NCBI GenBank assembly: GCA_900767605.1 | Contig: CAAFZT010000010.1 | Span: 171-64,170 of the forward strand | Origin: Bacilli bacterium | Lineage (GTDB): Bacteria; Bacillota_I; Bacilli_A; RFN20; CAG-826 | Direction of reading: 5' to 3' | Length of the DNA: 64,000 bases | Shown: positions 1 to 64,000 of the stretch, in pieces | Position numbering within the stretch: the first letter of the stretch is position 1 | Layout of the letters: the number at the start of each line of letters is the position of its first letter | Translations under genes and position numbers: made by a program | Notes under the pieces: generated by a model | The model's input: the letters and a program-made list of their open reading frames with translations, nothing else | The model's database searches: none | Told to the model about the DNA's origin: nothing

Positions 1-46
1 ACAAGAGACGATTCGATTTTATTTATACAACATCGTTTCCATTGCG

Positions 47-496
47 TTGAAACTGGAAGGCTTTGAGTTCAAGTATTTTACATGGAATTATAATCGTTAC
101 GATTATGGCGATGAGTTAAGCAAGGAATTGATTGAAAAAGTTAGGGAGCTATATCGAAAGTATCTGCCCTTATATCATCGATTGATCCATTATGTGATTC
201 ACGATAGTTGCTTTAATCCTGAGTTTTGCGACGTTTTTAAAAAACATTTGATTCGTGCGAATCTGGAAGAATTCTTTATTTTGGGCAATTGCAGTCATTC
301 CCTGACGTTAGTGATAAGCCTAGAGGAAGAAGTGAAAGATTATTTGATTAACGAGGTAAAAAGCGAGGAAGAACTAGGCAGCACATATCTTGAATATGCT
401 CTTTATAAAGGCGCCCATTTGACTAGGGACGAAGGTCTTTACGGCTGCATCCCTCACGAAGACTGCCTATACGAAGACGAAGAAGAGGAAGAATAA
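47..496 (+). CDS. hypothetical protein with poly-Glu C-terminus
   Basis: 149-aa ORF from the track (non-ATG start as drawn), ending ...LYEDEEEEE. No family motif recognised. Confidence 0.3.
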   Translation: MKLEGFEFKYFTWNYNRYDYGDELSKELIEKVRELYRKYLPLYHRLIHYVIHDSCFNPEFCDVFKKHLIRANLEEFFILGNCSHSLTLVISLEEEVKDYLINEVKSEEELGSTYLEYALYKGAHLTRDEGLYGCIPHEDCLYEDEEEEE

Positions 497-1550
497 TCGC
501 CGCAGAATTTGGTGAGTAAACTACTAGTTAGACAATCGCGAGCATTAATCGAAGACAAGTATTTGAACCAAGTGGCCCGTGTGAATGGAATCCGACGTCG
601 TTAACGTTGCAGATATTTATAAAAATGAAAAAACTGACACGATAACTTCGCAATAACCATATTGCAGGTTTTAGAAGGTGGTTAACGGATTTATAGAAGT
701 GGGCGATTGTTCCGTCGGATGCATGTCTCTTGCTGCTTTTACCTTATCAAAAAGATTGGATGCATAAAATCTTTAATTTTTTATGCACCAAATCTCCGAA
801 ACATGCTTGTTTTATGCATCAAATGTAGTTTCGACGGTGGTTCGTTATTATCGTAAGTAAGTGATTCGGTGGTAAGTTCGTTCTTATCCCCAAAGGGAAT
901 GGACCCTGCGGGTCGCGACGATGGATTATAGGAGCAAAAGAAGGACGGCATGGGGCTGCGGACATGAAACCGGGCGATATCATGGATGTCAAACCTCGGA
1001 ATCCCAAGGAATTTCTCTTTAGCCACGGCGGATACGCTTTAACCTCTGGTTATGGTCCACTAGTGGGTGTCATCACTTTGATCGTGTTCCTGTCCGAAGC
1101 CTGAATGAAAATCGGGCTCACTTTCGACTCCAATGCCATCAATCAGTTTTTGGCTTTCTCAAAGGCGGATTTAGAGGAAGCTTAGGCGACGGTTTTCTGC
1201 GTTCTTTCCATGAGCGAGCTCTTCCACATGCTTGGAACGGCCGACTTTAGAAAGAGCTTTATCCACGTCTTCAGGGGCCGTAACTATTTGCTTTGGGGAT
1301 CTTTATCATCGGATTGGCTTTGTAGTTCTTTGTCATATACACTCCGGGAGTCAAGGACATCTTCCAGGCTGTTCCACTTGTTGGGTATGACTTTGCCTGG
1401 GGCTTCGGCCTTGGGATTACTCCATTGATTGTTCGTGAGATTGTCGTTTTCGTGCTTTTCCTTAAAAAGAAGTTATCGGGGAAACGTTCCTGATTGCATC
1501 TAGGTAACCGCGGCCACGAAATATAGAAGAAAAGAGTGGGGCGATTAATG

Positions 1551-1575
1551 GAAAAAACGCCCAATTTTAGGGCGT
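1551..1575 (-). terminator. rho-independent terminator of the minus-strand DUF4417 operon
   Basis: On the minus strand, an ACGCCC-taaaatt-GGGCGT hairpin is followed by TTTTTT, about 40 nt after the stop of CDS 1617-2264. Confidence 0.6.
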
Positions 1576-1616
1576 CTCAAGGCATAATAGAGCATCAAGA
1601 GCCAATACTTTTTGTG

Positions 1617-2264
1617 CTAATCGTCAATAACATCGCCGATAATAAGTGCTTCGGATACAACTTCTTCTTTATTGGCTGACAAATAGATAAACTTCCTTGT
1701 AATGAACCCATCGTATGGTTTGGCGAATACTTTCCAATGTATTTCAATTGGCTGGATTTTTGATAGAACCTCATGCCCTTTAAACTCAAGGACGGTCTCG
1801 TCGAGCCAAGTGTTTTCTTTATAAAAAGCGTACTGCCTTTTGTCCGTAACTAGAACAACGCCTTCTGTGCTTGTGATAGTTTCGTGTGGGGCTTTGTTTT
1901 TGGAGACCAATATCTCGTCTTGGACGAGAATGATGTCGAGAATGGTCTCGTTAACAGGGTAGTTTTCAAATTTAGATAGTGAAAAACCGGAGAATGTCGT
2001 GAATTGGTCTTTGTTATCGATTTTTTCAAAGATTAAATGAGGGGTGTAATCTGGAGAGCAGAACCAATCGTCTTCCCAATCCACGCGGTTGTCTAAAACG
2101 AATCGCCCGTTTGAGCAGGTTAGACCAACACGCATAAGGAAATCATTGGCTGGTTGATGTCTTGGATCAAACGGCTCGTGTGAGTAAGAAATTAGTTTGT
2201 TCCCCAAAAGGGATCTTAATTTTCCCAAGCCTTCGCCCGTTATTGCGTTATTTAGTGTTTTCAT
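1617..2264 (-). CDS. hypothetical protein (third gene of DUF4417 operon)
   Basis: Start trimmed to the internal ATG (MKTLNNAI), which is preceded by AAGGAGA. It lies 4 nt after the upstream stop. No family recognised. Confidence 0.6.
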   Translation of the reverse strand: MKTLNNAITGEGLGKLRSLLGNKLISYSHEPFDPRHQPANDFLMRVGLTCSNGRFVLDNRVDWEDDWFCSPDYTPHLIFEKIDNKDQFTTFSGFSLSKFENYPVNETILDIILVQDEILVSKNKAPHETITSTEGVVLVTDKRQYAFYKENTWLDETVLEFKGHEVLSKIQPIEIHWKVFAKPYDGFITRKFIYLSANKEEVVSEALIIGDVIDD

Positions 2265-2268
2265 AGTT

Positions 2269-2634
2269 TTATTTCTCCTTTTCAAAGTGAATTTTTTGGC
2301 TTGCAATTCCAGCAGGATCGATGGATTTTCTCATTGATAGTTGTACGGCTGGTGCGTGTCCTGGCGGATAATCTATCCTCAATGAGACGGAAGTCCCGTC
2401 TTCCAGTTCGCAAACCCACATACGCTCCTTTTGTTTTTCTATTACTTTACCACCGGAGGTAAAACGTTCGAATAATTTTCTGGCTTCCTCTATCGGATTC
2501 CCGGATGCAAAAATTGTCCGAACAGTTTCTTTGTTTCCCGGTTTATGAATGCCAAAGTATCCATTTGCAGAATTAAAACCGTAAAAGGGATTTTGCTTTA
2601 CATGTACTGAATTTCGTCTAATGGTTACGCCCAT
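2269..2634 (-). CDS. hypothetical small protein (second gene of DUF4417 operon)
   Basis: Start trimmed to MGVTIRRN with an AAGGAGG SD, 1 nt after the DUF4417 stop. The C-terminal pattern ...DGTSVSLRIDYPPGHAPAVQL...KIHF is not assignable by eye. Confidence 0.55.
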   Translation of the reverse strand: MGVTIRRNSVHVKQNPFYGFNSANGYFGIHKPGNKETVRTIFASGNPIEEARKLFERFTSGGKVIEKQKERMWVCELEDGTSVSLRIDYPPGHAPAVQLSMRKSIDPAGIASQKIHFEKEK

Positions 2635-2635
2635 G

Positions 2636-3304
2636 TCAATTTCCTCCTTTCTTGTGTGTCTGCTCGAATTCCGAAGGGAACCTATGGAATCGCGTCTTAT
2701 TTTTGAAATCGCCGAATATATCGTCCGGCATGTAGCCGTATACAATGACGTCTTTTGGCTCCAATCGAATTAACATTTCTTTCAATCCGTGTTTGAAATA
2801 ATTTCGAAGCAAATTGTTGGTGGATTTGTCCCTTGCGATGGCCCCGTGCGTGCCGATAGAAACTACTGAGCCCTTTGGCACCCCAAGGAAGCAGAACTCA
2901 TATGTAGACGGATCTCCCCATCGGACATTTGGGATAACAGGGATGCCTTGTGTTTGTAAGTAAAATCCAATCGCGCGGTTCATGTATGTGCTTGTCGCAT
3001 GCAAACATCTCGATTTCCCGATAATAATGGTGGGGTCCGGTGTAATCACCCCGTCAAATTGTCTAAGCAAAGGAATGTATTTCTTTGTATTGGCTAAAAA
3101 ATCTCCATACTGAGAATCGTGGGTATAGAAATGAACATAACCCGTTTTTAGCAGATCGCTTTTCGCTTTGTTAAACGAAACTAACCTTTGGGGAATTTCG
3201 GCGTTGTTGGTGTCGTAGAGCTTTGGAATCCCGTCTCTTCCGTCGAAACTAGCGTTTTCTGTTAAATAGCTTTGAAATCCGTCGTCAAATATTGTTTTCC
3301 TCAT
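2636..3304 (-). CDS. DUF4417 domain protein
   Basis: Start trimmed to MRKTIFDD (AAGGAG SD). Motifs match my recollection of DUF4417: GYVHFYTHDSQY, FDGVITPDPT, GIPVIPNVRWGDPSTYEFCFLGVPKGSVVSI. Confidence 0.65.
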   Translation of the reverse strand: MRKTIFDDGFQSYLTENASFDGRDGIPKLYDTNNAEIPQRLVSFNKAKSDLLKTGYVHFYTHDSQYGDFLANTKKYIPLLRQFDGVITPDPTIIIGKSRCLHATSTYMNRAIGFYLQTQGIPVIPNVRWGDPSTYEFCFLGVPKGSVVSIGTHGAIARDKSTNNLLRNYFKHGLKEMLIRLEPKDVIVYGYMPDDIFGDFKNKTRFHRFPSEFEQTHKKGGN

Positions 3305-3425
3305 AGAAAACTCCTTCTTTATGATGTGTGCACGGACTGTTTTTGATACAATTTTCTTGCCGATTCGAAACAGTTCTCGAACACACCGATAGAATACAAG
3401 ACTATTTTTTTGGAATAGGAAGTCG

Positions 3426-3455
3426 GGGAAATCGAGGGAAATCGAGGGAAATTTC
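3426..3455. repeat. 10-bp tandem repeat in the divergent promoter region
   Basis: GGGAAATCGA GGGAAATCGA GGGAAATTTC, ending 5 nt before ATG 3461. Confidence 0.5.
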
Positions 3456-3460
3456 AAAAC

Positions 3461-4438
3461 ATGACTTTTTCTGATTTATGCAGGCTCATTAACCCATTCT
3501 TGCGGGGGCGATGCAAAAGCAAAGCGGATCTTTTTGATTTCCTGATTTTGAATATTATTGATCCAAATCGGAAAGCGCTTGCTGACGAGGTTAGCCGCTT
3601 AAGCGCCAAGCAAAAACGAAATATCGTGGATGGGAAAAGTTCTATTTCCAAACTTGCGGAGAAACTATATCCAAGCATGGATGTTTCTAATTTATGCGAT
3701 GCTTTACAGGATGAAGTAAAATTGATTGGCGAATACGCGGAGACGTTTGGCTGTTACGATAAAAGCATCAATAAGGACAACTTTGCCGAAGAAACTGCCG
3801 AAATTTTAAAACAGATAATTTTAGATAATTCTGCGTTGTTTCGAAGCGCTCAACTCGAGGGGACGGCAACTCTCCGGTCCCAACTTTTCGAAGAAGCCGG
3901 AGGGGTGTGTCCTGTTTGCGGCCGTCCGCTCGATTTAGACTCGACAAAAGAAAACGCAATTGTCGCCATCGGGTTAGATGGGTTCTCGCCGAGCAAAGCG
4001 GATAAAGCCATTGGCCTTTGCAGAAAATGCGCCGAATTGCACAGGAATGGCCAGATTGATAAGGATCTGTCGCTTGTCAAAGAGCGGCAGGAAGAAATGG
4101 CAAGTTTGAGGAATTGTGCGGGAAACATCAATATTGACGAAGCCCTTGCAACGGCAATTGATAGTCTTTTAAGAAGTGGTTGCGCGGAAAAAGTAAAATT
4201 CAATATGAAAAGTTTGAAAGTCGAACAAAAAATAGACGAAAAGGATAATTACATCCTTTGCAATAAGGTAAAAATGAATGTAGCTACTTATTTTTCGTTA
4301 CTCTACGGCTTCTTTGGAAAGATGGACGGGGAAGAACACCGATCTTACGATATGCTTTCCGCTTCTGTAAGGGTCGCCTTTTTACAAGCGGAAAAAGAAT
4401 CACAAAATAAAGAATATATCTTTAATTTTTTTAACTGA
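3461..4438 (+). CDS. ABC-3C-like effector-position protein with degenerate HNH-like zinc ribbon
   Basis: 325 aa with CPVC-33 aa-CRKC(AELH), a two-CxxC element without an obvious catalytic His. It is the first gene of a set followed by a small middle protein and a DUF2326-like ABC ATPase. Confidence 0.5.
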   Translation: MTFSDLCRLINPFLRGRCKSKADLFDFLILNIIDPNRKALADEVSRLSAKQKRNIVDGKSSISKLAEKLYPSMDVSNLCDALQDEVKLIGEYAETFGCYDKSINKDNFAEETAEILKQIILDNSALFRSAQLEGTATLRSQLFEEAGGVCPVCGRPLDLDSTKENAIVAIGLDGFSPSKADKAIGLCRKCAELHRNGQIDKDLSLVKERQEEMASLRNCAGNINIDEALATAIDSLLRSGCAEKVKFNMKSLKVEQKIDEKDNYILCNKVKMNVATYFSLLYGFFGKMDGEEHRSYDMLSASVRVAFLQAEKESQNKEYIFNFFN

Positions 4439-4521
4439 ACAGGTTTCAAAAGCTGCGACTTGCGAGAAATCTGTTGCGGAAATCATTGTTTCCTATTTTG
4501 TTCAAAGCTGTGAGGTATTCC

Positions 4522-4737
4522 ATGAGATTTCCGAATAAGGTAAATAGATATAGGACGACAACCATTTACCAAATGGTAGAAATCATGAACGTAATAAATG
4601 GCAACACATCATTGGTTGACCTTTTTTCGAGAGTGTCAAATATGATGGGCCCGAAAGAGTATTACGAAGCATTAAGCGCTTTGTACGCAGTTGGAAAAAT
4701 TAAATTTTTGGACGATGGGAGAATTGCCAAATGCTAA
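4522..4737 (+). CDS. small ABC-3C middle-component-like protein
   Basis: 71 aa from the ATG with a GAGG SD (the track ORF starts at 4474). The tail ...YYEALSALYAVGKIKFLDDGRIAKC looks like a small winged-helix. Its stop overlaps the ATPase start by 7 nt. Confidence 0.5.
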   Translation: MRFPNKVNRYRTTTIYQMVEIMNVINGNTSLVDLFSRVSNMMGPKEYYEALSALYAVGKIKFLDDGRIAKC

Positions 4738-6388
4738 AGGAAATTAAGTGTGAAAAGTTTACTGATCGGATTAAAGACAAAACTGTCCATTTTGCCCCTG
4801 GGCTAAATTGCATAGTTGGCGCAGACGATGCCGTTAATTCAATCGGCAAATCAAGCTTATTACTGATTATAGATTTTTGTTTTGGCGGAACGGATTACGC
4901 CGAAAATAGGGCGGACGTCATAGAAAACGTTGGGGATCACACGATTTGTTTTACGTTTGAGTTCGATTCGATTCAATTCCATTTTTCAAGAAATGTATCG
5001 GATTCGAACTTTTATTTCGAATGCGACAAATTCTATTCGCCAATCGGGGAGAAAAAGCCGATCAAAGAATTGCAGCGGTTCTTAAAAGAGCGATATTTTG
5101 GGAGCTCGATTCAATCGTCTTTTAGAAATGTCATCAATGTGTTTTCTAGGGTTTACGGCAAAGAGAATTATGACGTCAATAAACCACTGAAGACGTTTGG
5201 CAGAGACGCCAAAGATGAAAACGGCATTAAGGTTCTTCTCGATCTTTTTGGCAGACTCGGAGAATTAAACGAGGCAATCAGTAACATTAAAACTGCAAAG
5301 GATGGAAAAAAAGCACTGGATGATGCCAAAAAGTTCGGATTTATTTTTTCGCCTATAAAAACTGCGTCGGAGTACGATGAAACCCTGGCCGCCGTGCAGC
5401 GGCTCAAAGATGATTTGGACTCTTTGGTTAAAGATGAAAACGCCGCGAAAGTGGTAATCGATGAAAAGTTATCCCAAAAGGACATTGATTTGAAATCGAA
5501 GCAAATAGTTTTAATGAGACGAAAAAGAGCTTTGTCCATTCAACTGAATACATTCGAATCTATGACGGGCGATAATTTGATGATGAGCATCGACGACAAG
5601 GAAAAACTCCTTGCCGAATTCCCCAACTATGATGTGAGGCCCCTTTTGGAAATAAATGAGTTTCAAAGGCAATTAAGTAAAAATGTTAACGAACAAATTA
5701 ATGAACAAAAAGAAATCGTAAAAAAAGAAATCGCGGAAATTGATAGGCAACTTAAGGAAGTCAATGATGAGTTGTTGGAAACGATATTTCTCCAAGAATT
5801 TCAAAGGCTTTTTTAACTGCTGTTCTTGAGAAAAATGAGGAGATAAAAAAACTGGAATCTCAAATTGCACTCTACAGCAAAACCAACTCAATTAAAGAGA
5901 AAATTGAAAATGCTAAAGCAGATCTCGACAAGCGTTGTTCTTGTATTTTTCCTGAAATTGAAGGATTGATAAATGACGAACTAAAAAAATTAAACGATTG
6001 TATTTATTCCGAAAAGAGGCTCCCGCCAGCGTTGAAATTGGCGGACATCTCTCGTTACACATATAAAACTCCGAGGGATACGGGCACTGGCACCGAGTAT
6101 AAAAGTCTTATACTTTTTGATTTGGCTATTTTAAGGCTGACCTCGCTTCCGTTTATCATCAACGATTCGATGCTTTTTAAAAACATATGGGATGAGCCCG
6201 TTGAGGGATTGTTTAGACTATATGACCAGGAAAACAAACAAATTTTTCTCGCGATAGACAGGGTGGGAGCTTTTTGCAAAGAAGTCCAAGAAATAATTGA
6301 ACGACGCAAGTCGGTTAAATTGGGCGATGGAAATTGTGCATTGTTTGGTTTCGTTTGGTCTAAAGTTAACGAAACGTCGCAAAAATAA
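4731..6388 (+). pseudogene. ABC-3C ABC ATPase (DUF2326-like), split by a frameshift
   Basis: The N-terminal part (4731-5816) has FAPGLNCIVG...NSIGKSSLLLIIDFCFGG (Walker A) followed by a long coiled coil. The C-terminal part (open from 5771, track ORF 5966-6388, other frame) has LPFIINDSMLF (Walker B-like). Adding one T to the T6 run at 5809-5814 fuses both parts into about 552 aa. Confidence 0.7.
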
Positions 6389-6587
6389 AGCGTTTGGCCT
6401 TCAGTGACGCCCTTCTAATTTGCTGCATCCATTACATGACGCGAAACTTTTTGAAGAAAATCTGGCTTACCCACGAAAATATTTCGTTTTCTAAACGATG
6501 AAGAGGAAGGTTCGGAACTGGCCAAATTTTAAAATTACGAATGAGCCAAAGCATCTCAAATGAGAACAAATGTGGCTCGGATGGGAC

Positions 6588-7367
6588 TTAGATTTTGGCC
6601 TTCAGGTTCTTTGCACTTGTCTTCAATAGAGTTTTCCTCGTCACGAAGCGCGACATGAAATATTGGAACCGATTCCCTTTGCCGATGATGTAGAAGTCGT
6701 TGCCTTTCATGGACTGGGTATAGCCGATTTGGGCCACCTCTTTGGCCTCGATGGGTTTCTTCTTTTTGAAGGTGAAGTCGTTATGGGCCTCGGCGACGAA
6801 TTTGGAATTAAAGGGCCCCGGGCATAACGTTAAACACCTCACGTTGGTATTCCTTAATTCGAAGGATATCGCGCTGGATAAGTTATAAACGTAGCCTTTC
6901 ACCGCGTGATAGGTGCACATATAAGGCCCAGGATAAAGCCCGGCGATTGAGCATACGTTGATGATGTGTCCTTCGTCATTGGCAAGCATGTCGTCAAGAT
7001 AGACTCTTGAGAAATAAAGAAGGGCGTTGCAGCAGACGTTGGTCATGGCGATTTGCTTATAAATTTCCATGTCTTTGAAGTCTTTGCAGTCCCCAAAACC
7101 GGCGCAGTTGACAAGGTTATTGATAAATAAGTCGTTTTCTTTGGTGAAAGCTAAAACCCCGGCATAGGTTTCTTCATTGCTTAAGTCCGCGATGAAGGTG
7201 AAAACTTCGATATTAGGATCCTTTTTTTGAATTTCTTCTTTTACGGAAGCGAGGGCCTCGCCATTGATGTCGACTAAAACGACGTTATTTCCTTTTGAGG
7301 CGTAAAGCAAGGCAAATTCTTTGCCTAATCCGCTGCCGGCACCAGTAATTAAAGTGGCTTTCTTCAT
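6588..7367 (-). CDS. short-chain dehydrogenase/reductase (SDR) family oxidoreductase
   Basis: Carries the TGAGSGLG cofactor motif and the YHAVK (YxxxK) catalytic motif. Length is 259 aa. Confidence 0.85.
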   Translation of the reverse strand: MKKATLITGAGSGLGKEFALLYASKGNNVVLVDINGEALASVKEEIQKKDPNIEVFTFIADLSNEETYAGVLAFTKENDLFINNLVNCAGFGDCKDFKDMEIYKQIAMTNVCCNALLYFSRVYLDDMLANDEGHIINVCSIAGLYPGPYMCTYHAVKGYVYNLSSAISFELRNTNVRCLTLCPGPFNSKFVAEAHNDFTFKKKKPIEAKEVAQIGYTQSMKGNDFYIIGKGNRFQYFMSRFVTRKTLLKTSAKNLKAKI

Positions 7368-7605
7368 TGGTTGTTTCTCCCTGAATCTTTGGTTTTACAT
7401 GCATGGGGCACGTTTGTTGTACTGATTATATTCCGCGAGGAGAAGTGGGGAAAGAAGGGCGTTGCTGTTGAGGCTTTAATTTTTAACGTTTGATCACGGT
7501 GCTTTGGTTAAGGGAAAAACAGGAGAGAGCAACAGCCAATTTTGTAAACAAAAAGCCAGAAAATACGTACTACAGTACAAAAAACAATGCTTTTTTTGTG
7601 TTTTT

Positions 7606-7614
7606 TGGTAAAAT
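7606..7614 (+). promoter_or_regulatory. extended -10 (TGgTAAAAT), probably giving a leaderless mRNA
   Basis: The -10 ends 6 nt before ATG 7621, and no SD lies in between. Confidence 0.4.
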
Positions 7615-7620
7615 GAATTC

Positions 7621-8283
7621 ATGAATATTTATCATGGAAGCAAGCAAGTGGTAGAGCATCCAACATTGGGCGGCTCCAACCCCCACAATGATTACGGCCC
7701 TTCTTTTTACATGACAACCGACCTTAACCAAGCAAAATCTTGGGCGTGCAAAAACGGAACCGCCGGGGTGGTTAATCAATATCGAATCGATGATCGGAAA
7801 TGGGACTCCTTAAAGATTTTGGATTTAACGCGCAAAGATTTCTTTAGTGTTTTGAATTGGATTGCCATTCTGATGCACTTTAGAAAATTGGAAACATCCT
7901 TCGAACGTAGAAATCAGCCGGCTTTAGAATGGCTATCGAAATATTTTATCGATGTCAGGGAATATGACGTCGTCATTGGATTTCGCGCGGATGATTCCTA
8001 TTTCCGGTTTCCTTCTTCATTTGTTTCAGGGGAATTGTCCCTCGATGATTTGGAGGAAATCTTTCTTCTTGGCGACTTGGGAAAACAATACGCCTTTATG
8101 TCTCAAAAAGCGCTGAATGCTTTGCATTTTGACCGTGTTATCCCCTGCGAAGAAGAATATGTTGGGCGTTACTATTCCATCGTCGGCAAAGCTACGGCTA
8201 AATTTAACGAGGTTCTTAATTGGCCTCGTAGCCCCGATAAAACATACGTTCTTGATTTGATGAGAAAAGACCATGTACGCTGA
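7621..8283 (+). CDS. DUF3990-like protein (possible ADP-ribosyltransferase fold)
   Basis: N-terminal MNIYHGS, then NDYGPSFYMTTDLNQAKSWA, as I recall for DUF3990. See the finding on the H-Y-E-like pattern. Confidence 0.6.
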   Translation: MNIYHGSKQVVEHPTLGGSNPHNDYGPSFYMTTDLNQAKSWACKNGTAGVVNQYRIDDRKWDSLKILDLTRKDFFSVLNWIAILMHFRKLETSFERRNQPALEWLSKYFIDVREYDVVIGFRADDSYFRFPSSFVSGELSLDDLEEIFLLGDLGKQYAFMSQKALNALHFDRVIPCEEEYVGRYYSIVGKATAKFNEVLNWPRSPDKTYVLDLMRKDHVR

Positions 8284-8878
8284 ATATCTTCACGAATATA
8301 CGGACGACCTAGAAAGGGTATTATCCCTAGGTTATCATTGCGGCTATTCCACTTCGGCATTGGAAAGGAAAATCGCCTATTCTTCTTTCTTTTTAAAGCT
8401 AGAAGACGATGGTTTAGGATTGCCCCCGATTGTTCATGACGAGGACCTTGTTAAAGAAGTGCTTTCGGAGATAAAAACCCCTTTGAAGGATGTGCCCGTT
8501 TATAATCCGTGCCTTTGGGCAGCGGAAGCCTTTCTTCGTATTCAATTGGAAACGCGATTAACCTTTGAATGCATTTTCTTATATCTTCCAATTGCTAAGA
8601 TGTATGAATTCTTTCCATTATTTCATGAAATGGATTTCTCTCAAATCGTTCAAGAGTTTAAAAGGCGTTATCACGAAAAATCCGCTTTTGCTATTTTGCT
8701 AGAAAATTACGGCTATTCCCTGAAATATGTTTCCGAGCAAACGGGGCTATCCTATGATAGTTTGCAAAGTTGGAAACAAAGAAGAAGAAACATCCAAAAT
8801 GGCAATGTTAAAGATGTATTTAAATTGGCCAGGGTCTTCCATGTTCGCATGGAAACCATCGCCGAACTTCCCCAATAG
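8273..8878 (+). CDS. DUF3791-like / XRE-type HTH partner protein
   Basis: Overlaps the upstream stop by 11 nt. The C-terminus ...LKYVSEQTGLSYDSLQSWKQRRRNIQNGNVKDVFKLARVFHV is an XRE-like helix-turn-helix. Confidence 0.55.
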   Translation: MYAEYLHEYTDDLERVLSLGYHCGYSTSALERKIAYSSFFLKLEDDGLGLPPIVHDEDLVKEVLSEIKTPLKDVPVYNPCLWAAEAFLRIQLETRLTFECIFLYLPIAKMYEFFPLFHEMDFSQIVQEFKRRYHEKSAFAILLENYGYSLKYVSEQTGLSYDSLQSWKQRRRNIQNGNVKDVFKLARVFHVRMETIAELPQ

Positions 8879-8899
8879 TCCTTATAGAACCTCGCGAGC

Positions 8900-9039
8900 G
8901 TTATTGCGATTACGAAACGAAGAAGGGGGTTTCCTTTTTTGTAACGTTTAAAGATTTTGACGAAGTAATTCGGATCGTCATAGCCGACAAAGTGCACGAC
9001 TTCCCCGATAGGCAAATCGGCTTGAACAACAAGAAACAA
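8900..9039 (-). pseudogene. AraC-family regulator C-terminal stump
   Basis: The translation ...LPIGEVVHFVGYDDPNYFVKIFKRYKKGNPLLRF matches the last HTH of AraC/XylS proteins. No N-terminal part is present; it abuts the AT-rich leader of the ATPase gene. Confidence 0.55.
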
Positions 9040-9093
9040 CCATTATAATATTTTTATAAATCGTAAATTACAAAATCGTAAATTATAAAAATT

Positions 9094-10473
9094 ATGAAAT
9101 TCATCGGAAGAGAGCAAGAGCAAAAAACCATACAAAGATTGATGTCCAAAGACGGGTATCAAGGATGCGTGATTTATGGACGTAGGCGCATGGGGAAGAC
9201 GGAACTTGTCCGCAAGTGCGTTTTGGAACAAAAAAGCCCCATCGTTATGTATCAATGCAAGGAATCCAACGAGCAGGATAACGTAGAGATGCTGACGGGC
9301 CTGTTACGTACGGTTTTGAATAACCCTTATTTGTCTTTTGCTACCTTCGTGGACGCGGTGAGGTTTCTTTTCGACTATTCCAAAGACCAGGAAATCATCT
9401 TAGTTTTGGACGAGTATCCTTATCTTAAAAACTTGATCGATGGCTGCGATTCCAAATTGCAAAGCATCATCGATGATCACGCGATGGACTGCAACCTTAA
9501 GCTGTTTCTGCTTGGAAGCAGTATATCCACGATGGAAGACATCTTAAACCACGACAATCCCCTTTATATGCGGTTTCAAACTTCGATTCTTTTAAAGCAA
9601 ATGGATTATTGGGATTCGGCGCAGTTTTACCCTCATTATTCCAACGAAGATAAAGTTCGCATGTACGCCGCTTTTGGCGGGGTTCCTTATTTCAATGCCC
9701 AAATCGATGATCGCATTAGCCCAAAAGAGAATATGATTCGCCTTCTCAGCGGCCAATTCTCGGGCATGAAGGAATTCTTGGACACTTATTTAAAGCAGGA
9801 ACTAAGAAAGGTGAATAGCGCGAACGCGGTGTTCGAGGCCGTTGCCTTAGGAGCGTTCCATTATACGGATATCCTGTCCAAGTCTCGTGTGGAGTCCTCT
9901 CCGCTTTTAAATGGCGTTCTCCAAAAACTTACCAAGATGGATTTGGTGGAATACGTCTCCCCCATCAATAACAAAAACGATAAGCAAAAATCGGGGTATT
10001 GCATTAGCGATTCCTGCGTGAAGTTCTATTATCATTTTGTTTACCGGAATGCATCAGCACACGCCCTTCTTGATGACGATATTTTCTATGAGAAATTTAT
10101 TCATGAGGATTTTGAAAAATTCTTTGTGCCGAAAACGTTTGAAGAAATATCGAAACAATTCCTGGTTCGTCTCAATAAAAAAGGCCAATTAGAACCGATG
10201 CTGATTGATATCGGCACTTATTGGTACGATCAGCCAAGCCAAAGGAAAAACGGCCAGTTTGATGTCGTTGGGAAAACCGAAGACGGCTATGTTTTCTTTG
10301 AATGTAAATACACGAACTCGCCATTGAGTGATGAGGTTATTAAAGAGGAACTGGAACAAGTCGCGTCTACGACGTTGAAGCCGGTCCAATATGGATTCTT
10401 CTCGAAGAATGGTTTTGATCTTAAAAACCACTACACGTATCTCTTGTATTCGTTAGAAGACCTGTATCGTTAA
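9094..10473 (+). CDS. AAA+ ATP-binding protein (archaeal-ATPase/DUF234-type)
   Basis: Has FIGREQEQKTI...VIYGRRRMGKTELV (Walker A) and ILVLDEYPYL (Walker B). Length is 459 aa. Confidence 0.8.
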   Translation: MKFIGREQEQKTIQRLMSKDGYQGCVIYGRRRMGKTELVRKCVLEQKSPIVMYQCKESNEQDNVEMLTGLLRTVLNNPYLSFATFVDAVRFLFDYSKDQEIILVLDEYPYLKNLIDGCDSKLQSIIDDHAMDCNLKLFLLGSSISTMEDILNHDNPLYMRFQTSILLKQMDYWDSAQFYPHYSNEDKVRMYAAFGGVPYFNAQIDDRISPKENMIRLLSGQFSGMKEFLDTYLKQELRKVNSANAVFEAVALGAFHYTDILSKSRVESSPLLNGVLQKLTKMDLVEYVSPINNKNDKQKSGYCISDSCVKFYYHFVYRNASAHALLDDDIFYEKFIHEDFEKFFVPKTFEEISKQFLVRLNKKGQLEPMLIDIGTYWYDQPSQRKNGQFDVVGKTEDGYVFFECKYTNSPLSDEVIKEELEQVASTTLKPVQYGFFSKNGFDLKNHYTYLLYSLEDLYR

Positions 10474-10490
10474 ACGCATTTTCGAGAACA

Positions 10491-10520
10491 AAAAACGAGC
10501 CTCATGCGGGGCTCGTTTTC
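10491..10520. terminator. bidirectional terminator
   Basis: AAAAACGAGCC-tcatgcgg-GGCTCGTTTT lies between convergent genes. Confidence 0.7.
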
Positions 10521-10535
10521 GTTGTTGGGTTGAGA

Positions 10536-12338
10536 TTAATTCAAGGTTCCTTCGCCGAAGGTGCCTTGGCGGAAGTGGCATTGAATAACGTATTCTTCGC
10601 CGCTAGGATCGGTGACATCCACATGGACATCCCATCCCAAGGGCCAGTTTTTGTCGAGGCCGATGTTCATTGTGATATATAGTTGAACTTGGCCGTTGTT
10701 CGTGTTTTGAACGATGTATTCTTTTGCCAAAATCTTAGTGTCGCCAAGATAGGGCGTGCATGCGTCTTTGAATTCACCATCCCCAATATAGGAAATAGTG
10801 AACTTGGCTTTGAATTGGTAGTTTTTCGCATTCTCCATCGTCATTTTGAGGACGCTGTTATCTACCATGAGGGTCATGCCAGCACCTTCAATGTTGCCAT
10901 TGTTTACTTTCAAGGCGTTTTTGGGCTCGGTCGAAGGTTGAGAAACGGTGATTGCTCTTTCGGCGGTGTAGGTCTTGCCGGCAAGTGTCATCGTAATGGC
11001 AAGCTTGCCTTGTCCTTTAGCTACGCCTTTGATGGTAGCTACGCCACCATCCGCGGTAACAGTGAATAATTCCGGGTTCTTGCTTTCGAATGCAAAGGTT
11101 GCATCGCCATCAAGATAGAAGCCCTTTTCGGCTTTCACTTCGGCGGTCGCACCCACTTTGACGGAGGTCGCGCCGCTGACGTTTAACGGAAGAGCCACTT
11201 TATCGTTTTTAAAATTAACCGTTCCTTCATAAACAACGTTGTTGGCCGTGTCTTTGAAGGTCACTTTGATGGCAAGTGGATTGCCGGCAGGAGCGCCGCT
11301 CATGACGACGTAGAGTTCACATTGATCGGCGGGGCCTTGGAAGAACTGGTTCTGGATGGTGAATGAGCCCGTAGTGATTTCCACTGTGCGCTCTAAATTC
11401 TTTAGTTGCTCAGGAGTAAGTCCCATGGCGGTTGCATTGATGCGAACGAACGCGCCAGCGCCATCAACGGCGCAGGTATCCAAGAAGACAACCTCTTTCT
11501 TTGTGGCAGCCTGGGCTTTGACGTTAATCGCATGAGTTAACGAAGCAACAACGGCTCCATCCGTCATCTTGCAGGTAACAACAGCGTCGCCACCTTTTTC
11601 ACCGTGGATGGTAGCAGTTTTACCATTGGCTTTGATGGAAACGGCATCACTAGAAGTGGTCCATTCAAAGGTCGCGGTTTCGGATGTGTATTTCGTGACG
11701 GCTTCTAACGTAATGTCTTCACCAGCAGAAATCGCATTGGCGCCTTTGATTGCAGAAAGCTTCGGGGTGGCGTCTTCGCAAGTGTAATAGAAATCGATGG
11801 AACTAAAAGAGGTTCCTTCCCCAGCGCCAAAGGCAAAAAAGACCTTTTTCGCGTTGGTTCCGTCAACAACGGTGTTGAGTTCGTAGGCTTTTTCGCTCAC
11901 TGCACCAATCGCTTGGCCACCTAGGTTTTTCTCCCCGTAATCAAAGAACGTGGAGTTGGCTTCGGTTTTGGAAACCATGTCATTGATGACAACCTTATGG
12001 AAGCCAGCGCCAGCGCGTTTGTTCGCAGAGACGCTGGATCCCGAGTAGTCAACGTTGAAGATGGTTCCGCCAGAAATGGTGGCGGTGGAACCGGCGACGG
12101 AAGCCCCGTCTACGTGGAATTTCGTTCCGGAAACGATGAAATCCCCAGCTTTTCCATCTTTAATACCGGCGGCGATGTCCGCTGCGGAAACACGAATCAT
12201 CATCGTGTTGGATTCTTCCGCGTGCATCGGAAGAACGTTTTTCAATCCTCCGCCAAAATAATTAGCGGTCACTACGCCTGCGGCTGCTAATGAGCCCGCA
12301 AGAATGGCGATGGAGAGAACTTTTAAATTCTTTTTCAT
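10536..12338 (-). CDS. secreted/surface protein with Ig-like repeats
   Basis: Start trimmed to MKKNLKVLSIAILAGSLAAAG (signal/anchor). The rest is T/V/A-rich repeated beta-type segments. Confidence 0.6.
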   Translation of the reverse strand: MKKNLKVLSIAILAGSLAAAGVVTANYFGGGLKNVLPMHAEESNTMMIRVSAADIAAGIKDGKAGDFIVSGTKFHVDGASVAGSTATISGGTIFNVDYSGSSVSANKRAGAGFHKVVINDMVSKTEANSTFFDYGEKNLGGQAIGAVSEKAYELNTVVDGTNAKKVFFAFGAGEGTSFSSIDFYYTCEDATPKLSAIKGANAISAGEDITLEAVTKYTSETATFEWTTSSDAVSIKANGKTATIHGEKGGDAVVTCKMTDGAVVASLTHAINVKAQAATKKEVVFLDTCAVDGAGAFVRINATAMGLTPEQLKNLERTVEITTGSFTIQNQFFQGPADQCELYVVMSGAPAGNPLAIKVTFKDTANNVVYEGTVNFKNDKVALPLNVSGATSVKVGATAEVKAEKGFYLDGDATFAFESKNPELFTVTADGGVATIKGVAKGQGKLAITMTLAGKTYTAERAITVSQPSTEPKNALKVNNGNIEGAGMTLMVDNSVLKMTMENAKNYQFKAKFTISYIGDGEFKDACTPYLGDTKILAKEYIVQNTNNGQVQLYITMNIGLDKNWPLGWDVHVDVTDPSGEEYVIQCHFRQGTFGEGTLN

Positions 12339-12452
12339 CTTTGCTGATTTCCTTTCTGCCCCTTTGTTTAGGATGCATTGCAAATGATGTATGGTTTAAA
12401 CCATATTATGTAACAATAATAGAATGTGGTTTCCCGTTTTTCAATAAGTTTT

Positions 12453-12466
12453 AGAAACCGCTTTCT
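12453..12466. promoter_or_regulatory. LacI-family operator-like palindrome
   Basis: The sequence is AGAAACCGCTTTCT, identical to the site at 20452-20465. It lies upstream of CDS 10536-12338. Confidence 0.45.
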
Positions 12467-12509
12467 TAACGATGATTAGCCATCTTTTTTTCAAAAAACG
12501 TCATTTTTC

Positions 12510-12521
12510 GAAATCGGTTTC
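12510..12521. promoter_or_regulatory. LacI-family operator-like palindrome
   Basis: GAAATCGGTTTC. Confidence 0.35.
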
Positions 12522-12630
12522 TCAATTTATTAAGTTCCCATCAACACTTCCTTGGTTGTTTCCCTGCTGTTTCGTAAATCATTTCCTCTTTGGCACGGGA
12601 AAGGAGAAGGGCAAATCGCTTAACGCGGGG

Positions 12631-15597
12631 TTATAAAGTCCAACTCGTGAAGGAATGGGCTTCCGCTTGGATGGTTTTGGCTTGTCCATTCACGTGGCAA
12701 GTTAATGTTTCCTTGGAGGAAGAGGGATTCCAAACCATGGCGCGACGTGCCCCGTTATTGTTATAAACGGTCGCACTGCAATAGGTGCTGGGATCAAAGT
12801 AGGCATCAACGTCTTTATTCCCGTATGTGTTGAGACCATGCACCATCCAATAGGAACCGATTAATTCGTTTTTGTAATCGTCGCTTTGAATTTTTGCGCT
12901 ATCAAATTGGCTCATCGCGGCAGAAGGGTTGACTAAAGCTTCGACTGCCCACATGTTGGAGAACCAGTTTCTGGGGGCACCTCCGCATTTTCTTTCCATT
13001 TCAGAATAGATTTTTTGGAATACGGTCTTTTCCTTTTCCCCGATGACGTAATGGCTTAGATATTCTCCGGTTGGGAGCCAATGGATGCCATAAATGAATT
13101 CGGGATTCGAACCAAACCATGTGGCACAGCTGTTCTTTCCACCCCAAAGAATTCCAATGACGTGGGTGTAATTGGCCAAGGAGTCGATCCAATTATCTTC
13201 GTCATAGTTAAACCAATATTGCTTGATGGATGTCATTTCCGTGGCAAATCCATAGGCAGCAGCATTGGAAAGAGAAGTGTCTCCTAGGGCTTTTGCCAAT
13301 AAATATCCTGCCGTCCAACTATTGAGGGCTTCTCCACAACTTTCTTGGTCGTTCCCGTCTCCAAAATCGCCGATTCCGTCCGCCCAACTATGCCCTGCAT
13401 AGGAATCAAATCCACGCAAAACGGGCATCTTTTCGTTCGAACCGTCATTCATGTAATCCTGAAGGACGAGTTTGGCCATGGAACCGTATTGGCTTAAGAA
13501 TGCCAAATCGTACATGGCAAGAACTGCAGAAGCAAAAACAAGGTACCCGGAAGTGAAGTGGTGATCGGAAATACGGGTGTTATTGGAGAAATTATTCGTG
13601 GAATAAAGCAATGAGCCAAATTTCTCGTCGAAGAAGAAATAACGAACGTCGTCCTTCCCCGAATAGGTGAACCAGTCTACTAACAAGGTTTTAAGACGAC
13701 CTTTTAACGAATCGCGAAGGGCTGTTTCCCCAATCTGGTCCGCGGCGATAAGGGCTTGGGACAAAGGATAAAGAGCTTTGGCATTCCAATAGGGCCCCGG
13801 GGCATTGGCAAAATCTTTGGAGGAATCCTTCCAATCAAGGGAGACGTTGCTAGAAAGTTTGGTATCGTCCAAAAGGGTATTCATCCACCCCTTCAAGGCG
13901 TTTTTATCGACGCCACTAGGGAGGACAAAACTAGGGAGAACGCCATAGAAATCGTTTTTCGTCTCAAACGTATGGTCGGGAAGCATTTTGCTGGTTCCGC
14001 GGAATGTCTTTTTCGTGTATTTCGAAGGAACGGCTTCACTCTTCTTCCATTGATGGGGAAAGAGGGAGAGTAGACCCTTCTCATCGGATTCGATGAAATT
14101 TTGTCGGTTGGATCGGAATTTCGTTGTTATGGTCTTCCCCTCGATTTGGTATTCGGAATGAAGGGACAAGGGGACGGAATAACCGTGTTGGTGAAAGAAA
14201 GGAGCCTCCTCCACGTTGTTTATGGAGGCGATGGAAACTAAATTTCCTTCTCCTAACGTCAAATCCACTTGAGCCATGAATGCGGCATTGAGCTGTGAAC
14301 CTTGGCTAAAGGTGAAAGTGGTGTTTTTTGGAACGTTAACAAGATACCAAAGGTCTTGATATTGGGCGGCTCCAACCGCGGAGCTTGGGAAGGTGGTGGC
14401 GTAGCCGTAATGAACGTTAGGATAACGAACTACTAACGCCTCTCCTTTGTAAGAGGAACCCGTTATTTTTTCTCCGGATACGGTATAGAACTCATAGGGT
14501 GCTGCGCATCCTGCAGTGCGGAGATTTATCTGAAGGTTCGACGTTTTGCTTTCAAAGAAGGCGTAAGGGGAAGACTCACTTCCTTTAAACACCATTTCAT
14601 CTTCTCCGTTTTCTATGGTGCGTAAAGAAAGTTCAACGGAGGATTCGCTATAATCGCTTACAAACACTTTCGGCGTCCCTTTTAGCCCAACAGGAGCGAG
14701 GGTTAAATCCGTGAAAGTTGGCCGGAAATTCTCCATCGTGGTTTGCTTGGCTCCCGTAGTATCAGGAGCATCAAAATATTGGGTGAATCCCGTTCCTCTA
14801 CAGGAAATTTGGAATCCATTCCCAAAAGAAACGTCTAAGGGGTTCATGCATAAAGCGGTGGACCCGCCGTTATTTCCATACATCATTCCCGTGAAGAACT
14901 GGTTGGAAGGCACGGCTCCTTTGTTATAGAGGCGAGCATCCAAATTAACGGGGTCTGGTGCTCTTTTGAAAAGGTTTTCGTTATCTCCGACAGCAGAAGG
15001 AACGTTGCCAGTTCGATAACTTCCTTGGCCCAAGGTTACCGTTCGATCTTCTCCTTCCCGCTCAACGCGTTGAGGATAAACAAACGGGCTATCATCCACG
15101 ATAATGGTTCGCGTCACGGATCCAGAAGACTGATTTTCGTTTACCGAATAAGTAAGGGCATATTCGCCTTTCTTTCCATAGTCGACGAAACCTTTTACTT
15201 GAATACAGTCCGTTAAATCCACGCCATTTTGGCTTTTAGCGGTCACACCGTCTAAAGCGTGAAAATAATGACCGACGGACCAATGCGTCGTGCCGATTCC
15301 TTCAAAAAGAACATTTCCTACCGGTTCTGGGTCGGGGATATCAGTATCACTTGTGGAGGAATTATATGAATTACTGGAGGAACTAGATGAAGAGGAAGTG
15401 CTAGAAGAAGGGCTTTCAGAAGAAGGATGGCTACTTGGGGACTCGCTTTCGCTTGAACTGGGTTCATTTTCGGAACTCGCAGAAGAGCTGTCTACAAAGT
15501 TTGAATTGCTAGAGGAACTTTGGGAGGGAGTAGACCCACACGCCGCTAATAGCAACGAAGAAGTGGCAAGAGCTAAGAGAATTTTTGATTTTTTCAT
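12631..15597 (-). CDS. GH81 endo-beta-1,3-glucanase lipoprotein
   Basis: Start trimmed to MKKSKILLALATSSLLLAACGS (lipobox), followed by a Ser-rich linker. Motifs ISDHHFTSGY, FDSYAGHSWADG and GNDQESCGEALN match GH81 signatures. Confidence 0.8.
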   Translation of the reverse strand: MKKSKILLALATSSLLLAACGSTPSQSSSSNSNFVDSSSASSENEPSSSESESPSSHPSSESPSSSTSSSSSSSSNSYNSSTSDTDIPDPEPVGNVLFEGIGTTHWSVGHYFHALDGVTAKSQNGVDLTDCIQVKGFVDYGKKGEYALTYSVNENQSSGSVTRTIIVDDSPFVYPQRVEREGEDRTVTLGQGSYRTGNVPSAVGDNENLFKRAPDPVNLDARLYNKGAVPSNQFFTGMMYGNNGGSTALCMNPLDVSFGNGFQISCRGTGFTQYFDAPDTTGAKQTTMENFRPTFTDLTLAPVGLKGTPKVFVSDYSESSVELSLRTIENGEDEMVFKGSESSPYAFFESKTSNLQINLRTAGCAAPYEFYTVSGEKITGSSYKGEALVVRYPNVHYGYATTFPSSAVGAAQYQDLWYLVNVPKNTTFTFSQGSQLNAAFMAQVDLTLGEGNLVSIASINNVEEAPFFHQHGYSVPLSLHSEYQIEGKTITTKFRSNRQNFIESDEKGLLSLFPHQWKKSEAVPSKYTKKTFRGTSKMLPDHTFETKNDFYGVLPSFVLPSGVDKNALKGWMNTLLDDTKLSSNVSLDWKDSSKDFANAPGPYWNAKALYPLSQALIAADQIGETALRDSLKGRLKTLLVDWFTYSGKDDVRYFFFDEKFGSLLYSTNNFSNNTRISDHHFTSGYLVFASAVLAMYDLAFLSQYGSMAKLVLQDYMNDGSNEKMPVLRGFDSYAGHSWADGIGDFGDGNDQESCGEALNSWTAGYLLAKALGDTSLSNAAAYGFATEMTSIKQYWFNYDEDNWIDSLANYTHVIGILWGGKNSCATWFGSNPEFIYGIHWLPTGEYLSHYVIGEKEKTVFQKIYSEMERKCGGAPRNWFSNMWAVEALVNPSAAMSQFDSAKIQSDDYKNELIGSYWMVHGLNTYGNKDVDAYFDPSTYCSATVYNNNGARRAMVWNPSSSKETLTCHVNGQAKTIQAEAHSFTSWTL

Positions 15598-15616
15598 AAG
15601 GTAGTGCCTCATTTTA

Positions 15617-15630
15617 GGAAAACGGTTTCC
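15617..15630. promoter_or_regulatory. LacI-family operator-like palindrome in the GH81 leader
   Basis: GGAAAACGGTTTCC, 20 nt upstream of the GH81 ATG. Confidence 0.45.
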
Positions 15631-15734
15631 CCTTCGAAAATATACCATAAAATTTAATTGTTGTAAGGGCTTTCAAAGAAAAGAACAACGAACTTTTCCC
15701 CCTCTCGTGGACGTGTTTCCCCTCAAAGATTACA

Positions 15735-16220
15735 ATGGAATGGATGAACCGATTCGACGATTTAGAAAAAATTTCTGTGTTAAAAAAACAGAGGATTGTT
15801 GGTTTGTTGCTCGCCGTTTTAATCGCGGTTCTATTTTTCCTTGGTTTCCTTTTTTGCTTCCTTTTCCAAACCCGCGCTACCATGATCGCGTGGGTGATTG
15901 GAACTACGGCCTTTTCCATAGTTTGCATTACGTTTTTCCTCTATTCCTTTTTCGTGCTTTATCAGCCGGTAAATGTTTATCTCAAGCTTTTGACGAACCC
16001 CAAAAAGAAGGAAAATTATGAAACGGGGATTTTTCTTAAACTAGGCGAATATACAGAAACTCATCAAGGGGTTGTCTGTAGAATTCTTTGGGTGGAACAA
16101 AACGAAAAAACGTTGCAAATCCCTGTTCAAAAGGATGAGAAGATCGAATTGAAACCAGGAAGTTCCTACCGGTTTTTATTAAAAAGCGACATCGTGATTG
16201 GATGGGAGGAAGGACAATGA
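15735..16220 (+). CDS. membrane protein, function unknown
   Basis: 161 aa with two clear hydrophobic helices and a soluble tail. Confidence 0.5.
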   Translation: MEWMNRFDDLEKISVLKKQRIVGLLLAVLIAVLFFLGFLFCFLFQTRATMIAWVIGTTAFSIVCITFFLYSFFVLYQPVNVYLKLLTNPKKKENYETGIFLKLGEYTETHQGVVCRILWVEQNEKTLQIPVQKDEKIELKPGSSYRFLLKSDIVIGWEEGQ

Positions 16221-16876
16221 ACCTCCGTCCCAACAAGAAAACAATTCACGATTTCTTTGTCCGCTTTGGATGGGGAATCCTGGGAGGAGGGCTTCTAAGC
16301 TTCCTTGTTTTGGATTTTTCGTTGCGGGCCATCGATGCGATTCAACCTCGCGAGAAATTGGATTTCTTCATTGAGTCCTATGCCTTGAAGGAAAATACGT
16401 TAGCGGATGATGTGGTTTCTCACTTTGAAAACCAAGGGATTTTACAGTGCAACATCTATCACGTTTATCCCGAGGAAGCGGCGATAGGACAACGGTTCCA
16501 AGCCCAAGGATTAACCAGCGACTTTTGCATCTTAAGCGAAAGTGACGTGAAGGGCTTTAAAGATATGATGGGTGAATTCTTCCTCCCGTTAGACGAAGAT
16601 TCCAAAAAGAAAATGCTTCAGGATACGAAGAAGAATTATGACACCTATTCCGCACTTGGTTTGGAATGGGGACTTCAACTTTATGATGCCAAGGATCCTT
16701 CTTATAACCTCCAATTCGATTTTTCTCCTTTGCTCTCTTTCTCAAGTCCTAAACCCGATAAGCAAGAATCTTTTTACCTTTTCTTCCTTTCTCAAAGCGT
16801 CCATTTTGGAAAGGAGGACACCTTGGGGTATGAGGCCTGTTCGTACTTTCTTCAACTTTACGAGGCAAAGCCATGA
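16217..16876 (+). CDS. membrane-anchored protein, function unknown
   Basis: Start trimmed to MNLRPNKK (GGAGGAAGG SD), followed by one N-terminal TM helix. Confidence 0.5.
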   Translation: MNLRPNKKTIHDFFVRFGWGILGGGLLSFLVLDFSLRAIDAIQPREKLDFFIESYALKENTLADDVVSHFENQGILQCNIYHVYPEEAAIGQRFQAQGLTSDFCILSESDVKGFKDMMGEFFLPLDEDSKKKMLQDTKKNYDTYSALGLEWGLQLYDAKDPSYNLQFDFSPLLSFSSPKPDKQESFYLFFLSQSVHFGKEDTLGYEACSYFLQLYEAKP

Positions 16877-17685
16877 AAGAAACAAAACTTCCTACCGAAG
16901 ACCGTCTTTTGCCGGATACCCGGCTTGAGTTATTGAAGGATACGTTACGGTATCGGTTTTTGGATATCATGGTCTTAAGCATTTTGACAGGGTTATTTTT
17001 CCTGCCTCTGGTCCTTTGGATCGTGTTGGCCACCTCTTTGGGATTATTAGATTCCACGAGCATTGCTTCCGTTTTGCTTACCTATGGCCTTGCCATTCTA
17101 GGGTTTTTAATCGCGGGATTTGGCTTAGGCGGAACCTTTTATGTCTGCAAGAAAATAGCCTGGGGCGAAGGAGGCATGCTTGCCGCTGATTTTCTAGAGG
17201 GGGCCGTTAAAAACAAAGGTACATCCCTCCTCCTTTTTGGCTTTTTGGGCATTTTATATTTCGCCATTAAAGTGGAATCCGCGTGGATGTCTTTGGATGA
17301 AACGTTGCCCCATTCCGCAAAGATCTGCTTCGCCGGTCTTTCGTACGGGTTATTTCTATTATGCTTATGCTGCTCCTTGTTTCATTTGGCCCAGTCCACC
17401 ATTTACGAGGATCGCTTTTTGTCGCTTAGCTGGAACAGCATCAAATTCCTCGTTGGCAAAATCTTGACGAACATCCCGATGTTTTTGCTGGTTTTATTCC
17501 CTTTGATTCTGATGGAATTTTTGCCTTATCTTCTCGCTACCATCCTTTCGTTCTTCTTTCTTTTTCTATTTTGGCTCGGGTTCGCTTCGCTCGCATTTAC
17601 CCTTTATGCCCATTCGATTTTCGATAAGGCAATTAATCAAAATCAATTTCCGGAAATTGTAAGAAAAGGATTGCGGAAACACTGA
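16873..17685 (+). CDS. YesL-like (DUF624) integral membrane protein
   Basis: Polytopic membrane protein that overlaps the upstream stop by 4 nt. This is a typical companion of sugar ABC loci. Confidence 0.55.
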   Translation: MKETKLPTEDRLLPDTRLELLKDTLRYRFLDIMVLSILTGLFFLPLVLWIVLATSLGLLDSTSIASVLLTYGLAILGFLIAGFGLGGTFYVCKKIAWGEGGMLAADFLEGAVKNKGTSLLLFGFLGILYFAIKVESAWMSLDETLPHSAKICFAGLSYGLFLLCLCCSLFHLAQSTIYEDRFLSLSWNSIKFLVGKILTNIPMFLLVLFPLILMEFLPYLLATILSFFFLFLFWLGFASLAFTLYAHSIFDKAINQNQFPEIVRKGLRKH

Positions 17686-17771
17686 TGAAAGTTTTCCCTA
17701 TTCTTTAGGAAACCGATTGCAAGGGCAATTTTTCCGTGCAATACTTTGAGAAACCTTAGGAAACATTCCAT

Positions 17772-18791
17772 ATGGCAAACGTAACGATTTATGACGTCGC
17801 CAAAAAATGCGGCGTATCCCCCGGAACGGTTAGCAAGGCAATCAACAACTATTCCGCCATCCCTTCCAAAACCAAAGATCGAATTTTAAAAACGATGAAG
17901 GAGATGAACTACATCCCTAACATCGGGGCGAAGTCCCTTTCAAAACGGGTCTCGAAAAATATCGGGGTCCTTGCCTATTTTGGAATGGATATCTCTCCTT
18001 TCAAATCGCCGCTATTCACGGACATTTTGGATTCTGCCCAAAGCGATTTAAATTCCCAAGGATATGATTTGCTCTTCGTTTCTCATAACGTGGATGGCCG
18101 CGACGGAAGCTTTTATGAAAACTGCGTCTCTCGCAATGTGGCGGGAACATTGTTATTCGGCGACATGTCCAACCCGGAAATGAAAGAAGTGACGGAAAGT
18201 TCGATTCCCTGTGTGGCGTTTGACTACGCGGATGCGAATGTCACTGGCGTATTCTCCAATAACAAAGAAGCGATGAAAGAATTGACCCGTTACCTTATTT
18301 CTTTGGGCCATAAACGCATCGTATTCGTCCACGGCGAACAGTCCCGAGCAACAGATAAGCGCATCGAGGGCTTTAAAGAAGCCATGAGCGAAGCAGGTAT
18401 CGCTTTGCGGGATGACACTTTGGTTCCGGCGAGGTATCTCGATGTGGATTCGGTTGCCAACATCACCCGGAATTTGATGCGGCGTATTCTTCCTCCAACC
18501 GCCATTCTTTATCCGGATGATCGGTCCGCGATCCGCGCCCTAGCCACCTTGCAATCCCTAGGATTATCTTGTCCCGACGATGTTTCCATCGCTGGATTTG
18601 ATGGCTTGGAGATTTCCCAGATCGTCTCTCCCCATTTGACGACCATCAAACAAGACACGGTGAAGATTGGAAAGATCCTAGCCAAGGAACTGATTGATTT
18701 AATTGAAAAGCGGAAGACGACCAACGAAATCATCGAAGCTCGCGCTTCCTTGATCATTGGGGAATCGACTTCATCCTTAAAAAGCGAATGA
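17772..18791 (+). CDS. LacI-family transcriptional regulator
   Basis: N-terminal HTH VTIYDVAKKCGVSPGTVSKAIN, followed by a periplasmic-binding-protein-like sugar-sensor body. Confidence 0.9.
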   Translation: MANVTIYDVAKKCGVSPGTVSKAINNYSAIPSKTKDRILKTMKEMNYIPNIGAKSLSKRVSKNIGVLAYFGMDISPFKSPLFTDILDSAQSDLNSQGYDLLFVSHNVDGRDGSFYENCVSRNVAGTLLFGDMSNPEMKEVTESSIPCVAFDYADANVTGVFSNNKEAMKELTRYLISLGHKRIVFVHGEQSRATDKRIEGFKEAMSEAGIALRDDTLVPARYLDVDSVANITRNLMRRILPPTAILYPDDRSAIRALATLQSLGLSCPDDVSIAGFDGLEISQIVSPHLTTIKQDTVKIGKILAKELIDLIEKRKTTNEIIEARASLIIGESTSSLKSE

Positions 18792-18793
18792 AA

Positions 18794-18821
18794 AAGGCGG
18801 CTGCCGAGGGGTAGCCGCCTT
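18794..18821. terminator. bidirectional terminator
   Basis: AAGGCGGCT-gccgaggggt-AGCCGCCTT lies between convergent genes. Confidence 0.7.
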
Positions 18822-18834
18822 TTCGTGATTGCTT

Positions 18835-20310
18835 TTAGGCAAGTTTTAGAGATGCGTTATTGTAACTAACTCCGCCTTCTTCAGAGGTAATCGTGATATG
18901 AACCGTGGAGGCCCCTTCCGGTACCGTGAGATCACGCGTTATTTCCTCCCAATTCGTGGTAGAAACAGGGATGACTTCGGTTTTGCCAACGGTCTTTCCG
19001 CTGGCCTTTCGATAGGAGATTTCGATGTTGCCTGAACTAGCGGTATTTTGGAGTTTTGCGTTGATTTTGAATTTTGCTTTGGTTCCCGGATAAAGCAAAC
19101 TCACATCCTGACCTAAATATTCTCCATGGTATTCTTCCGTGGAATTTGCAGCGTTTAAGGTAAAGTAGTGGTCACCACCGTTTGATTCTAAAACCGTGTT
19201 GCCCATCGAGGATTCTTCCCGTTTCCATCCGAAATAGGAATTGTCCGCTTTCGCGATGTCTATCGTTTCAAAATTGGCATTGGAAAGTTTCTCGATGTGA
19301 TTCGTTTCCGCGTAGGGAACGGACTCCGGGGCGATTTCGCTGGGGGATTTGTGACTATAGGAAGGATTACCCCTGGCTTCTTCACAATATTGGCTTACGG
19401 AATCGAATTCCACGTAGGAAATCTCTTTGACGATCATGTAGTCGGTGTCGAAATAAGGATTTCCGGCCCATGAGGGGAGCCATAACCCGATCCAAAGGGG
19501 CATGGCGGTGGTCGGAACGGCATCTCCATCAATGGATTGGATGAGAATGCCGTCGATAAACCAGTCGATCCACGTCTTTCCGCTTCCTTGATAATCGGTA
19601 TACCAATCGAAGGTGAATTTATGGAATTTCCCATCGTTAAGGTAGCCGATTTTGGTTACGTCGACATTTTGGGTTTCTTTCATGGAGTGAGTTGTCCACG
19701 TGGTGCACCACTGATTGGTGTATTGCCCGTCTCCCCCAAGTTCGATGTCGATTTCGTTTTGGGAGGTTTCTTCGTTACCTGTGGCGCAATAATAGGTCCA
19801 CATCGCGGTGACCCCGCCTTCTCGCGGCATCGGGCGCATGTCGATTTCAAAACGACCGGGTTTTAAGAAATTCTTGGACATGATGACGCCGCCTTCGGCT
19901 TTGATACGTCCTTGTTTGGCGCTGACCATGTCGGAATCTTGACAATAATTTCCACGGCCTCGAATTCCTAAATACGTCGAGGACCCATCTTGAATGTATT
20001 TCACGTTTCGCGAACGCACCCCGTTATGCCAATCGGTTTGGCCCCCGGCATCCCAGTAGCCGTCGAGGATCCACCAAAGGCTATCATCTAACTTGCCGTT
20101 ATTTAGTTTTTCGTCGAAGGAGAGGGTAGAACCTTCTTCTTTGCTCACTCTTTCAAACACGGAATCGTAATAGGCGGTTCCGTCAAAAGTCGTTGGCGGG
20201 ACAATTTTCGTGGGTTGAGAAGAAGCAGCGTGTCCGCCTCCGCAAGAAGCAAGCGCTGCAAGGGATAAGGTGAGCAAACTCACAGGGAATCGAGAGGTTT
20301 TATGATTCAT
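18835..20310 (-). CDS. GH16 beta-glucanase lipoprotein with C-terminal carbohydrate-binding-like domain
   Basis: Start trimmed to MNHKTSRFPVSLLTLSLAALASCGGG (GGAGG SD). The catalytic motif is NEIDIELGG. Confidence 0.8.
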   Translation of the reverse strand: MNHKTSRFPVSLLTLSLAALASCGGGHAASSQPTKIVPPTTFDGTAYYDSVFERVSKEEGSTLSFDEKLNNGKLDDSLWWILDGYWDAGGQTDWHNGVRSRNVKYIQDGSSTYLGIRGRGNYCQDSDMVSAKQGRIKAEGGVIMSKNFLKPGRFEIDMRPMPREGGVTAMWTYYCATGNEETSQNEIDIELGGDGQYTNQWCTTWTTHSMKETQNVDVTKIGYLNDGKFHKFTFDWYTDYQGSGKTWIDWFIDGILIQSIDGDAVPTTAMPLWIGLWLPSWAGNPYFDTDYMIVKEISYVEFDSVSQYCEEARGNPSYSHKSPSEIAPESVPYAETNHIEKLSNANFETIDIAKADNSYFGWKREESSMGNTVLESNGGDHYFTLNAANSTEEYHGEYLGQDVSLLYPGTKAKFKINAKLQNTASSGNIEISYRKASGKTVGKTEVIPVSTTNWEEITRDLTVPEGASTVHITITSEEGGVSYNNASLKLA

Positions 20311-20324
20311 TTTTCCGTCCTCCA

Positions 20325-20338
20325 AGAAATCGGTTTCT
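20325..20338. promoter_or_regulatory. LacI-family operator-like palindrome in the GH16 leader
   Basis: AGAAATCGGTTTCT, 15 nt upstream of ATG 20310. Confidence 0.45.
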
Positions 20339-20406
20339 CTTATAGAAAGAATAGCATCGAGCGCGCGAAACGACAATCTTTTTTTGAAAGCGCTTTACTT
20401 TGCGTG

Positions 20407-20436
20407 TTGACATGACAATTTTCCGATTTCTATAAT
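20407..20436 (+). promoter_or_regulatory. sigma-70-type promoter of the ABC/glucan operon
   Basis: TTGACA-18 nt-TATAAT, with an operator-like site 16 nt downstream. Confidence 0.6.
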
Positions 20437-20451
20437 TAACACAGGAATTTA

Positions 20452-20465
20452 AGAAACCGCTTTCT
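20452..20465. promoter_or_regulatory. LacI-family operator-like palindrome
   Basis: AGAAACCGCTTTCT lies between the -10 and the SD of CDS 20488. A related site, TGAAAGCGCTTTAC, is at 20385-20398. Confidence 0.5.
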
Positions 20466-20487
20466 TAAATGGAAAAGGAGTCGCGAA

Positions 20488-21945
20488 ATGAACAAAAAAA
20501 CCCTTAAAAATTCTCTGCTTGTTTTATCAAGCATTGTCTTACTTGCCTCTTGCGGAGGCGGAAATGGCGGTGGAGACACCCCCAAAGATGATGAGCTTTG
20601 GATTTGTGCCTATAAGGGTGGATATGGCGACGCGTGGTTAGAATCCATGACGAAAGAGTTTGAAACCAAGACCGGAATTAAAGTCGTCTATCGCACGGAT
20701 ACTTCCTTGCTCGACAAATTAGAGAATGATTTAAAGAACGGAAGCGACTTCGACCTTTATATGTCCCACGATATTCCTTGGCAACGTTATGCCGCCAGCG
20801 GATACCTCGCGACCATGGATGATCTTTACGAGACCAAAGTCGATGGATATGGCGATAAGACCTTCCAGGATCGTCTTGTGGATGGCGCGGCTGAAATCTC
20901 TTCTCTTTCGGTGAATGGCGAGACCCATTATTACAAATCCTGCTGGACGCAAGGAGCGGGTGGATTCGTCTACAACGCCACGATGTTCCAAGAAAATGGA
21001 TGGTCTGTTCCGACGACCTATGATGAATTGGTCACCCTTTGCCAAACGATTAATGATGCAAAATTAACCGTCAGCGGTTCCCGTGAGAAGGTCAAACCCT
21101 TCACTTGGAGCGGAAGTCAACGTCAGTATTATTGGGATTACCCCGTGTTTGAGTGGTGGTACCAACTTGCCGGTGGTAAAAAATTCAATGACATCAAGCA
21201 ATTTAAAGGCGCGGATGGATCCTATTCCACGGGCTATGAGATGTATAACCCGAACACCAACTACAAGGAATTTTGGCAAGCCTATGACATGTGGTTCAAT
21301 TTAATCGGCAACAATTCCGAGAACAGCGTCGCTAACTCGGCCAGCAAGACCTTGTCCCAAGCCCAAGCGGATTTCATTTTGGGCAAAGCGGCCATGATTC
21401 CCTATGCTCAATGGGCGAAATACGAATTGAAGAACACGGCAGAAGGGGATTTGGATTTCCAATATGCCATGATGCCGACGCCCAAGGCCACCGCTTCTAG
21501 CGAATCGGTCAATTTCATGGTCGGATTTGGAGATTCCATGATCATCCCGGCTCAGTCCACCCATCAGGATCTTGCCAAAAAATTCTTGGCCTACATGGCG
21601 TCCGCGGATGGATGCAAGACCTTCGTCGATAAAGCAGAAGGCGCCTTCCTTGCTTTTGATTACAAGGACGTCGATTTGTCTTCGATTGAATCTAAAGACC
21701 TTTACACGAAGTCCATTCACGAAAAATTAAGCGCGAAAAATATCAACATTGTTTCCACCAACCCCATTACCTATCTCACGACGAACAAAGTCATGCCGTG
21801 GATCGGAAACACCTACTATTACGATAAGTGCGCTGCGAGCGAGGATAAATCCGCGTTTACTTCCGCTGCACTCGGCAAAACCGTTTACGAGACGGCCAAA
21901 TCGGGCTGGAAGAGCTGGATGACCAGCGCGGGGTTAAAAGACTAA
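20488..21945 (+). CDS. ABC transporter sugar-binding lipoprotein
   Basis: Has the lipobox LLASCGGG. Its size and W/Y-rich composition are typical of family 1 solute-binding proteins. Confidence 0.85.
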   Translation: MNKKTLKNSLLVLSSIVLLASCGGGNGGGDTPKDDELWICAYKGGYGDAWLESMTKEFETKTGIKVVYRTDTSLLDKLENDLKNGSDFDLYMSHDIPWQRYAASGYLATMDDLYETKVDGYGDKTFQDRLVDGAAEISSLSVNGETHYYKSCWTQGAGGFVYNATMFQENGWSVPTTYDELVTLCQTINDAKLTVSGSREKVKPFTWSGSQRQYYWDYPVFEWWYQLAGGKKFNDIKQFKGADGSYSTGYEMYNPNTNYKEFWQAYDMWFNLIGNNSENSVANSASKTLSQAQADFILGKAAMIPYAQWAKYELKNTAEGDLDFQYAMMPTPKATASSESVNFMVGFGDSMIIPAQSTHQDLAKKFLAYMASADGCKTFVDKAEGAFLAFDYKDVDLSSIESKDLYTKSIHEKLSAKNINIVSTNPITYLTTNKVMPWIGNTYYYDKCAASEDKSAFTSAALGKTVYETAKSGWKSWMTSAGLKD

Positions 21946-21955
21946 GGGAAGCAAC

Positions 21956-22951
21956 ATGGCAACTTTCTTTGCCAAAAAACAACCCGGGGCCGCAAGAAAA
22001 CCCAAAGGGAAAAAAGCCTTCGCCTGGGCGACTTATCTCTTCGTCCTTTTGATGTTGCTTTATCCTGTGGGACACTTCTTGATCACTTGGATTGGAGTCA
22101 ATTTCAATTCCTTGCTTCTTGTTTTCCAAAAAAGCGATCGAACGGGGAAACTCTATTGGGTGATGCAGGATTGGAACCACGACTTCGGTTCGTTCTTCCC
22201 CACGTTGTTTAGTAATTTCACTCAGTTATTTGAATCGTTCCAGGACAAAACCCAAAACACTATTTACCAAAATTCTTTGGTTTATTTGGTGATTTCTTGC
22301 TTTGTCACCCTCCCGATTTCGCTTTTCTTCAGCTATTTTGTTTTCAAGAAAATCTGGGGATCCACCTTTTATAAAATCATCTTCTTTATCCCCTCGATCT
22401 TCCCTCTTTTCATCCTTTGCATGGTCTATGCCTATTCATTAGCCCCGGAAGGACTATTCGCTGGCATATTGAACTGGATGAAGATTGATCCGGGCAATTT
22501 CTTCGTCAATCTCAAAATTGATAACACTTCCCGTCAATGGTTCGTTTGGATTTTCATGGTTTGGAGTGGAATCGGTTATGACGTCATCCTCTTGACCGCT
22601 GGCATGAGCCGCATTCCTCGAGAAATCCTCGAATCCTGCAAAATGGATGGGGTGAACCCCTTCCGTGAATTCTTCCGCATCATCGTCCCGCTTTGCTGGC
22701 CGACCATCACCACTTTGTTCGTTTTTGGAATGATGAGCGTTTTCTCAGTTGCCTTCCAGCCGTTCTTCTTGACGGGAGATGCGACGGACATCTATACGAA
22801 AACGATCGGCGAATACATTTATTTCACCAGTAAAGGCGGCAACTACACGGATGTTGCAACGCTTGGTTTGTTCTGTTCATTGATCGGCGCCCCCATTATC
22901 TGCGCGACAAGATGGGGACTCAATAAGGCGTTTGCCAATGTGGGGTTCTAA
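21956..22951 (+). CDS. carbohydrate ABC transporter permease (MalF/UgpA-like)
   Basis: Polytopic membrane protein with an EAA-like loop (...AGMSRIPREILESCKMDG). Confidence 0.85.
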   Translation: MATFFAKKQPGAARKPKGKKAFAWATYLFVLLMLLYPVGHFLITWIGVNFNSLLLVFQKSDRTGKLYWVMQDWNHDFGSFFPTLFSNFTQLFESFQDKTQNTIYQNSLVYLVISCFVTLPISLFFSYFVFKKIWGSTFYKIIFFIPSIFPLFILCMVYAYSLAPEGLFAGILNWMKIDPGNFFVNLKIDNTSRQWFVWIFMVWSGIGYDVILLTAGMSRIPREILESCKMDGVNPFREFFRIIVPLCWPTITTLFVFGMMSVFSVAFQPFFLTGDATDIYTKTIGEYIYFTSKGGNYTDVATLGLFCSLIGAPIICATRWGLNKAFANVGF

Positions 22952-22955
22952 TTCT

Positions 22956-23909
22956 ATGGTTCATTTGTTACATTCCACCCAAAGAGCCCTTCGAAAGAAA
23001 AGGGATGAAAACCGCCAGAGCGGCTACGAAAGAAAACACGACCTTTTATATAAAAGACACGGGGGCGAGAAAGCCCTATTCGTGGTGATGGCGATTCTCT
23101 TCATTTTGTTTGCCGCCACCTTCATCTTCCCGTTCATTTGGCTATTCTTCAATTCGCTCAAAAAGCCTCTAGAATACGCCCAAAACACCATGTCCCTCCC
23201 AAAAACATGGAGATGGAGCAATTTCTCCAAGGCCCTCACGTATTCGAGCACGGATACCAATGGGTATAACTTACTTCAAATGCTAGGGACTTCTGTTCTC
23301 GTGGCAGGAGGCGGAACCTTGGCCACCGTCATCACCTCCAGTTGTGCTGCTTGGGTCGTGGCCAAATACAAATTCCCCGGCCGCTCCTTAATCTTCTCCG
23401 TCGTTATCTTCTCTCTCATCGTTCCTATCGTTGGGTCTTTGCCAAGCCAAATGCAACTCATGAAAGGGATGGGCTTGATGGATAGCGTCATCGGCGTCAT
23501 CTTCCTTTATAGTGGCGGATTTGGAACGAACTTCCTCCTCCTCTATTCCTTCTTCAAGAATTTGAGTTGGACGTATGTAGAAGCAGCCAAAATCGATGGG
23601 GCAAGCGACTTCCGCATCTTCGTTCAAATCGTGCTTCCCATGGCCAAAGGGCCGATGATTGCCGTCGGCGTCCTTAGCCTTATTGGCTTATGGAACGATT
23701 ACCTCACCCCTTCGATTTACCTCAGCAAGCAGCCGACGATTAGCTACGGCATCTACATCATGCAGACCGCCATCAATAACGGCGGATCCAGCGATTACCC
23801 CCTCTTCTTTGCGATGATTCTCTTAACGATCATCCCCATTCTACTCATCTTCATTTTGTTTAATAAAACCATCATGGAAAATACGACCGTTGGCGGTCTA
23901 AAAGGTTAG
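22956..23909 (+). CDS. carbohydrate ABC transporter permease (MalG/UgpE-like)
   Basis: Has the EAA loop VEAAKIDGASDFRIFVQIVLP. The start is uncertain (22932 or 22956). Confidence 0.8.
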   Translation: MVHLLHSTQRALRKKRDENRQSGYERKHDLLYKRHGGEKALFVVMAILFILFAATFIFPFIWLFFNSLKKPLEYAQNTMSLPKTWRWSNFSKALTYSSTDTNGYNLLQMLGTSVLVAGGGTLATVITSSCAAWVVAKYKFPGRSLIFSVVIFSLIVPIVGSLPSQMQLMKGMGLMDSVIGVIFLYSGGFGTNFLLLYSFFKNLSWTYVEAAKIDGASDFRIFVQIVLPMAKGPMIAVGVLSLIGLWNDYLTPSIYLSKQPTISYGIYIMQTAINNGGSSDYPLFFAMILLTIIPILLIFILFNKTIMENTTVGGLKG

Positions 23910-23922
23910 AAAGGAGTTATCC

Positions 23923-25587
23923 ATGAAAAAATCCGGTTTGTTTATTTTGACGGCTAGCATGTTAGCCCTCGTCGCGTGTGGGGATCAACCCTCCACGTCG
24001 CAACCTTCTTCATCTACAGGAGGAGTGACTTCCTCCCAGACGAGCTCGGACAAGAACTCCTCAGAGTCTTCGAAAGAACCCGTTAAGACCTATTCGGTTT
24101 TGTATGTCGCTAATGCAGACTATCAAATCACGGGTCTTAGCAAAACAGGCTATGCGGAAGGCAGCACGGTTAGCTTCCATTTGGAAGTGGCCAACGCGAA
24201 GAAAGAACTAAAATCCGTCAAGGCCAATGACGAAGTCCTAGAAGGAAATAACGGCGATTATTCCTTCACGATGCCTGCTCGCAACGTGCAAATTGTAGTC
24301 ACCCTTCAAGACAAAGTCGTGGAAGGCAAAGAAGTCTTCTTCGATGAAGGAAATTTCGGCTACGGGGAAGAAACTTCCCTTGCCAAAGGCAAATGTGCCT
24401 ATTGGGCTGGCGATGGCGGCGAAATCAAAAATACCGTCAAATCCGGTAACAGCTATTCCTTCGATTTCACCGCAGGCTGGGCTTGGTATGGCGGACAAAT
24501 CTTCTATAAGCTCCCTTACGGAGAAGCGGGAGATTCCATCCACGTTAAATTGAATTTCGTCTCGCCTGCTGCTGGCAAGATTCAACTCAACGCACAAGAA
24601 CAAGTCATCGCCGTTGGCGAAAATGTCTTGGAATATGATGTTGACGGCGGCGCCACGACCATCAGCCTCCAATTAGGGACTCCTGCCGGAGCCCTAGCAA
24701 CCGGCCATTACGAACTCAAAGTTCTTTCGATTCAGGATCAGACCCCGGGAGCCAAATACCATCACGTGGAATTTATTTCGGGCGAAGAAGTTTTGAAAGG
24801 CATCGAAGTCAAAGATCAAAAAACGGTCACGGCACCTGCCTCCCCCGCTGCTCCAGAAGGCGAAGTTTTTGCCGGATGGAAAGCAGGAGAAGTCGCTTGG
24901 TCTGAAACCCTAGCCATCACCAAAGATTACGTTTTCGTTCCGGAATTCGCGGATGCGAGCAACACCTTCACGGTCACCTTCAAAGATGGATCCACCGTTC
25001 TTGGAACGGCAAACCCCGTTAAAGGTCAAGCCACTCAGGTTCCGGAAGGATTAGCCATCCCCTTCGGTTACAAAGCCCTTGGCTGGTACACCGATGAAGC
25101 CTTAACCAAAGCCTTTGATTTATCGACCCCCGTTACGGCGGATACCACGCTTTATTTGAAGAAATGCTTGGCTCCCACCACTTGGCTCAATGCCGCGGAA
25201 GCGGGCTGGGTGATTCCTGCGGACAAACAGGAAACCCTTGCGGATGGGTCTTATCACATCAAAGACTTGGAAGCGTGGCCTGCGGGTTCAGCATCTTACT
25301 TCATCCAAGTCAATTTCACTCCGGCTCCAACTGGAACTGCTGGCAAGACGGTTACCATTTCCGTGGATTACCAAATTAATGGTCAAGGCGGCATTGCTCA
25401 AGTTTTCGAGAACGCAACGATTGGAGAAGCAAAGACCTTAGTAAGTGGCTCCCGCCAAACCGCGACGTTCTCCTATGCGGGAGGAACGCTAGCTAACAAA
25501 AGCAAATTAACGTTTGAATTAGGCAAGGTTAGTGGTGTCACGACGATTGATTTCACCATCTATAGCATCACGGTTACTGAAGCCTAA
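23923..25587 (+). CDS. surface lipoprotein with Listeria-Bacteroides-type repeats
   Basis: Has the lipobox LALVACG and an S/T linker. It also carries FAGWK... and GYKALGWYTDEALTKAFDLSTPVTADTTLYLK repeat motifs. Confidence 0.6.
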   Translation: MKKSGLFILTASMLALVACGDQPSTSQPSSSTGGVTSSQTSSDKNSSESSKEPVKTYSVLYVANADYQITGLSKTGYAEGSTVSFHLEVANAKKELKSVKANDEVLEGNNGDYSFTMPARNVQIVVTLQDKVVEGKEVFFDEGNFGYGEETSLAKGKCAYWAGDGGEIKNTVKSGNSYSFDFTAGWAWYGGQIFYKLPYGEAGDSIHVKLNFVSPAAGKIQLNAQEQVIAVGENVLEYDVDGGATTISLQLGTPAGALATGHYELKVLSIQDQTPGAKYHHVEFISGEEVLKGIEVKDQKTVTAPASPAAPEGEVFAGWKAGEVAWSETLAITKDYVFVPEFADASNTFTVTFKDGSTVLGTANPVKGQATQVPEGLAIPFGYKALGWYTDEALTKAFDLSTPVTADTTLYLKKCLAPTTWLNAAEAGWVIPADKQETLADGSYHIKDLEAWPAGSASYFIQVNFTPAPTGTAGKTVTISVDYQINGQGGIAQVFENATIGEAKTLVSGSRQTATFSYAGGTLANKSKLTFELGKVSGVTTIDFTIYSITVTEA

Positions 25588-25607
25588 TGCGAAAGAAGGA
25601 CATCGAT

Positions 25608-27056
25608 ATGAGAAAAATGAAATGGAAAAATTTTGCCCTGCTCACCTTGTCCGTGGGAATGTTATGTTCCTGCGGCGGCGGCAGTGGCGTAAGCCTTGAA
25701 AAAGGGAAACAAATTTTTGAAGGGAACAACATCTACTTTGAAACCGGCACTTCGGAAAACGTTTCCGCGAAAGTGGAAATCCCCGAAGCCATCCAAAGCG
25801 TGAAGTGCGGACGCACCGAAGCCCAAAAAGGCGAATACTGCTATGAAGATGGCATCTTGACCTTATCCCACGAATTCTTAGCTAAAATCAACAGCACGGG
25901 AGAAAAATCCATCGTGGTGGCGATGAGCAAAGGCAAAGTCACCCTCTCTGCCCTTATTGCGACGAAAATCGTCAAAACAGCGGAGGATTTCGTTGCGATT
26001 GGCAAGGATTCCGTATCGCTTCAAGGGTCTTATGTTCTTGCTAATGATATTGATCTAAGTAGCATCGAGAACTTTGAGCCGCTTGGTTGGTATACCGATG
26101 AAGCAGACCCCAATAACGCCTATTTCCATGGCCTATTGGAAGGTAATGGACACGCGGTGAAAAACGCCAAAGTCTATTATGCGGATAGCGTCTCTTCTAA
26201 CTACAGCGCTTATAGCAAGACGGGAACCATGTTTGAACATGAAGGCCATACGGCCGGTGACAACATCGGTTTATTCCAAGTCATTGGAAGCTCCGGCATC
26301 GTCCGCAACACCCGTTTTGAAGACATCAAAGTCCGTGGTAGAACGATTTGCGGCGTTATCGCTGGCAACGTCATGGGCACGATTGAAAACTGCTATGTCG
26401 CCAATTCCTGTTCCGTTGAAATGGGCACCCATTTCTACGACGATGACTGCAATATGGGTGGCGTTGCTGGCATTTGTGCTGGCAGCGGCAATATCCATAA
26501 CGTCATCAGTGAAGTCACCAATCTTCAACTTGGCGCTCGCGGCGGTGATACCGTTGGGGGAGTGACCATTGAAAAAGCTGGGATTTACGTTGATTTTGAC
26601 GATAAATACAAAGGCGAAACCGGCAACGGATGGGATCACGGAGCCCCTGCAGATAAAGATACCAACGCTTGGTGGAAGTACTGCGCGGTGGATCGCGATG
26701 CCTTGGATGGCAGCGGAAAAGCGCTCGATTCCAACGGTTCTCAATCCAATGGCATTTATGCTTTTGCTGGCAAAACGTGGGGAACCATTGAAAACTGCGT
26801 CTCTCGCAGCTTCCAAATCACCCCGATGGATGGCCAGCCTCGCCCGGTGAATTTCTCGCATACTCATCTCCCTGCGAATAAACCGACATCCGGAGATGCG
26901 CCTCTAGGCACACTTTCGAATAACCAGCTTTTGGATAATGCCGGTTTGAAAGTCGCCTCGAATTATTCCGCCTTCGACACCAATAAATGGAACATCCAAG
27001 ACGGAAAAGTTCCAACCCTCAAATCCGCTTATAGCTTTGTTGCTTTAGCGGAATAA
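25608..27056 (+). CDS. surface lipoprotein with GLUG-like repeats
   Basis: Has the lipobox MLCSCGGG and repeated GGVAG / GVIAGNV motifs. Alternative starts are 25587 and 25617. Confidence 0.55.
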   Translation: MRKMKWKNFALLTLSVGMLCSCGGGSGVSLEKGKQIFEGNNIYFETGTSENVSAKVEIPEAIQSVKCGRTEAQKGEYCYEDGILTLSHEFLAKINSTGEKSIVVAMSKGKVTLSALIATKIVKTAEDFVAIGKDSVSLQGSYVLANDIDLSSIENFEPLGWYTDEADPNNAYFHGLLEGNGHAVKNAKVYYADSVSSNYSAYSKTGTMFEHEGHTAGDNIGLFQVIGSSGIVRNTRFEDIKVRGRTICGVIAGNVMGTIENCYVANSCSVEMGTHFYDDDCNMGGVAGICAGSGNIHNVISEVTNLQLGARGGDTVGGVTIEKAGIYVDFDDKYKGETGNGWDHGAPADKDTNAWWKYCAVDRDALDGSGKALDSNGSQSNGIYAFAGKTWGTIENCVSRSFQITPMDGQPRPVNFSHTHLPANKPTSGDAPLGTLSNNQLLDNAGLKVASNYSAFDTNKWNIQDGKVPTLKSAYSFVALAE

Positions 27057-27076
27057 ATTACATCATTCTTAAACTA

Positions 27077-27098
27077 GGGGGCGGCAATCGCCCCCTTT
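27077..27098 (+). terminator. intra-operon hairpin / weak terminator
   Basis: GGGGGCG-gcaat-CGCCCCC followed by TTT, lying between the surface-protein genes and the cytoplasmic phosphorylase gene. Confidence 0.45.
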
Positions 27099-27111
27099 AG
27101 AAAGGCTCCTC

Positions 27112-30100
27112 ATGGTTAAGTATTCTTATGAAAATGATTCTTTCGTTATCGAAGACTTTCAGAACGCCAAAACGTTCGCTTCTTTTCTTCCTGCAGTTGC
27201 GGGGGTAGACGGGAAGCCTTTGTGGGCCTTTTATTGCAACCAAGGACAAGGTCTATCTTCCTTTGGAGTTACGGGGAAAGATACCCCGATTACCCCATTT
27301 GATTCTGCAACTCTTGCCTATCAAAATATTGCCCTTAAGTCTTTCCGTACCTTTTTGAAATGGAACGGAAAAGCCTATACCCCCTTCTTGGGGGAAGCCG
27401 CCTGCAAGCGTACGATGCGGATTCGGGCATCGGAATTCTCCATCGAAGAAGAAAATGATGCCTATCGGATGGAAATCGTATATTCCACGGTTTCTCATGC
27501 CTCCTTCCCCGCGCTTCTTCGCCAAGTAAAATTGACCAACAAAACCAAGGAAAAAGCACGGGTTGAAATCCTCGATGGGCTACCAGTCTTTTTCCCACAT
27601 GGCTTAAGCAACGTCGTTTATAAGGAAATGGTCTTTTTGATGGCCGCTTATTGTGTCGTTCGTGGTAACGAGCATAACCAACCATTTGTTAAATTCAAGA
27701 CGTCGACGGGGGATAACCCCATCGTCACCGAATCCAAGGATGGGCATGGCTTTGCCGCGGTGGATCAAAACGGATCTTTCTTAAAAACGATCGTGGATCC
27801 CTCCTGCGTGTTTGGTTATGACCCCTCTCTTATGACGGCTCATCCGTTTATGGATCAGGACAGTTTGCAATTTGAAGGACAGACCCAACAAACCGAAAAT
27901 AAATTGCCTTGCGCCTTCGTGCATAAAGAAGTGGAGATCGAAGGAGAGGGGTCTTATTCCTTTGCCGAAATCTACGGCATGTGGGATGACGAAGCCAAAT
28001 TCCAAGAAGTTTTGAAGGATTTTGGCGTTCAAAAGGCTGAAGAATATCGAAAACAGACCGCCTTGCTTTTGAAAGAACTAGAAAAACCAGCAGAAGTGCA
28101 TACGGGTTACCCTGTTTTTGACCGTTACGTGAAACAAAGCTATTTGGATAATGGCCTTCGTGGCGGATTCCCCATGCTTCTACCTAACGGCCAAGTATAT
28201 TACGTCTACGGCCGTAAGCACGGCGATATGGAGCGGGACTATAACGCCTTCCAGATGCCGGCTCGTTATTATTCGAGCGGCCCCGGCAATTTCCGCGATG
28301 TGAATCAAAATCGCCGCAGCGACCTTTATTTCCACCCCTACGTTGGGGATTATAATATCCAACTCTTTTTCTCCCTTATCCAAATGGATGGGCAGAACCC
28401 TCTTAATGTGAAACCCAACGTTTTCGTCTTAAACGAAGATGCGAACCTTTCCTTTTTGAATGGAGTTCCCCACGAAAAAGAAATTCGATCGATTTTAAAA
28501 GGATTTGAACCCAGCACCCTTTATACCTATCTACGGGATACCGTATATGAAAATAAGGGGGACGTGGATGCGTTATTCCATAAAATCCTCTGCGTTTGTC
28601 ATCAAGAAGCCCAAGCCAATTTTGCCGAAGGTTATTGGGTAGATCACTGGGATTACAATCTGGATTTGTTGGAAGCTTATTCTTCCGTTTATCCCGACAA
28701 AGAAGAAAATCTCTTCTTTGGGACGAAATACCCCTATTTCTATTCCCCGATTTACGTGGAACCTCGCAGCGAAAAATATTGCCTGAACCCTGATGGGAAC
28801 CCCCGTCAATATGGGGCCATCGACTTAAAGGCCGCCAAAGATTATTGCGATTCCACGGGATTTGATATGGGCGCCACCCATTGGCTGGTGGATGAAAATG
28901 GCCTGCGTGTTACCTCCACTTTAGCGGAAAAAATCATTCATTTAATCTGCGTGAAATTCTCTACGTTAGATAGCCAGCAAATTGGCATTGAAATGGAATG
29001 TGAAAAACCAGGTTGGAACGATGCGATGAACGGCTTGCCGGGCTTATTCGCCTCCTCCATTCCCGAAACCGTGGAATTACTTCGTTTGGTCCGTTACGCC
29101 AAGAAGCATTTCGCTCCTTTTGCCGATAAATCTCTTTCTTTCCTTCCTAAGCAAGCCGAACTTTTTGAAGGCTTAAAGTCGAACCTCGCAGCGAAAAAGA
29201 ACGGGACTGTGGATTCGTTTACCTATTGGGATCATGTGACCAGTCTTCGCGAAGAATTACGCCTTGCATATCGATATCACGCGGAATCGAATCGAACCCT
29301 AATTCCGATGTCAGAAGCCTTAAGCCTATTGGAGGAAATGGAAGAAATCCTTAGCCAAGGCTTAAAAGAAGCCAAAGCCATGGGGAAGGGTATTTTGCCC
29401 ACCTATTTGATTCACAACGTGGATCGTTACGAAAAATTGGGTCGCAAAAACCATCTTGGATTTGAAACGATTCGAGCTCTTTCCTTCCAAACCGTCCTGG
29501 TTCCCTCGTTCCTTGAAGGGCCGGCTAGAGCCTTTAAACTCCATGATGGGACGATGGGAGAAGAAGATTATCAAGCAATCCGCCATTCCGAACTTCATGA
29601 CCCCAAATTAGGATTCTATAAAACCAGCGCTTCTTTGGATGATGCCCCCTTTGAAATTGGCCGCGTCCACGCCTTTACGAAAGGCTGGCTAGAAAGGGAA
29701 TGCAACTTCCTTCACATGACCTATAAGTATTTGCTGGGTCTATTAAAAGATGAACGCTATGAGGATTTCTACCAAGAAGCGAAGGTGAATTTCGTTTGCT
29801 TCATGGATCCGCATGTCTACGGAAGAGACCCCGCGGAAGCGAGTTCCTTCCTTGTTCCTAGCAATAACCCCGATTCTTCCAAGTGGGGTCAGGGCTTTGA
29901 AGCTAGGCTCACCGGGGCTAATGCCGAATTCATGGAGATGGTGGTCCTTTTGTTCTTCGGAGAACATCTCTTCTCGATGGAAAATGGTCTTCTCACCTTC
30001 CATCTAGAACCCAAGCTTTCTCACGAATTCTTTGATGAGAACAAACAGGCGTCCTTCCTACTTTTAGGGAAAACCAAGGTGACGTACCATAACCCCCATG

Positions 30101-30237
30101 ATTTGGATCTCTATCAAGAGGGGGTTCACTTCGTTTATCAAATCGAAGGAAAATCGTATTCCTGCGTTTGCGGCGAACTCGCGGAACGGATTCGCGAAGG
30201 CAAGGTCCAAGAAATCAACGTGGAGGTCTTGTCCTAA
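27112..30237 (+). CDS. large cytoplasmic glycan phosphorylase-like enzyme (GH94/GH149/GH161-like)
   Basis: 1041 aa with no signal peptide. It has a KPGWNDAMNGLPG (DWND-type) motif and NFRDVNQNRR, and sits in a beta-1,3-glucan degradation context. Confidence 0.55.
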   Translation: MVKYSYENDSFVIEDFQNAKTFASFLPAVAGVDGKPLWAFYCNQGQGLSSFGVTGKDTPITPFDSATLAYQNIALKSFRTFLKWNGKAYTPFLGEAACKRTMRIRASEFSIEEENDAYRMEIVYSTVSHASFPALLRQVKLTNKTKEKARVEILDGLPVFFPHGLSNVVYKEMVFLMAAYCVVRGNEHNQPFVKFKTSTGDNPIVTESKDGHGFAAVDQNGSFLKTIVDPSCVFGYDPSLMTAHPFMDQDSLQFEGQTQQTENKLPCAFVHKEVEIEGEGSYSFAEIYGMWDDEAKFQEVLKDFGVQKAEEYRKQTALLLKELEKPAEVHTGYPVFDRYVKQSYLDNGLRGGFPMLLPNGQVYYVYGRKHGDMERDYNAFQMPARYYSSGPGNFRDVNQNRRSDLYFHPYVGDYNIQLFFSLIQMDGQNPLNVKPNVFVLNEDANLSFLNGVPHEKEIRSILKGFEPSTLYTYLRDTVYENKGDVDALFHKILCVCHQEAQANFAEGYWVDHWDYNLDLLEAYSSVYPDKEENLFFGTKYPYFYSPIYVEPRSEKYCLNPDGNPRQYGAIDLKAAKDYCDSTGFDMGATHWLVDENGLRVTSTLAEKIIHLICVKFSTLDSQQIGIEMECEKPGWNDAMNGLPGLFASSIPETVELLRLVRYAKKHFAPFADKSLSFLPKQAELFEGLKSNLAAKKNGTVDSFTYWDHVTSLREELRLAYRYHAESNRTLIPMSEALSLLEEMEEILSQGLKEAKAMGKGILPTYLIHNVDRYEKLGRKNHLGFETIRALSFQTVLVPSFLEGPARAFKLHDGTMGEEDYQAIRHSELHDPKLGFYKTSASLDDAPFEIGRVHAFTKGWLERECNFLHMTYKYLLGLLKDERYEDFYQEAKVNFVCFMDPHVYGRDPAEASSFLVPSNNPDSSKWGQGFEARLTGANAEFMEMVVLLFFGEHLFSMENGLLTFHLEPKLSHEFFDENKQASFLLLGKTKVTYHNPHDLDLYQEGVHFVYQIEGKSYSCVCGELAERIREGKVQEINVEVLS

Positions 30238-31253
30238 TGAAACCCAATTCGCTATTTGCCGTCGCCGTTTTGTCCATCGGACTATCCGCGTGCACCATTA
30301 CGAAAATCCAAAATTCCTCCTCTTCCTTTTCTTCTGACAAGGCAGATACGGGTGAGGGAACTTCTACAGTAGAGGGGTCTTCCGTTTCTTCCGAATCCAT
30401 TTCGTCTTCTTCCGATGAGTCGATTTCTTCAAAAGAATCTTCGTCTTCCTCGATTAGCTCCTCTTCTAGTTCTTGCGATACCACGCCAAAATCCGATTAT
30501 GTTCCGGATGGAGCAAAATTAAGTTTCCAAGATGAATTCGATGGGAACGCCCTTAATACCTCGATTTGGGAACCGATGATTGGAAATGGAACCCAATATG
30601 GAATATGGGAATGGGGAAATGCCGAGAGGCAATATTACCAAAAAGAAAACGCCACGGTGGAAGAAGGACGGCTTTTGATTACGGCCAAGAAGCAACAGGT
30701 GGGCGATTACGCTTATACCAGCGCTCGACTTCGGACCAAGGGGCGTGTTGCCTTCTCCCGAAATTCCTATATCGAAGCCCGGATTAAAATGCCCGCGATT
30801 CCAGGAATGTGGCCTGCTTTTTGGATGTTGCCAGAAGATAATTTCGAAGGCAAAGGCTGGCCAACAAGTGGAGAAATCGACATCATGGAAGCCCGTGGCC
30901 GCGTGGATAATCAAACGAGCGGAGCCTTGCATTACGCCCAGAATAGCGCGGGCAACCATACTTACAAAACAGCCTCGATGACGATGGATTCCATCACGAA
31001 CTGGCATTGTTATTCCGTTCTTTGGAGCAATACTTCCATCGTTTGGATGGTGGATGGCCTCTCCTTTTTGACGGTCTCTAGTTCGACGTGGGGCGAGGGG
31101 TATAGCCAGAAAGACGGAGCCCCCTTTAATCGCCCCTTCCACCTTCTTTTGAATTTGGCAGTTGGAGGAAATTTCGATGGAGGCGTTTTGCCCCCGTCGG
31201 ATTTTGTGTCCGCTGCGATGGAAATCGATTATGTTCGGGGGTATTCCTTATGA
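30237..31253 (+). CDS. GH16 laminarinase-type lipoprotein
   Basis: Start trimmed to MKPNSLFAVAVLSIGLSACT, followed by a Ser-rich linker. The catalytic motif is GEIDIMEARG. Confidence 0.85.
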   Translation: MKPNSLFAVAVLSIGLSACTITKIQNSSSSFSSDKADTGEGTSTVEGSSVSSESISSSSDESISSKESSSSSISSSSSSCDTTPKSDYVPDGAKLSFQDEFDGNALNTSIWEPMIGNGTQYGIWEWGNAERQYYQKENATVEEGRLLITAKKQQVGDYAYTSARLRTKGRVAFSRNSYIEARIKMPAIPGMWPAFWMLPEDNFEGKGWPTSGEIDIMEARGRVDNQTSGALHYAQNSAGNHTYKTASMTMDSITNWHCYSVLWSNTSIVWMVDGLSFLTVSSSTWGEGYSQKDGAPFNRPFHLLLNLAVGGNFDGGVLPPSDFVSAAMEIDYVRGYSL

Positions 31254-32086
31254 AAAAAGGGGCGTTAGCGATTCTCCCCTTAGCCCTTGTTAGCTGTGCG
31301 AATGGGCCTATTGAACCCGAATTTCCCGAATTCGATGGGATGAGTTTAGTTTGGAACGATGAATTCGACGGCGACTCCCTCAGCGAAGAGAATTGGAATT
31401 ACGAAGTCGGCGGAGGCGGATGGGGCAATTCCGAACTCCAGTATTACACCAAAGGCGAAAACGTAAGCGTCGCCGATGGGGTTTTGACGATCACAGCGAG
31501 AAGAGAAACTAAAGACGGGTATTCTTTTACCTCCAGCCGTATCACGACGCGCAAAAAAGCCTTTACCACCTATGGCCGTATTGAAGCACGGATTAAACTA
31601 TCCGCCCAAAATGCCATGTGGCCTGCTTTTTGGATGATGCCAGAAGCCAATAATGGCTGGCCCACCTGTGGAGAAATCGACATCATGGAGAACAAGGGAT
31701 CCTCCAGCACGACGACCTCCAGCGCTTTGCATTATACCGACCGCAATGGCAATCACGCTTATCAGGCCGGCGCCTATTCCTTTTCTGAGCGAAACGGGGA
31801 GGGAACCATTGAAGATTGGCATACGTATTACCTGATTTGGAACGAAGAACAGATGGATTTTTACGTGGATGACCATTTGAAATTGACGGTTCCAAGAAGA
31901 ACGTGGCATCCAGAAGGCGGGAAAACCTATCCTGGAGATGATGATGCTCCGTTCAACAAGGATTTTTATGTCATCCTTAATATGGCAGTAGGCGGAAATT
32001 TTGATAATGGGAGAGAACCCGATCCCAGTTTTACCTCTGCATCGATGCAAGTGGACTATGTTCGCATGTATGCTTATAACGATTAA
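31250..32086 (+). CDS. GH16 laminarinase-type lipoprotein
   Basis: Has the lipobox LALVSCANG and the catalytic motif GEIDIMENKG. An ATGA overlap links it to the upstream gene. Confidence 0.85.
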   Translation: MKKGALAILPLALVSCANGPIEPEFPEFDGMSLVWNDEFDGDSLSEENWNYEVGGGGWGNSELQYYTKGENVSVADGVLTITARRETKDGYSFTSSRITTRKKAFTTYGRIEARIKLSAQNAMWPAFWMMPEANNGWPTCGEIDIMENKGSSSTTTSSALHYTDRNGNHAYQAGAYSFSERNGEGTIEDWHTYYLIWNEEQMDFYVDDHLKLTVPRRTWHPEGGKTYPGDDDAPFNKDFYVILNMAVGGNFDNGREPDPSFTSASMQVDYVRMYAYND

Positions 32087-32098
32087 AGGAGGCCGGCC

Positions 32099-33610
32099 AT
32101 GAATTTATTCCATAAGAAACACGAAGACGGCACCGCCTATAGCAAAGAAGAGATGCAGGCTTATCGGGCGGAGAAAGCCGCGAGAAGAATAGAAGCTGTT
32201 AAGCGCGAAAAAACGGACTGGGAAAAAGAAGAAGAGGCGAGAAAACTGCGCAACGCGAATTACTATTCGGTTTTAGCCCAGGCGAAAAAAGAAAAGAAGG
32301 AAGAACATGTAGCCCCTGAAAATGCATTTCTATCCTGCTGCCATATCAATAAAATCTACGCCAATCGCGTTCAAGCCGTGTCGGATTTTAATCTTGACGT
32401 CAAAGAAGGGGAATTCCTTGTTTTAGTCGGCCCCTCGGGATGTGGCAAATCCACGACGTTACGCATGATCGCGGGACTAGAAGACATCACTAGCGGCGAA
32501 CTCTTTATCGATGGACGTTACGTCAACAAAGTAGAACCCAAGAAGAGGCGGGTGGCGATGGTTTTCCAATCTTATGCCCTTTACCCCCATATGAGCGTCT
32601 ATGAAAACATGGCGTTCGGTTTAGAGGGAACGAAAGAAGAAAGAATGGGCGAAGATGGGAAAATGCACGAGGTACGTCTATCGAAATCTGAAATTCATGA
32701 TCGCGTCCAGAAAGCCTCGGAAGCCCTTCAAATCGTCGAATACCTTGATCGTAAGCCCACTCAACTTTCCGGTGGACAATGCCAACGCGTTGCTTTAGGA
32801 AGGGCGTATGTGCGGAATGCGAAAATCTTCCTTTTGGATGAGCCATTGTCCAATTTGGATGCCAAACTCCGCGTTCAGATGCGCAGCGAACTCGTCCGTC
32901 TTCATCAAAATCTATCCAACACGATGGTTTATGTGACCCACGACCAAACCGAAGCTATGACGATGGCGGATCGCATCGTCGTCATGAAACTAGGGCAAAT
33001 CCAACAAATTGGAACCCCGCGCCAAATTTATGATCATCCTGCAAACGTATTCGTGGCTACCTTTATTGGCAATCCTTCCATGAACATCGTGAAGGCCCAT
33101 TACCGGGATGGCGTTCTTTCTATTGGAGATTTTGCTTACCCCCTTACGGAAGAACAAATTCAGCTTCATGATCGGTTCTATCAGGCCCGCGTTGACGAAA
33201 AGAAGAAGCAACGCGACGCGATTGCGTCGAACCTCGCGGAATTAGTGGATAGCAAATCCAAAATATCCAAGCATTCTTTGGAAGTAAGCTTAGCCGCGTT
33301 AGAAGAAGACATTCACCATTCCGAAAGCGTGCTAGAAAGCAAAGAACACGATATCTATTTTGGCATTCGCCCGGAGGATATTGGATACCACGTGGAAGAA
33401 AAAGACGGGATGCATCTATTGGAAATGACCGTCCAAACCTCCGAATTGCTCGGCGCGGATTATATCCTTCATTTCCTGTGGAACGGGAACAAGGTGGAGG
33501 CAAAATGTCCCGCGGATCGGAAAATGCAACCGGGCAGCAAAATCCAAGTTCGATTCAAAGAATCCAAAATTCACCTCTTTGACGACAAAAGCGAAGACGC
33601 GATTTTCTAA
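32099..33610 (+). CDS. sugar ABC transporter ATP-binding protein (MsmK/MalK-like) with charged N-terminal extension
   Basis: Carries [23 protein letters not shown] and [14 protein letters not shown]. About 85 aa of K/E-rich sequence precede the ABC core. Confidence 0.85.
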
Positions 33611-33625
33611 CGGGCTTTTCTCCGG

Positions 33626-34924
33626 TTATTTGATTCGCAAAGAAACGATTTCGTCTTTTTGAATATTGAAGGAATAGTTTTGGTTTTTCCATGAAAAGCA
33701 AAGATGGTTTTCTTTGCTTTTTTCGTTAAACGCGACGAAAGATAAACTTCCATCAGGATTCATTGCTGCAACACATAAAAGACCCTTCTCCGATTTGACG
33801 GGGATCATAGAACAACCGGGATCTAAAAAGACACTGAGGTGCTTAATCGCATAATAAGAGGGATTGATTTTGATAGCGTCTCCGTTTCGCATCAAAGGAG
33901 CTTCGCAATAATTGCCAACATGATTGGGGCCGCCTTTTTCGTCTAACAAGACGTTCCAATCGAGGAATCCGTTGCTGCCATATTGGAGGTCTAGGAGATA
34001 ATTTCTTGCATAACGAAGCGCGCTGGCCCATATGGCTTTTTCGTTATTTAAATACCCTTTGGGCAAATTCAAAATCTCGATGCACCCTTCCGTGAAGAGG
34101 TATTCCTTGCTGGGATATTTCTCCCGGCATCTAGCAATTTCCTTGTTTTTATCCCCATCATACCAGTGGTAAGCAACCCCATAAGTGGCTTGCTCCACTT
34201 CGGGATCTTTGAATAGGTTTTGAATTCGTCGGAGCATGACATCGCGGTTATGGTCCCATACATAGAGGTGGGTTGAGGGGAGCCGTTTGTGCAGTAGAAG
34301 CACCATACGTCCCTCCTCTTTTTCGTCAAAACGGCAAGATTCCCACGTCTGGGTTGCTTCCGGCTCATTTTGAATCGTTAAGGCGGAGATGGGATAGCCT
34401 AGTTTTTCCATTTCCTGGCAGTAATGAGCGATATAGTCCGCATGTTTTTCGTAACAATCGGACTTTAATTTCCCGCCATGGCATTTATCGTTATTGGTTT
34501 TCCATTTGGCTAAAGGAGACCAGCAACTGGCCATGAGGCTCAATTGTTTGTTGGAAAAAGCATCACGAAGGAAGGGAAAGATGTGCTGCTTATCATAAGC
34601 AAGGTCAAAGTCGCTTAAATCTTCCTTGGAACTGTAATCATAAAGGACGGGAGAAAAGTCACAGCTTCCGATGGTGAGCCTTCCTAGGTTGTAACGAAGC
34701 CCGTCTTCTCCGTAAAGAAGATCGATGACCTTTTGCTTGTTCTCGTTGCTCAGGGATTCATAGACGGCTGCACTAGAAGCGGTGATGGCGCCTCCAAAAC
34801 CCTTGATGGTTTGCCGAGGGTTCTTCTCGTCGATAAAGGTATTGACGGGTTCCTTGGAATCCACTCGAATTTCTTTTTCTGCAAAACGATGGGAAAAGTC
34901 ACTGAATACTGCTTTTATCTTCAT
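33626..34924 (-). CDS. GH30 glycosidase (beta-1,6-glucanase/glucosylceramidase-like), cytoplasmic
   Basis: Has ALTIQNEPEA (acid/base) and LFTEGC (nucleophile). No signal peptide is present. Confidence 0.75.
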   Translation of the reverse strand: MKIKAVFSDFSHRFAEKEIRVDSKEPVNTFIDEKNPRQTIKGFGGAITASSAAVYESLSNENKQKVIDLLYGEDGLRYNLGRLTIGSCDFSPVLYDYSSKEDLSDFDLAYDKQHIFPFLRDAFSNKQLSLMASCWSPLAKWKTNNDKCHGGKLKSDCYEKHADYIAHYCQEMEKLGYPISALTIQNEPEATQTWESCRFDEKEEGRMVLLLHKRLPSTHLYVWDHNRDVMLRRIQNLFKDPEVEQATYGVAYHWYDGDKNKEIARCREKYPSKEYLFTEGCIEILNLPKGYLNNEKAIWASALRYARNYLLDLQYGSNGFLDWNVLLDEKGGPNHVGNYCEAPLMRNGDAIKINPSYYAIKHLSVFLDPGCSMIPVKSEKGLLCVAAMNPDGSLSFVAFNEKSKENHLCFSWKNQNYSFNIQKDEIVSLRIK

Positions 34925-35059
34925 GGAAAACGCTCCTTTGATATGGTCCTTATTTGTCTTGATAAGCTTCGCTTAAATACCGCCGTTATTTTATCATTAG
35001 AGAACGTTTGCTGGTCCAAAATTTTAAAAAACCGCTGATAAAGTGTGGTGGGACCCCCT

Positions 35060-35170
35060 CAACGAAAACTCAAAACAAAATACCACGAAAACTCAAAACG
35101 AAACGCAACGAAAATTCAAAACAAAATACAACGAAAATTCAAAACGAAATGCAACGAAAACTAAAAATTA
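35060..35170. repeat. A-rich tandem repeat: 23-nt units alternating in a 46-nt super-unit
   Basis: The units are caacgaaaactcaaaacaaaata / ccacgaaaactcaaaacgaaacg / caacgaaaattcaaaacaaaata / caacgaaaattcaaaacgaaatg, plus a partial fifth unit. Confidence 0.9.
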
Positions 35171-35219
35171 GGTTTTAAATATTCGATGAATTCAATATAA
35201 TTCATACAAAGGTAATTTT

Positions 35220-36500
35220 ATGTATAAAGAGCGTATTATTGATCGGGTATTAGATGATGTGACGTCCGTTTTTAATGCCGTAAATATCGTCGGTCCAAAA
35301 GGCTGTGGCAAAACCACGACTGCCAAACAAAGGGCAAAAACCATCATTGAGTTTCAAAATGAAGAAGAAAGAGAAAACCTCTTAATGATTGCCTCCACTT
35401 CCCCTATTCAATTTTTAAAGGATCCTAAGCCTATACTTTTCGATGAATGGCAGGACGCTCCAAAAATTTGGGGCACGATTCGAAAGGACTGTGATGACCA
35501 CCCCGAGGATGTTGGATCCTATTACTTGACGGGTTCGAGTTCGGCAAAAGTTGATACGCCACACACAGGCACCCTACGGATTGCGACTATACGAATGAAT
35601 CCTATGAGCCTATATGAGCTAGGACATTCGAATGGAGAGGTCAGCCTCCGAGAACTGTTTGCCAATCCCGCCTCTTTTTCTGGATGCAAATCCAACATGA
35701 AAATCGAGGATGTTATTAATGCCATATGTGTAGGCGGGTGGCCTAGGGCCATACAATTTGGTGATGTTCATTTGCAACAGATGATCGCCAAAGAACTTTT
35801 TAAACAAACGTATTCAGTAGATGTTTCCCGGGTAGATAAAACCAACAGGAATCCGATGCTGGCGAAAGCAATCCTCCAGTCTTATTCCCGAAACATTTGT
35901 ACTTTAGCGGAATTAAAAACAATCTACGCGGACGTCAAAAGAAACTTCAGCGTTTCCGATGCCACTATTTCCGACTATATTCGTGCCTTGTCGGATCTTT
36001 ACATTGTTGAGGATATCGACGCGTGGTGTCCTGCAATTCGTAGCAAGTCCAATTTAAGAAGTGGAAAGAAACGAAATCTTGTCGACCCGTCCATTGCGGT
36101 TGCCGCTTTGGGACTGTCGCCAGAATATTTCTATCGTGATTTCAAGACTTTGGGATTTTTGTTTGAGTCGCTATGCATTCGCGATTTAAAAATCTATTCT
36201 CAACCGCAAAATGGCGTGATGTCTTATTACCATGATCGATACGGTTTAGAAGCAGACGGCGTTTTGCATTTAGAGGATGGGCGTTACGCGTTAATTGAAT
36301 TTAAATTAGGCGGGAATGAAATTGACAAAGGCGCCGAGCATCTTTGCGAAATAGAAAGACTGATCGAAACTTATAATGAAAAAGAAAAACAATGCCCCCT
36401 TTTAAAGCCAACCCTAAAAATGGTTATTACGGCCACGGAATATGGGTATCGGCGCGACGACGGGGTTCTTGTTATCCCTATTGGTTGCTTGAAACACTAG
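35220..36500 (+). CDS. AAA ATPase (AAA_14 + DUF4143-type)
   Basis: Has VGPKGCGKTT (Walker A), ILFDEWQD (Walker B) and YYLTGSSS. Length is 426 aa. Confidence 0.8.
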   Translation: MYKERIIDRVLDDVTSVFNAVNIVGPKGCGKTTTAKQRAKTIIEFQNEEERENLLMIASTSPIQFLKDPKPILFDEWQDAPKIWGTIRKDCDDHPEDVGSYYLTGSSSAKVDTPHTGTLRIATIRMNPMSLYELGHSNGEVSLRELFANPASFSGCKSNMKIEDVINAICVGGWPRAIQFGDVHLQQMIAKELFKQTYSVDVSRVDKTNRNPMLAKAILQSYSRNICTLAELKTIYADVKRNFSVSDATISDYIRALSDLYIVEDIDAWCPAIRSKSNLRSGKKRNLVDPSIAVAALGLSPEYFYRDFKTLGFLFESLCIRDLKIYSQPQNGVMSYYHDRYGLEADGVLHLEDGRYALIEFKLGGNEIDKGAEHLCEIERLIETYNEKEKQCPLLKPTLKMVITATEYGYRRDDGVLVIPIGCLKH

Positions 36501-36628
36501 CCTTTCGAGGAACGGGGTTTGCTGCCCATGGTGCCGTCTACGACAACTAAAACCCTGGGTCACGGAAGAACAAGTTATCTCGATGGTAATCGAGTAATTT
36601 CTGTTTGATAAGAACGGTTTAGAATTTT

Positions 36629-36661
36629 AATTAGGTATAAATTGGCAAAAAATACCTAATT
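36629..36661. promoter_or_regulatory. 10-bp inverted repeat upstream of fic
   Basis: AATTAGGTAT-13 nt-ATACCTAATT, ending 39 nt before ATG 36700. It could be an operator or a terminator-like hairpin. Confidence 0.3.
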
Positions 36662-36699
36662 GGAATTGTATTTTAAGGATTGGCCATTAGAATAAGGGC

Positions 36700-37740
36700 A
36701 TGAGATTTTTTGATTTGGAAGCGGAATGCCTGCCTATTGCAGCAAAGCCAGAAGTTCAAATTTTAGTGCGTTCTATTGAGGGGTATCGTGGTTCTAATGC
36801 AAACATGCCTCGATTAAAACGTCTGAATCGTTTACACGAGCAATCTAAAAGAAAGAGCACAACCTCTTCGAACGCGATCGAATCCATTCAGGTGAGTCCA
36901 AATCGTGAAAAAGAATTACTTGAGGATCATCAAAGCCCCGTTAGCTATGAAGACTATATGCTTTTTGGGTACAACAAAGCTTTGGAACTTGTCTTCAAAA
37001 CCTATGCTTTCCAACGTCTGGACGAGGATTTTATTTGCAGGCTTCATCGCATTCTCTACGAAGATTGGAATCCGGCTTTCGGCGGGGCTTACAAAAAACA
37101 GCAAAATTATATTGTTTCTCAAGACGATAAAGCGAATTCCCGCGTGGTATTTGCTCCGCCCAGTCCAGAAGAAGTGCGTGGCTTGATGGGAAATTTGCTC
37201 TATCAGTTTGATCTTCAAATGTCGAACCCCGTCACGGATCGATTGGTGGCGATTGCCAATTTCATTCTTCATTTCGTCTGCATTCATCCCTTTTCGGATG
37301 GAAATGGCCGCGTATCCAGGCTTTTAACGACTTTTTTGCTTTTAAAGTACGGATATGAACTCGATTTGTATTACCCGTTATCCTATTTGATCCTCCGCCA
37401 TTTAGATGGCTACTATGACTCGCTGTATCAAGGTGGCTTAAATTGGAACGAAGGGAAAAACGATTCCACGCCCTTCGTGGTTTACCTTTTGGGACGGATT
37501 TTAGAAGGGTATCGGAAATTGACTTACATGACCTCCATCAACGGGATGGAAGGAACTTGTCCGGAAAAAGTGCTTAAGGCGGTGACGGATTCGGATTTGC
37601 CTATTTCTAAAGCCGGTTTGGAAGAAATTTTATTCCGCTACACCAGGAACAGCATTGAAAAAGCCCTGAAGGAATTATTGGCCCAGAAGAAAATCCGCTT
37701 AGTTCAATCGGGCCGGTACGCGAAATACTTTCGAGTCTAA
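36700..37740 (+). CDS. Fic family protein
   Basis: Has the canonical Fic motif HPFSDGNGRVSRLL and a C-terminal wHTH-like tail. Confidence 0.9.
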   Translation: MRFFDLEAECLPIAAKPEVQILVRSIEGYRGSNANMPRLKRLNRLHEQSKRKSTTSSNAIESIQVSPNREKELLEDHQSPVSYEDYMLFGYNKALELVFKTYAFQRLDEDFICRLHRILYEDWNPAFGGAYKKQQNYIVSQDDKANSRVVFAPPSPEEVRGLMGNLLYQFDLQMSNPVTDRLVAIANFILHFVCIHPFSDGNGRVSRLLTTFLLLKYGYELDLYYPLSYLILRHLDGYYDSLYQGGLNWNEGKNDSTPFVVYLLGRILEGYRKLTYMTSINGMEGTCPEKVLKAVTDSDLPISKAGLEEILFRYTRNSIEKALKELLAQKKIRLVQSGRYAKYFRV

Positions 37741-37806
37741 AAACCCATTCTTTTAACGAATTTTCTTATTGTTCCAATAAAAACACGTTTAGAATCGTAT
37801 TCACTT

Positions 37807-38349
37807 ATGATGAACGAGCAGGAGAAGAAATTGCAATCGTACCTTCCTGCCTTCCAAAAGAAGGATTTTTCCTCGTTCACCGAATTCTATGAAGAGGCCA
37901 AACGGCCGATCTTCTATAACATCTACGCCTTGACGAAATCGCGGGAGGATTCCGAAGACATCCTCCAAGCGACATTCGTCCGCTTCCTCGAAACGGTGGA
38001 TGAAGTTAAACCAGGTGCTTCCATTATGGGCTACCTGATGGTCATCAGCCGTAACCTCGCCCTCGATTCCCTGAAAAAGAAGAAACACGATTACCTAACG
38101 GATGAAGATTGGGATACCCAAGGGCGAGAAGAAGACCGAAGCAGCAACCTCGACGCGGAACGACTGTTAGAGAGAATCCAGGGCATCCTAAAGGACAAGG
38201 AATTCGAAATCTTCGTCCTCCACGTGATGAACGAGATGTCGTTCCAAGAAATCGCTGAGTGGAAGAAGCGACCCCTCGGCACCATCCTCTGGTCCTATTC
38301 CAATTCGCTTAAGAAAATCAGAAAGGAGATTCCCTATGAAACGGTTTGA
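37807..38349 (+). CDS. ECF-type RNA polymerase sigma factor
   Basis: 180 aa with region 2 (EDSEDILQATFVRFLE) and region 4 (MSFQEIAEWKKRPLGTILWSYSNSLKKI). Confidence 0.85.
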   Translation: MMNEQEKKLQSYLPAFQKKDFSSFTEFYEEAKRPIFYNIYALTKSREDSEDILQATFVRFLETVDEVKPGASIMGYLMVISRNLALDSLKKKKHDYLTDEDWDTQGREEDRSSNLDAERLLERIQGILKDKEFEIFVLHVMNEMSFQEIAEWKKRPLGTILWSYSNSLKKIRKEIPYETV

Positions 38350-39427
38350 AGAAGATAAGAAAATCGTAAACGCGGTTCAAGAAAACGAAAATTACCAAAT
38401 CAAGACGACCGCGGATTCGATTCTCGCCGCCTATGAAAAGCGTCAGCGGGCCAGCAAACCTATCCCCTCCTTCATGCCCAAAAAGAAGAAAACGGGTTGG
38501 TTCGTCGGCGTTCCTCTTGTTGGAGCTTTAACGGCCGCCGGCATCTGCCTTGGCATTTTCCTTCATCCCTCTTCTCCCTCCTCCCCGGTTCCCTATGCGC
38601 CGGATAATTCGCCGACGGTTCTTCGCGAACTTGTTTCTTTCGCCTCCTTTAACGGCGGTCAATCTTCTTCCCTTGCTCCCAAAGCCAAGAAATTAAACCT
38701 ATTGTCGGAGACGGAAGACTATTTAGAACCATTGAAGAAAGCTGCATCCAGATTGGATGAGTATTTTGATTTCTTCACCTCTTGCTATGAATTCACCCCG
38801 AACGATTTGCAGATCACCAGCGAGAAGCTCAAAGAGCCCTATACCTTAAAAGACGAGTCCTATGATTACGTCAGTCATTATTCTTATTTAAATAAAGAAG
38901 TCTTCTCGTTCTATTACGGGGATTTGAGTTCTATGGAGAATCCAACGTCCTCCACCTTCTCTGGCGTCTTTGTCCAAGGGGATTCTTCTTATAAGACGAC
39001 AATCAAGAAAGAAGTAGAAAAGGAAGAAAACGAAATCGAAGAAGAAATTTCGATGGAATTCGTGAATACTTCCTTCCCCTGGGATGTCTTCGTGGTTGAA
39101 AAAGCCAACGAGACGGAAGAAGGGGAAAGCGAGAATTCCTTCTGCTTAAAAAAATATTTAGGAATAGACGCGTTAACCCGGGAAGATCCTACTGTCTCGT
39201 TCACTTATGAATTTGAATGCGATGAAGAAGGCACGGAGACTTCCTTTGAAATCCAAGTGGGCAACAACGAATTCTCCTTCGAACATATTACTTATTCTCA
39301 AAATGTCTATACCTTCGACGTGGAAGTGAAGATTCCGCCTGTAGAAATCACGTTTAAGGAAGTGAAAGTCTATGTTGGGGATGCTACAAGAAGCTATATC
39401 TACAATTCCCAAAAAATAAATTTCTAA
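38336..39427 (+). CDS. putative anti-sigma / single-pass membrane protein
   Basis: Overlaps the sigma gene stop. It has one TM helix (WFVGVPLVGALTAAGICLGIFL) after a short cytoplasmic N-terminus. Confidence 0.55.
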   Translation: MKRFEEDKKIVNAVQENENYQIKTTADSILAAYEKRQRASKPIPSFMPKKKKTGWFVGVPLVGALTAAGICLGIFLHPSSPSSPVPYAPDNSPTVLRELVSFASFNGGQSSSLAPKAKKLNLLSETEDYLEPLKKAASRLDEYFDFFTSCYEFTPNDLQITSEKLKEPYTLKDESYDYVSHYSYLNKEVFSFYYGDLSSMENPTSSTFSGVFVQGDSSYKTTIKKEVEKEENEIEEEISMEFVNTSFPWDVFVVEKANETEEGESENSFCLKKYLGIDALTREDPTVSFTYEFECDEEGTETSFEIQVGNNEFSFEHITYSQNVYTFDVEVKIPPVEITFKEVKVYVGDATRSYIYNSQKINF

Positions 39428-39505
39428 AAAATTTTCCAAAAATTCCAATAAAAGGTTTTTCCCGCTCGTATTTATAGGTGAAAGCACCAAAAGGAGAAAC
39501 CTAAA

Positions 39506-40414
39506 ATGAAAAAGAAAATTGTGCTCATGACGATGATGACCGCCGCTGCCGCTGGGGTCATGCTTGCAGGATGCAATGGAGGAGCGACCCCTGCTGCTCA
39601 AACTCCGGAGGACACCATGGCCCTCCAAGCCGCCTCTGCGATTCAACAGGCCGCTGTCCTTGCCCCGTCCGCGGGACTTCGTGCCGCTGTCCTTCCCTCG
39701 CTTGATTTCAACTTCAACCTCTCGATGGAAGGAATCCTTCCGACCCTCGATCTCTTCTTGGAGAATGGATTCCAAGTCAATTCGAAAAAAGTCGAAGGCG
39801 AATTCGAATCTAATGGAGTGACCTATCACTTCCAAGAAACCATTTCCTACACGGATACCGCTGGTGAAGAAAAGACCTACACCCTTCTTTACAACATGAC
39901 CGGTTCGAAAACGGAAACCGAAGAGGATGAAACGGAAGTCACCACCAATTTTGAAGGTGTTGCGACGATCAATGAAAACACCACTTGGAAATTTAGCAGC
40001 ACGATCAAAGCCGAAACCGAAGGCAAAGACAGCGAATCCAGCGTCGATTTCACCCTTTGGACCGGTGCAAATTCCTATATCGCCGTTACCCAAGAACACG
40101 AAATTGAAGAAGGCGAAGCCGAAATGGAATTCGCGTATCGCGTTGTTTCTAACGGCGTGACCGTGAATGCCTTCAAGATCGGCATCGAAACCGAAGGCGA
40201 ATCCCACAAGATTGAATATGAAATCGGCGGACTCGAATTCGAGATGGAGAAGCGCGTCGATAAAGAATCTGGCGAGACCCTCTATTGTGTCTCTCTTGAG
40301 ACGGAAAGTGGCAAAGAGGCCAAAGCAGCGTTCCGCAAAGTCGTCGACGAAAACGGCAACGTCTCGTACTCGCTCGTCTTCGACTACAGCAACAATAACT
40401 CCAGCAGCAAATAA
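39506..40414 (+). CDS. lipoprotein, function unknown
   Basis: Has the lipobox MLAGCNGG and is E/T-rich. Confidence 0.6.
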   Translation: MKKKIVLMTMMTAAAAGVMLAGCNGGATPAAQTPEDTMALQAASAIQQAAVLAPSAGLRAAVLPSLDFNFNLSMEGILPTLDLFLENGFQVNSKKVEGEFESNGVTYHFQETISYTDTAGEEKTYTLLYNMTGSKTETEEDETEVTTNFEGVATINENTTWKFSSTIKAETEGKDSESSVDFTLWTGANSYIAVTQEHEIEEGEAEMEFAYRVVSNGVTVNAFKIGIETEGESHKIEYEIGGLEFEMEKRVDKESGETLYCVSLETESGKEAKAAFRKVVDENGNVSYSLVFDYSNNNSSSK

Positions 40415-40464
40415 GACCGATTCTCGGCAGGGGACCTCGCATGGGCGGGGTCCTTTTCCTTGTT

Positions 40465-40740
40465 TCAGGATGTATGGGCGGAAATCGTCTTCTTTTCCAG
40501 GGATTCCATGTCGTTGTTTTGAATCATGAATTGTTCTGCTTTTCGAAAGTCGATTGTCGCCTTTAAAAAATCCAGGCACTGCACTGGTAATCCTAAGTAG
40601 ACATTTGTACCAGGAAAAGTGCACGCCGGGATGCGACTGTCGAAAGGAGAACTTCTTGATGAACCAACAGCAAAAACTTCTCGTTAGAAAGCAACTTCGC
40701 CCTCAAGAACCACTTTGTAAGGTGCAAAAAAGTTTGCGGT
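40465..40740 (-). pseudogene. decayed toxN paralogue (C-terminal third only)
   Basis: DNA at 40517-40576 parallels 41231-41289. The translation gives PGF.KATIDFRKAEQFMIQNNDMESLEKK, plus LLSNE...H upstream, only after at least 2 frame changes. Confidence 0.65.
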
Positions 40741-40757
40741 TCCTTTTACTTTCCGTG

Positions 40758-41090
40758 TTATTCGTCAGCCTTGCCGGAAACGTCTTTCAGGTAATAGCCA
40801 CCTGTCTTTTTTGATCCTCTGAGCTCAATATAATTTTTCAGTTCTCTTTTTATCGAGTTCCTGATCATCTCAATCGTTATCTTTTCGCCACCTTCCGAAA
40901 GGATTTCATATATTCTGCCGGCCTTTATCCCAGGGTTGCTCTCCACCGTCCTTATGATGGACAATCCAAGCTTGCTTATTTGGTCATTTATTTGGTCATT
41001 GTAGTTGAGGCTAGGAAAATACACGATGAAGAAGTTCTCGCTGTCGCAAAATACGGAATCCCTGCCAGCGCCCTTATAAGCATTAGGACT
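40758..41090 (-). pseudogene. truncated C-terminal wHTH fragment of a larger regulator/ATPase
   Basis: The frame is open to 41090 but has no ATG or SD. ...NPGIKAGRIYEIL...ELRGSKKTGGYYLK looks like the tail of AlbA_2/HATPase_c_4-type proteins. Confidence 0.4.
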
Positions 41091-41172
41091 CTAGGTACCC
41101 AGTCTCGTAATTCTCCGTAAGGTGACAAAGTAATCGGCGCCCCACATTTAATGAAAAGAGTCCCCTTTTTTC

Positions 41173-41778
41173 TTACTTCAGGACGAAGGATTGCAGTTTG
41201 TTTTTCTCTATAAGCGTCTCGCCGTCGTAGTTCTGAATCATAAATTCTTCCACCTTTTTAAAATCGACGGTTGCCTTTAAAAATCCAGGTACTTTTCTTC
41301 CGGACCAATAAGTCCGATTCTTTTCATTGATTTTGTATCGATAAACCCAATTTGCCTTTTTTACGATGAAGTCTTTGTGTTCATCAATCCATCGAGCCTC
41401 ATTTGACAGAAGCTGCCCGTAATTGTTGCCTTCTGGGTCTGAGAGGCGGGTGTATTTGCTTAAAGAAATCTCTTGGATTTGACTTAGTGGGACTGGAATC
41501 ATGTTGTTAAGCAAAACTTTTCCTAAAAATGTTCCATTTTGGTGAACCATTCGAAGGATTGTTTGGGTGGATGGCTTCAGTTTGCCATCTTCCCCATAAT
41601 CTCTAGGGTCCTTTGAAGAGAGGGGAAGGAAGTAGTGAAAGGGTTCGATAAAGACAAGAAAACCAACATAGGGACGGTTGTGTTTTCGGTCATTTTCGTG
41701 ATTGGACAAAACCCTGTGATCGATGGCGGAAAGTCGCGAAATGTATTCGTCGGACACGGAAAAAAGATGAATGCTCAT
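41173..41778 (-). CDS. toxN: ToxN/AbiQ-family type III toxin (endoribonuclease)
   Basis: 201 aa with an AAGGAG SD. LFSVSDEYISRLSAIDHRV, RPYVGFLVFIEPFHYFLPLSSKD and LLNNMIPVP align with ToxN/AbiQ. A repeat array and terminator lie immediately upstream. Confidence 0.85.
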   Translation of the reverse strand: MSIHLFSVSDEYISRLSAIDHRVLSNHENDRKHNRPYVGFLVFIEPFHYFLPLSSKDPRDYGEDGKLKPSTQTILRMVHQNGTFLGKVLLNNMIPVPLSQIQEISLSKYTRLSDPEGNNYGQLLSNEARWIDEHKDFIVKKANWVYRYKINEKNRTYWSGRKVPGFLKATVDFKKVEEFMIQNYDGETLIEKNKLQSFVLK

Positions 41779-41800
41779 ACCTTGAATGGCTCCTTTCAGG

Positions 41801-41853
41801 CAAAAAGAAAAGCGGGGATATGCAATTCTCTTAAGATGATGATATTTCCCCGC
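41801..41853 (-). terminator. terminator between the antitoxin array and toxN
   Basis: In RNA sense, a GCGGGGA...UCCCCGC stem is followed by UUUUCUUUUU. Confidence 0.65.
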
Positions 41854-41855
41854 TT

Positions 41856-41933
41856 GATTTTAAAGCTCCGCACTATGTGGCAGCGGCCGTCCAAGATTTT
41901 AAAGCTCCGCACTATGTGGCAGCGGCCGTCCAA
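41856..41933 (-). ncRNA. toxI: proximal type III antitoxin array, 2 x 39 nt identical units
   Basis: gattttaaagctccgcactatgtggcagcggccgtccaa occurs twice head-to-tail on the plus strand. The array is on the same strand as toxN and upstream of it. Confidence 0.75.
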
Positions 41934-41960
41934 GATTTTGCAAGTTTCCTTGCGACTTCT

Positions 41961-41988
41961 ATTTTAGAGCATTTCTCCCTATCGTCAA
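41961..41988 (-). promoter_or_regulatory. promoter of the proximal array
   Basis: Minus strand TTGACG-16 nt-TAAAAT, followed by a GCAAG-GAAA-CTTGC leader hairpin (41934-41960). Confidence 0.6.
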
Positions 41989-42030
41989 TACCCCCTGGCG
42001 AAAAATTTTTGCTCACGGTTTTATCGAAAA

Positions 42031-42072
42031 AAGAAAAGCGGGGGATCATCACCCTTTTTAGAGGACGTCCCC
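42031..42072 (-). terminator. degenerate copy of the array terminator module
   Basis: Shares aaaagaaaagcgggg(g)a with 41804-41818. Only a 5-bp stem remains, followed by a U-tract. Confidence 0.35.
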
Positions 42073-42076
42073 ACCT

Positions 42077-42190
42077 GATTTTAAAGCTCCGCTTTGTACG
42101 GCGACGGATACCGAGATTTTAAAGCTCCACATTGTACGGCGGTGGATGCCGGGATTTTAAAACTCCGATTTATACGGCGACGGATACCGA
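42077..42190 (-). ncRNA. distal antitoxin-like array, 3 x 38 nt diverged units
   Basis: The units span 42077-42114, 42115-42152 and 42153-42190. They share the gattttaaa(g/a)ctcc end with the proximal units, but the remainder differs. Confidence 0.7.
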
Positions 42191-42217
42191 GATTTTGCAA
42201 GTTTCCTTGCGCTTTCT

Positions 42218-42245
42218 ATTTTATGGCGGTTTTTCTTATCGTCAA
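42218..42245 (-). promoter_or_regulatory. promoter of the distal array
   Basis: Minus strand TTGACG-16 nt-TAAAAT, with the same leader hairpin as the proximal module. Confidence 0.6.
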
Positions 42246-42289
42246 TAGTCCTAAGCAAAAACTGTCATTATGACGTTATTTGTTTCCGG

Positions 42290-42772
42290 TTAATTCCACC
42301 ACTCCACGCGGACTTCGTCAAAATAAGCGCGGACTTTCGGGGAAGGATCCACGTAGATTTCCCTCATGTGGTCCATTACATCTTCGGGAACCCATTTCTC
42401 CTTGGGACGCATCTTGTTTTGCTTATAGCAGAGCGAATAATCGTGCATCTTTACCATGAACAGAATGGCTTTGTCATAACCATGAATCCGCTTCATGTAA
42501 TATTCCCGACGATAATCATCGAGAAAGATAGAATCTTCAATGACCGTGCATTCTTGGCCTTCGTAGGCCTTAAAGATTTCGTTGGTTTCGCGAATCATCT
42601 CGTCGAAGATGATTTCCATTTTCGGTGGGAACACCAAATAGGACCCCATGATTTTCTTTCTCGTTTCATCGGTATCGACGATGAAAACGTTCGGGTGTTC
42701 CTTTTGGTATTTTTTGCACCAAGTGGATTTCCCTGACCCCGGGATTCCCGCCATTAAAATTAACGTATGCAT
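42290..42772 (-). CDS. P-loop kinase-like ATPase (AAA_33/zeta-like fold)
   Basis: Has ILMAGIPGSGKST (Walker A). It is 160 aa and lies 5 nt downstream of the last permease gene. Confidence 0.65.
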   Translation of the reverse strand: MHTLILMAGIPGSGKSTWCKKYQKEHPNVFIVDTDETRKKIMGSYLVFPPKMEIIFDEMIRETNEIFKAYEGQECTVIEDSIFLDDYRREYYMKRIHGYDKAILFMVKMHDYSLCYKQNKMRPKEKWVPEDVMDHMREIYVDPSPKVRAYFDEVRVEWWN

Positions 42773-42777
42773 AGGAA

Positions 42778-43716
42778 TTAAACGAGTTTTTTACGGAGAT
42801 AGGAGGAGAGCAAGTTGATGCCAACAACCAAAATCACGATGCCGAAGATACAGGCTCCTAAAGCATGGTAATGGGTGCTTTGGATGGAGAGGTAATAACC
42901 AATTCCACCTTCTAGGCCAAGGACAACGCCTAAAATGGTCGCGGTACGGATATTGATGTCGAAGCGATATAAGGCAACCGATAGTAGACCCGGTAAAGCC
43001 TGGGGCATAACGGCAAGGTGGATGGCCTGCCATTTGGAGGCACCACCGCTATAAATGCCCTCCAAGGGTCCCATCTCAATCCCATCGATTTGATCGGCGT
43101 AGAGTTTGCCAATCATCCCAATCGAATGGATGCCGATGACTAAGACGCCGGAAAGGAAGGAGTAGCCGGAGAAGCGGATTAATAAAATCGCGAATACGAG
43201 TTCGGGGAAGGTGCGGATGACGATGAGGATAATCTCGCTGATCCACGCCCATTTGCCGAATAGCTTATGGGAAGCTAGTAACCCAAAGGGAATCGCGATT
43301 AACGAAGCGATGAAGGTTCCGATATAGGCGATTCCAAACGTCTTGATGATCATGTAGATAACCGATTCGGTGAATTCGTATTCCCCAAACCCGAAGAAGA
43401 TTTGCCAGAAGGTGGGATGGCTTAAATCAAATAGCATCCCAATGCTTTTGAATCCCTCGCCAAAATTGCCCCCGATGTTGGAGAGGTAATAATTCATGTC
43501 CAAATCAAAATGGACGTAGGTCAGAGCGCAGAGCAAAGCAAAACCGAATAGGATCAAGAGAATCCAGTTCTGTGGGCGTCTCGCGTAAGCTTCGTCCGTG
43601 GATTCATAATGCTTGGGCTTTTTTAAAGAAACCTCGTCAATAATCATCATGACGATGGCTAGAACTAAGAAGATGAGTCCCGTATAACCGGATATAGATT
43701 TAAAGATATCGTTCAT
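42778..43716 (-). CDS. phnE: phosphonate-type ABC transporter permease
   Basis: Polytopic membrane protein whose C-terminal half is typical of PhnE (...ALYRFDINIRTATILGVVLG..GGIG). An ATGA overlap links it to the upstream gene. Confidence 0.75.
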   Translation of the reverse strand: MNDIFKSISGYTGLIFLVLAIVMMIIDEVSLKKPKHYESTDEAYARRPQNWILLILFGFALLCALTYVHFDLDMNYYLSNIGGNFGEGFKSIGMLFDLSHPTFWQIFFGFGEYEFTESVIYMIIKTFGIAYIGTFIASLIAIPFGLLASHKLFGKWAWISEIILIVIRTFPELVFAILLIRFSGYSFLSGVLVIGIHSIGMIGKLYADQIDGIEMGPLEGIYSGGASKWQAIHLAVMPQALPGLLSVALYRFDINIRTATILGVVLGLEGGIGYYLSIQSTHYHALGACIFGIVILVVGINLLSSYLRKKLV

Positions 43717-44666
43717 CTGGATTTCCTCGACAAGATATTGGAAACGACTTGAAGCAAGATGACTTCGATGAACAAGGGGATAAGCAAAGCCCCGATGCAG
43801 TCATAATGGGATTCGCCGAATTCCTGCTGCAGCAAATACCCGTATCCGCCTGCTCCGACGTAACCTAAAATCACGGAAGCGCGGATATTGATTTCGAAGG
43901 TATAAAGGAAGTTTGCAAAAAACATCGGGAGGATTTCAGGGTGCAATCCTAGGTGGATGCACTGAAGGAGTCCGCCGCCATTGGAACGAATCGCTTCAAA
44001 GGGCGACATCTCCAAGGTCTCGATGAATTCATACATGAGCTGATACATGATGCCCAAGGTGAAGACGGCGATCGAAGCGATACCCGTCACGATGTTGGGC
44101 CCGAAGAAGAAGCGGAGGAAGATGGCCATGACCATCTGAGGGATCGTGCGCAGCAAGGCGTTGAAGATGCGGAAGGGCTGGTAGACCGCGGGTTTATGGG
44201 TGATGTTACGAGCGCAAAGGTAGAAAACCGGAATCGAGATGACCGATCCAATTAACGTCCCGATAAAGCACATCTCCGTCGTGGACCAAATCGTGGGAAC
44301 GGCTTTGTTCCAAAGGTAATTCCAATATCCTGCAGAGTCGACAAGCGAATTCTTGTTCGGGGTGAATAAAGAAGAGAATAGTCCTCCGATTTCGTCCCAA
44401 TGCAAAACGGTTTTGGAATCATAATTTACTGTGAAGAAGCAGGCGATGAAAAGAATCAAGGCGATCGAAGCTCCTGCAATGGGGAAAATCGGACGTTTCT
44501 TGCGAATCGTTCTCACCATCGACCCGTCTTGTGCGGGGGAGATATCCAAGGTTTGGTTGTAATAGAAAAGGGAATCCCATTTTTCTTTTCGGGCTTTTTT
44601 CTTTTCTTCCTTTTGCTGGACCTTCTTGGCCTGCTCCAGGATTTCTTCTTGGGTTTTCGGCTTCAT
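43713..44666 (-). CDS. phnE: phosphonate-type ABC transporter permease
   Basis: Has ...FLYTFEINIRASVILGYVGAGGYG. Start trimmed to MKPKTQEE with a GAGGGG SD. Confidence 0.75.
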   Translation of the reverse strand: MKPKTQEEILEQAKKVQQKEEKKKARKEKWDSLFYYNQTLDISPAQDGSMVRTIRKKRPIFPIAGASIALILFIACFFTVNYDSKTVLHWDEIGGLFSSLFTPNKNSLVDSAGYWNYLWNKAVPTIWSTTEMCFIGTLIGSVISIPVFYLCARNITHKPAVYQPFRIFNALLRTIPQMVMAIFLRFFFGPNIVTGIASIAVFTLGIMYQLMYEFIETLEMSPFEAIRSNGGGLLQCIHLGLHPEILPMFFANFLYTFEINIRASVILGYVGAGGYGYLLQQEFGESHYDCIGALLIPLFIEVILLQVVSNILSRKSR

Positions 44667-44673
44667 AATCCCC

Positions 44674-45447
44674 TCATTTCTCAAGGGAACCGCTTAAGGT
44701 TTCGTTGGAATTCAAAGCGCGCCCATAAATGGTCTTGATGACTTCGTCATTGACCTCTTCTGGTTTGCCGTCAAAAACAATTTGTCCTCCTTTAACCCCG
44801 ATGATGCGGGTGGAATATTTTTTGGCGATGTCCACGTGGTGCATGTTCGCTAGAATCGTGATGCCCATTTGGTTGATGCGGGTGAAGTCTTCCATGACCG
44901 ACAAGGTGGTCACGGGGTCCAAGGAAGCGACCGGTTCATCCGCGAGGATTAAACGGGGCTCCTGGGTTAAGGCACGGGCTAAGGCAACGCGTTGCTGCTG
45001 GCCGCCAGAAAGCTGGTCGGCACGGACATAGGCCTTATCCAAAATCCCTAGTTTATCCAGGGAACGTAAGGCCAGCATCTTTTCTTCTTTGCTATATAAG
45101 CCAAGGAAAGTGGCAAACCAATTATGATAGCCAACACGCCCTGCTAAAACGTTCTTGAAAACGGTAGAACGCTTTACCAGATTGAAGGACTGGAAAATCA
45201 TTCCAATGCCCCTTCGTTCCATCCGCAAGGCCTTGCCCCGTAGTTTGGAGATATCCACCCCATCTACGAGCAATTCTCCCCCTTGGATATCGTGCATGCG
45301 GTTCACGCAGCGGATCAACGTGCTTTTTCCCGCGCCCGATAACCCAATGATCGAGACGAACTCCCCATCATTAATTGTCAAATTGACATCAGAGAGGGCT
45401 TTATATCCATTCGGATAGACTTTATCGACGTGTTTGAATTCAACCAT
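44674..45447 (-). CDS. phnC: phosphonate-type ABC transporter ATP-binding protein
   Basis: Has [28 protein letters not shown] and [12 protein letters not shown]. Confidence 0.85.
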
Positions 45448-45475
45448 AGGTACACCACCCTTTAATTGTGCCTAA

Positions 45476-45501
45476 GCCCCCTTGGGCGGACCCAAGGGGG
45501 C
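45476..45501 (-). promoter_or_regulatory. strong intra-operon hairpin between SBP and ATPase genes
   Basis: GCCCCCTTGGG-cgga-CCCAAGGGGGC, an 11-bp stem with no clear U-tract. Confidence 0.5.
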
Positions 45502-45528
45502 AAAAGCCTTTATCTTATCGAATCGAAA

Positions 45529-46818
45529 TTAGCAGGCGGTGCCGTCGAGTTTAACCTCGCCGTTCATCGCTTTGCGTTGAAGCTCAATGTGTTCGGCATC
45601 GAACATGCTGGTTTCCGTGTCACCGGCGAAGTCTTCGGCTTGCACCTTGTATCCAGCGCGGGTCGCGGCCATGAAGACCTGAACTTTGCCTTCGTTTAAA
45701 GCACAGGCTTGAGCATAGCTTCCGCCGGGGAGGAAGGCCGCGTCGATTTGGTTCGCGGCAAGAGCACTGGTGACGGCTTCGTATCCGCCTTCTTTGGTAC
45801 CAACATCAATCTTGAAGGAGAATTTGTTTTCCACCAAGCGGTTGAGGATCGGCTCGAGCTTCTTAGCACGGCTTTCAAGGGTTTGGGCATCGTTAGAAGG
45901 AACGAGCTTGATCTTGATTTCATTGTTGGCATCCGTGGTTTCTTTTGCCGGATACTTCGGGTTTTCGTTGATCGTGATGTCTTTGCCGTTTTGCTTTTGC
46001 TGCCAGACATACATGTCTTTGGCGGCTTTGTAAGCAGCGTCGGTAGTTTTGGCGTAGCCAGTGTGGGAATAGATTTGATAGAGCAACCAAGCGCCAGTAT
46101 TTTCGGTCTTGATGTCGCCGTCAAGGGTCGCGCCCGAGAAGGCGGTCCAGATGGCTTCGCGCTTGGCATCGGAAAGGGCCGCACGGACGGAGATCGTATC
46201 GTTCATGATCGGGTCGGTGATGCCGACGGTGTAGGTGTTGGCGAAAAGGTTTTCTTTGCCTTCGTATTTGCCGCCTTTTTGAACAAAGGCAGAACCATAA
46301 CGGGTATCCATGAATCCGCAGGAGACATCGATCGTGCCGGTCATAAGCATGTCAACACCATCCGGATATTGGGCTTGGTTGATGCCGATGACGGCTTTCT
46401 TCTTATCTTCGGCAGAGAGCTTGTTATATTCTTCGCGGGTCTTGAATCCGAGGGTATAACCATGTTGATAGAGGTAATAGGTCGGATAGACGGTGCCGGC
46501 GCTAGAAGTGCTGGACATATGTCCCCAGACGGCTTCTCCGTCGTGGAGTTTGGCCAAGACTTGGTCTTCGGTCATGCCTTTGGTGATGCCAAAAGCCTTC
46601 TTACCGATGAATTCGCGGGCTTGGTCGCGGAGGGTGTACATGACAGCGGAATAGAAATTGACTTTCTTGGTGCTTTGTTGGCCACGATAGACATAAGCGC
46701 CTTCGGGCAAAGCGTCGCATTTGGCGTCAATGGCGTTGCCATGAACGCCACCGCAGCTTGCTAGAAGCGCGGGAACGGCGAGGGCGAGAACGAAAAACTT
46801 CTTCGAAACGTGTTTCAT
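45529..46818 (-). CDS. phnD: PhnD-like substrate-binding lipoprotein (enlarged; motif order unusual)
   Basis: Start trimmed to MKHVSKKFFVLALAVPALLASCGG. It has the PhnD-like motifs GHMSSTSSAGTVYPTYY and GGYEAVTSALAANQIDAAFLPGGSYAQA. Confidence 0.7.
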   Translation of the reverse strand: MKHVSKKFFVLALAVPALLASCGGVHGNAIDAKCDALPEGAYVYRGQQSTKKVNFYSAVMYTLRDQAREFIGKKAFGITKGMTEDQVLAKLHDGEAVWGHMSSTSSAGTVYPTYYLYQHGYTLGFKTREEYNKLSAEDKKKAVIGINQAQYPDGVDMLMTGTIDVSCGFMDTRYGSAFVQKGGKYEGKENLFANTYTVGITDPIMNDTISVRAALSDAKREAIWTAFSGATLDGDIKTENTGAWLLYQIYSHTGYAKTTDAAYKAAKDMYVWQQKQNGKDITINENPKYPAKETTDANNEIKIKLVPSNDAQTLESRAKKLEPILNRLVENKFSFKIDVGTKEGGYEAVTSALAANQIDAAFLPGGSYAQACALNEGKVQVFMAATRAGYKVQAEDFAGDTETSMFDAEHIELQRKAMNGEVKLDGTAC

Positions 46819-47117
46819 GAAATGATTCCTTTCTGGGTTTCCCCAACACGCGTTGGCATGGAAGCAAACCAAAAAAAGAGGGAAAAGCCCCGTGACGGAT
46901 GCCATGCTGCTTTCTGCGTTTGCTTCATAACCGCTCTATAGTTTAATTCCGTTTTTCTAGACAAAAAAAGCCCCAATTTTCAAGAAAACGCTTTGACAAA
47001 AAAGAACGTTGAAATTGGTATCCCAATAGAGGGAAAATATAATTCCTGCCCCATAAGGAAATAGATCGATAAAGAAGAGCGAAACCCTTCTAGGGTTTAT
47101 TCTATAAGCCCCTTTTT

Positions 47118-47158
47118 CTAGTCGAAAAAAATCAAAGACTTTGGAAAATTTCGACTAT
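47118..47158. repeat. 41-nt palindromic element, copy 1
   Basis: The sequence is ctagtcgaaaaaaatcaaagactttggaaaatttcgactat. The arms TAGTCGAAA / TTTCGACTA are perfect inverted repeats. Confidence 0.85.
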
Positions 47159-47192
47159 AATTTTTGCAACTAATGGTCATCGCGATATAATG

Positions 47193-47227
47193 TAGTCGAA
47201 AAAAATCAAAGACTTGGAGAATTCTCG
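47193..47227. repeat. 41-nt element, copy 2 (3' half diverged into SD + start context)
   Basis: In tagtcgaaaaaaatcaaagacttggagaattctcga, the first 23 nt are identical to copy 1. It ends directly at ATG 47228. Confidence 0.8.
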
Positions 47228-48550
47228 ATGATGTATTTTGACCGAAAATGGTATTTGAATCAGTTAATTGCCAAGAAAAATAACGCATTAATCAAGGTGA
47301 TTACCGGAGCAAGAAGAAGTGGAAAATCCTATTTGATGAACCAGATTTTCTATGGCTCTTTGTTAAAGGACGGGGTAAAGGAAAAAAACATCATCCGTTT
47401 CGCTTTTGATAACGATGAACATCTTGATCTCCTTGATTCCTTTTATCCTGATGAAAAAACGAAAATCAACGTGGGGAAAGACGCTTATGTCGTTAACTCC
47501 AAGAAATTCCGGGCCTATATCAAAAGCGTGACCAACGACACGGAGAAATTCTATTTATTGCTAGATGAAATCCAATTATTGGAATCTTTTGTTGGTACCT
47601 TAAATGGGTTTTTGTCGCACACCAATTTTGACGTCTATGTTACGGGCAGTAACTCCCAATTGCTGTCTTCGGAAATCGAAACGAAATTTCGAGGCAGAAA
47701 ATCCTCCATCCATTTGCTGCCGTTATCGTTTTCCGAATTCGTATCGGGCAGCCAGCTATCTCCTGAATTAGCGTGGAAGAAATACCTCGTCACCGGAGGC
47801 ATCCCCATTGTTTATCAACAAAAAGAAGAAGACCGAGAATCCTATTTGATGGATTTATGCCAAGAGACGTATCTCAAGGACATCATTGGGAGAAAGCATG
47901 TTAAAGACGGGGATACCTTATCCGATTTATTTGGGGTCCTAGCTTCTTGCGTGGGATCGGGGGTCAGCCCATCTAGTCTAGAGAAAGCCTTTCGAGCAAG
48001 AAAAAGCGTTTCTGTCAGTGATGACACGATTGCCACTTACATCCATCATTTCGAAGACGCCTTCGTTGTCTCTATCGCTAACAAATATAACATTAAAGGG
48101 AAAGCTTATATCAATACGCCTTTCAAGGTTTATTTTGAAGATATCGGTGTACGGAACGCACGGACGAATTTCTCTCAAATCGAAGAAACCCACTTAATGG
48201 AAAACATCATCTACAACGAACTAAGGTATCGGGGTTTCCACGTATCGGTAGGAGAAGTAGACGTGAATGAGATGACCGATAGAATCGATATCAATGGAAA
48301 GAAAATCTACAAACAAAAATCGTTAGAAGTCGATTTCATCGCCACGAAAGGGAATCAAAAATATTACATTCAATCTTGCCTAAACATGAATGATGAAGAG
48401 ACCTTAAAAAGAGAAAAAAGAAGCCTTCATGCGATTGATGATTCCTTTGAAAAGATCATCGTCACGAAAAATGGATTGGATGCGTTTATCGATGAAAACG
48501 GCTATCGCATCATCGATATCTTTGATTTCTTGTTAAACCCTCCTTTCTAG
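47228..48550 (+). CDS. AAA ATPase (AAA_14 + DUF4143-type)
   Basis: Has ITGARRSGKSYL (Walker A), LLLDEIQ (Walker B) and VYVTGSNS. Length is 440 aa. Confidence 0.8.
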   Translation: MMYFDRKWYLNQLIAKKNNALIKVITGARRSGKSYLMNQIFYGSLLKDGVKEKNIIRFAFDNDEHLDLLDSFYPDEKTKINVGKDAYVVNSKKFRAYIKSVTNDTEKFYLLLDEIQLLESFVGTLNGFLSHTNFDVYVTGSNSQLLSSEIETKFRGRKSSIHLLPLSFSEFVSGSQLSPELAWKKYLVTGGIPIVYQQKEEDRESYLMDLCQETYLKDIIGRKHVKDGDTLSDLFGVLASCVGSGVSPSSLEKAFRARKSVSVSDDTIATYIHHFEDAFVVSIANKYNIKGKAYINTPFKVYFEDIGVRNARTNFSQIEETHLMENIIYNELRYRGFHVSVGEVDVNEMTDRIDINGKKIYKQKSLEVDFIATKGNQKYYIQSCLNMNDEETLKREKRSLHAIDDSFEKIIVTKNGLDAFIDENGYRIIDIFDFLLNPPF

Positions 48551-48587
48551 TCGAGAAAAATCAAAGACTTTGTAAAATTTCGACTAG
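48547..48587. repeat. 41-nt palindromic element, copy 3
   Basis: ctagtcgagaaaaatcaaagactttgtaaaatttcgactag has 3 mismatches to copy 1. It contains the TAG stop of the ATPase gene. Confidence 0.85.
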
Positions 48588-48687
48588 AAACATAACAGGC
48601 GAGAGTCTCTTTCATTGTTAATTGACAAATGGACCTCCAATCGTTCAACATAAGGCTACATTTGTTTAACGAAGGGAGGTTTCATAC

Positions 48688-49227
48688 ATGAAAATCGTTA
48701 AACTGATCGAAAATATTTTCCTCATCTTGGGAAGCGTGTTGTTCGTCGTTGCTGGCATCCTTTCCTATAGCCTGGATGAAACTCTTGGCATCAAGGGTTT
48801 TGCCACGGGTCTTGCCCTAATGGGCGGATTCACAGTTCTTTGCTTATTCGTTGGCATCTTCCTTTATTTCGTGGAGAACAAAGTCTTGTCTCGTTTAGGC
48901 CTTGCCTTGGTCCTTGGCTGCGCCTGCATCAATCTAGGGTTGGCTATCGTTTCTTTGGGAGAATCCGCTAAAACAAGTGCCAACGATACTTCCATTAGCT
49001 ACATTCTTGCCATGGTTGGAAGCATCATCGTGATCCTCGCTTTCTTCTTGGACATGACTTATCTTGTTTTGGAAAAGGCCTTGAACGTTCAAAAGGAAGC
49101 CACTTCTGCGGAGCAACTTAATAACGACGTGGAGTTGCTGGAAAAGTGGAAGAAACTCCTTGACGAAAAGATGATCACGGAAGAGGAATTCGAGGCGAAA
49201 CGGGAAGCCATCCTTCATATTAAATAA
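48688..49227 (+). CDS. membrane protein with C-terminal SHOCT domain
   Basis: Has four hydrophobic helices followed by LLEKWKKLLDEKMITEEEFEAKREAIL. Confidence 0.7.
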   Translation: MKIVKLIENIFLILGSVLFVVAGILSYSLDETLGIKGFATGLALMGGFTVLCLFVGIFLYFVENKVLSRLGLALVLGCACINLGLAIVSLGESAKTSANDTSISYILAMVGSIIVILAFFLDMTYLVLEKALNVQKEATSAEQLNNDVELLEKWKKLLDEKMITEEEFEAKREAILHIK

Positions 49228-49247
49228 GGGGGACGTATCAACCATCA

Positions 49248-49273
49248 GGATCCGGGGAACCGGGTCCTTTTTC
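49248..49273 (+). terminator. rho-independent terminator
   Basis: GGATCCGG-ggaa-CCGGGTCC followed by TTTTT. Confidence 0.7.
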
Positions 49274-49395
49274 GTTTATCACCCCTTCTTTATGTTTTTT
49301 GAACATATCGTTTACCTATGTTAAAAATAGACGTTTCTGCTGATGAAAAAAGGTCGAGGTACCACTTTTTGTAAATAGAAACACGTTCACACTTA

Positions 49396-49428
49396 CAAAA
49401 AACGGTCAAAGGACCGCTTTTCGTAAAT
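49396..49428 (-). terminator. terminator-like module downstream of the DUF2075 gene (one of two imperfect ~32-nt direct copies)
   Basis: On the minus strand, CGGTC-cttt-GACCG is followed by TTTTTT. A weaker paralogous copy lies at 49345-49376. Confidence 0.4.
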
Positions 49429-49465
49429 AAAAGAAAAAAGGAATAAGAGGGAAGATTAAAGTTTG

Positions 49466-51343
49466 TTACGCCCTTTTGGCCCCTAGTTTCACCAAATAGT
49501 CCGCGAGGTTTTGGTCTTCACAGAAGATAAAGCATCCTTTTTGCCCACGGGTTAATAAAGTCTTGTACGTATTTTTGATAATCATGTCTCCTAAGGGGGA
49601 CGGTCCCTTTTTCAAAGATTGGGGCGAGAACGTCGACTTGTCCGATTTGGCGTTCTTCGTGGGGTCCGCGATGACTTTGCCCCCTTCATAACGAAGGTCT
49701 AGCCCGATGATGACCCCACAGTAATCAAATTCCAAACCTTGGCTGGTATAAATGCAGCCAACCTGCTCGAAGGAATCGGGGTCGATGGCCCAGGTAGAAG
49801 TGCCAGAGAAATTCCATTGGGCTTCAAATCCGTTCTTTAAAAAGATGTCGGAGTCCTTTTCGTGTCCTGGTTTGCTGGAATTCCATTCATAGGTATAGCC
49901 CGCGAGCATTCTGGCTTTGTTATTGATTTGGTTCAGCTTGCGAAGATCGTCCCTCATTTTGTTGGGATCGCTATAAACGCGGAGGTCATAATCGAGATCG
50001 AATTGCTCATTCGCGGTTTCTCGGATTCCTAACGCGTTATCGATCCAGGCGATGAACCCGTCGCTTCCATTGCACCGAAATTGGCTATGGAGGATTAAAT
50101 CAGGACTTTCAATGACTCTGGCCCCCTCCATTTCGGCGTCTTTCCGTAATTGAACCAAAGAACCCATGTCTTTGGTGGTGATTCGTTGTTCTTCGTCCAA
50201 AAAGAACGCGGTGACTTTGGAGGCGTGAATGATACGACGGGCTTGATCGATCCCCGATTTATCAAAGAAATTCGAACGGTCGCCAAGACGGTGTGCCTCG
50301 TCTACAAGCAAGCAATCGTAACGGTCTTTCGTCTCGTTTACGAATCCCTGTGAGCTTTTGAAGAGGTTTTTGATATAGGCTTTTGATTTATGGCCACGAG
50401 TTAATTCGGTGGCAAACACGTTACGGGGAGCTGCATTTTTGGTGACGTAAGAAGCGGAATAGCCTTGGTGAATCAATTCCGCGAGCAAAGAAACCGCGAT
50501 GACGGATTTGCCCGTCCCTGGGCCACCTTGGATGAGAATGACGGTTTTGCCTGGTTGTTTGGATGCTTTTTGAACGTAAGAAAGAATCGCGGAATAAGCA
50601 ACCTGTTGCTCATCAAGCATATAGAATTCTTGGTTGCCTTCTAATAAGCTCAATATCGATTCCTGCAGGGATTTGGATGGTTTGAGTTTGCCGTGTTCAA
50701 TGATGCGAAATAAGTCTTTGCTAGAGGGTTTAACGATATGGTGTTTGATGTCGTTGCGTAGGGCATGACGGTCCATGGCTGAGGATAAATACAAAGGGAC
50801 GTGCTTTAAATAGAATTCATAACGGCTGTCCGTGAGGTTTTTACGATCTTCTTCTTTGTAGTTATGAAGATAGGCTGCCGGGAAAAGTGAAATATCCCCG
50901 TCTTGGATTTCTTGGTTTAAGTTTTTTAGCAGCATCGCGTAGTTATAGATTTGGGCACAGGGATGTTGAACGTAACGATTGGCTCCCCCAACGAAGGTGC
51001 GGACGCAGTTTTCGTAGTTGGATAATTCCGCGGTCTCCCATTGCTTTAATTCCAGCAGGTATACGTTGTCTTTCCCTTTTTCGTCTTGTCCTGAAATCAT
51101 GAAGTCGATGCGTTTCCCCGTCGTGGGGATCCGGTATTCCAAAGCCACTTGGGCAAGCCCGGGGATATCTTCGTTATCCAAAATCGAGGCGACGCGGGTT
51201 AACGATTGCTTCCAGGATTCCTGTTCGGCGTGCCCGCCTCCATTGATCCCCAATTCTTGGAATTTACGTAATAAACGTAATGACAATGTGCTATCAAACG
51301 CCTCTTGGACGAATTGATCCTTGGTCCCCTCATAGATAATCAT
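49466..51343 (-). CDS. DUF2075-type nuclease-helicase fusion
   Basis: The N-terminus has a PD-(D/E)xK-like pattern (GKRIDFMISG...YLLELKQWE). It is followed by an SF1-like P-loop (QGGPGTGKSVIA) and LLVDEAHRL. Length is 625 aa. Confidence 0.75.
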   Translation of the reverse strand: MIIYEGTKDQFVQEAFDSTLSLRLLRKFQELGINGGGHAEQESWKQSLTRVASILDNEDIPGLAQVALEYRIPTTGKRIDFMISGQDEKGKDNVYLLELKQWETAELSNYENCVRTFVGGANRYVQHPCAQIYNYAMLLKNLNQEIQDGDISLFPAAYLHNYKEEDRKNLTDSRYEFYLKHVPLYLSSAMDRHALRNDIKHHIVKPSSKDLFRIIEHGKLKPSKSLQESILSLLEGNQEFYMLDEQQVAYSAILSYVQKASKQPGKTVILIQGGPGTGKSVIAVSLLAELIHQGYSASYVTKNAAPRNVFATELTRGHKSKAYIKNLFKSSQGFVNETKDRYDCLLVDEAHRLGDRSNFFDKSGIDQARRIIHASKVTAFFLDEEQRITTKDMGSLVQLRKDAEMEGARVIESPDLILHSQFRCNGSDGFIAWIDNALGIRETANEQFDLDYDLRVYSDPNKMRDDLRKLNQINNKARMLAGYTYEWNSSKPGHEKDSDIFLKNGFEAQWNFSGTSTWAIDPDSFEQVGCIYTSQGLEFDYCGVIIGLDLRYEGGKVIADPTKNAKSDKSTFSPQSLKKGPSPLGDMIIKNTYKTLLTRGQKGCFIFCEDQNLADYLVKLGAKRA

Positions 51344-51451
51344 GATGAAGAAATTATACGGGGCGCGGAAATCTCGTCCAAAGAAAGAATGTTATAAAAG
51401 TGTTATAGGGGTTGATTCAAATGTCCAATTCGTTCCATCGCTTCCCCATTT

Positions 51452-51460
51452 TGCTATAAT
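51452..51460 (+). promoter_or_regulatory. extended -10 (TGcTATAAT), probably giving a leaderless mRNA
   Basis: The -10 ends 7 nt before ATG 51468, and no SD lies in between. Confidence 0.4.
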
Positions 51461-51467
51461 TCTTGGG

Positions 51468-52322
51468 ATGGACAAAACACCGGAAAACGAAGAGAAATCC
51501 GCCGCCATTCCTTCAAGTAGAGGAAAGCAGTTTTTCTACATTTTGAAGCAGAACTGGCTCACGATTTTCTATGTGTCTTTGCTTTATTTTGTCGCTTCGC
51601 TTCCTTTGCTCTTTTTCGTAGGACTTAGTTACATCCATTATTCGGCCTCGCTAGAAGGGGGTAGTTCAACGGGAGAACAGCTTTTCTCTTTGATTTTATT
51701 AACCATTGGCATCTCCTTGCCCTGTTTCTTGTTCCTTTCTATTGGAGCTGCGGGGGCGTATGGATATTTTGGAGAAGCCCTTCAGCATAACGACGCGGGC
51801 TTTCCTTCCTTTTGGAAATCCATCCAAAAACTCTGGTTACCGTTTCTCCTCCTCTATTTTGCCGAATGGGTTTTCTTTGCCCTTACGTTATTCAATTATG
51901 GGTTCTATCTTTACGTTGATTTCTCTGCGCCTGCGAAACTCGCTTTCTTGATCATTTCCTGCATTTTGCTTTTCTTGTTCGCTTTGGCTAAACCCTATTT
52001 CGTCATCCAAATCCTTTTCTTCAAAACCCCGTTTATCCCTTTGGTCCGCAACGCCCTGCTATTGCCCTTTACCCGTTTATTTCATTCTTTATCGACCTTA
52101 TTTGCTTCTAGCCTTTTCTACGTCTTATTTCTTTTCTGGCCGATGGGGTATCTCTTTATTCTCGTGGTTCTCTATATCATTTTCGGCGGGGCCGTCAGCA
52201 TTTTGTTCTCGTTGCTATTTAATTTCTCTTCCTTAGAAAAAAACCTTCCAAAGGAACAACTTGGAAGGTTATATCATGTAGGTCTTAACGACAGTCCTGA
52301 AGAAGGGGAATCGCCTCACTAG
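51468..52322 (+). CDS. YesL-like (DUF624) integral membrane protein
   Basis: Start trimmed to MDKTPENEE. Polytopic membrane protein similar in layout to CDS 16873-17685. Confidence 0.55.
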   Translation: MDKTPENEEKSAAIPSSRGKQFFYILKQNWLTIFYVSLLYFVASLPLLFFVGLSYIHYSASLEGGSSTGEQLFSLILLTIGISLPCFLFLSIGAAGAYGYFGEALQHNDAGFPSFWKSIQKLWLPFLLLYFAEWVFFALTLFNYGFYLYVDFSAPAKLAFLIISCILLFLFALAKPYFVIQILFFKTPFIPLVRNALLLPFTRLFHSLSTLFASSLFYVLFLFWPMGYLFILVVLYIIFGGAVSILFSLLFNFSSLEKNLPKEQLGRLYHVGLNDSPEEGESPH

Positions 52323-53157
52323 CCCCACGTTTTAAACAGGCTAACGCGCTTGCAGTAGTCGCAACCTCTAAACATTCAAGAATGGGTTTTCCATTAGCAA
52401 AAGCACTTAAGAAGAATCCTAGATAAGTATCCCCTGCCCCTGTAGTATCCACGGGTTTAATTTTCTCGGCTTCGATGGAATACGTCCCTTCAGGGCCCAC
52501 GTATTTGCTTCCTTTGGATCCAAAAGTCATTAGTAACCGAGAAACAGGAAGGCCGTGAATAGAAGAAGCACCTGCCTTTAATAAGACAGCTTCTAGTTCT
52601 TTCTCGTTAACTACAAGCATATCGATGTCTTTTAACATGGAAGCGTCGAAGTCCCCGATGGGAGACGGGTTCCAAACCGTGAATAAGCCTTTCTCTTTGG
52701 CTTTATGAAAGGCTTGAAGGGTTAAACCTGGTTCATTTTCAAATTGGCTCAGGAAGAAGTCGCCGGGTTTGGCTTTATCTAGAAAAGCGTCTAGTTCCCA
52801 GTTTTTAATCGCGTAGTTCGATCCATGTGCCAAGATGATCCGGTTATCCCCATCATGGAGGATGATAACCGCGGTACCGGTGCTTTCGGCTTCATCGATT
52901 AGGATCGTGCTGGTATCAAGTCCAAACGAAGCAAGGGCTTTTAAGGCGTTTTCGCCAAAAGCATCCTTGCCGACTTTGGCGAGTAACTGAACCTTCGCAC
53001 CTCCGTGGTGCAAGGCAACTGCTTGGTTGGCTCCTTTGCCACCTAGTGCTAACTTTAAACCATCCCCGTTCACGGTTTCCCCTTGCTTGGGGAATATGGG
53101 GGCGACAATCGAAATATCTTGGTTGATGGAACCGAGTTCAAATACTGTTTTTAGCAT
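52285..53157 (-). CDS. rbsK: ribokinase (PfkB family)
   Basis: Has the GGKGANQAVAL and DTTGAGDTYLG signatures. Confidence 0.85.
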   Translation of the reverse strand: MLKTVFELGSINQDISIVAPIFPKQGETVNGDGLKLALGGKGANQAVALHHGGAKVQLLAKVGKDAFGENALKALASFGLDTSTILIDEAESTGTAVIILHDGDNRIILAHGSNYAIKNWELDAFLDKAKPGDFFLSQFENEPGLTLQAFHKAKEKGLFTVWNPSPIGDFDASMLKDIDMLVVNEKELEAVLLKAGASSIHGLPVSRLLMTFGSKGSKYVGPEGTYSIEAEKIKPVDTTGAGDTYLGFFLSAFANGKPILECLEVATTASALACLKRGASEAIPLLQDCR

Positions 53158-55264
53158 AGACTGCTACCTCCTGCTTTGCGCTTAAGCCACGGCAAGAAAC
53201 GGATACGCTTAATGGGCCGGGCTGGTTCGCCTTGACGTAAAAGCCATAGGTTCCTCCGTTTAAGGCGACAATACGTGGGCCGATTAAGGTTCCGTTATTC
53301 ACGGTTATTTCTAGGATATCCGTGGAACGAACTAAAGGGTTGCCCGCTTGGTCTAATAGTTGGACTCCAAAATAAACCGCATCATCGTCCGCGATTTGTT
53401 TGGAAGAAGGGGCTAAGGACAAAGAAGTGGGGAGAGGATCCGCCAAGAGGGTTTTGGAAATCACGGGATTTCCATCCACGTACCCCGTGATTTTGGCATT
53501 CTTCCAATCTAAGCCCCACGCCCCATGCAAACTATCGATACGGAAAATGGGGTGGGGGAGAGAGGCAAATCGTGGGTCACCTTGATTCAAATAGATGCTT
53601 GGCTGCCCTTCCATTTCAAATAGAACAGCGTCGCAGTTGGTGAAGATGTATAACGGGGTGACGCCACCGTAATTCCGTTCCCCAAAAGCCCAAGAAGAGG
53701 AACAATCTAAGAATAACCCCCTGCTTCGGTCTCGCTGGCCTTTATAAAAGGATGTGGCCATTTTGTCCTGACGGAAGATATCACATACCCCGTGATAGCA
53801 AATCTTATCGCCGGAACCAAAAGTATGGTGGGTGTTGTAATCAAAAGCACACCACCCACTGGCCCCGATAAAGCCTTTCTTTTCATGGACGGCAGAATGA
53901 ATCAAGGCATGACGCAAGGTTTGTTCCAATTCCCGTCCTTCGTTATCTGTTTTTCTCGTGGGATAAGTATGTCCCCCAAATTCGGTGATGAGGATAGGAG
54001 CATCTACGTTATCGGGCAAGACGTCTATGGGTTCTTCGACGGGCTTATCCATGGAGAAGGAAAAGTCGTTCCAAGAATAGACGTCTTCTAATAATTCGCT
54101 TTTCTTAAAGCAACGGACGCCTGCTCTTAATCGACTGGGATCCATCTTTTTAGCTAGTTCGTTATTCTGAACATAGAAGTCATGACAATCTGGGCTTTCG
54201 TTAATACGGACGCCCCAAAAAACGATACAGGGGTGGTTATAATCCCGCTGAATCATCTTTTGAAGATAAGTGGTCCCCCGATTTTGCCAGGACTCGCCCC
54301 CTAGATGCTGCCATCCGGGAATTTCTTCGAGAACGACTAAGCCAAGCCGATCGCATTCGTTTAAGAAGGCTTCGGACATGGGATAATGGGATAAACGAAC
54401 AAAGTTAAGACCTAATTCATATAGCTTCTGGGCATCGTAACGTTCCATCCCTTCCGTCGATGCGTAACCGATATAGGGGTAGGATTGATGACGGTTTAAG
54501 CCAAAGAGTTTGATGGGCTTGCCGTTGATGCATAGTTCCTTGTCTTTTAATTCGATGATGCGGAAACCATATTCCAAAGACATCTCTCTTCCTAAAAAAG
54601 AAAGGGATACGCGATAGAGATTGGGTTCTTTGGGAGACCATAAATGAAGGGAGGGGAAGGTAACAATCGTCTCCGGGGACGTTAAATGAAAGGTATAGGT
54701 TTCGTCTTGAAACGAGAAGGTGGCATCGACGCTTATGGGGGCTTCACCTACTTTATCCAGTTCGATTTTAGCTTGGTTATCCCCCAAATAAGTGATGCGG
54801 ACTCCTTCTAAATATGTAGAAGGAACGATTTCCAAATGGCTTTTTCGGTACAAACCCCCAAAACAAAGATAATCGAGCAATCCTCCAAAAGGAGGGGTAC
54901 TGGGATCCTCTTTGCTATTCAGGATGACTTCCAAGACATTTTCCCCGTCTTGGACAAAAGGGGTGACGTCTACCCGTTCCCCGGTATATCCATAGACGGA
55001 AGAGAGGCAGGGAGAGCCATTCAAAAAGGCTTCGATTCGATTCCCAAATCCTTCAAAAGACAAAAGGAAACGTTGTTCCCCTTTGCTTGGGATCTGGAAG
55101 CGTTTTCTGTACGTGGAAACGAATTGGAAATCCTTTTCGTCAAAATAAGACAAGGGAAGCAAAACATTGCTATGGGGCAAATCGACTTGGGAGAAGACAC
55201 ATGAATCCGTTCTTGCGTCTCCTTTGGCGAATTCCCATCCGCGGTTCCAATTGGAATAAAACAT
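53138..55264 (-). CDS. GH2 glycosidase, cytoplasmic
   Basis: Has NFVRLSHYP, HPCIVFWGVRINES and ITEFGGH, with N-terminal sugar-binding and Ig-like regions. Confidence 0.8.
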   Translation of the reverse strand: MFYSNWNRGWEFAKGDARTDSCVFSQVDLPHSNVLLPLSYFDEKDFQFVSTYRKRFQIPSKGEQRFLLSFEGFGNRIEAFLNGSPCLSSVYGYTGERVDVTPFVQDGENVLEVILNSKEDPSTPPFGGLLDYLCFGGLYRKSHLEIVPSTYLEGVRITYLGDNQAKIELDKVGEAPISVDATFSFQDETYTFHLTSPETIVTFPSLHLWSPKEPNLYRVSLSFLGREMSLEYGFRIIELKDKELCINGKPIKLFGLNRHQSYPYIGYASTEGMERYDAQKLYELGLNFVRLSHYPMSEAFLNECDRLGLVVLEEIPGWQHLGGESWQNRGTTYLQKMIQRDYNHPCIVFWGVRINESPDCHDFYVQNNELAKKMDPSRLRAGVRCFKKSELLEDVYSWNDFSFSMDKPVEEPIDVLPDNVDAPILITEFGGHTYPTRKTDNEGRELEQTLRHALIHSAVHEKKGFIGASGWCAFDYNTHHTFGSGDKICYHGVCDIFRQDKMATSFYKGQRDRSRGLFLDCSSSWAFGERNYGGVTPLYIFTNCDAVLFEMEGQPSIYLNQGDPRFASLPHPIFRIDSLHGAWGLDWKNAKITGYVDGNPVISKTLLADPLPTSLSLAPSSKQIADDDAVYFGVQLLDQAGNPLVRSTDILEITVNNGTLIGPRIVALNGGTYGFYVKANQPGPLSVSVSCRGLSAKQEVAVYAKNSI

Positions 55265-55266
55265 GA

Positions 55267-56475
55267 TTAGGCTATTTTATCTTGATAGAGGGTCAAAGAA
55301 CCAGTTCCACCTGCTACCTCTTGGTATTTGTAAGCAGAAGTTTTCGGCGCGGCCAAAGTCGGATTTTCATTCTCCACCCCGTGACTTTTGGGGTCGGTAA
55401 ATAAACCAAAGGTCTTTTCGCTAGAACTGCCCCAAGTAGAATCCAAGGCATCGTACATCCGGAAATAATGGACGCTTTCTAGATAAGGGAGTTCCTCTTT
55501 GCAAAGGGTATATAAGGCCGGAACAAACTCGGCGATGCGTTTGGCGGAGACGTCTGCTTCGGAAAATCCCATTTCGGTGAAGAACACCTTTTTGTCTTTC
55601 TTCTCATTTTGTTTGATAACGTCATAGATGCCGTCATTGGTTTCTAAGAAGAGCTTCCGGTTGAAATTTGGCATATAGGGATGCCAACAGGCAATCTGGA
55701 AATAATCGTCGGGGTAGGTACTGCCAAAATCTCCAGAAGCGATATTGTCGTAGATATGCTGGAGGAAGGTTTCGGCCCCGGAAAGAACGAGTCCCCCTAA
55801 TATCGTTTTGGCGTTGGGGTTTGCACGGTGGATGCCTCTTGAAGCGTAATAAAGCATATCCGTATAGATGTCGGCCTTTTCCCGCAAGGAGAAATTGCCC
55901 CCTTCTAAACGCGGGAAGAAGACGTCGTTATTATCTTCGTTATCAATTTCCCAGTATTCGATTTCTGGGAACGCGGAGACAAGATTGAACCACGTGGTTT
56001 CATAATCGGCGAGCCATTCGAGGTAGTAACTGCCCTCACTCATGTCGCGACTGGGTTTTGCGGTGGTCGAGGAGGAATTCTTATAACCGGCTTTATGGAA
56101 ATTGGAATGGTTCATTCCGATGATTTGCCGTCCTGCTTGGACGTGGCTCGATACGATTTGCTTGGCTAAATCGAGCCCCTTTTGGTTATAGGTCGTGGAA
56201 TTGGACATGACCCAGTTGCAGTGCAGCCAGACGCGAACGCTACTAACGCCCAGGCTATTCATGAGCGCATGGGTTTGTTGCCAATCAATCTCGGTCCAGG
56301 ATTTCTCGCTCCACGACAAATCCCCCATCCCGAAGATGAATTTCTTATCTACGACTGCATTCTTCGGATCGTAGTAATCTCCGTAATCCATGGAAGAAGT
56401 TCCTCCGGCATTCGTGCCGCAAGCGCATAAAGCGGTTAAACAAGCAATCCCCAGCAAAGCATTTTTGAATTTCAT
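55267..56475 (-). CDS. TIM-barrel glycoside hydrolase lipoprotein (clan GH-A-like, GH5-like)
   Basis: Has the lipobox LTALCACG, WEIDNEDN (acid/base-like) and FFTEMGF (nucleophile-like). The family call is uncertain. Confidence 0.5.
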   Translation of the reverse strand: MKFKNALLGIACLTALCACGTNAGGTSSMDYGDYYDPKNAVVDKKFIFGMGDLSWSEKSWTEIDWQQTHALMNSLGVSSVRVWLHCNWVMSNSTTYNQKGLDLAKQIVSSHVQAGRQIIGMNHSNFHKAGYKNSSSTTAKPSRDMSEGSYYLEWLADYETTWFNLVSAFPEIEYWEIDNEDNNDVFFPRLEGGNFSLREKADIYTDMLYYASRGIHRANPNAKTILGGLVLSGAETFLQHIYDNIASGDFGSTYPDDYFQIACWHPYMPNFNRKLFLETNDGIYDVIKQNEKKDKKVFFTEMGFSEADVSAKRIAEFVPALYTLCKEELPYLESVHYFRMYDALDSTWGSSSEKTFGLFTDPKSHGVENENPTLAAPKTSAYKYQEVAGGTGSLTLYQDKIA

Positions 56476-58118
56476 TGGATAATCCCCGCTTTCTTGGCTA
56501 ATTCCTCCAACATGCGTTGGATGTTCTTATAGTCGTAGGAAGATTGGTTCACTTGATTCATCAAGCCGTCCCAATCGGTAGTTAGGTTCTTTTTGCCCAT
56601 GATCGCGTTGATGGCAAAGATGTTGGAAGCGTCCTCCACTTTCTTCATTTTGTTCGTGTAAGAGCTGTAATAGCCCGTGACGTTATAAAGACGGCTGCGA
56701 ACGACTGTATTGTTCTTTAAACCTTGTTCAATCAGGTCTTTGTAATTCGCGTCCAATCCATTCGGGTCGCGACGGACTTGGAAATGCAAGGCGCTATCCC
56801 AATCGATATCGCTGCCAAAAACGCCAGTGCCCATTTTGTAATAGCCCGTCGGCATGGAATCCCCGTCTTCGTTTTTGGTTTGGTAGAATGTTCCCGTAGG
56901 TTCTTCGTTTCTTCTTTCTAGGTTCGGGATGTAATTCCCGTCGCCATCGATGGAATAATGCTGATCCTTGATGCCATAGGAACGTAATTTGCTGCCTTCG
57001 GGGGAATAGAGGTAATTGAATAGGCGCATCGCTGCATGGGGGTTCTTGCAGAGCTTGGAAATGGAGAATCCACCCCAATATCCGCCCCAGCTAGAGAATC
57101 CGCCGGCCCCTTCTACCCCAAGGTTTTTGGTGCCAATCGGGGCTTTGCCAAGAATCAATTTTCCTTTGCCGTTTGCATTCTCAAAGGAATTGGCAATCCA
57201 ACTCACGTGCATCTCCGCGTTGGTGATGAGAATGCCCGTCGTGCCACTATAGAACTTATCGCGGTCTTGCTCGTTGTTGTTCACGGCGAATTGGGGATCG
57301 ATATACCCCTTCGCGTACATGTCTTGAGCCCAGGCTAAGAAGTTCTTGAATTCAGGGGTTAAGAACATATATTCGCCCTTATCGTTACGATCTAAATCAT
57401 AGTCGGGGGTCACTCCGAAAGCGTGGTACAAGGGATTCATGTAGAAGGCTTTGCCAAATGGAGAAATGCCATAGGTGTTGTTCTTGCCGTCCCCATCCGG
57501 ATCATTCAACGTAAATTTCATGAGCACGTCTTGGAATTCTTCAATCGTCTCGGGGGTCTTTGCCGTTTTGACTCCATTGGCCTCGGTGTAATAACCGATA
57601 TTAATGAGCCAATCCGCCCGATAATAAATGCCCCAGCCGGATTCGCTAGAAAGATAGGGCAATAACGTATGGGCATTATTCCCAAACGTGAGGTTTTTGA
57701 ATTGATCACTTTGCAGGATGGCTTCGATATAGGGGTATTCGCCTGGTTTTTCGGCGAGCAATTCATCGATGTTCCAAATGATTTCTTGGTCCACCCAGTT
57801 GTTGTAGCTATTGCCCGCGTTATTGGGGACGGCAAAAATCACATCGGGAATCGAACCTGTGTTAATCATGGGGTTTAGGGTCGTGTAATAATCGCTATTA
57901 TGGGTCGCGCCGCGAATCGCCATTTTAACACCGGTGTCCTCTTCAATTTTCTTCCAAATCGAGTCGCGTTTTAATCCATCGAAATTGTTGCCGCCATTTA
58001 AAAACATATCAAGGGTTGTTACCCCATCTTCATCTGGAGTGGTACCCCCTCCACAGGAAGTGAGACTAAGCGGGGCTAGGCATAAGAGGCCTAAGAATAA
58101 TTGGGCGGATTTTTTCAT
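56472..58118 (-). CDS. large ABC transporter sugar-binding lipoprotein (LplA-like)
   Basis: Start trimmed to MKKSAQLFLGLLCLAPLSLTSCGGG. An ATGA overlap links it to the upstream gene. Confidence 0.8.
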   Translation of the reverse strand: MKKSAQLFLGLLCLAPLSLTSCGGGTTPDEDGVTTLDMFLNGGNNFDGLKRDSIWKKIEEDTGVKMAIRGATHNSDYYTTLNPMINTGSIPDVIFAVPNNAGNSYNNWVDQEIIWNIDELLAEKPGEYPYIEAILQSDQFKNLTFGNNAHTLLPYLSSESGWGIYYRADWLINIGYYTEANGVKTAKTPETIEEFQDVLMKFTLNDPDGDGKNNTYGISPFGKAFYMNPLYHAFGVTPDYDLDRNDKGEYMFLTPEFKNFLAWAQDMYAKGYIDPQFAVNNNEQDRDKFYSGTTGILITNAEMHVSWIANSFENANGKGKLILGKAPIGTKNLGVEGAGGFSSWGGYWGGFSISKLCKNPHAAMRLFNYLYSPEGSKLRSYGIKDQHYSIDGDGNYIPNLERRNEEPTGTFYQTKNEDGDSMPTGYYKMGTGVFGSDIDWDSALHFQVRRDPNGLDANYKDLIEQGLKNNTVVRSRLYNVTGYYSSYTNKMKKVEDASNIFAINAIMGKKNLTTDWDGLMNQVNQSSYDYKNIQRMLEELAKKAGIIQ

Positions 58119-59065
58119 TGTTTTGCTCCTTTTTCGATCATTTGGCAAATCTGAGTTTGAAAGGCATCGACATCAACCTTGGATGCCACGCGGCATAAAG
58201 GATAGCCGTTAGACATCCTATCTACATAGAGGGGTCCCCTTAAATCTTCAATCGGCAAGGTTAATCCCGTGGTGAACCCGCTTTGATCCACGCATACATG
58301 GATATGACGGGTGATGAATTCTAGAATGCTTGGCTCCACGATGCTCATCGCGGCAAGAGGATCGTGCAATGTCATGATTCGCGTGGGGTTCGCCTTTTGC
58401 CATAATTCGATGCAGTGGTTCCGGTACTGGCCATAGGGGGTATGGTCTAAATGGAACACGTCTTGGCTATTTTTGCTAAAGGTGGTTTTCTCCGTGACGT
58501 CGACTCCAACGGCAACCAAGTCGAGAGCTTTGGCAAAGACTTTTTCCGCGGCGAGATAGTCGCATTCGATGTTCCATTCTACAAACGGGCGGAAGAAGCA
58601 CCCGCCCATGATATGGAGATGGACTTGCTTTAATGCCTCTTCGTCTTTTTCGATGGCTTTGGCGATATTCGTTAAAGGGCCAATGCCTAATATCGTTAAC
58701 TGATCCCCATATTTCCTCGCGGCATTCACGATGAAGTCGATGGCCTCCTCTTCGTGCCCGGGTTGGTTTAACGGGGAATATTCTTCTTTGTTTAAGTCCT
58801 TTTCGGCTTGGCAAAAGACTTCGTCTAAATGGATATTGTGGAAGGAGCCTAGAGGAGTTCCGTATCCGGCATAGACGGGGATATCGGGTTTGCCCAATAG
58901 GCTTAAGACCTTTTTAACCATCCTGGCCCGGAGAAAGGAATTCATCCAAACTGTGGTGACGCCAATTAGTTCTGCGTCAGGGCGTTTTGCTAGATATTCG
59001 AGGGCAACGAGGTCATCGATATCATCGCCGATATCGGTGTCGATTATGATTTTCTTTTGAAGCAT
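58115..59065 (-). CDS. nucleoside hydrolase (IUNH) family protein
   Basis: Has the N-terminal motif IIDTDIGDDIDDLVAL (DxDxxxDD). Confidence 0.8.
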   Translation of the reverse strand: MLQKKIIIDTDIGDDIDDLVALEYLAKRPDAELIGVTTVWMNSFLRARMVKKVLSLLGKPDIPVYAGYGTPLGSFHNIHLDEVFCQAEKDLNKEEYSPLNQPGHEEEAIDFIVNAARKYGDQLTILGIGPLTNIAKAIEKDEEALKQVHLHIMGGCFFRPFVEWNIECDYLAAEKVFAKALDLVAVGVDVTEKTTFSKNSQDVFHLDHTPYGQYRNHCIELWQKANPTRIMTLHDPLAAMSIVEPSILEFITRHIHVCVDQSGFTTGLTLPIEDLRGPLYVDRMSNGYPLCRVASKVDVDAFQTQICQMIEKGAKQ

Positions 59066-59067
59066 GT

Positions 59068-59970
59068 TTAGCCTTTCACGGATCCAAGAAGGACCCCTTT
59101 GACGAAGTGTTTTTGAACGAAGGGATAGACAAGAATGATGGGGAGGACGGAGATGACAATCGCCGCCATTTTGACGCTAGTGGCCATCGCCATGACATCG
59201 GGGTCGACCACGCCTTCTCCCGCAGTGCTTGTGATGAGGATATTTCGCAAGAACTGCTGAACCATCCATAGGTCTTTCCGATTTTGCATATACAAAACGC
59301 CGGTCATCCAGTCGTTCCATTTCCCTACGGCTACCCAGAGGGCAATCGTTGCCACGATCGGCCCGCTCAACGGGAAGACGATTTGGAAAACGATGCGCGT
59401 TTCGCTTGCCCCGTCTACCCGAGCGGAGTCGAAGACTTCCTCGGGGATGCCTTTGATAAAATTGCGGGCGATGATGATGTTGAAGGGGCTTACTAGTCCA
59501 ACCAGGATATAGACGAGAGGATTGTTCTTTAATCCTAACTGGGTGATTACGAGGTAATACGGTATTAATCCCCCGCTGAATAGCATCGAAATCACGAGGA
59601 AGATCAAGACGGCGTTCCGCCCCTTGAATTCTTTTCTAGACAAGGGATAGGCCGATAACATGGTGATTAAGACGGCCAAGACGGTATAAACGAGCGTAAT
59701 TCCAATGGAGAGAAGGAAGGATTGGCCTAGTCCATCGTTATTAAGAATGATGAAATAGCTTTCTAACGAGAGCTTGGTCGCGGGATTGCCGTCGGGTTTG
59801 AGGTATTGAACGATGAGGGATTCCTTTAAGACGTAATAGAAGGGGTAAAGGAAGGCGGCAAAGAGAAGGAGGAACAAGAGGTAATTCAAGCAATGGAATA
59901 CAATGTCCCCCGGGGTTTTACCAAAACAACGGGCAAAGAAACTGCGAACGGGATGTTTGCTTTTTACCAT
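59068..59970 (-). CDS. carbohydrate ABC transporter permease (LplC-like)
   Basis: Has the EAA loop FDSARVDGASETRIVFQIVFP. Confidence 0.85.
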   Translation of the reverse strand: MVKSKHPVRSFFARCFGKTPGDIVFHCLNYLLFLLLFAAFLYPFYYVLKESLIVQYLKPDGNPATKLSLESYFIILNNDGLGQSFLLSIGITLVYTVLAVLITMLSAYPLSRKEFKGRNAVLIFLVISMLFSGGLIPYYLVITQLGLKNNPLVYILVGLVSPFNIIIARNFIKGIPEEVFDSARVDGASETRIVFQIVFPLSGPIVATIALWVAVGKWNDWMTGVLYMQNRKDLWMVQQFLRNILITSTAGEGVVDPDVMAMATSVKMAAIVISVLPIILVYPFVQKHFVKGVLLGSVKG

Positions 59971-60938
59971 ATGGAATCCCCTCCGATTAATTTGATGAGT
60001 TTGTTGGCGATTAAAACCAAAACCAACGAGATGACGGAATTGAATAACCCCATGGCTGCAGCCAAATCGTATTGGCCTTCTTGAATGCCGATACGGAACA
60101 AGTAGGTTTCGATGATATCGCCTTTGCCTAGAACCGTATCGTTATAGAGGTTATAGATTTGATCGAATCCCCCATGGATGATGTTGCTCGCGGTGAGAAT
60201 CAAGTTGACGCTGATCGCGGGAACCATGCCGGGAAGAGTAATGGAACATATCTTTTGGAATCTTGATGCCCCATCAATGGAAGCGGCTTCATAGAGTTCC
60301 TTGGAAATCGAGGCTACCGCGGCAAAGTAGATAATCGTGGCCCATCCTGCTTCTTTCCAGATGTCGCTAACAATCACAATACCTAAGAAGAAGTTATCGT
60401 CGGTGAAGAAGGGTAGCTCCTTTCCAAAGATGCTTTTCATCGCTTCTTGGAAGGCGCTTTGAGAAGAAGTAAGGGAAGTAAGAATCCCTGCAATGACGAC
60501 CCAGCTAATGAAATGGGGGAGATAGGAGACGACTTGAAATCCTTTGGAGAATCGCCTCGACCCCATTTCATTGAGCAAGATGGTCATGAGGATGGGGATG
60601 GGGAATCCGAAGAGGATCCGTAATCCCGATATCCGCAGGGTATTGATCAATTTACCTACGAAATCGGGATCCCCGAATAATGTTTTGAAGTGTTTGAATA
60701 AATCCAAGGAACCATTCGTGCTGGCCCAAGGGCTGCCCCAGATGCCGCCTAAAATCCTCCAATCCTTGAAGGCGATAACAATACCAAGCATCGGATAATA
60801 GGAGAAGATGAGCTGGTAAATGATCATCGGGAGAAGCATCGCGTAGAGCGGCCAGCTGCGTTTAAAGTAGCTAGCCCACTTATTCGGACGCTTGGGCGTA
60901 AGGGAGGCCGGAGTTGTTAAGGTTCCTTGGGCTGCCAT
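59964..60938 (-). CDS. carbohydrate ABC transporter permease (LplB-like)
   Basis: Has the EAA loop YEAASIDGASRFQKICSITLP. Confidence 0.85.
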   Translation of the reverse strand: MAAQGTLTTPASLTPKRPNKWASYFKRSWPLYAMLLPMIIYQLIFSYYPMLGIVIAFKDWRILGGIWGSPWASTNGSLDLFKHFKTLFGDPDFVGKLINTLRISGLRILFGFPIPILMTILLNEMGSRRFSKGFQVVSYLPHFISWVVIAGILTSLTSSQSAFQEAMKSIFGKELPFFTDDNFFLGIVIVSDIWKEAGWATIIYFAAVASISKELYEAASIDGASRFQKICSITLPGMVPAISVNLILTASNIIHGGFDQIYNLYNDTVLGKGDIIETYLFRIGIQEGQYDLAAAMGLFNSVISLVLVLIANKLIKLIGGDSIW

Positions 60939-63319
60939 TATTTTTCCTTCTTTTTCTTTGTGGCGATGATGATGCCGGTTGCAGCGCCTGCCACCACCGC
61001 AGCCGCGGCAACGGAGACACCAACGATTAAGCCGACGTTATTGCTCGCCTTCGGTTCCACCTTTTCGATGGCTCCGACTTTTTGCTTAAAGGCGGCAAGA
61101 GCACGGTCCATGTCCGCGGTAGTTTGGGCGGCATTTAACGCATTTTTATAGTAGGCGTACTGGCTTTCGATTTTCGCCCAGTCTTCTTCGCTATAATCCG
61201 ATTTAGAAAGGGAAGCAAAATAGGCTTCGAATTCATTCAGGACTTCGGCTTTATGAGTTTGAAGCTGTTCGGCGGTAGGAACGGCCATCATATCGGCGAT
61301 GGCTTTGTCCTTCACGGCGTTGACCTCGTCGATGGTTGCACAGGCATCAATGGCTTTGATCACCTCTTCTTTGATGGCTTGGATATCGCCCCAGTTACGG
61401 GTGGTGTAATTCTCTTCTCCGAGTTCATTAGCTTTGTCTTCTAATGCGGTGACCGCGCTGGATTTAGCAGCGGCTAAAGCACGGGCGGATTCAAAGTCCA
61501 CCGCCGTATCTTCCGAGAAGGCTTCTGTATCTACCCTTAAACTCGGCGCATAATTCAAACTGTAATAGTTGCCATCTAACGTCGTGTAATCGATGAGCAA
61601 TGCTTCGCCTTTTCTTAAGCTGATGGAATAGGCATAGGCATTGGCTTCGGTTCCTTTTTGAATGACTTTGGTATCGGTTAAGAATAAGGTTCCATCTTCA
61701 GCAAGGGCGTAGAAGCGAAGAGCACTATTGATCGCGCACCAGGCGTCTGCCCAAATCGCGGTATGGGTGAAATCGAATTTGGCGTTTTCCTTGGCGGTGA
61801 TTTTCATGATCGCATCGTCCGTAGAGCTGCACTGGAATTGCCATCTTTGGAATCCCGCGCTTTGTTTGGCGGGTCCCGACCATAACGCATCGGCCTCGGT
61901 TCCGGTTCCATCCCCTTCATGAGAAGTGAATTTTTTCATCTCCGTGACGGAGCCATAATAGAACCCATAATCGAAGAGATGATATTCGGCATCGTTATAG
62001 GAATTATTGATCGTCTTCGTTAACGCATCCCACATGTTTGTGGATTCCGTCGTGATTTTGCTTTGAGCATCATAGGTTGTTTGATCAAAGGTGCCATCGG
62101 AACTGAATTGGGGTTGGATGGCGATGTTGCGTTCATAGGCTTGATTACTACCAAATAACCAGATGGCTTTGTCGCCTGCTTTTAGCATCACTTCTCCGCC
62201 AAAAGCATTCGCGGGGTTCACTTTTTCGGTGACAGAACGTTCCCATAACGAATAGGTGTCTGCCCCCTTTTGGAAATAAAGCCCAAAGAATTGGCCTGCT
62301 TCATCAATCCAGGAATTTTCTAACGTGGCTTCATGGGTGATCGATAAACGGATATCGCGGGTTGCTTCGATAACAAAAGCGGGGAATGAAGTATCCGTGG
62401 TTTTGATTCTCCAACTGGTAACGGCTGCGGTATCGCGCCCATCAAAGGTTCCAGAAGCGGATAGTAACCCTGTTTCGTTGTCTTCGGCGAGGTTGTAATT
62501 CCCGTATTTGGTAAACCCCGTATTAAAAGTTCCCTGCAAGGCTTGAAGAGTATATCCATCTAACGTTAAGGGTTCGCCTTTTAATAAGGCTTCTTCCTTG
62601 GCAATCGTGGGGAGGGCAACGGTTTTTTCTCCGCTTAAATCGCTAGGAGTAGGAACGACCGGTGCCGGGGGTTCCACAGGGTCTGGGGTTTCAATGGCTT
62701 CCACGTTGAAACTAGGGAGTGGATCCATATTACGGGCATCGTCCCACTGGAAACGGAATTCAAAATAATAACTTTCCCCAATGGCTAAATCGCTAGAAAC
62801 GGCAAAGTCCGTCGCGGTTTCGCTTCCCGTAATGACCGTAGAAGCTTTCACGGGATTTAAAGCACCGTCAGTTCCGCCTTTATAAACCCCGAACTTCGCC
62901 CCATCAATCCATTCGGATACGCCGTTTTTATTCTCTTTGGCCATCGTGACCTTGAGGGGCTTTTTCGCGGTGAGTTTAGCGATGATGCCATCGTTTTTGG
63001 AGGTAAATAGCTTCCAATTGACGCAGTGAGCGGCATCACTATCCGCGCCCAAAGAGCCGGCCCAGCCATCTTCTTTCTTATACGTGGAGAATTCGTTGAT
63101 CGTGTTGGTCTCCAAATTACCATGCAGGACTTGTAGGTCCACGTTATCAAAATCGGTGAAGGCCTTGCCTTCTTTCATGGCGGTCCAGATGATCATGTCG
63201 CCCATTTGAATCGTAGCAGAGGAATCTGCCGCGTTAACCCCTTTCGCGTTTTGACCCATCATGACGATTGGGCCGGTTAACATGGCAGCACTTAATGCAA
63301 GCAAGAATGTCTTTTTCAT
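60938..63319 (-). CDS. large surface protein with C-terminal transmembrane anchor
   Basis: Has the signal MKKTFLLALSAAMLTGPIVMM, helical repeats near the C-terminus, and then VGLIVGVSVAAAAVVAGAATGIIIATKKKKEK. Confidence 0.6.
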   Translation of the reverse strand: MKKTFLLALSAAMLTGPIVMMGQNAKGVNAADSSATIQMGDMIIWTAMKEGKAFTDFDNVDLQVLHGNLETNTINEFSTYKKEDGWAGSLGADSDAAHCVNWKLFTSKNDGIIAKLTAKKPLKVTMAKENKNGVSEWIDGAKFGVYKGGTDGALNPVKASTVITGSETATDFAVSSDLAIGESYYFEFRFQWDDARNMDPLPSFNVEAIETPDPVEPPAPVVPTPSDLSGEKTVALPTIAKEEALLKGEPLTLDGYTLQALQGTFNTGFTKYGNYNLAEDNETGLLSASGTFDGRDTAAVTSWRIKTTDTSFPAFVIEATRDIRLSITHEATLENSWIDEAGQFFGLYFQKGADTYSLWERSVTEKVNPANAFGGEVMLKAGDKAIWLFGSNQAYERNIAIQPQFSSDGTFDQTTYDAQSKITTESTNMWDALTKTINNSYNDAEYHLFDYGFYYGSVTEMKKFTSHEGDGTGTEADALWSGPAKQSAGFQRWQFQCSSTDDAIMKITAKENAKFDFTHTAIWADAWCAINSALRFYALAEDGTLFLTDTKVIQKGTEANAYAYSISLRKGEALLIDYTTLDGNYYSLNYAPSLRVDTEAFSEDTAVDFESARALAAAKSSAVTALEDKANELGEENYTTRNWGDIQAIKEEVIKAIDACATIDEVNAVKDKAIADMMAVPTAEQLQTHKAEVLNEFEAYFASLSKSDYSEEDWAKIESQYAYYKNALNAAQTTADMDRALAAFKQKVGAIEKVEPKASNNVGLIVGVSVAAAAVVAGAATGIIIATKKKKEK

Positions 63320-63680
63320 ATTGTCCTTCCTTTTTTATAAACATTTATCGACGGATGCGGAAGTAGGCGTAAAAGGAAAATAGAGGATAATCACCCCTTT
63401 TTTTCTTTTTATCCCCGCTTCTTTCTTAAGAATGGCCAAGAAGGGAGAGACGCCTGGAAAGCTAGAATAGAAGGGCTAAAAGGGATCCTTCCTCTCGTTT
63501 TCCTTACCTGCATTATAAAAACCCATCGTTCCAGGGGAAGAGTTCCATCCCCAAGAGGGTCACTTTTTCATACAAAAAGAACTGCAAAGTCCGAAATATG
63601 ATATCAAAAGGGCTTACATTTCATGGTTTTAATTGAATTTACCCATTTTATGACATGAGGATATCTTCTAAAATAATCCC

Positions 63681-64000
63681 ATGTACGAAACTGATTTGAA
63701 ATTCGTGGTCTCCCATGACCATAAATCCTCCTATTCCGTCCAGAATCACCTTCATCCCTGTTATGAGATTGTTGTGTATCGAAAAGGGAATGGCATTTCT
63801 CGAATTGGGGGCAAGGATTACCCTTTTCGTTCGGGGACCTTGTCTTTAATCGAACCCAATGTATTACATGGGGAAGAAGGATTAGGACCCGTTGATTTGA
63901 TTTACATTGGGTTCGTAGCAAAGAACCTGGACCAACCCTTGCTATCCGGAGTTTACGAAGAAAGTCGGTTCCATATCCTAAATGACATGGAACTCATTCA
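63681..64000 (+). CDS. AraC-family regulator, N-terminal cupin part (truncated by window end)
   Basis: The frame is open from ATG 63681 to the window edge. The sequence HLHPCYEIVVYRKGNGISRIGGKDYPFRSGTLSLIEPNVLHGEEG is typical of the AraC sensor domain. Confidence 0.65.
   Translation, partial: MYETDLKFVVSHDHKSSYSVQNHLHPCYEIVVYRKGNGISRIGGKDYPFRSGTLSLIEPNVLHGEEGLGPVDLIYIGFVAKNLDQPLLSGVYEESRFHILNDMELI

Follow-up and report, generated by a model that had tools for sequence, protein, structure and literature searches.

Positions 3461 to 6388 of the window, the 64,000-nucleotide stretch of contig analysed here, very probably hold a type II Lamassu (ABC-3C) operon that encodes a long-form effector with a dead HNH site and that has been knocked out in this genome by two frameshifts. 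The genes stand in the canonical order, with an lmuA-like effector followed by an lmuC-like middle component and an lmuB-like ATPase (Table 1). ABC-3C systems are the type II Lamassu systems (LmuA/LmuC/LmuB, DdmABC), for which a sequester-and-release mechanism has been published. Type II Lamassu itself is thus already described, and what is new here is the long-form, dead-HNH variant.

Table 1. Features of the operon and of its divergent neighbour, with positions in the window.
Feature	Position	Strand	Basis
Hairpin and U-run GACGCCCUAAAAUUGGGCGUUUUUU	1552..1578	-	Seen in RNA fold and read from the sequence; absent from terminator scan output
Conserved 215-aa protein, divergent operon gene 3	1617..2264	-	tblastn, 31–63% identity in L003–L005 and L007; gene calls
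Conserved 121-aa protein, divergent operon gene 2	2269..2634	-	tblastn, 50–69% identity in L003–L007; gene calls
DUF4417 protein, 222 aa (ATG used by homologs), divergent operon gene 1	2636..3304	-	Pfam DUF4417, 1e-38; synteny
Extended -10-like element TGATACAAT (TGGTACAAT in relatives)	3343..3351	+	Conserved alignment block; absent from consensus scan output
3.6 tandem copies of the 10-nt unit GGGAAATCGA, effector 5' leader	3418..3452	+	TRF; ends 9 nt before the ATG
lmuA-like effector pseudogene	3461..4538	+	Pfam CTD11, E = 3.6e-12; alignment to 358–360-aa homologs; AF2; Foldseek
Frameshift 1 (effector)	4426..4432	+	T7 in the window, T6 in 6/6 conspecific contigs
lmuC-like middle component, 71 aa, intact	4522..4737	+	Pfam MC7, E = 7e-11; phrog_6259, E = 8.6e-12
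lmuB-like SMC/Rad50-type ABC ATPase pseudogene, 552 aa when repaired	4731..6388	+	Pfam AAA_23, SMC_N, DUF2326; PADLOC LmuB
Frameshift 2 (ATPase)	5779..5781	+	A3 in the window, A4 in 6/6 conspecific contigs

Operon structure and family

An earlier note on this DNA had read the block as a three-gene ABC-3C-like system, and the profile matches agree: CTD11 for the effector, MC7 for the small protein and DUF2326 for the ATPase. We recovered the layout that it described, comprising a 325-residue open reading frame (3461–4438), an 83-nt gap (4439–4521), a 71-residue open reading frame (4522–4737) and an ATPase whose start at 4731 lies 7 nt within the small gene. The cysteine pattern in the first frame (C150-P-V-C153, 33 residues, C187-R-K-C190) is likewise present, as are the N-terminal GLNCIVG...NSIGKSSLL of the ATPase and LPFIINDS close to its C-terminus, and the block is AT-rich as noted, with a GC content of 39.3% in the operon against 45.3% in the whole window. 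Each of the related loci examined (L002–L007, L013–L019 and L023/24) holds the full set of three genes, arranged in this order and with their ends overlapping, and this arrangement is kept across more than 10 distinct lineages. The compared sequences are all metagenome-derived assemblies. The relatives carry the labels Bacilli, Bacillales or Firmicutes MAGs.

PADLOC identified the repaired ATPase as LmuB (model PDLC03859, 1.8e-16, residues 4–420), with PDC-M68B also matching (3e-10), while its LmuA and LmuC models matched neither the effector nor the middle component. The N-terminal piece of the ATPase matches AAA_23 (4e-6) and SMC_N in Pfam, and the C-terminal piece matches DUF2326 (2e-16). 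The Walker A motif, NSIGKS (residues 36–41), is followed by a long helical insert, and the Walker B motif is FIINDS, with Asp-Ser in place of Asp-Glu. Intact alleles are 552 residues long (P0300 and P0304) and homologs 546–551. When the ATPase profile was compared with the PDB, the best match was the DUF3732 protein 9hqu_A at a marginal E value of 0.002, with nothing better to a solved LmuB from sequence alone. The middle component is 100% identical to the copy in conspecific contig L001, and in intact alleles it overlaps both of its neighbours.

The description of ABC-3C systems as largely untested is outdated for the family, which, as type II Lamassu, has been experimentally validated and structurally solved, but it may still be valid for the CTD11/MC7/DUF2326 branch. 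Literature searches by name for DUF2326 and PDC-M68 found nothing useful.

A long-form effector that has lost the HNH active site

The effector is a derived long form, in which the zinc cysteines and the HNH fold are retained, the catalytic His-Asn-His is gone and an N-terminal domain has been gained. It comprises this helical N-domain (residues 1–145, pLDDT 80–95 in the AF2 model), a four-cysteine HNH-like module (residues ∼146–200) and a CTD11 docking domain (residues ∼205–358), which includes SYFVQSCEVF, the most conserved motif of the family. The top Foldseek matches of the model, over residues ∼130–215, were Cap5 HNH (probability 0.99) and Cas9 HNH, and the best PDB match of the effector profile was an HNH protein, although weak (9k32_A, E = 0.07).

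The HNH-like module had been noted to lack a catalytic histidine, which is correct and holds for the whole long-form branch. We aligned 140 representatives, 103 of them long form and all of these with the extra helical N-terminal domain of ∼145 residues, and compared these long forms with 30 short forms, which keep AHIYP...N...CxxCH. The first-position histidine (the general base) is found in 28/30 short CTD11 proteins and 0/103 long forms, and the last-position histidine in 28/30 and 10/103, respectively. The catalytic asparagine is present in all 30 short forms and in 81 of the 103 long forms, but is absent from the window's own subfamily. In the window effector the zinc ligands C150, C153, C187 and C190 are all present, with Gly, Lys and Ala at the three catalytic positions (His/Asn/His). 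The close subfamily shows no variation at D173, E192 and R195. ABC-3C effectors have been placed in the Cap5/SPARHA HNH clade, where substitution of the catalytic residues kills activity. Because the catalytic His-Asn-His has been lost, HNH-catalysed DNA cleavage is excluded as the output.

The conservation analysis found no invariant polar residue in the N-domain, and Pfam searches with ten diverse N-domains returned no consistent match. In Foldseek searches of the PDB and BFVD, everything that matched was HNH apart from a single uncharacterised phage homolog. No enzymatic toxic activity was recognisable in the N-terminal part of the effector, where the HNH-like fold has its His/Asn/His replaced. 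A motif seen by eye (Y..G.R.I...A..I) resembled an XRE-type HTH, but this candidate was rejected, as hhalign against a small XRE alignment gave a probability of 0.09% and Pfam showed no consistent match.

Comparison with known systems

The short-form HNH-CTD11/MC7/DUF2326 systems (PADLOC PDC-M68) share all three families and the gene order with the window, and their Zn-knuckle module is homologous. Their effectors are ∼250 residues long and keep the catalytic residues, whereas the window effector has 145 additional N-terminal residues and has lost them. PDC-M68A matches the short forms (P0076, 9e-15; P0099, 5e-19); no PADLOC model, PDC-M68A included, matched the window effector (also as P0001). 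The one short-form locus examined has no DUF4417 neighbour, unlike the window's subfamily. The PDC-M68 short-form systems are presumably the 'HNH' subtype of short Lamassu of Haudiquet et al. 2025.

Type II Lamassu of Vibrio cholerae, DdmABC, combines a Cap4-CTD7 LmuA, an MC3 LmuC and a DUF3732 LmuB. It resembles the present operon in the order of effector, middle component and SMC-like ABC ATPase, in its overlapping genes, in the C-terminal ABC-3C docking domain and in a short ATPase (∼550–600 residues) with a deviant Walker B. The two differ in all three families, and the dead HNH and helical domain found here, in a frameshifted copy, contrast with an active Cap4 nuclease. The HNH clade of CBASS Cap5 and SPARHA provides the best structural match for effector residues ∼130–215, and short CTD11 relatives match the PADLOC Cap5-type endonuclease models; unlike those systems, this one has no SAVED or Argonaute partner, and it lacks the catalytic His/Asn/His. 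[quoted passage not shown] By this description, clade O is alike in having no recognisable active effector domain alongside full-length LmuC and LmuB, but in the present operon the effector domain is degenerate and extended rather than deleted.

Inactivation by two frameshifts

The Lamassu system in this genome is dead, owing to one additional T in the effector docking domain and one missing A in the ATPase. The intact effector gene encodes 358 residues and runs to 4538, 17 nt into the small gene; the window's frame stops at 4438, costing the effector the last 35 residues of CTD11, including SYFVQSCEVF. The 83-nt gap in the earlier note is therefore present but not native, being a consequence of the T7 mutation, a frameshift which that note had missed. 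It had correctly recognised that the ATPase is frame-broken: 4731–5816 is open in frame 0 and the remainder (5771–6388) in another frame. As found, the ATPase has native residues 1–350 followed by 11 out-of-frame residues; of its head, the half with the signature and Walker B is gone, as is the second coiled-coil arm. The break is due to the missing A (Table 1) and not to a change in the T6 run at 5809.

Six conspecific contigs share the locus at no less than 99.4% identity. Four of these are intact (358/71/552 residues; for example L009, GCA_037412675.1), and two carry different, independent ATPase frameshifts, namely an A6 in place of A7 found only in L001 and the loss of a CT (CTCT to CT) found only in L008. 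These alleles, intact or independently broken elsewhere, point to repeated and recent loss of the locus. Across the seven conspecific sequences, the 2.9-kb operon has accumulated four frameshifts against 11 SNPs. Expression of Lamassu is reported to carry a growth cost, and the repeated loss is probably driven by the fitness cost or autoimmunity for which Lamassu is known.

A divergent DUF4417 operon and the intergenic region

A divergent operon encoding the DUF4417 protein and the 121- and 215-residue proteins lies back-to-back with the Lamassu operon in every effector-subfamily locus, including those with as little as 29% identity; the sequence flanking the two operons on the outside changes from locus to locus. 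Judged by these neighbourhoods, the conserved unit is six genes rather than three, which the earlier note had missed. Among conspecifics the cassette has diverged by at most 0.2%, compared with 2–5% for the right flank; no direct or inverted repeats, the mark of an integrated element, were found flanking it. DUF4417 was also found without Lamassu, beside a type I R-M system, and a distant long-form triad is without DUF4417. Synteny makes a functional link between the two operons a candidate.

DUF4417 homologs are 216–230 residues long. The AF2 model of the window's protein (pLDDT 89) has generic alpha/beta enzymes as its best PDB matches (E of 0.03 or above, TM below 0.5), and phmmer against the PDB found nothing. 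The 'nuclease' label of phrog_940 was not adopted, as the match is confined to profile positions 169–341 of 388. Neither the 121- nor the 215-residue protein matched a family in Pfam, PADLOC, PHROG or NCBIfam.

Between the two operons, the GGGAAATCGA array is unique in the window (0.02 expected). Its copy number varies within the species, with one unit fewer in L001, and an array of this type also precedes the effector in the diverged loci L002–L007 and L015/16. The element TGATACAAT is likely the promoter of the effector operon, a prediction made from the conserved alignment block, and GACGCCCUAAAAUUGGGCGUUUUUU is likely the intrinsic terminator of the divergent operon, as predicted from its hairpin. 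RNAalifold predicted no pairs in the conserved leader. There is no tRNA in the whole window and no Rfam family in positions 1–16000, and a permissive RNA search of 400–1700 gave only a sub-threshold sroD match (1551–1631).

Discussion

By analogy with solved Lamassu complexes, an LmuB dimer and LmuC of the intact system would bind a single effector monomer by the docking domain at its C-terminus; on sensing foreign DNA ends or hairpins they would release the effector, which would then oligomerise and act. For the long-form effector, the most probable output is non-catalytic, either DNA binding or engagement of a partner, and the divergently adjacent three-gene DUF4417 operon would be the best candidate for that partner. 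More specifically, and as a long shot, the freed dead-HNH effector might oligomerise on the 10-nt repeats and regulate its own operon, that of the DUF4417 triad or the two together, leaving defence to the triad. If true, the outcome of DNA sensing by an SMC-type protein would here be regulation rather than direct killing.

The frameshifts could be sequencing or assembly errors at homopolymers, leaving the operon intact and functional in the organism, since all but one of the four conspecific frameshifts fall within runs of A or T and every sequence comes from a metagenome or MAG assembly. We consider this very improbable. A separate ENA scaffold (L020, 100% identical over 1636 bp) has the A3 allele as well, the window's truncated frames are recorded in both NCBI and ENA, and one event is the loss of a CT dinucleotide, while another affects an A4 run, too short a tract to invite errors. 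Within the 14 kb shared with conspecifics (four to six assemblies), frame-breaking indels are confined to the operon apart from a difference of 1 bp that lies 9 nt ahead of the stop codon of ORF 47–496, all others being intergenic or a multiple of three; moreover, an unrelated MAG (L006) has two frameshifts in its corresponding operon, and its adjoining DUF4417 gene aligns unbroken. It is also improbable, if slightly less so, that the homopolymers are reversible phase-variation switches or sites of transcriptional or translational slippage, and that the operon is off rather than dead. Switching would favour a costly abortive-infection system, the T6/T7 and A7/A6 changes are classic slippage products, the intact operon has nine A or T runs of at least six, and the copy number of the leader repeat varies too. 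Tracts of 6–7 nt slip rarely, however, the A4 to A3 and CTCT to CT changes lie outside switch-like tracts, the window would need two independent reversions, and the site of the break differs between lineages, with no single dedicated tract. Inactivation by mutation remains our preferred reading of the operon.

Concerning function, the six-gene cassette may itself be the functional unit, with the real effector activity residing in the DUF4417 triad and the dead-HNH LmuA serving as signal adaptor or DNA-binding regulator. The constant adjacency within changing outer flanks argues for such a unit, as do the low divergence, by which it moves or sweeps as one block, the tandem repeats conserved between the two operons, and an effector with neither catalytic residues nor an invariant polar residue in its N-domain. 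We nevertheless hold it to be doubtful: each module occurs elsewhere without the other, DUF4417 has no recognisable fold or activity, defence genes commonly cluster without interacting, and only the Lamassu half is frameshifted. A long-form effector that is still a nuclease, whether by substitute residues or by an active site newly arisen in the N-domain, is unlikely. The zinc cysteines and fold are maintained, the metal-binding asparagine persists in most long forms, and the three invariant charged residues of the close subfamily could be substitutes; but the general base is missing throughout the long forms, the asparagine too is lost in the window's own subfamily, equivalent substitutions kill activity in the same HNH clade, and the N-domain offers no invariant polar residue. 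A non-catalytic output stays the favoured reading for the long-form effector.

Few SMC-based defence systems are as widespread as Lamassu. Its mechanism is understood only for systems with a Cap4 nuclease, and the published structures do not explain how effectors other than nucleases act. In the long-form branch (103 of the 140 representatives) the nuclease site is lost but the sensor and docking machinery is complete, which implies that the output either is non-catalytic or is passed to a partner module, with the syntenic DUF4417 triad as a concrete candidate partner. Conspecific intact alleles are ready for cloning. In this genome the locus should be annotated as a pseudogenised defence operon and not as a working system, and the seven near-identical contigs, four intact and three independently broken, form a natural record of the system's cost in its host.

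Identity and layout of the Lamassu operon

The three open reading frames lie where the earlier note had placed them, with the CPVC and CRKC pairs 33 residues apart in the first protein, a 7 nt overlap between the second and third genes, and an ATPase that is indeed broken between two frames (see table). The operon has a GC content of 39.3%, against 45.3% for the whole window. Profile searches bore out the proposed ABC-3C/DUF2326 identity: effector residues 220–322 match the Pfam family CTD11 of ABC-3C systems (E = 3.6e-12), the small protein matches ABC-3C Middle Component 7 (MC7; E = 7e-11), and the N- and C-terminal pieces of the ATPase match AAA_23 (E = 4e-6; SMC_N also matched) and DUF2326 (E = 2e-16), respectively. 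Once repaired, the 552-aa ATPase was recognised by PADLOC as LmuB (1.8e-16) and as candidate PDC-M68B (3e-10).

In the literature, ABC-3C systems are type II Lamassu, comprising an LmuA effector, an LmuC middle component and an SMC-like LmuB ATPase, as in DdmABC of Vibrio cholerae. The earlier description of the family as largely untested is outdated, as the mechanism has been solved for Cap4-nuclease versions, where an LmuB dimer and LmuC sequester one LmuA monomer via its CTD until DNA ends are sensed, after which the freed LmuA forms a tetramer that is the active nuclease. A literature search on the CTD11/MC7/DUF2326 branch itself found no experimental work. The window operon is a type II Lamassu (ABC-3C) operon of this branch, pseudogenised by two frameshifts.

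Features of the Lamassu operon and its surroundings (window coordinates)
Feature	Position	Strand	Remarks
ORF-poor region	640–1550		~0.9 kb without an ORF above ~100 aa
Likely hairpin-U terminator	~1552–1578	-	end of DUF4417 operon
215-aa gene	1617–2264	-	DUF4417 operon; no family hit
121-aa gene	2269–2634	-	DUF4417 operon; no family hit
DUF4417 gene	2636–3304	-	upstream of effector, divergent
Leader repeats	3418–3452		3.6 tandem copies of GGGAAATCGA (TRF), ending 9 nt before effector ATG
Effector ORF as found	3461–4438	+	325 aa
Middle-component ORF	4522–4737	+	71 aa
ATPase N-terminal ORF	4731–5816	+	361 aa
ATPase C-terminal continuation	open 5771–6388	+	frame other than that of 4731–5816
Inverted repeat	6402–6416 / 7453–7467		15 nt, 87% complementary
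Short-chain dehydrogenase (SDR) gene	6588–7367		between the inverted-repeat arms
Direct repeat	7016–7030 / 7451–7465		exact 15 nt, AAAGAAGGGCGTTGC; overlaps one inverted-repeat arm
DUF3990 gene and partner	7621–8878	+	220 aa and 201 aa, overlapping genes
DUF234/ATPase_2 gene	9094–10473	+	459 aa

Recurrent and independent inactivation of the operon

Effector homologues are 358–360 aa long and, beyond the window's stop, read ...FNFLTEQVS...SYFVQSCEVFHEISE. The window carries T7 at 4426–4432 where L001, a conspecific contig 99.4% identical across the operon, has T6; reverting to T6 extends the effector to 4538, so that it overlaps the start of the middle-component gene by 17 nt. The 83 nt gap noted earlier after the effector is thus present in the sequence as found, but is a by-product of the frameshift and not native. 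The ATPase is broken at 5779–5781 by one missing A (A3 versus A4).

Six further contigs with this locus, which also carry the flanking genes where long enough, were recovered by exact-sequence look-ups and compared column by column over window 3300–6500. Neither window mutation occurs in the other contigs compared. L001 has A6 for A7 at 5306, cutting the ATPase at 208 aa, and lacks one copy of the 10-nt leader repeat; L008 has CTCT shortened to CT at 5870, cutting the ATPase at 387 aa. The operon is intact (358/71/552 aa) in L009, L010 and L012, and also in L011 where covered: MC7 and the 552-aa ATPase are complete, and the contig ends within the effector gene. Over 2.9 kb, the operon thus holds 11 SNPs against four frameshifts, the latter in three lineages.

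Sequencing errors are an unlikely source of these frameshifts, because the A3 allele recurs in a separate ENA scaffold (L020, 100% identical over 1636 bp), because all but one of the other indels in the 14 kb common to the conspecific contigs are intergenic or a multiple of three, and because two homopolymer frameshifts also affect this operon in L006, a MAG from a different species. Phase variation at short tracts is possible, but the A4 and CTCT events fit it poorly. The simplest reading is that a costly system has been lost repeatedly and recently; a growth cost of Lamassu expression has been published.

The exceptional indel, at window 487, changes the length by 1 bp relative to L009 and L010. 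It falls 9 nt ahead of the stop of ORF 47–496, which has an acidic tail (...EDEEEEE), and no other coding indel in the 14 kb compared alters a reading frame outside the Lamassu operon. The L006 frameshifts fall in an A7 within the effector's invariant QKRN motif (L006:1150–1170) and in an A-run of the ATPase (L006:3070–3090), and the DUF4417 neighbour there aligns in one unbroken stretch.

The effector has lost the HNH active site

The AlphaFold model of the effector has a pLDDT of 80–95 over residues 1–215, and in a Foldseek search residues ~130–215 matched the HNH domains of Cap5 from CBASS (prob 0.99, E ~0.1) and of Cas9; a PDB profile search gave a weak HNH match. An exhaustive profile search returned 658 representatives in two classes. 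Short forms (~250 aa, n = 30), which match the PADLOC models for PDC-M68A and Cap5-type endonucleases, carry the motif CPxCG...AHIYP...NxIxLCxxCH, with the first His in 28/30, the Asn in 30/30 and the last His in 28/30. Long forms (350–440 aa, n = 103) have four cysteines ~150 residues into the protein and retain these residues in 0/103, 81/103 and 10/103, respectively; the window protein, a long form of 358 aa when intact, has G, K and A. The HNH-like module therefore lacks its first catalytic His, a loss noticed initially in the window protein, across all 103 long forms. In the same HNH clade, nuclease activity is abolished by H53A or N71A/H80A.

The additional N-terminal domain of the long forms is all-helical, has no Pfam match and shows no invariant polar residue among the 103 sequences. 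An XRE-HTH suspected there by eye was rejected, being without statistical support. From this evidence we infer a non-enzymatic role for the long-form effector, in DNA or partner binding.

Repeats in the effector leader

The GGGAAATCGA array occurs nowhere else in the window, where 0.02 such arrays would be expected by chance. At loci with 35–60% protein identity, the corresponding place holds an array of three to four GGRAANT units spaced 10 nt apart, downstream of a -10-like element (TGnTAnAAT); no conserved RNA structure was found in the leader. The array is possibly an operator or a translational-control site. It is mistaken for coding sequence by some gene callers, which yields a spurious N-terminal extension, EIEGNRGKFQNM. 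At L019:690–830 (effector 29% identical), two TGTAAAC units 10 nt apart replace the GGGAA units before the ATG, a single case in which a binding protein and its site might co-vary.

Neighbouring loci and phage contexts

To the right of the operon, the DUF3990 protein matches PADLOC PDC-M42A (E = 3.8e-34), as well as PDC-M13 and PDC-M10A, and its partner has a weak C-terminal HTH; the two are probably another candidate defence pair. The DUF234/ATPase_2 protein matches candidate PDC-S27 (E = 1.3e-39) and, combined with the other items of the interval, makes 1.6–10.5 kb look like a defence island. The repeats around the short-chain dehydrogenase gene may be due to chance. To the left, the ORF-poor region is near-identical in L009 and L010, has no Rfam family or tRNA and a minus-strand fold z-score of -2.6, and could be the remains of a gene.

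A distant long-form CTD11/MC7/DUF2326 triad (L013:1–9000) lies near genes for VapE, DNA polymerase A, an Enc34-type ssDNA-binding protein and a PDDEXK protein, in what looks like a phage or satellite. Effector and middle component match phage families phrog_6948 and phrog_6259, and with this context we conclude that some such systems are phage-borne.

A conserved six-gene cassette

The genes of the divergent DUF4417 operon (1617–3304) are tightly packed. The three Lamassu genes occur together in related genomes, as the earlier note's reading required. By tblastn, the DUF4417 triad, or the portion of it on the contig, was found adjoining the Lamassu operon in L002–L007, with variable outer flanks. 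The triad is syntenic throughout the effector subfamily, at all loci between 60% and 29% effector identity, and DUF4417 keeps its divergent position even at the loci with 35% and 29%; the DUF4417 protein itself is 55–70% identical across the subfamily's loci. The pairing was also recovered when the search started from a DUF4417 homologue. DUF4417 is absent beside one very distant long form, which has phage-like surroundings, and beside one short HNH form, and was found without Lamassu adjoining a type I R-M system. Its model (pLDDT 89) gave no convincing match to known structures.

Divergence among the conspecific contigs is 0.04–0.21% across the cassette (~500–6400) and 2–5% to the right of 6400, and this sharp step, which falls after the ATPase stop (6388) and before the SDR gene, suggests that the block was recently transferred or swept. 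The conserved unit is one of six genes, and what is out of the ordinary here is that loss of the HNH active site across the family is combined with strict pairing with the DUF4417 operon.

Follow-up and report, generated by a model that had tools for sequence, protein, structure and literature searches.

A predicted chromosomal ToxIN locus with two separately promoted antitoxin repeat modules upstream of a single toxN gene

[quoted passage not shown] The described system closest to the locus reported here is ToxIN_Bt of the Bacillus thuringiensis plasmid pAW63, whose toxin (4ATO) is the closest match to the toxin of this locus (Foldseek 1.5e-11, 31% identity) and whose ToxI RNA is a 34 nt repeat present in 2.9 copies. 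The array of ToxIN_Pa from Pectobacterium atrosepticum (plasmid pECA1039) has 5.5 copies of a 36 nt repeat, ToxIN_Ec of E. coli has another single array, and both rely on a processed pseudoknot RNA to block the nuclease. The known ToxN cut sites are AA/AU, GAA/AU and AAA/AA, and the tails of ToxI are read base-specifically by ToxN (PMC8860590). The AbiQ/antiQ system of Lactococcus lactis has a single upstream array of three repeats of ~36 nt. There, repeat number sets the level of phage resistance separately from toxin neutralisation (PMC5086642), and antitoxin dosage is therefore suggested to matter. In the open-access literature no type III system with several antitoxin arrays, or with an orphan or second one, was found as a precedent.

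The window analysed here, the whole 64,000 nt stretch of DNA, comes from an uncultured human-gut Bacilli lineage labelled 'Mollicutes' and contains what is predicted to be a chromosomal type III toxin-antitoxin (abortive-infection) locus. Alignment of the modules and the promoter scan identify two complete promoter-leader-array-terminator modules preceding one toxN. The components are canonical, however the architecture departs from the single-module plan: the antitoxin gene has turned modular, with two copies before a single toxN. All of the elements described in the first-pass annotation were recovered at their positions on the minus strand by TRF, promoter scanning, Pfam and folding (Table 1). 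The whole module being present twice is likewise confirmed by aligning the two copies, and the classic toxI-terminator-toxN layout that had been recognised matches the canonical type III layout (PMC8860590). The locus is best read, with a probability of about 0.7, as a canonical ToxIN to which an extra stand-alone antitoxin RNA gene has been added, the whole evolving via exchange of modules and toxN alleles. Rfam 15 covariance models identified no family at E ≤ 10 on the sense strand of 40500–43000; the only two matches of this permissive scan lie on the opposite strand and were rejected as chance.

Table 1. Features of the toxIN locus and its downstream region in the window
Feature	Coordinates	Strand	Description
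Distal promoter	42218..42245	-	TTGACG-16-TAAAAT, sigma-70-type; 10/12 consensus match, in silico
Distal leader	42191..42217	-	Same hairpin as proximal (42197-42210) + AAAAUC 42191-42196
Distal toxI array	42077..42190	-	3 non-identical 38-nt D-type units
Units of distal array	D1 42153-42190; D2 42115-42152; D3 42077-42114	-	
Distal intrinsic terminator	42025..42075	-	Intact; hairpin 42037-42075 + U-tract
Proximal promoter	41961..41988	-	TTGACG-16-TAAAAT, sigma-70-type; 10/12 consensus match, in silico
Proximal leader	41934..41960	-	GCAAG-GAAA-CUUGC hairpin 41940-41953 + AAAAUC 41934-41939
Proximal toxI array	41856..41933	-	2 identical 39-nt P-type units, 41895-41933 and 41856-41894
Proximal intrinsic terminator	41799..41855	-	Hairpin 41810-41855 + U-tract, in silico
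Shine-Dalgarno	41790..41796	-	AAAGGAG, 11 nt before ATG, read from sequence
toxN (allele 'A')	41173..41778	-	201-aa ToxN/AbiQ-family endoribonuclease, by homology and predicted fold
Variable DNA, ~590 nt	40577..41163	-	Between toxN and remnant; contains 88-aa ORF 40758-41024
toxN remnant	40465..40575	-	Older and divergent; last ~36 codons, ending in …FLKATIDFRKAEQFMIQNNDMESLEKKTISAHTS and stop; tblastn

The 201 aa ORF matches Pfam PF13958 (ToxN_toxin) at 106.5 bits (cutoff 25) across profile positions 3–156 of 159. Its best match in the defence library is the PADLOC AbiQ model (4.7e-33), and a phmmer search of the PDB returns ToxN_Bt (4ATO, 9.5e-16) together with 4GLK, 7D8O and 2XD0. An AF2 model of the protein (pLDDT 85.6, pTM 0.85) has 4ato, 7d8o, 2xd0 and 4glk as its best four Foldseek matches in the PDB, all with probability 1.00; these four are the solved ToxN/AbiQ proteins and have target-normalised TM values of 0.73–0.80. 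The fold is that of ToxIN_Ec (7d8o, 3.0e-08), of ToxIN_Pa (2xd0, 5.3e-08) and of AbiQ (4glk, TM 0.67–0.80). The CDS had been aligned by eye to ToxN/AbiQ, and the four independent tests (Pfam, PADLOC, PDB sequence search and predicted fold) agree with that assignment. Membership of the CptN or TenpN families was ruled out, with ToxN_toxin as the sole significant Pfam match and the CptN structure 4rmo, at merely E = 1e-2 and a query-normalised TM of 0.45, far weaker than the ToxN structures.

ToxIN_Bt has the same order of promoter, tandem repeats, terminator and toxN, but is plasmid-borne, whereas the locus here is chromosomal, and has one promoter and one array within a 253 nt intergenic region. 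A partial repeat supplies its first cut site, so that a GNRA-hairpin leader is lacking. The Bt-type unit, taken from plasmids pP05_2-d and pMC183, has by reading the same stem order of an H-type pseudoknot (S1 2–5/14–17, S2 10–12/22–24), and a CCGUAG motif and an A-rich 3' tail in common with the units here. It differs in its length of 34 nt, as against 38 or 39 nt, and in the sequence of the tail, AAAAAA with the reported cut site AAA/AA (PMC8860590), in place of the boundary UAAAAUC. The AA/AU and GAA/AU cut sites of ToxIN_Pa and ToxIN_Ec do fit the AAAAU at the boundaries here (PMC8860590), although these systems have only 21–24% toxin identity and no second antitoxin module. AbiQ/antiQ differs in that its one promoter serves one homogeneous array, and in being plasmid-borne. 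For the heterogeneity of the distal array there is precedent in tenpIN loci with non-identical repeats, where variation reaches 35% (PMC12283969), however these belong to the TenpN toxin family and their heterogeneity is found inside one array with one promoter rather than in separate modules.

The two best promoter sites found in the region by consensus scan are those of the two arrays (Table 1), which upholds the proposal that each has a separate near-consensus promoter. Both leaders contain the identical 20-mer GCAAGGAAACUUGCAAAAUC, and each folds into a hairpin of 5 bp capped by GAAA (−6.9 kcal/mol, z = −3.7), in agreement with the leader hairpin described earlier; in both modules the leader ends in the repeat-like AAAAUC. 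In distant relatives the stem GCAAG/CUUGC has become GUAAG/CUUAC. TRF reports the proximal array as 2.2 copies of period 39 with a 100% match (41856–41939), and the distal array as 3.2 copies of period 38 with an 81% match (42077–42196). The proximal array stops 77 nt before the ATG of toxN, on the same strand. Its terminator hairpin (−15.4 kcal/mol, followed by UUCUUUUU) was missed by a simple scanner because the loop exceeds 8 nt. This terminator had been described as intact, as it is, but the distal one had been described as degenerate; the latter folds at −19.1 kcal/mol and is followed by a U-tract (UUUCUUUUUU), and is therefore also intact.

The P-type and D-type units are homologous throughout, being 66% identical over their full length, with one indel and a common stem layout, therefore the earlier view that they share only a 3' part of 14 nt is not sustained. 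Both types fit one H-type pseudoknot, in which each of the two stems shows compensatory changes. Among 22 distinct units from related genomes, counted in separate 38 nt and 39 nt classes (a MAFFT alignment of all 22 set the D gap inside stem 1), the D class has 96% of cells paired over 13 distinct units and three pairs changed on both sides. This number of double-sided changes was matched in 7 of 500 shuffles, and the covariation score was reached by none of the 500. The P plus outgroup class has stems that are 100% paired over nine distinct 39 nt units, with two compensated pairs, whereas controls with a slid 3' partner were 25–61% paired. Comparison of fold and covariance thus finds the same stem layout, and compensation, in both classes. 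The D-unit pair between nt 5 and nt 13, flagged previously as a sign of structural selection, is U-G in eight distinct units and C-G in five, and the three further pairs that change on both sides strengthen that suggestion. One mismatch, a U-U at the end of stem 2, is present in D1. Folding of single units by MFE is uninformative (z ~0) because a nested-fold algorithm cannot represent a pseudoknot.

Each module may be seen as a self-contained small-RNA gene with a strong σ70-type promoter. The GNRA-hairpin leader lies ~7 nt downstream of the −10 and is therefore probably at the 5' end of the transcript, where its AAAAUC tail would provide the first predicted ToxN cut site. One to three pseudoknot units, each closing in UAAAAUC, and then an intrinsic terminator follow. 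The AAAAUC sequence closes every leader and unit in all modules of all loci, as UAAAAUC at the unit boundaries, and is compatible with AA/AU-type cut sites; processing at these boundaries is a prediction. ToxN would cleave each (A)AA/AU boundary, freeing pseudoknots of 38 or 39 nt, and these would remain bound and block its active site. [quoted passage not shown]

The proximal terminator is separated from the start codon of toxN by only ~25 nt, in which no promoter was found by consensus scan. Transcription of toxN is predicted to be possible only through read-through of the proximal terminator, therefore the P-type array would be the co-transcribed cognate antitoxin. The D-type array lies behind two terminators and would therefore add antitoxin without toxin message. 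The distal array would provide a second pseudoknot isoform, with the same single-stranded tails and a different core, and this isoform most likely also binds the resident ToxN. ToxI RNAs are highly toxin-specific (PMC5086642) and the D core differs from that of P, therefore it might not bind the resident allele, ToxN-A.

The double module recurs in 13 other assemblies. A single promoter and a single array, in one module, are present in relatives with 51–56% ToxN identity, and likewise in the Bt, Lactococcus and Fusobacterium phage loci; by this comparison the one-module layout is both ancestral and canonical. A sister allele, ToxN-B, is 74–76% identical to ToxN-A. The two differ mainly in residues 99–153, and their N-terminal, catalytic half is nearly identical. 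P-type units adjoin toxN in every allele-A locus. D-type units, including ones with the U-U mismatch of D1, adjoin toxN in all three allele-B loci (L015, L017 and L046), only one allele-B locus being assembled through all of its modules. In L015 three modules precede the allele-B toxN and a P-type module is stranded upstream. Identity to the window is 92.8% over its flanks and first two modules, which are collinear with it, whereas the third module and toxN are at 75.6%, which indicates that a cassette was replaced and the P array left behind. All three L015 modules keep the promoter hexamers and leader, with flanks diverged by ~8%. Module 3 is a mosaic in which D-type units lie between a P-like promoter and a P-like terminator, and the terminator of module 2 resembles a P/D chimera.

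The window itself retains the 3' end of an older toxN (Table 1), with 18/28 identities to ToxN residues 166–193 (tblastn, E = 8e-9) and 79% nucleotide identity to the 3' end of the live gene. This remnant, all that tblastn found of a second toxN in the 64 kb window, shows an earlier replacement. Comparison among the relatives shows a locus evolving by recombination of modules and replacement of toxN alleles. The first-pass description of the module as duplicated and diverged therefore holds for the presence of a duplicate, but is too simple, because relatives recombine modules and swap toxN alleles and because units of the distal type adjoin the sister-allele toxN.

A different role for the distal D-type module is possible, although considered the less probable: it may be the antitoxin of a ToxN-B circulating in the same lineage and be without effect on the resident ToxN-A. 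It would then have been kept as the leftover of a past toxIN-B cassette, or as a guard of the cell against incoming ToxN-B (anti-addiction or immunity), and would let toxN alleles swap by recombination without killing the cell. The same explanation would extend to the stranded P-type module of L015. The co-variation of toxN-adjacent unit type with toxN allele would be accounted for, as would the cassette replacement in L015, the mosaic parts of its modules 2 and 3, and the earlier replacement recorded by the remnant. The concentration of allelic differences at residues 99–153 and the selectivity of ToxI-ToxN pairs in known systems (PMC5086642) are also in keeping with it. However, D and P have common tails of the kind read base-specifically by ToxN (PMC8860590); because these tails are shared, and because the catalytic half of the two alleles is so similar, cross-inhibition is plausible. 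The co-variation could also be mere linkage, with a single allele-B locus assembled throughout, and the window has no second toxN. Likewise, the spacers hold no toxN remnant proving a former tandem toxIN-B, none having been found in the ~100 nt of additional spacer in L015 or in the unusual stretch that precedes the proximal promoter of L002.

Orphan immunity genes beside polymorphic toxins and chromosomal 'anti-addiction' antitoxins are extra antidotes for toxin alleles that their own neighbourhood does not, or no longer does, encode, at loci evolving through cassette displacement. These antidotes are proteins, whereas the candidate orphan antidotes here would be small RNA genes. The locus might be an RNA-based analogue of the polymorphic toxin/immunity islands, in which stand-alone toxI genes are 'immunity RNAs' for other ToxN alleles that circulate in the species and the distal array is cognate to ToxN-B, although this is rather doubtful. 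Fast-evolving toxN alleles with a hypervariable loop would in that case replace one another through recombination, for which the conserved leaders and terminators would serve as sites, and retained immunity RNAs would make the replacement survivable and protect against related ToxIN systems that arrive on mobile elements.

That the distal module is a decaying, non-functional toxI duplicate awaiting loss is improbable. Pointing towards decay, the D units differ among themselves (81% match by TRF) whereas the P units are identical, D1 has its U-U mismatch, the base of the D terminator is mismatched in some strains, and the −10 of L042 is weakened to TAAAAG. The distal module also appears to be absent from L002, which has a ToxN identical to that of the window but a different sequence at the position expected for the module. 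In contrast, conservation is strong in the elements that would be needed for function. Of 14 assemblies, 13 keep the distal −35 and −10 hexamers unchanged between variable promoter spacers, and diversity, as measured on elements of 6–39 nt, is π = 0 in the distal leader and π = 0.0096 in the first distal unit, against π = 0.058 at third codon positions of the neighbouring kinase gene. The proximal hexamers are also invariant across assemblies with a variable spacer, as is the proximal leader in 11 assemblies. Both stems of the D units show compensatory changes, folding finds the distal terminator thermodynamically intact, the D1-D2-D3 order is kept in eight other assemblies, and in allele-B loci the array next to toxN itself has units with the U-U mismatch. 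The distal module therefore appears to be under selection, with its leader and, in all but one assembly, its hexamers invariant against ~6% synonymous variation and its terminator intact, as would fit the preferred reading of an extra antitoxin RNA gene beside a canonical ToxIN.

An assembly artefact joining allelic toxI variants from mixed strains is hardly credible: although many short-read contigs break within the proximal array and copy numbers differ among assemblies of near-identical loci, 13 other assemblies, which come from different studies, projects and assemblers, contain the unique 141 nt junction from distal terminator to proximal promoter, the modules share exact sequence of no more than ~21 nt, far below the assembler k-mers implied by contig names (e.g. 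k119, k127), and variation is in copy number only, never in module order. Judged by the assemblies compared, the arrangement is neither chance nor an artefact. The copy numbers of units themselves are soft, because they are taken from short-read assemblies; one locus was assembled with three units in L036 and with one unit in L010.

Two or three independently promoted, structurally conserved and sequence-distinct antitoxin RNA genes are thus predicted for one toxin in a natural locus, and the toxN-adjacent unit type switches with the toxin allele. With two toxin alleles and at least three pseudoknot variants with common tails, the locus and its relatives form a natural series for mapping RNA-toxin specificity. 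This may be the first example of RNA antitoxins that are orphans, or of an antitoxin whose dosage is uncoupled from transcription of the toxin, which bears on how the trigger threshold of abortive infection is set. Should the distal module be merely a redundant duplication, it would be a minor architectural variant. Annotation pipelines should beware of extra arrays and of arrays in which a hairpin leader replaces the partial repeat.

Natural variants include nonsense and frameshift alleles of toxN in L043 and L047. In L014, the sole locus to have lost the distal module together with the proximal promoter, toxN is multiply broken. This follows toxin-antitoxin logic and, with the alleles of L043 and L047, gives indirect support for the predicted toxicity.

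The variable stretch downstream of toxN occurs in L001–L005 and in part in L007 and L017, whereas L008, L018, L015 and L046 lack it. Its 88 aa ORF has a weak winged-helix match, to Pfam DUF2582 (E = 0.019), that is below the cutoff. The neighbouring kinase gene has sub-threshold PSTK-like and adenylyl-sulfate-kinase-like matches only, and an NCBIfam search of the neighbouring genes returned nothing usable. A leader probe against viral contigs gave three matches, all in unrelated sequence without arrays, and there was no sign of phage-borne copies or mimics of the leader in these contigs at the stringency of the probe. The sole relative of ToxN in the phage records is that of Fusobacterium phage phiFN37, with 32% identity and a single array.

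The minus-strand locus is a ToxIN locus in which a single toxin gene is preceded by two complete antitoxin modules, each made up of a promoter, a hairpin leader, a repeat array and a terminator. Coordinates of all parts were re-read from the sequence. Direct reading of the minus strand across 40900–42600, TRF, a promoter scan and folding gave exactly the layout reported in the first-pass annotation, with repeats, promoters, leader and terminators present. The observation is confirmed, and its interpretation is supported after corrections.

Coordinates of the features of the locus and of related loci
Feature	Sequence	Position	Strand	Detail
P-loop kinase (AAA_33), 160 aa	window	42290–42772	-	weak KTI12, Zeta-toxin and PSTK-like matches
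Distal promoter	window	42245..42218	-	TTGACG-16-TAAAAT; promoter scan, 10/12 matches
Distal array	window	42077–42196	-	TRF: 38-nt repeat, 3.2 copies, 81% match
Proximal promoter	window	41988..41961	-	TTGACG-16-TAAAAT; promoter scan, 10/12 matches
Proximal array	window	41856–41939	-	TRF: 39-nt repeat, 2.2 copies, 100% match
toxN, 201 aa	window	41173–41778	-	ToxN/AbiQ protein
Variable DNA	window	40577–41163	-	~590 nt between live toxN and remnant
88-aa ORF in variable DNA	window	40758–41024	-	winged-helix (DUF2582) match, sub-threshold only
toxN remnant	window	40465–40575	-	last ~36 codons of older divergent toxN, ending …FLKATIDFRKAEQFMIQNNDMESLEKKTISAHTS and stop
Three modules	L015 (GCA_029219325.1, JAQXTE010000035.1)	1712–2500		D-like x3, P x2, D x2 (adjacent to allele-B toxN); seen in one assembly only
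toxN	L043	2501–2971		nonsense codon at position 157; both modules intact
toxN	L047	2501–3001		frameshift near codon 141; both modules intact
toxN	L014	3001–3590		multiple lesions; distal module and proximal promoter lost

The two promoters have identical hexamers and spacing and are the top two sites of the region in the promoter scan. The same 20-mer, GCAAGGAAACUUGCAAAAUC, starts 7 nt downstream of both -10s and folds into a hairpin whose 5-bp stem is capped by a GAAA tetraloop (-6.9 kcal/mol, z = -3.7). On the 3' side of both arrays is a long GC-clamped hairpin followed by a U-tract. The proximal terminator folds at -15.4 kcal/mol; the distal one, initially described as degenerate, is intact, since its hairpin folds at -19.1 kcal/mol and is followed by a U-tract. 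End-to-end alignment of the modules gives 77% column identity; conserved are the hexamers of the promoter, the leader, the 3' ends of the units and the base of the terminator. That the 39-nt proximal (P-type) and 38-nt distal (D-type) units share only their 3' part was an overstatement, because they are 66% identical with one indel. An Rfam search of the arrays matched no family.

The toxin is a ToxN/AbiQ protein, as first annotated. It matches Pfam ToxN_toxin at 106.5 bits (cutoff 25) and PADLOC AbiQ at 4.7e-33, and a PDB sequence search found B. thuringiensis ToxN (4ATO, 9.5e-16) and AbiQ (4GLK, 9.4e-09), with E. coli and Pectobacterium ToxN as weaker matches. These four structures were also the top four, at probability 1.00, in a structure search with the AlphaFold2 model (pLDDT 85.6), with CptN far behind. 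The N-terminal half contains Tyr37, which is invariant, and the PLSS motif, and is presumed to be catalytic on the basis of the known family. This half is nearly identical between the window's toxin (allele A) and its 74–76% identical sister (allele B), the 52 differing positions being concentrated in residues 99–153. Residues ~101–122 are hypervariable between alleles, and the most variable stretch, ~105–120, is modelled as a low-confidence loop preceding a long helix. Over 11 non-redundant assemblies, codon positions 1 and 2 of toxN have a diversity of pi = 0.033, against 0.006 in the adjacent kinase gene, which is about five-fold faster. This could reflect diversifying selection, for example by phage inhibitors or RNA specificity, or else relaxed constraint.

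Over the same assemblies, third codon positions have pi = 0.058 in the kinase gene and 0.069 in toxN. Diversity is zero in both leaders, 0.0096 in the first D unit and 0.013 in the P units, and the -35 and -10 hexamers are invariant while the promoter spacers vary. When two further loci (L042 and L015) are added every hexamer but one is retained, the exception being the L042 distal -10 (TAAAAG). From this conservation of leaders, units and hexamers relative to third codon positions, the distal module looks as constrained as the proximal one.

The exact ToxN and relatives of 50–99% identity are found in human-gut metagenomes and in MAGs labelled uncultured Bacilli or Mollicutes. Loci were gathered from NCBI MAGs, ENA, Logan and JGI, and the region upstream of each toxN was parsed. 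Within the clade of the window, where ToxN identity is 88% or more, the identical two-module order is present in 13 other assemblies (L001, L007, L008, L018–L021, L030, L034, L039, L042, L043 and L047; L033 is the same contig as L008). These have a common 141-nt inter-module junction and differ in copy number only (1–3 D, 1–3 P). Type III antitoxin repeat copy numbers from MAGs are soft and should not be trusted, because short-read contigs very often break within the P array (L003–L006, L016, L017, L022–L025, L044–L046) and one outgroup locus has three units as assembled in L036 and one in L010. L002 (GCA_037412675.1, JAYAKT010000072.1), with a ToxN identical to the window's, has unrelated sequence in the position of the distal terminator; this sequence (1–75) is at the contig end, directly upstream of the proximal promoter. 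It is either a strain without the distal module or an assembly break.

Relatives of 51–56% identity (L009–L013, L036, L040) have a single module of 39-nt units with a similar promoter and a homologous leader hairpin. In their leaders GUAAG/CUUAC stands in place of GCAAG/CUUGC, with both partners of the pair altered; some of these leaders have one additional G-C pair. The annotated loci of B. thuringiensis pAW63-type plasmids, a Lactococcus AbiQ-type plasmid and Fusobacterium phage phiFN37 have one promoter and one array, but no hairpin leader. As both groups have one module, the single module is ancestral and canonical, and its multiplication is specific to the window's lineage.

Modules and toxin alleles have been exchanged within this lineage. 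In the three-module locus L015 the flanks and modules 1 and 2 are collinear with the window (92.8% nucleotide identity), with 91.5% identity for the genes downstream, yet toxN and the module in front of it are only 75.6% identical. Its ToxN is allele B, at only 74% identity. Its two P-type units are identical to the window's, while in module 3 D-type units lie between promoter and terminator sequences that are P-like. The module 2 terminator appears to be a P/D chimera. The promoter and terminator parts look mosaic. L015 also has ~100 nt of extra spacer without detectable homology. L017 and L046 are the remaining allele-B loci, and they too have D-type units next to toxN, although both contigs end in the array. 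The toxN-adjacent unit type therefore co-varies with the toxin allele. In the window itself, the toxN remnant downstream of the intact gene has 79% nucleotide identity to the live 3' end and occupies the position of the toxN 3' end in strains without the insert. This is direct evidence of an earlier toxN replacement. The ~590-nt insert is present in L001–L005, partly present in L007 and the allele-B L017, and absent from L008, L018, L015 and L046. The 88-aa ORF within it could encode a small regulator carried along with a toxN cassette.

Inspection shows that all units can adopt an H-type pseudoknot. In stem 1, nt 2–4(5) pair with nt 14–16 (13–16 for 38-nt units), and in stem 2, nt 9–12 pair with 24–27 (8–11 with 23–26 for 38-nt units). 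The 3' tail is single-stranded, is 12 nt long and has UAAAAUC at its end. Pairs were counted on gap-free alignments of each length class separately. In the 38-nt class (13 distinct units) 96.2% of cells are paired, against 25–61% when the 3' partners are slid; three pairs are changed on both sides, as reached by 7/500 shuffles, and the covariation score is reached by 0/500. The 39-nt class (9 distinct units) is 100% paired (slid controls 29–57%), with two pairs changed on both sides. The stem pair singled out earlier, nt 5 with nt 13, holds as U-G in 8 units and C-G in 5. Independent compensations include a change of CGG/CCG to UGG/CCA between P and the outgroup, replacement of G-C by A-U in one L015 unit (stem 1), and CCGC/GCGG to CCAC/GUGG in both unit classes. 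Support for the pseudoknot from this small set of related sequences is good but not overwhelming. By eye, the Bt unit (pP05_2-d) has its stems in the same order and CCGUAG at the equivalent place, although MAFFT gave no such structural alignment.

In known ToxIN systems the repeats are driven by a constitutive promoter, and a terminator restricts read-through into toxN, leaving the RNA in excess. Cleavage of the precursor by ToxN falls between adenines (AA/AU, GAA/AU or AAA/AA), and each processed pseudoknot bridges two ToxN molecules with the active site blocked (PMC8860590, PMC5086642). The proximal module has every sequence feature that this mechanism requires. Cleavage would fall within the invariant UAAAAUC, and the first cut site, usually donated by a partial repeat, would here come from the hairpin leader. 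Judging from 5' stem-loops in Firmicutes, the leader probably has the further role of stabilising the 5' end. The distal module has the makeup of a complete small-RNA gene behind two terminators and would therefore, whatever its target, add antitoxin without adding toxN message. For this strain it is slightly favoured that the distal RNA also neutralises the resident ToxN, as D and P units have common tails and a common fold and the presumed catalytic half hardly differs between toxin alleles. Slightly less favoured is a role as cognate antitoxin for allele B, with retention as an orphan or immunity RNA; the co-variation of unit type with allele and the known high selectivity of ToxI point this way.

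The components are textbook ToxIN, and no new kind of system is involved. The open-access surveys and reviews that were searched describe neither toxins with two or three complete promoter-to-terminator antitoxin modules nor heterotypic pseudoknots, a hairpin leader, or module and allele shuffling. The locus is a surprising elaboration of ToxIN, through which ToxI-ToxN specificity and antitoxin dosage become directly testable.

The kinase gene is directly upstream of the arrays in all loci of the window's clade, between phosphonate-type ABC transporter genes and toxI. The products of ToxN bear 5'-OH ends, which makes an adjoining nucleic-acid kinase intriguing. This adjacency may be a coincidence, since in the outgroup loci the kinase gene is not directly upstream of the arrays.

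Three loci are natural knock-outs of toxN. In L043 and L047 the toxin gene alone is disrupted, and in L014 antitoxin parts have been lost as well. A toxin-antitoxin pair would be expected to decay in this order.
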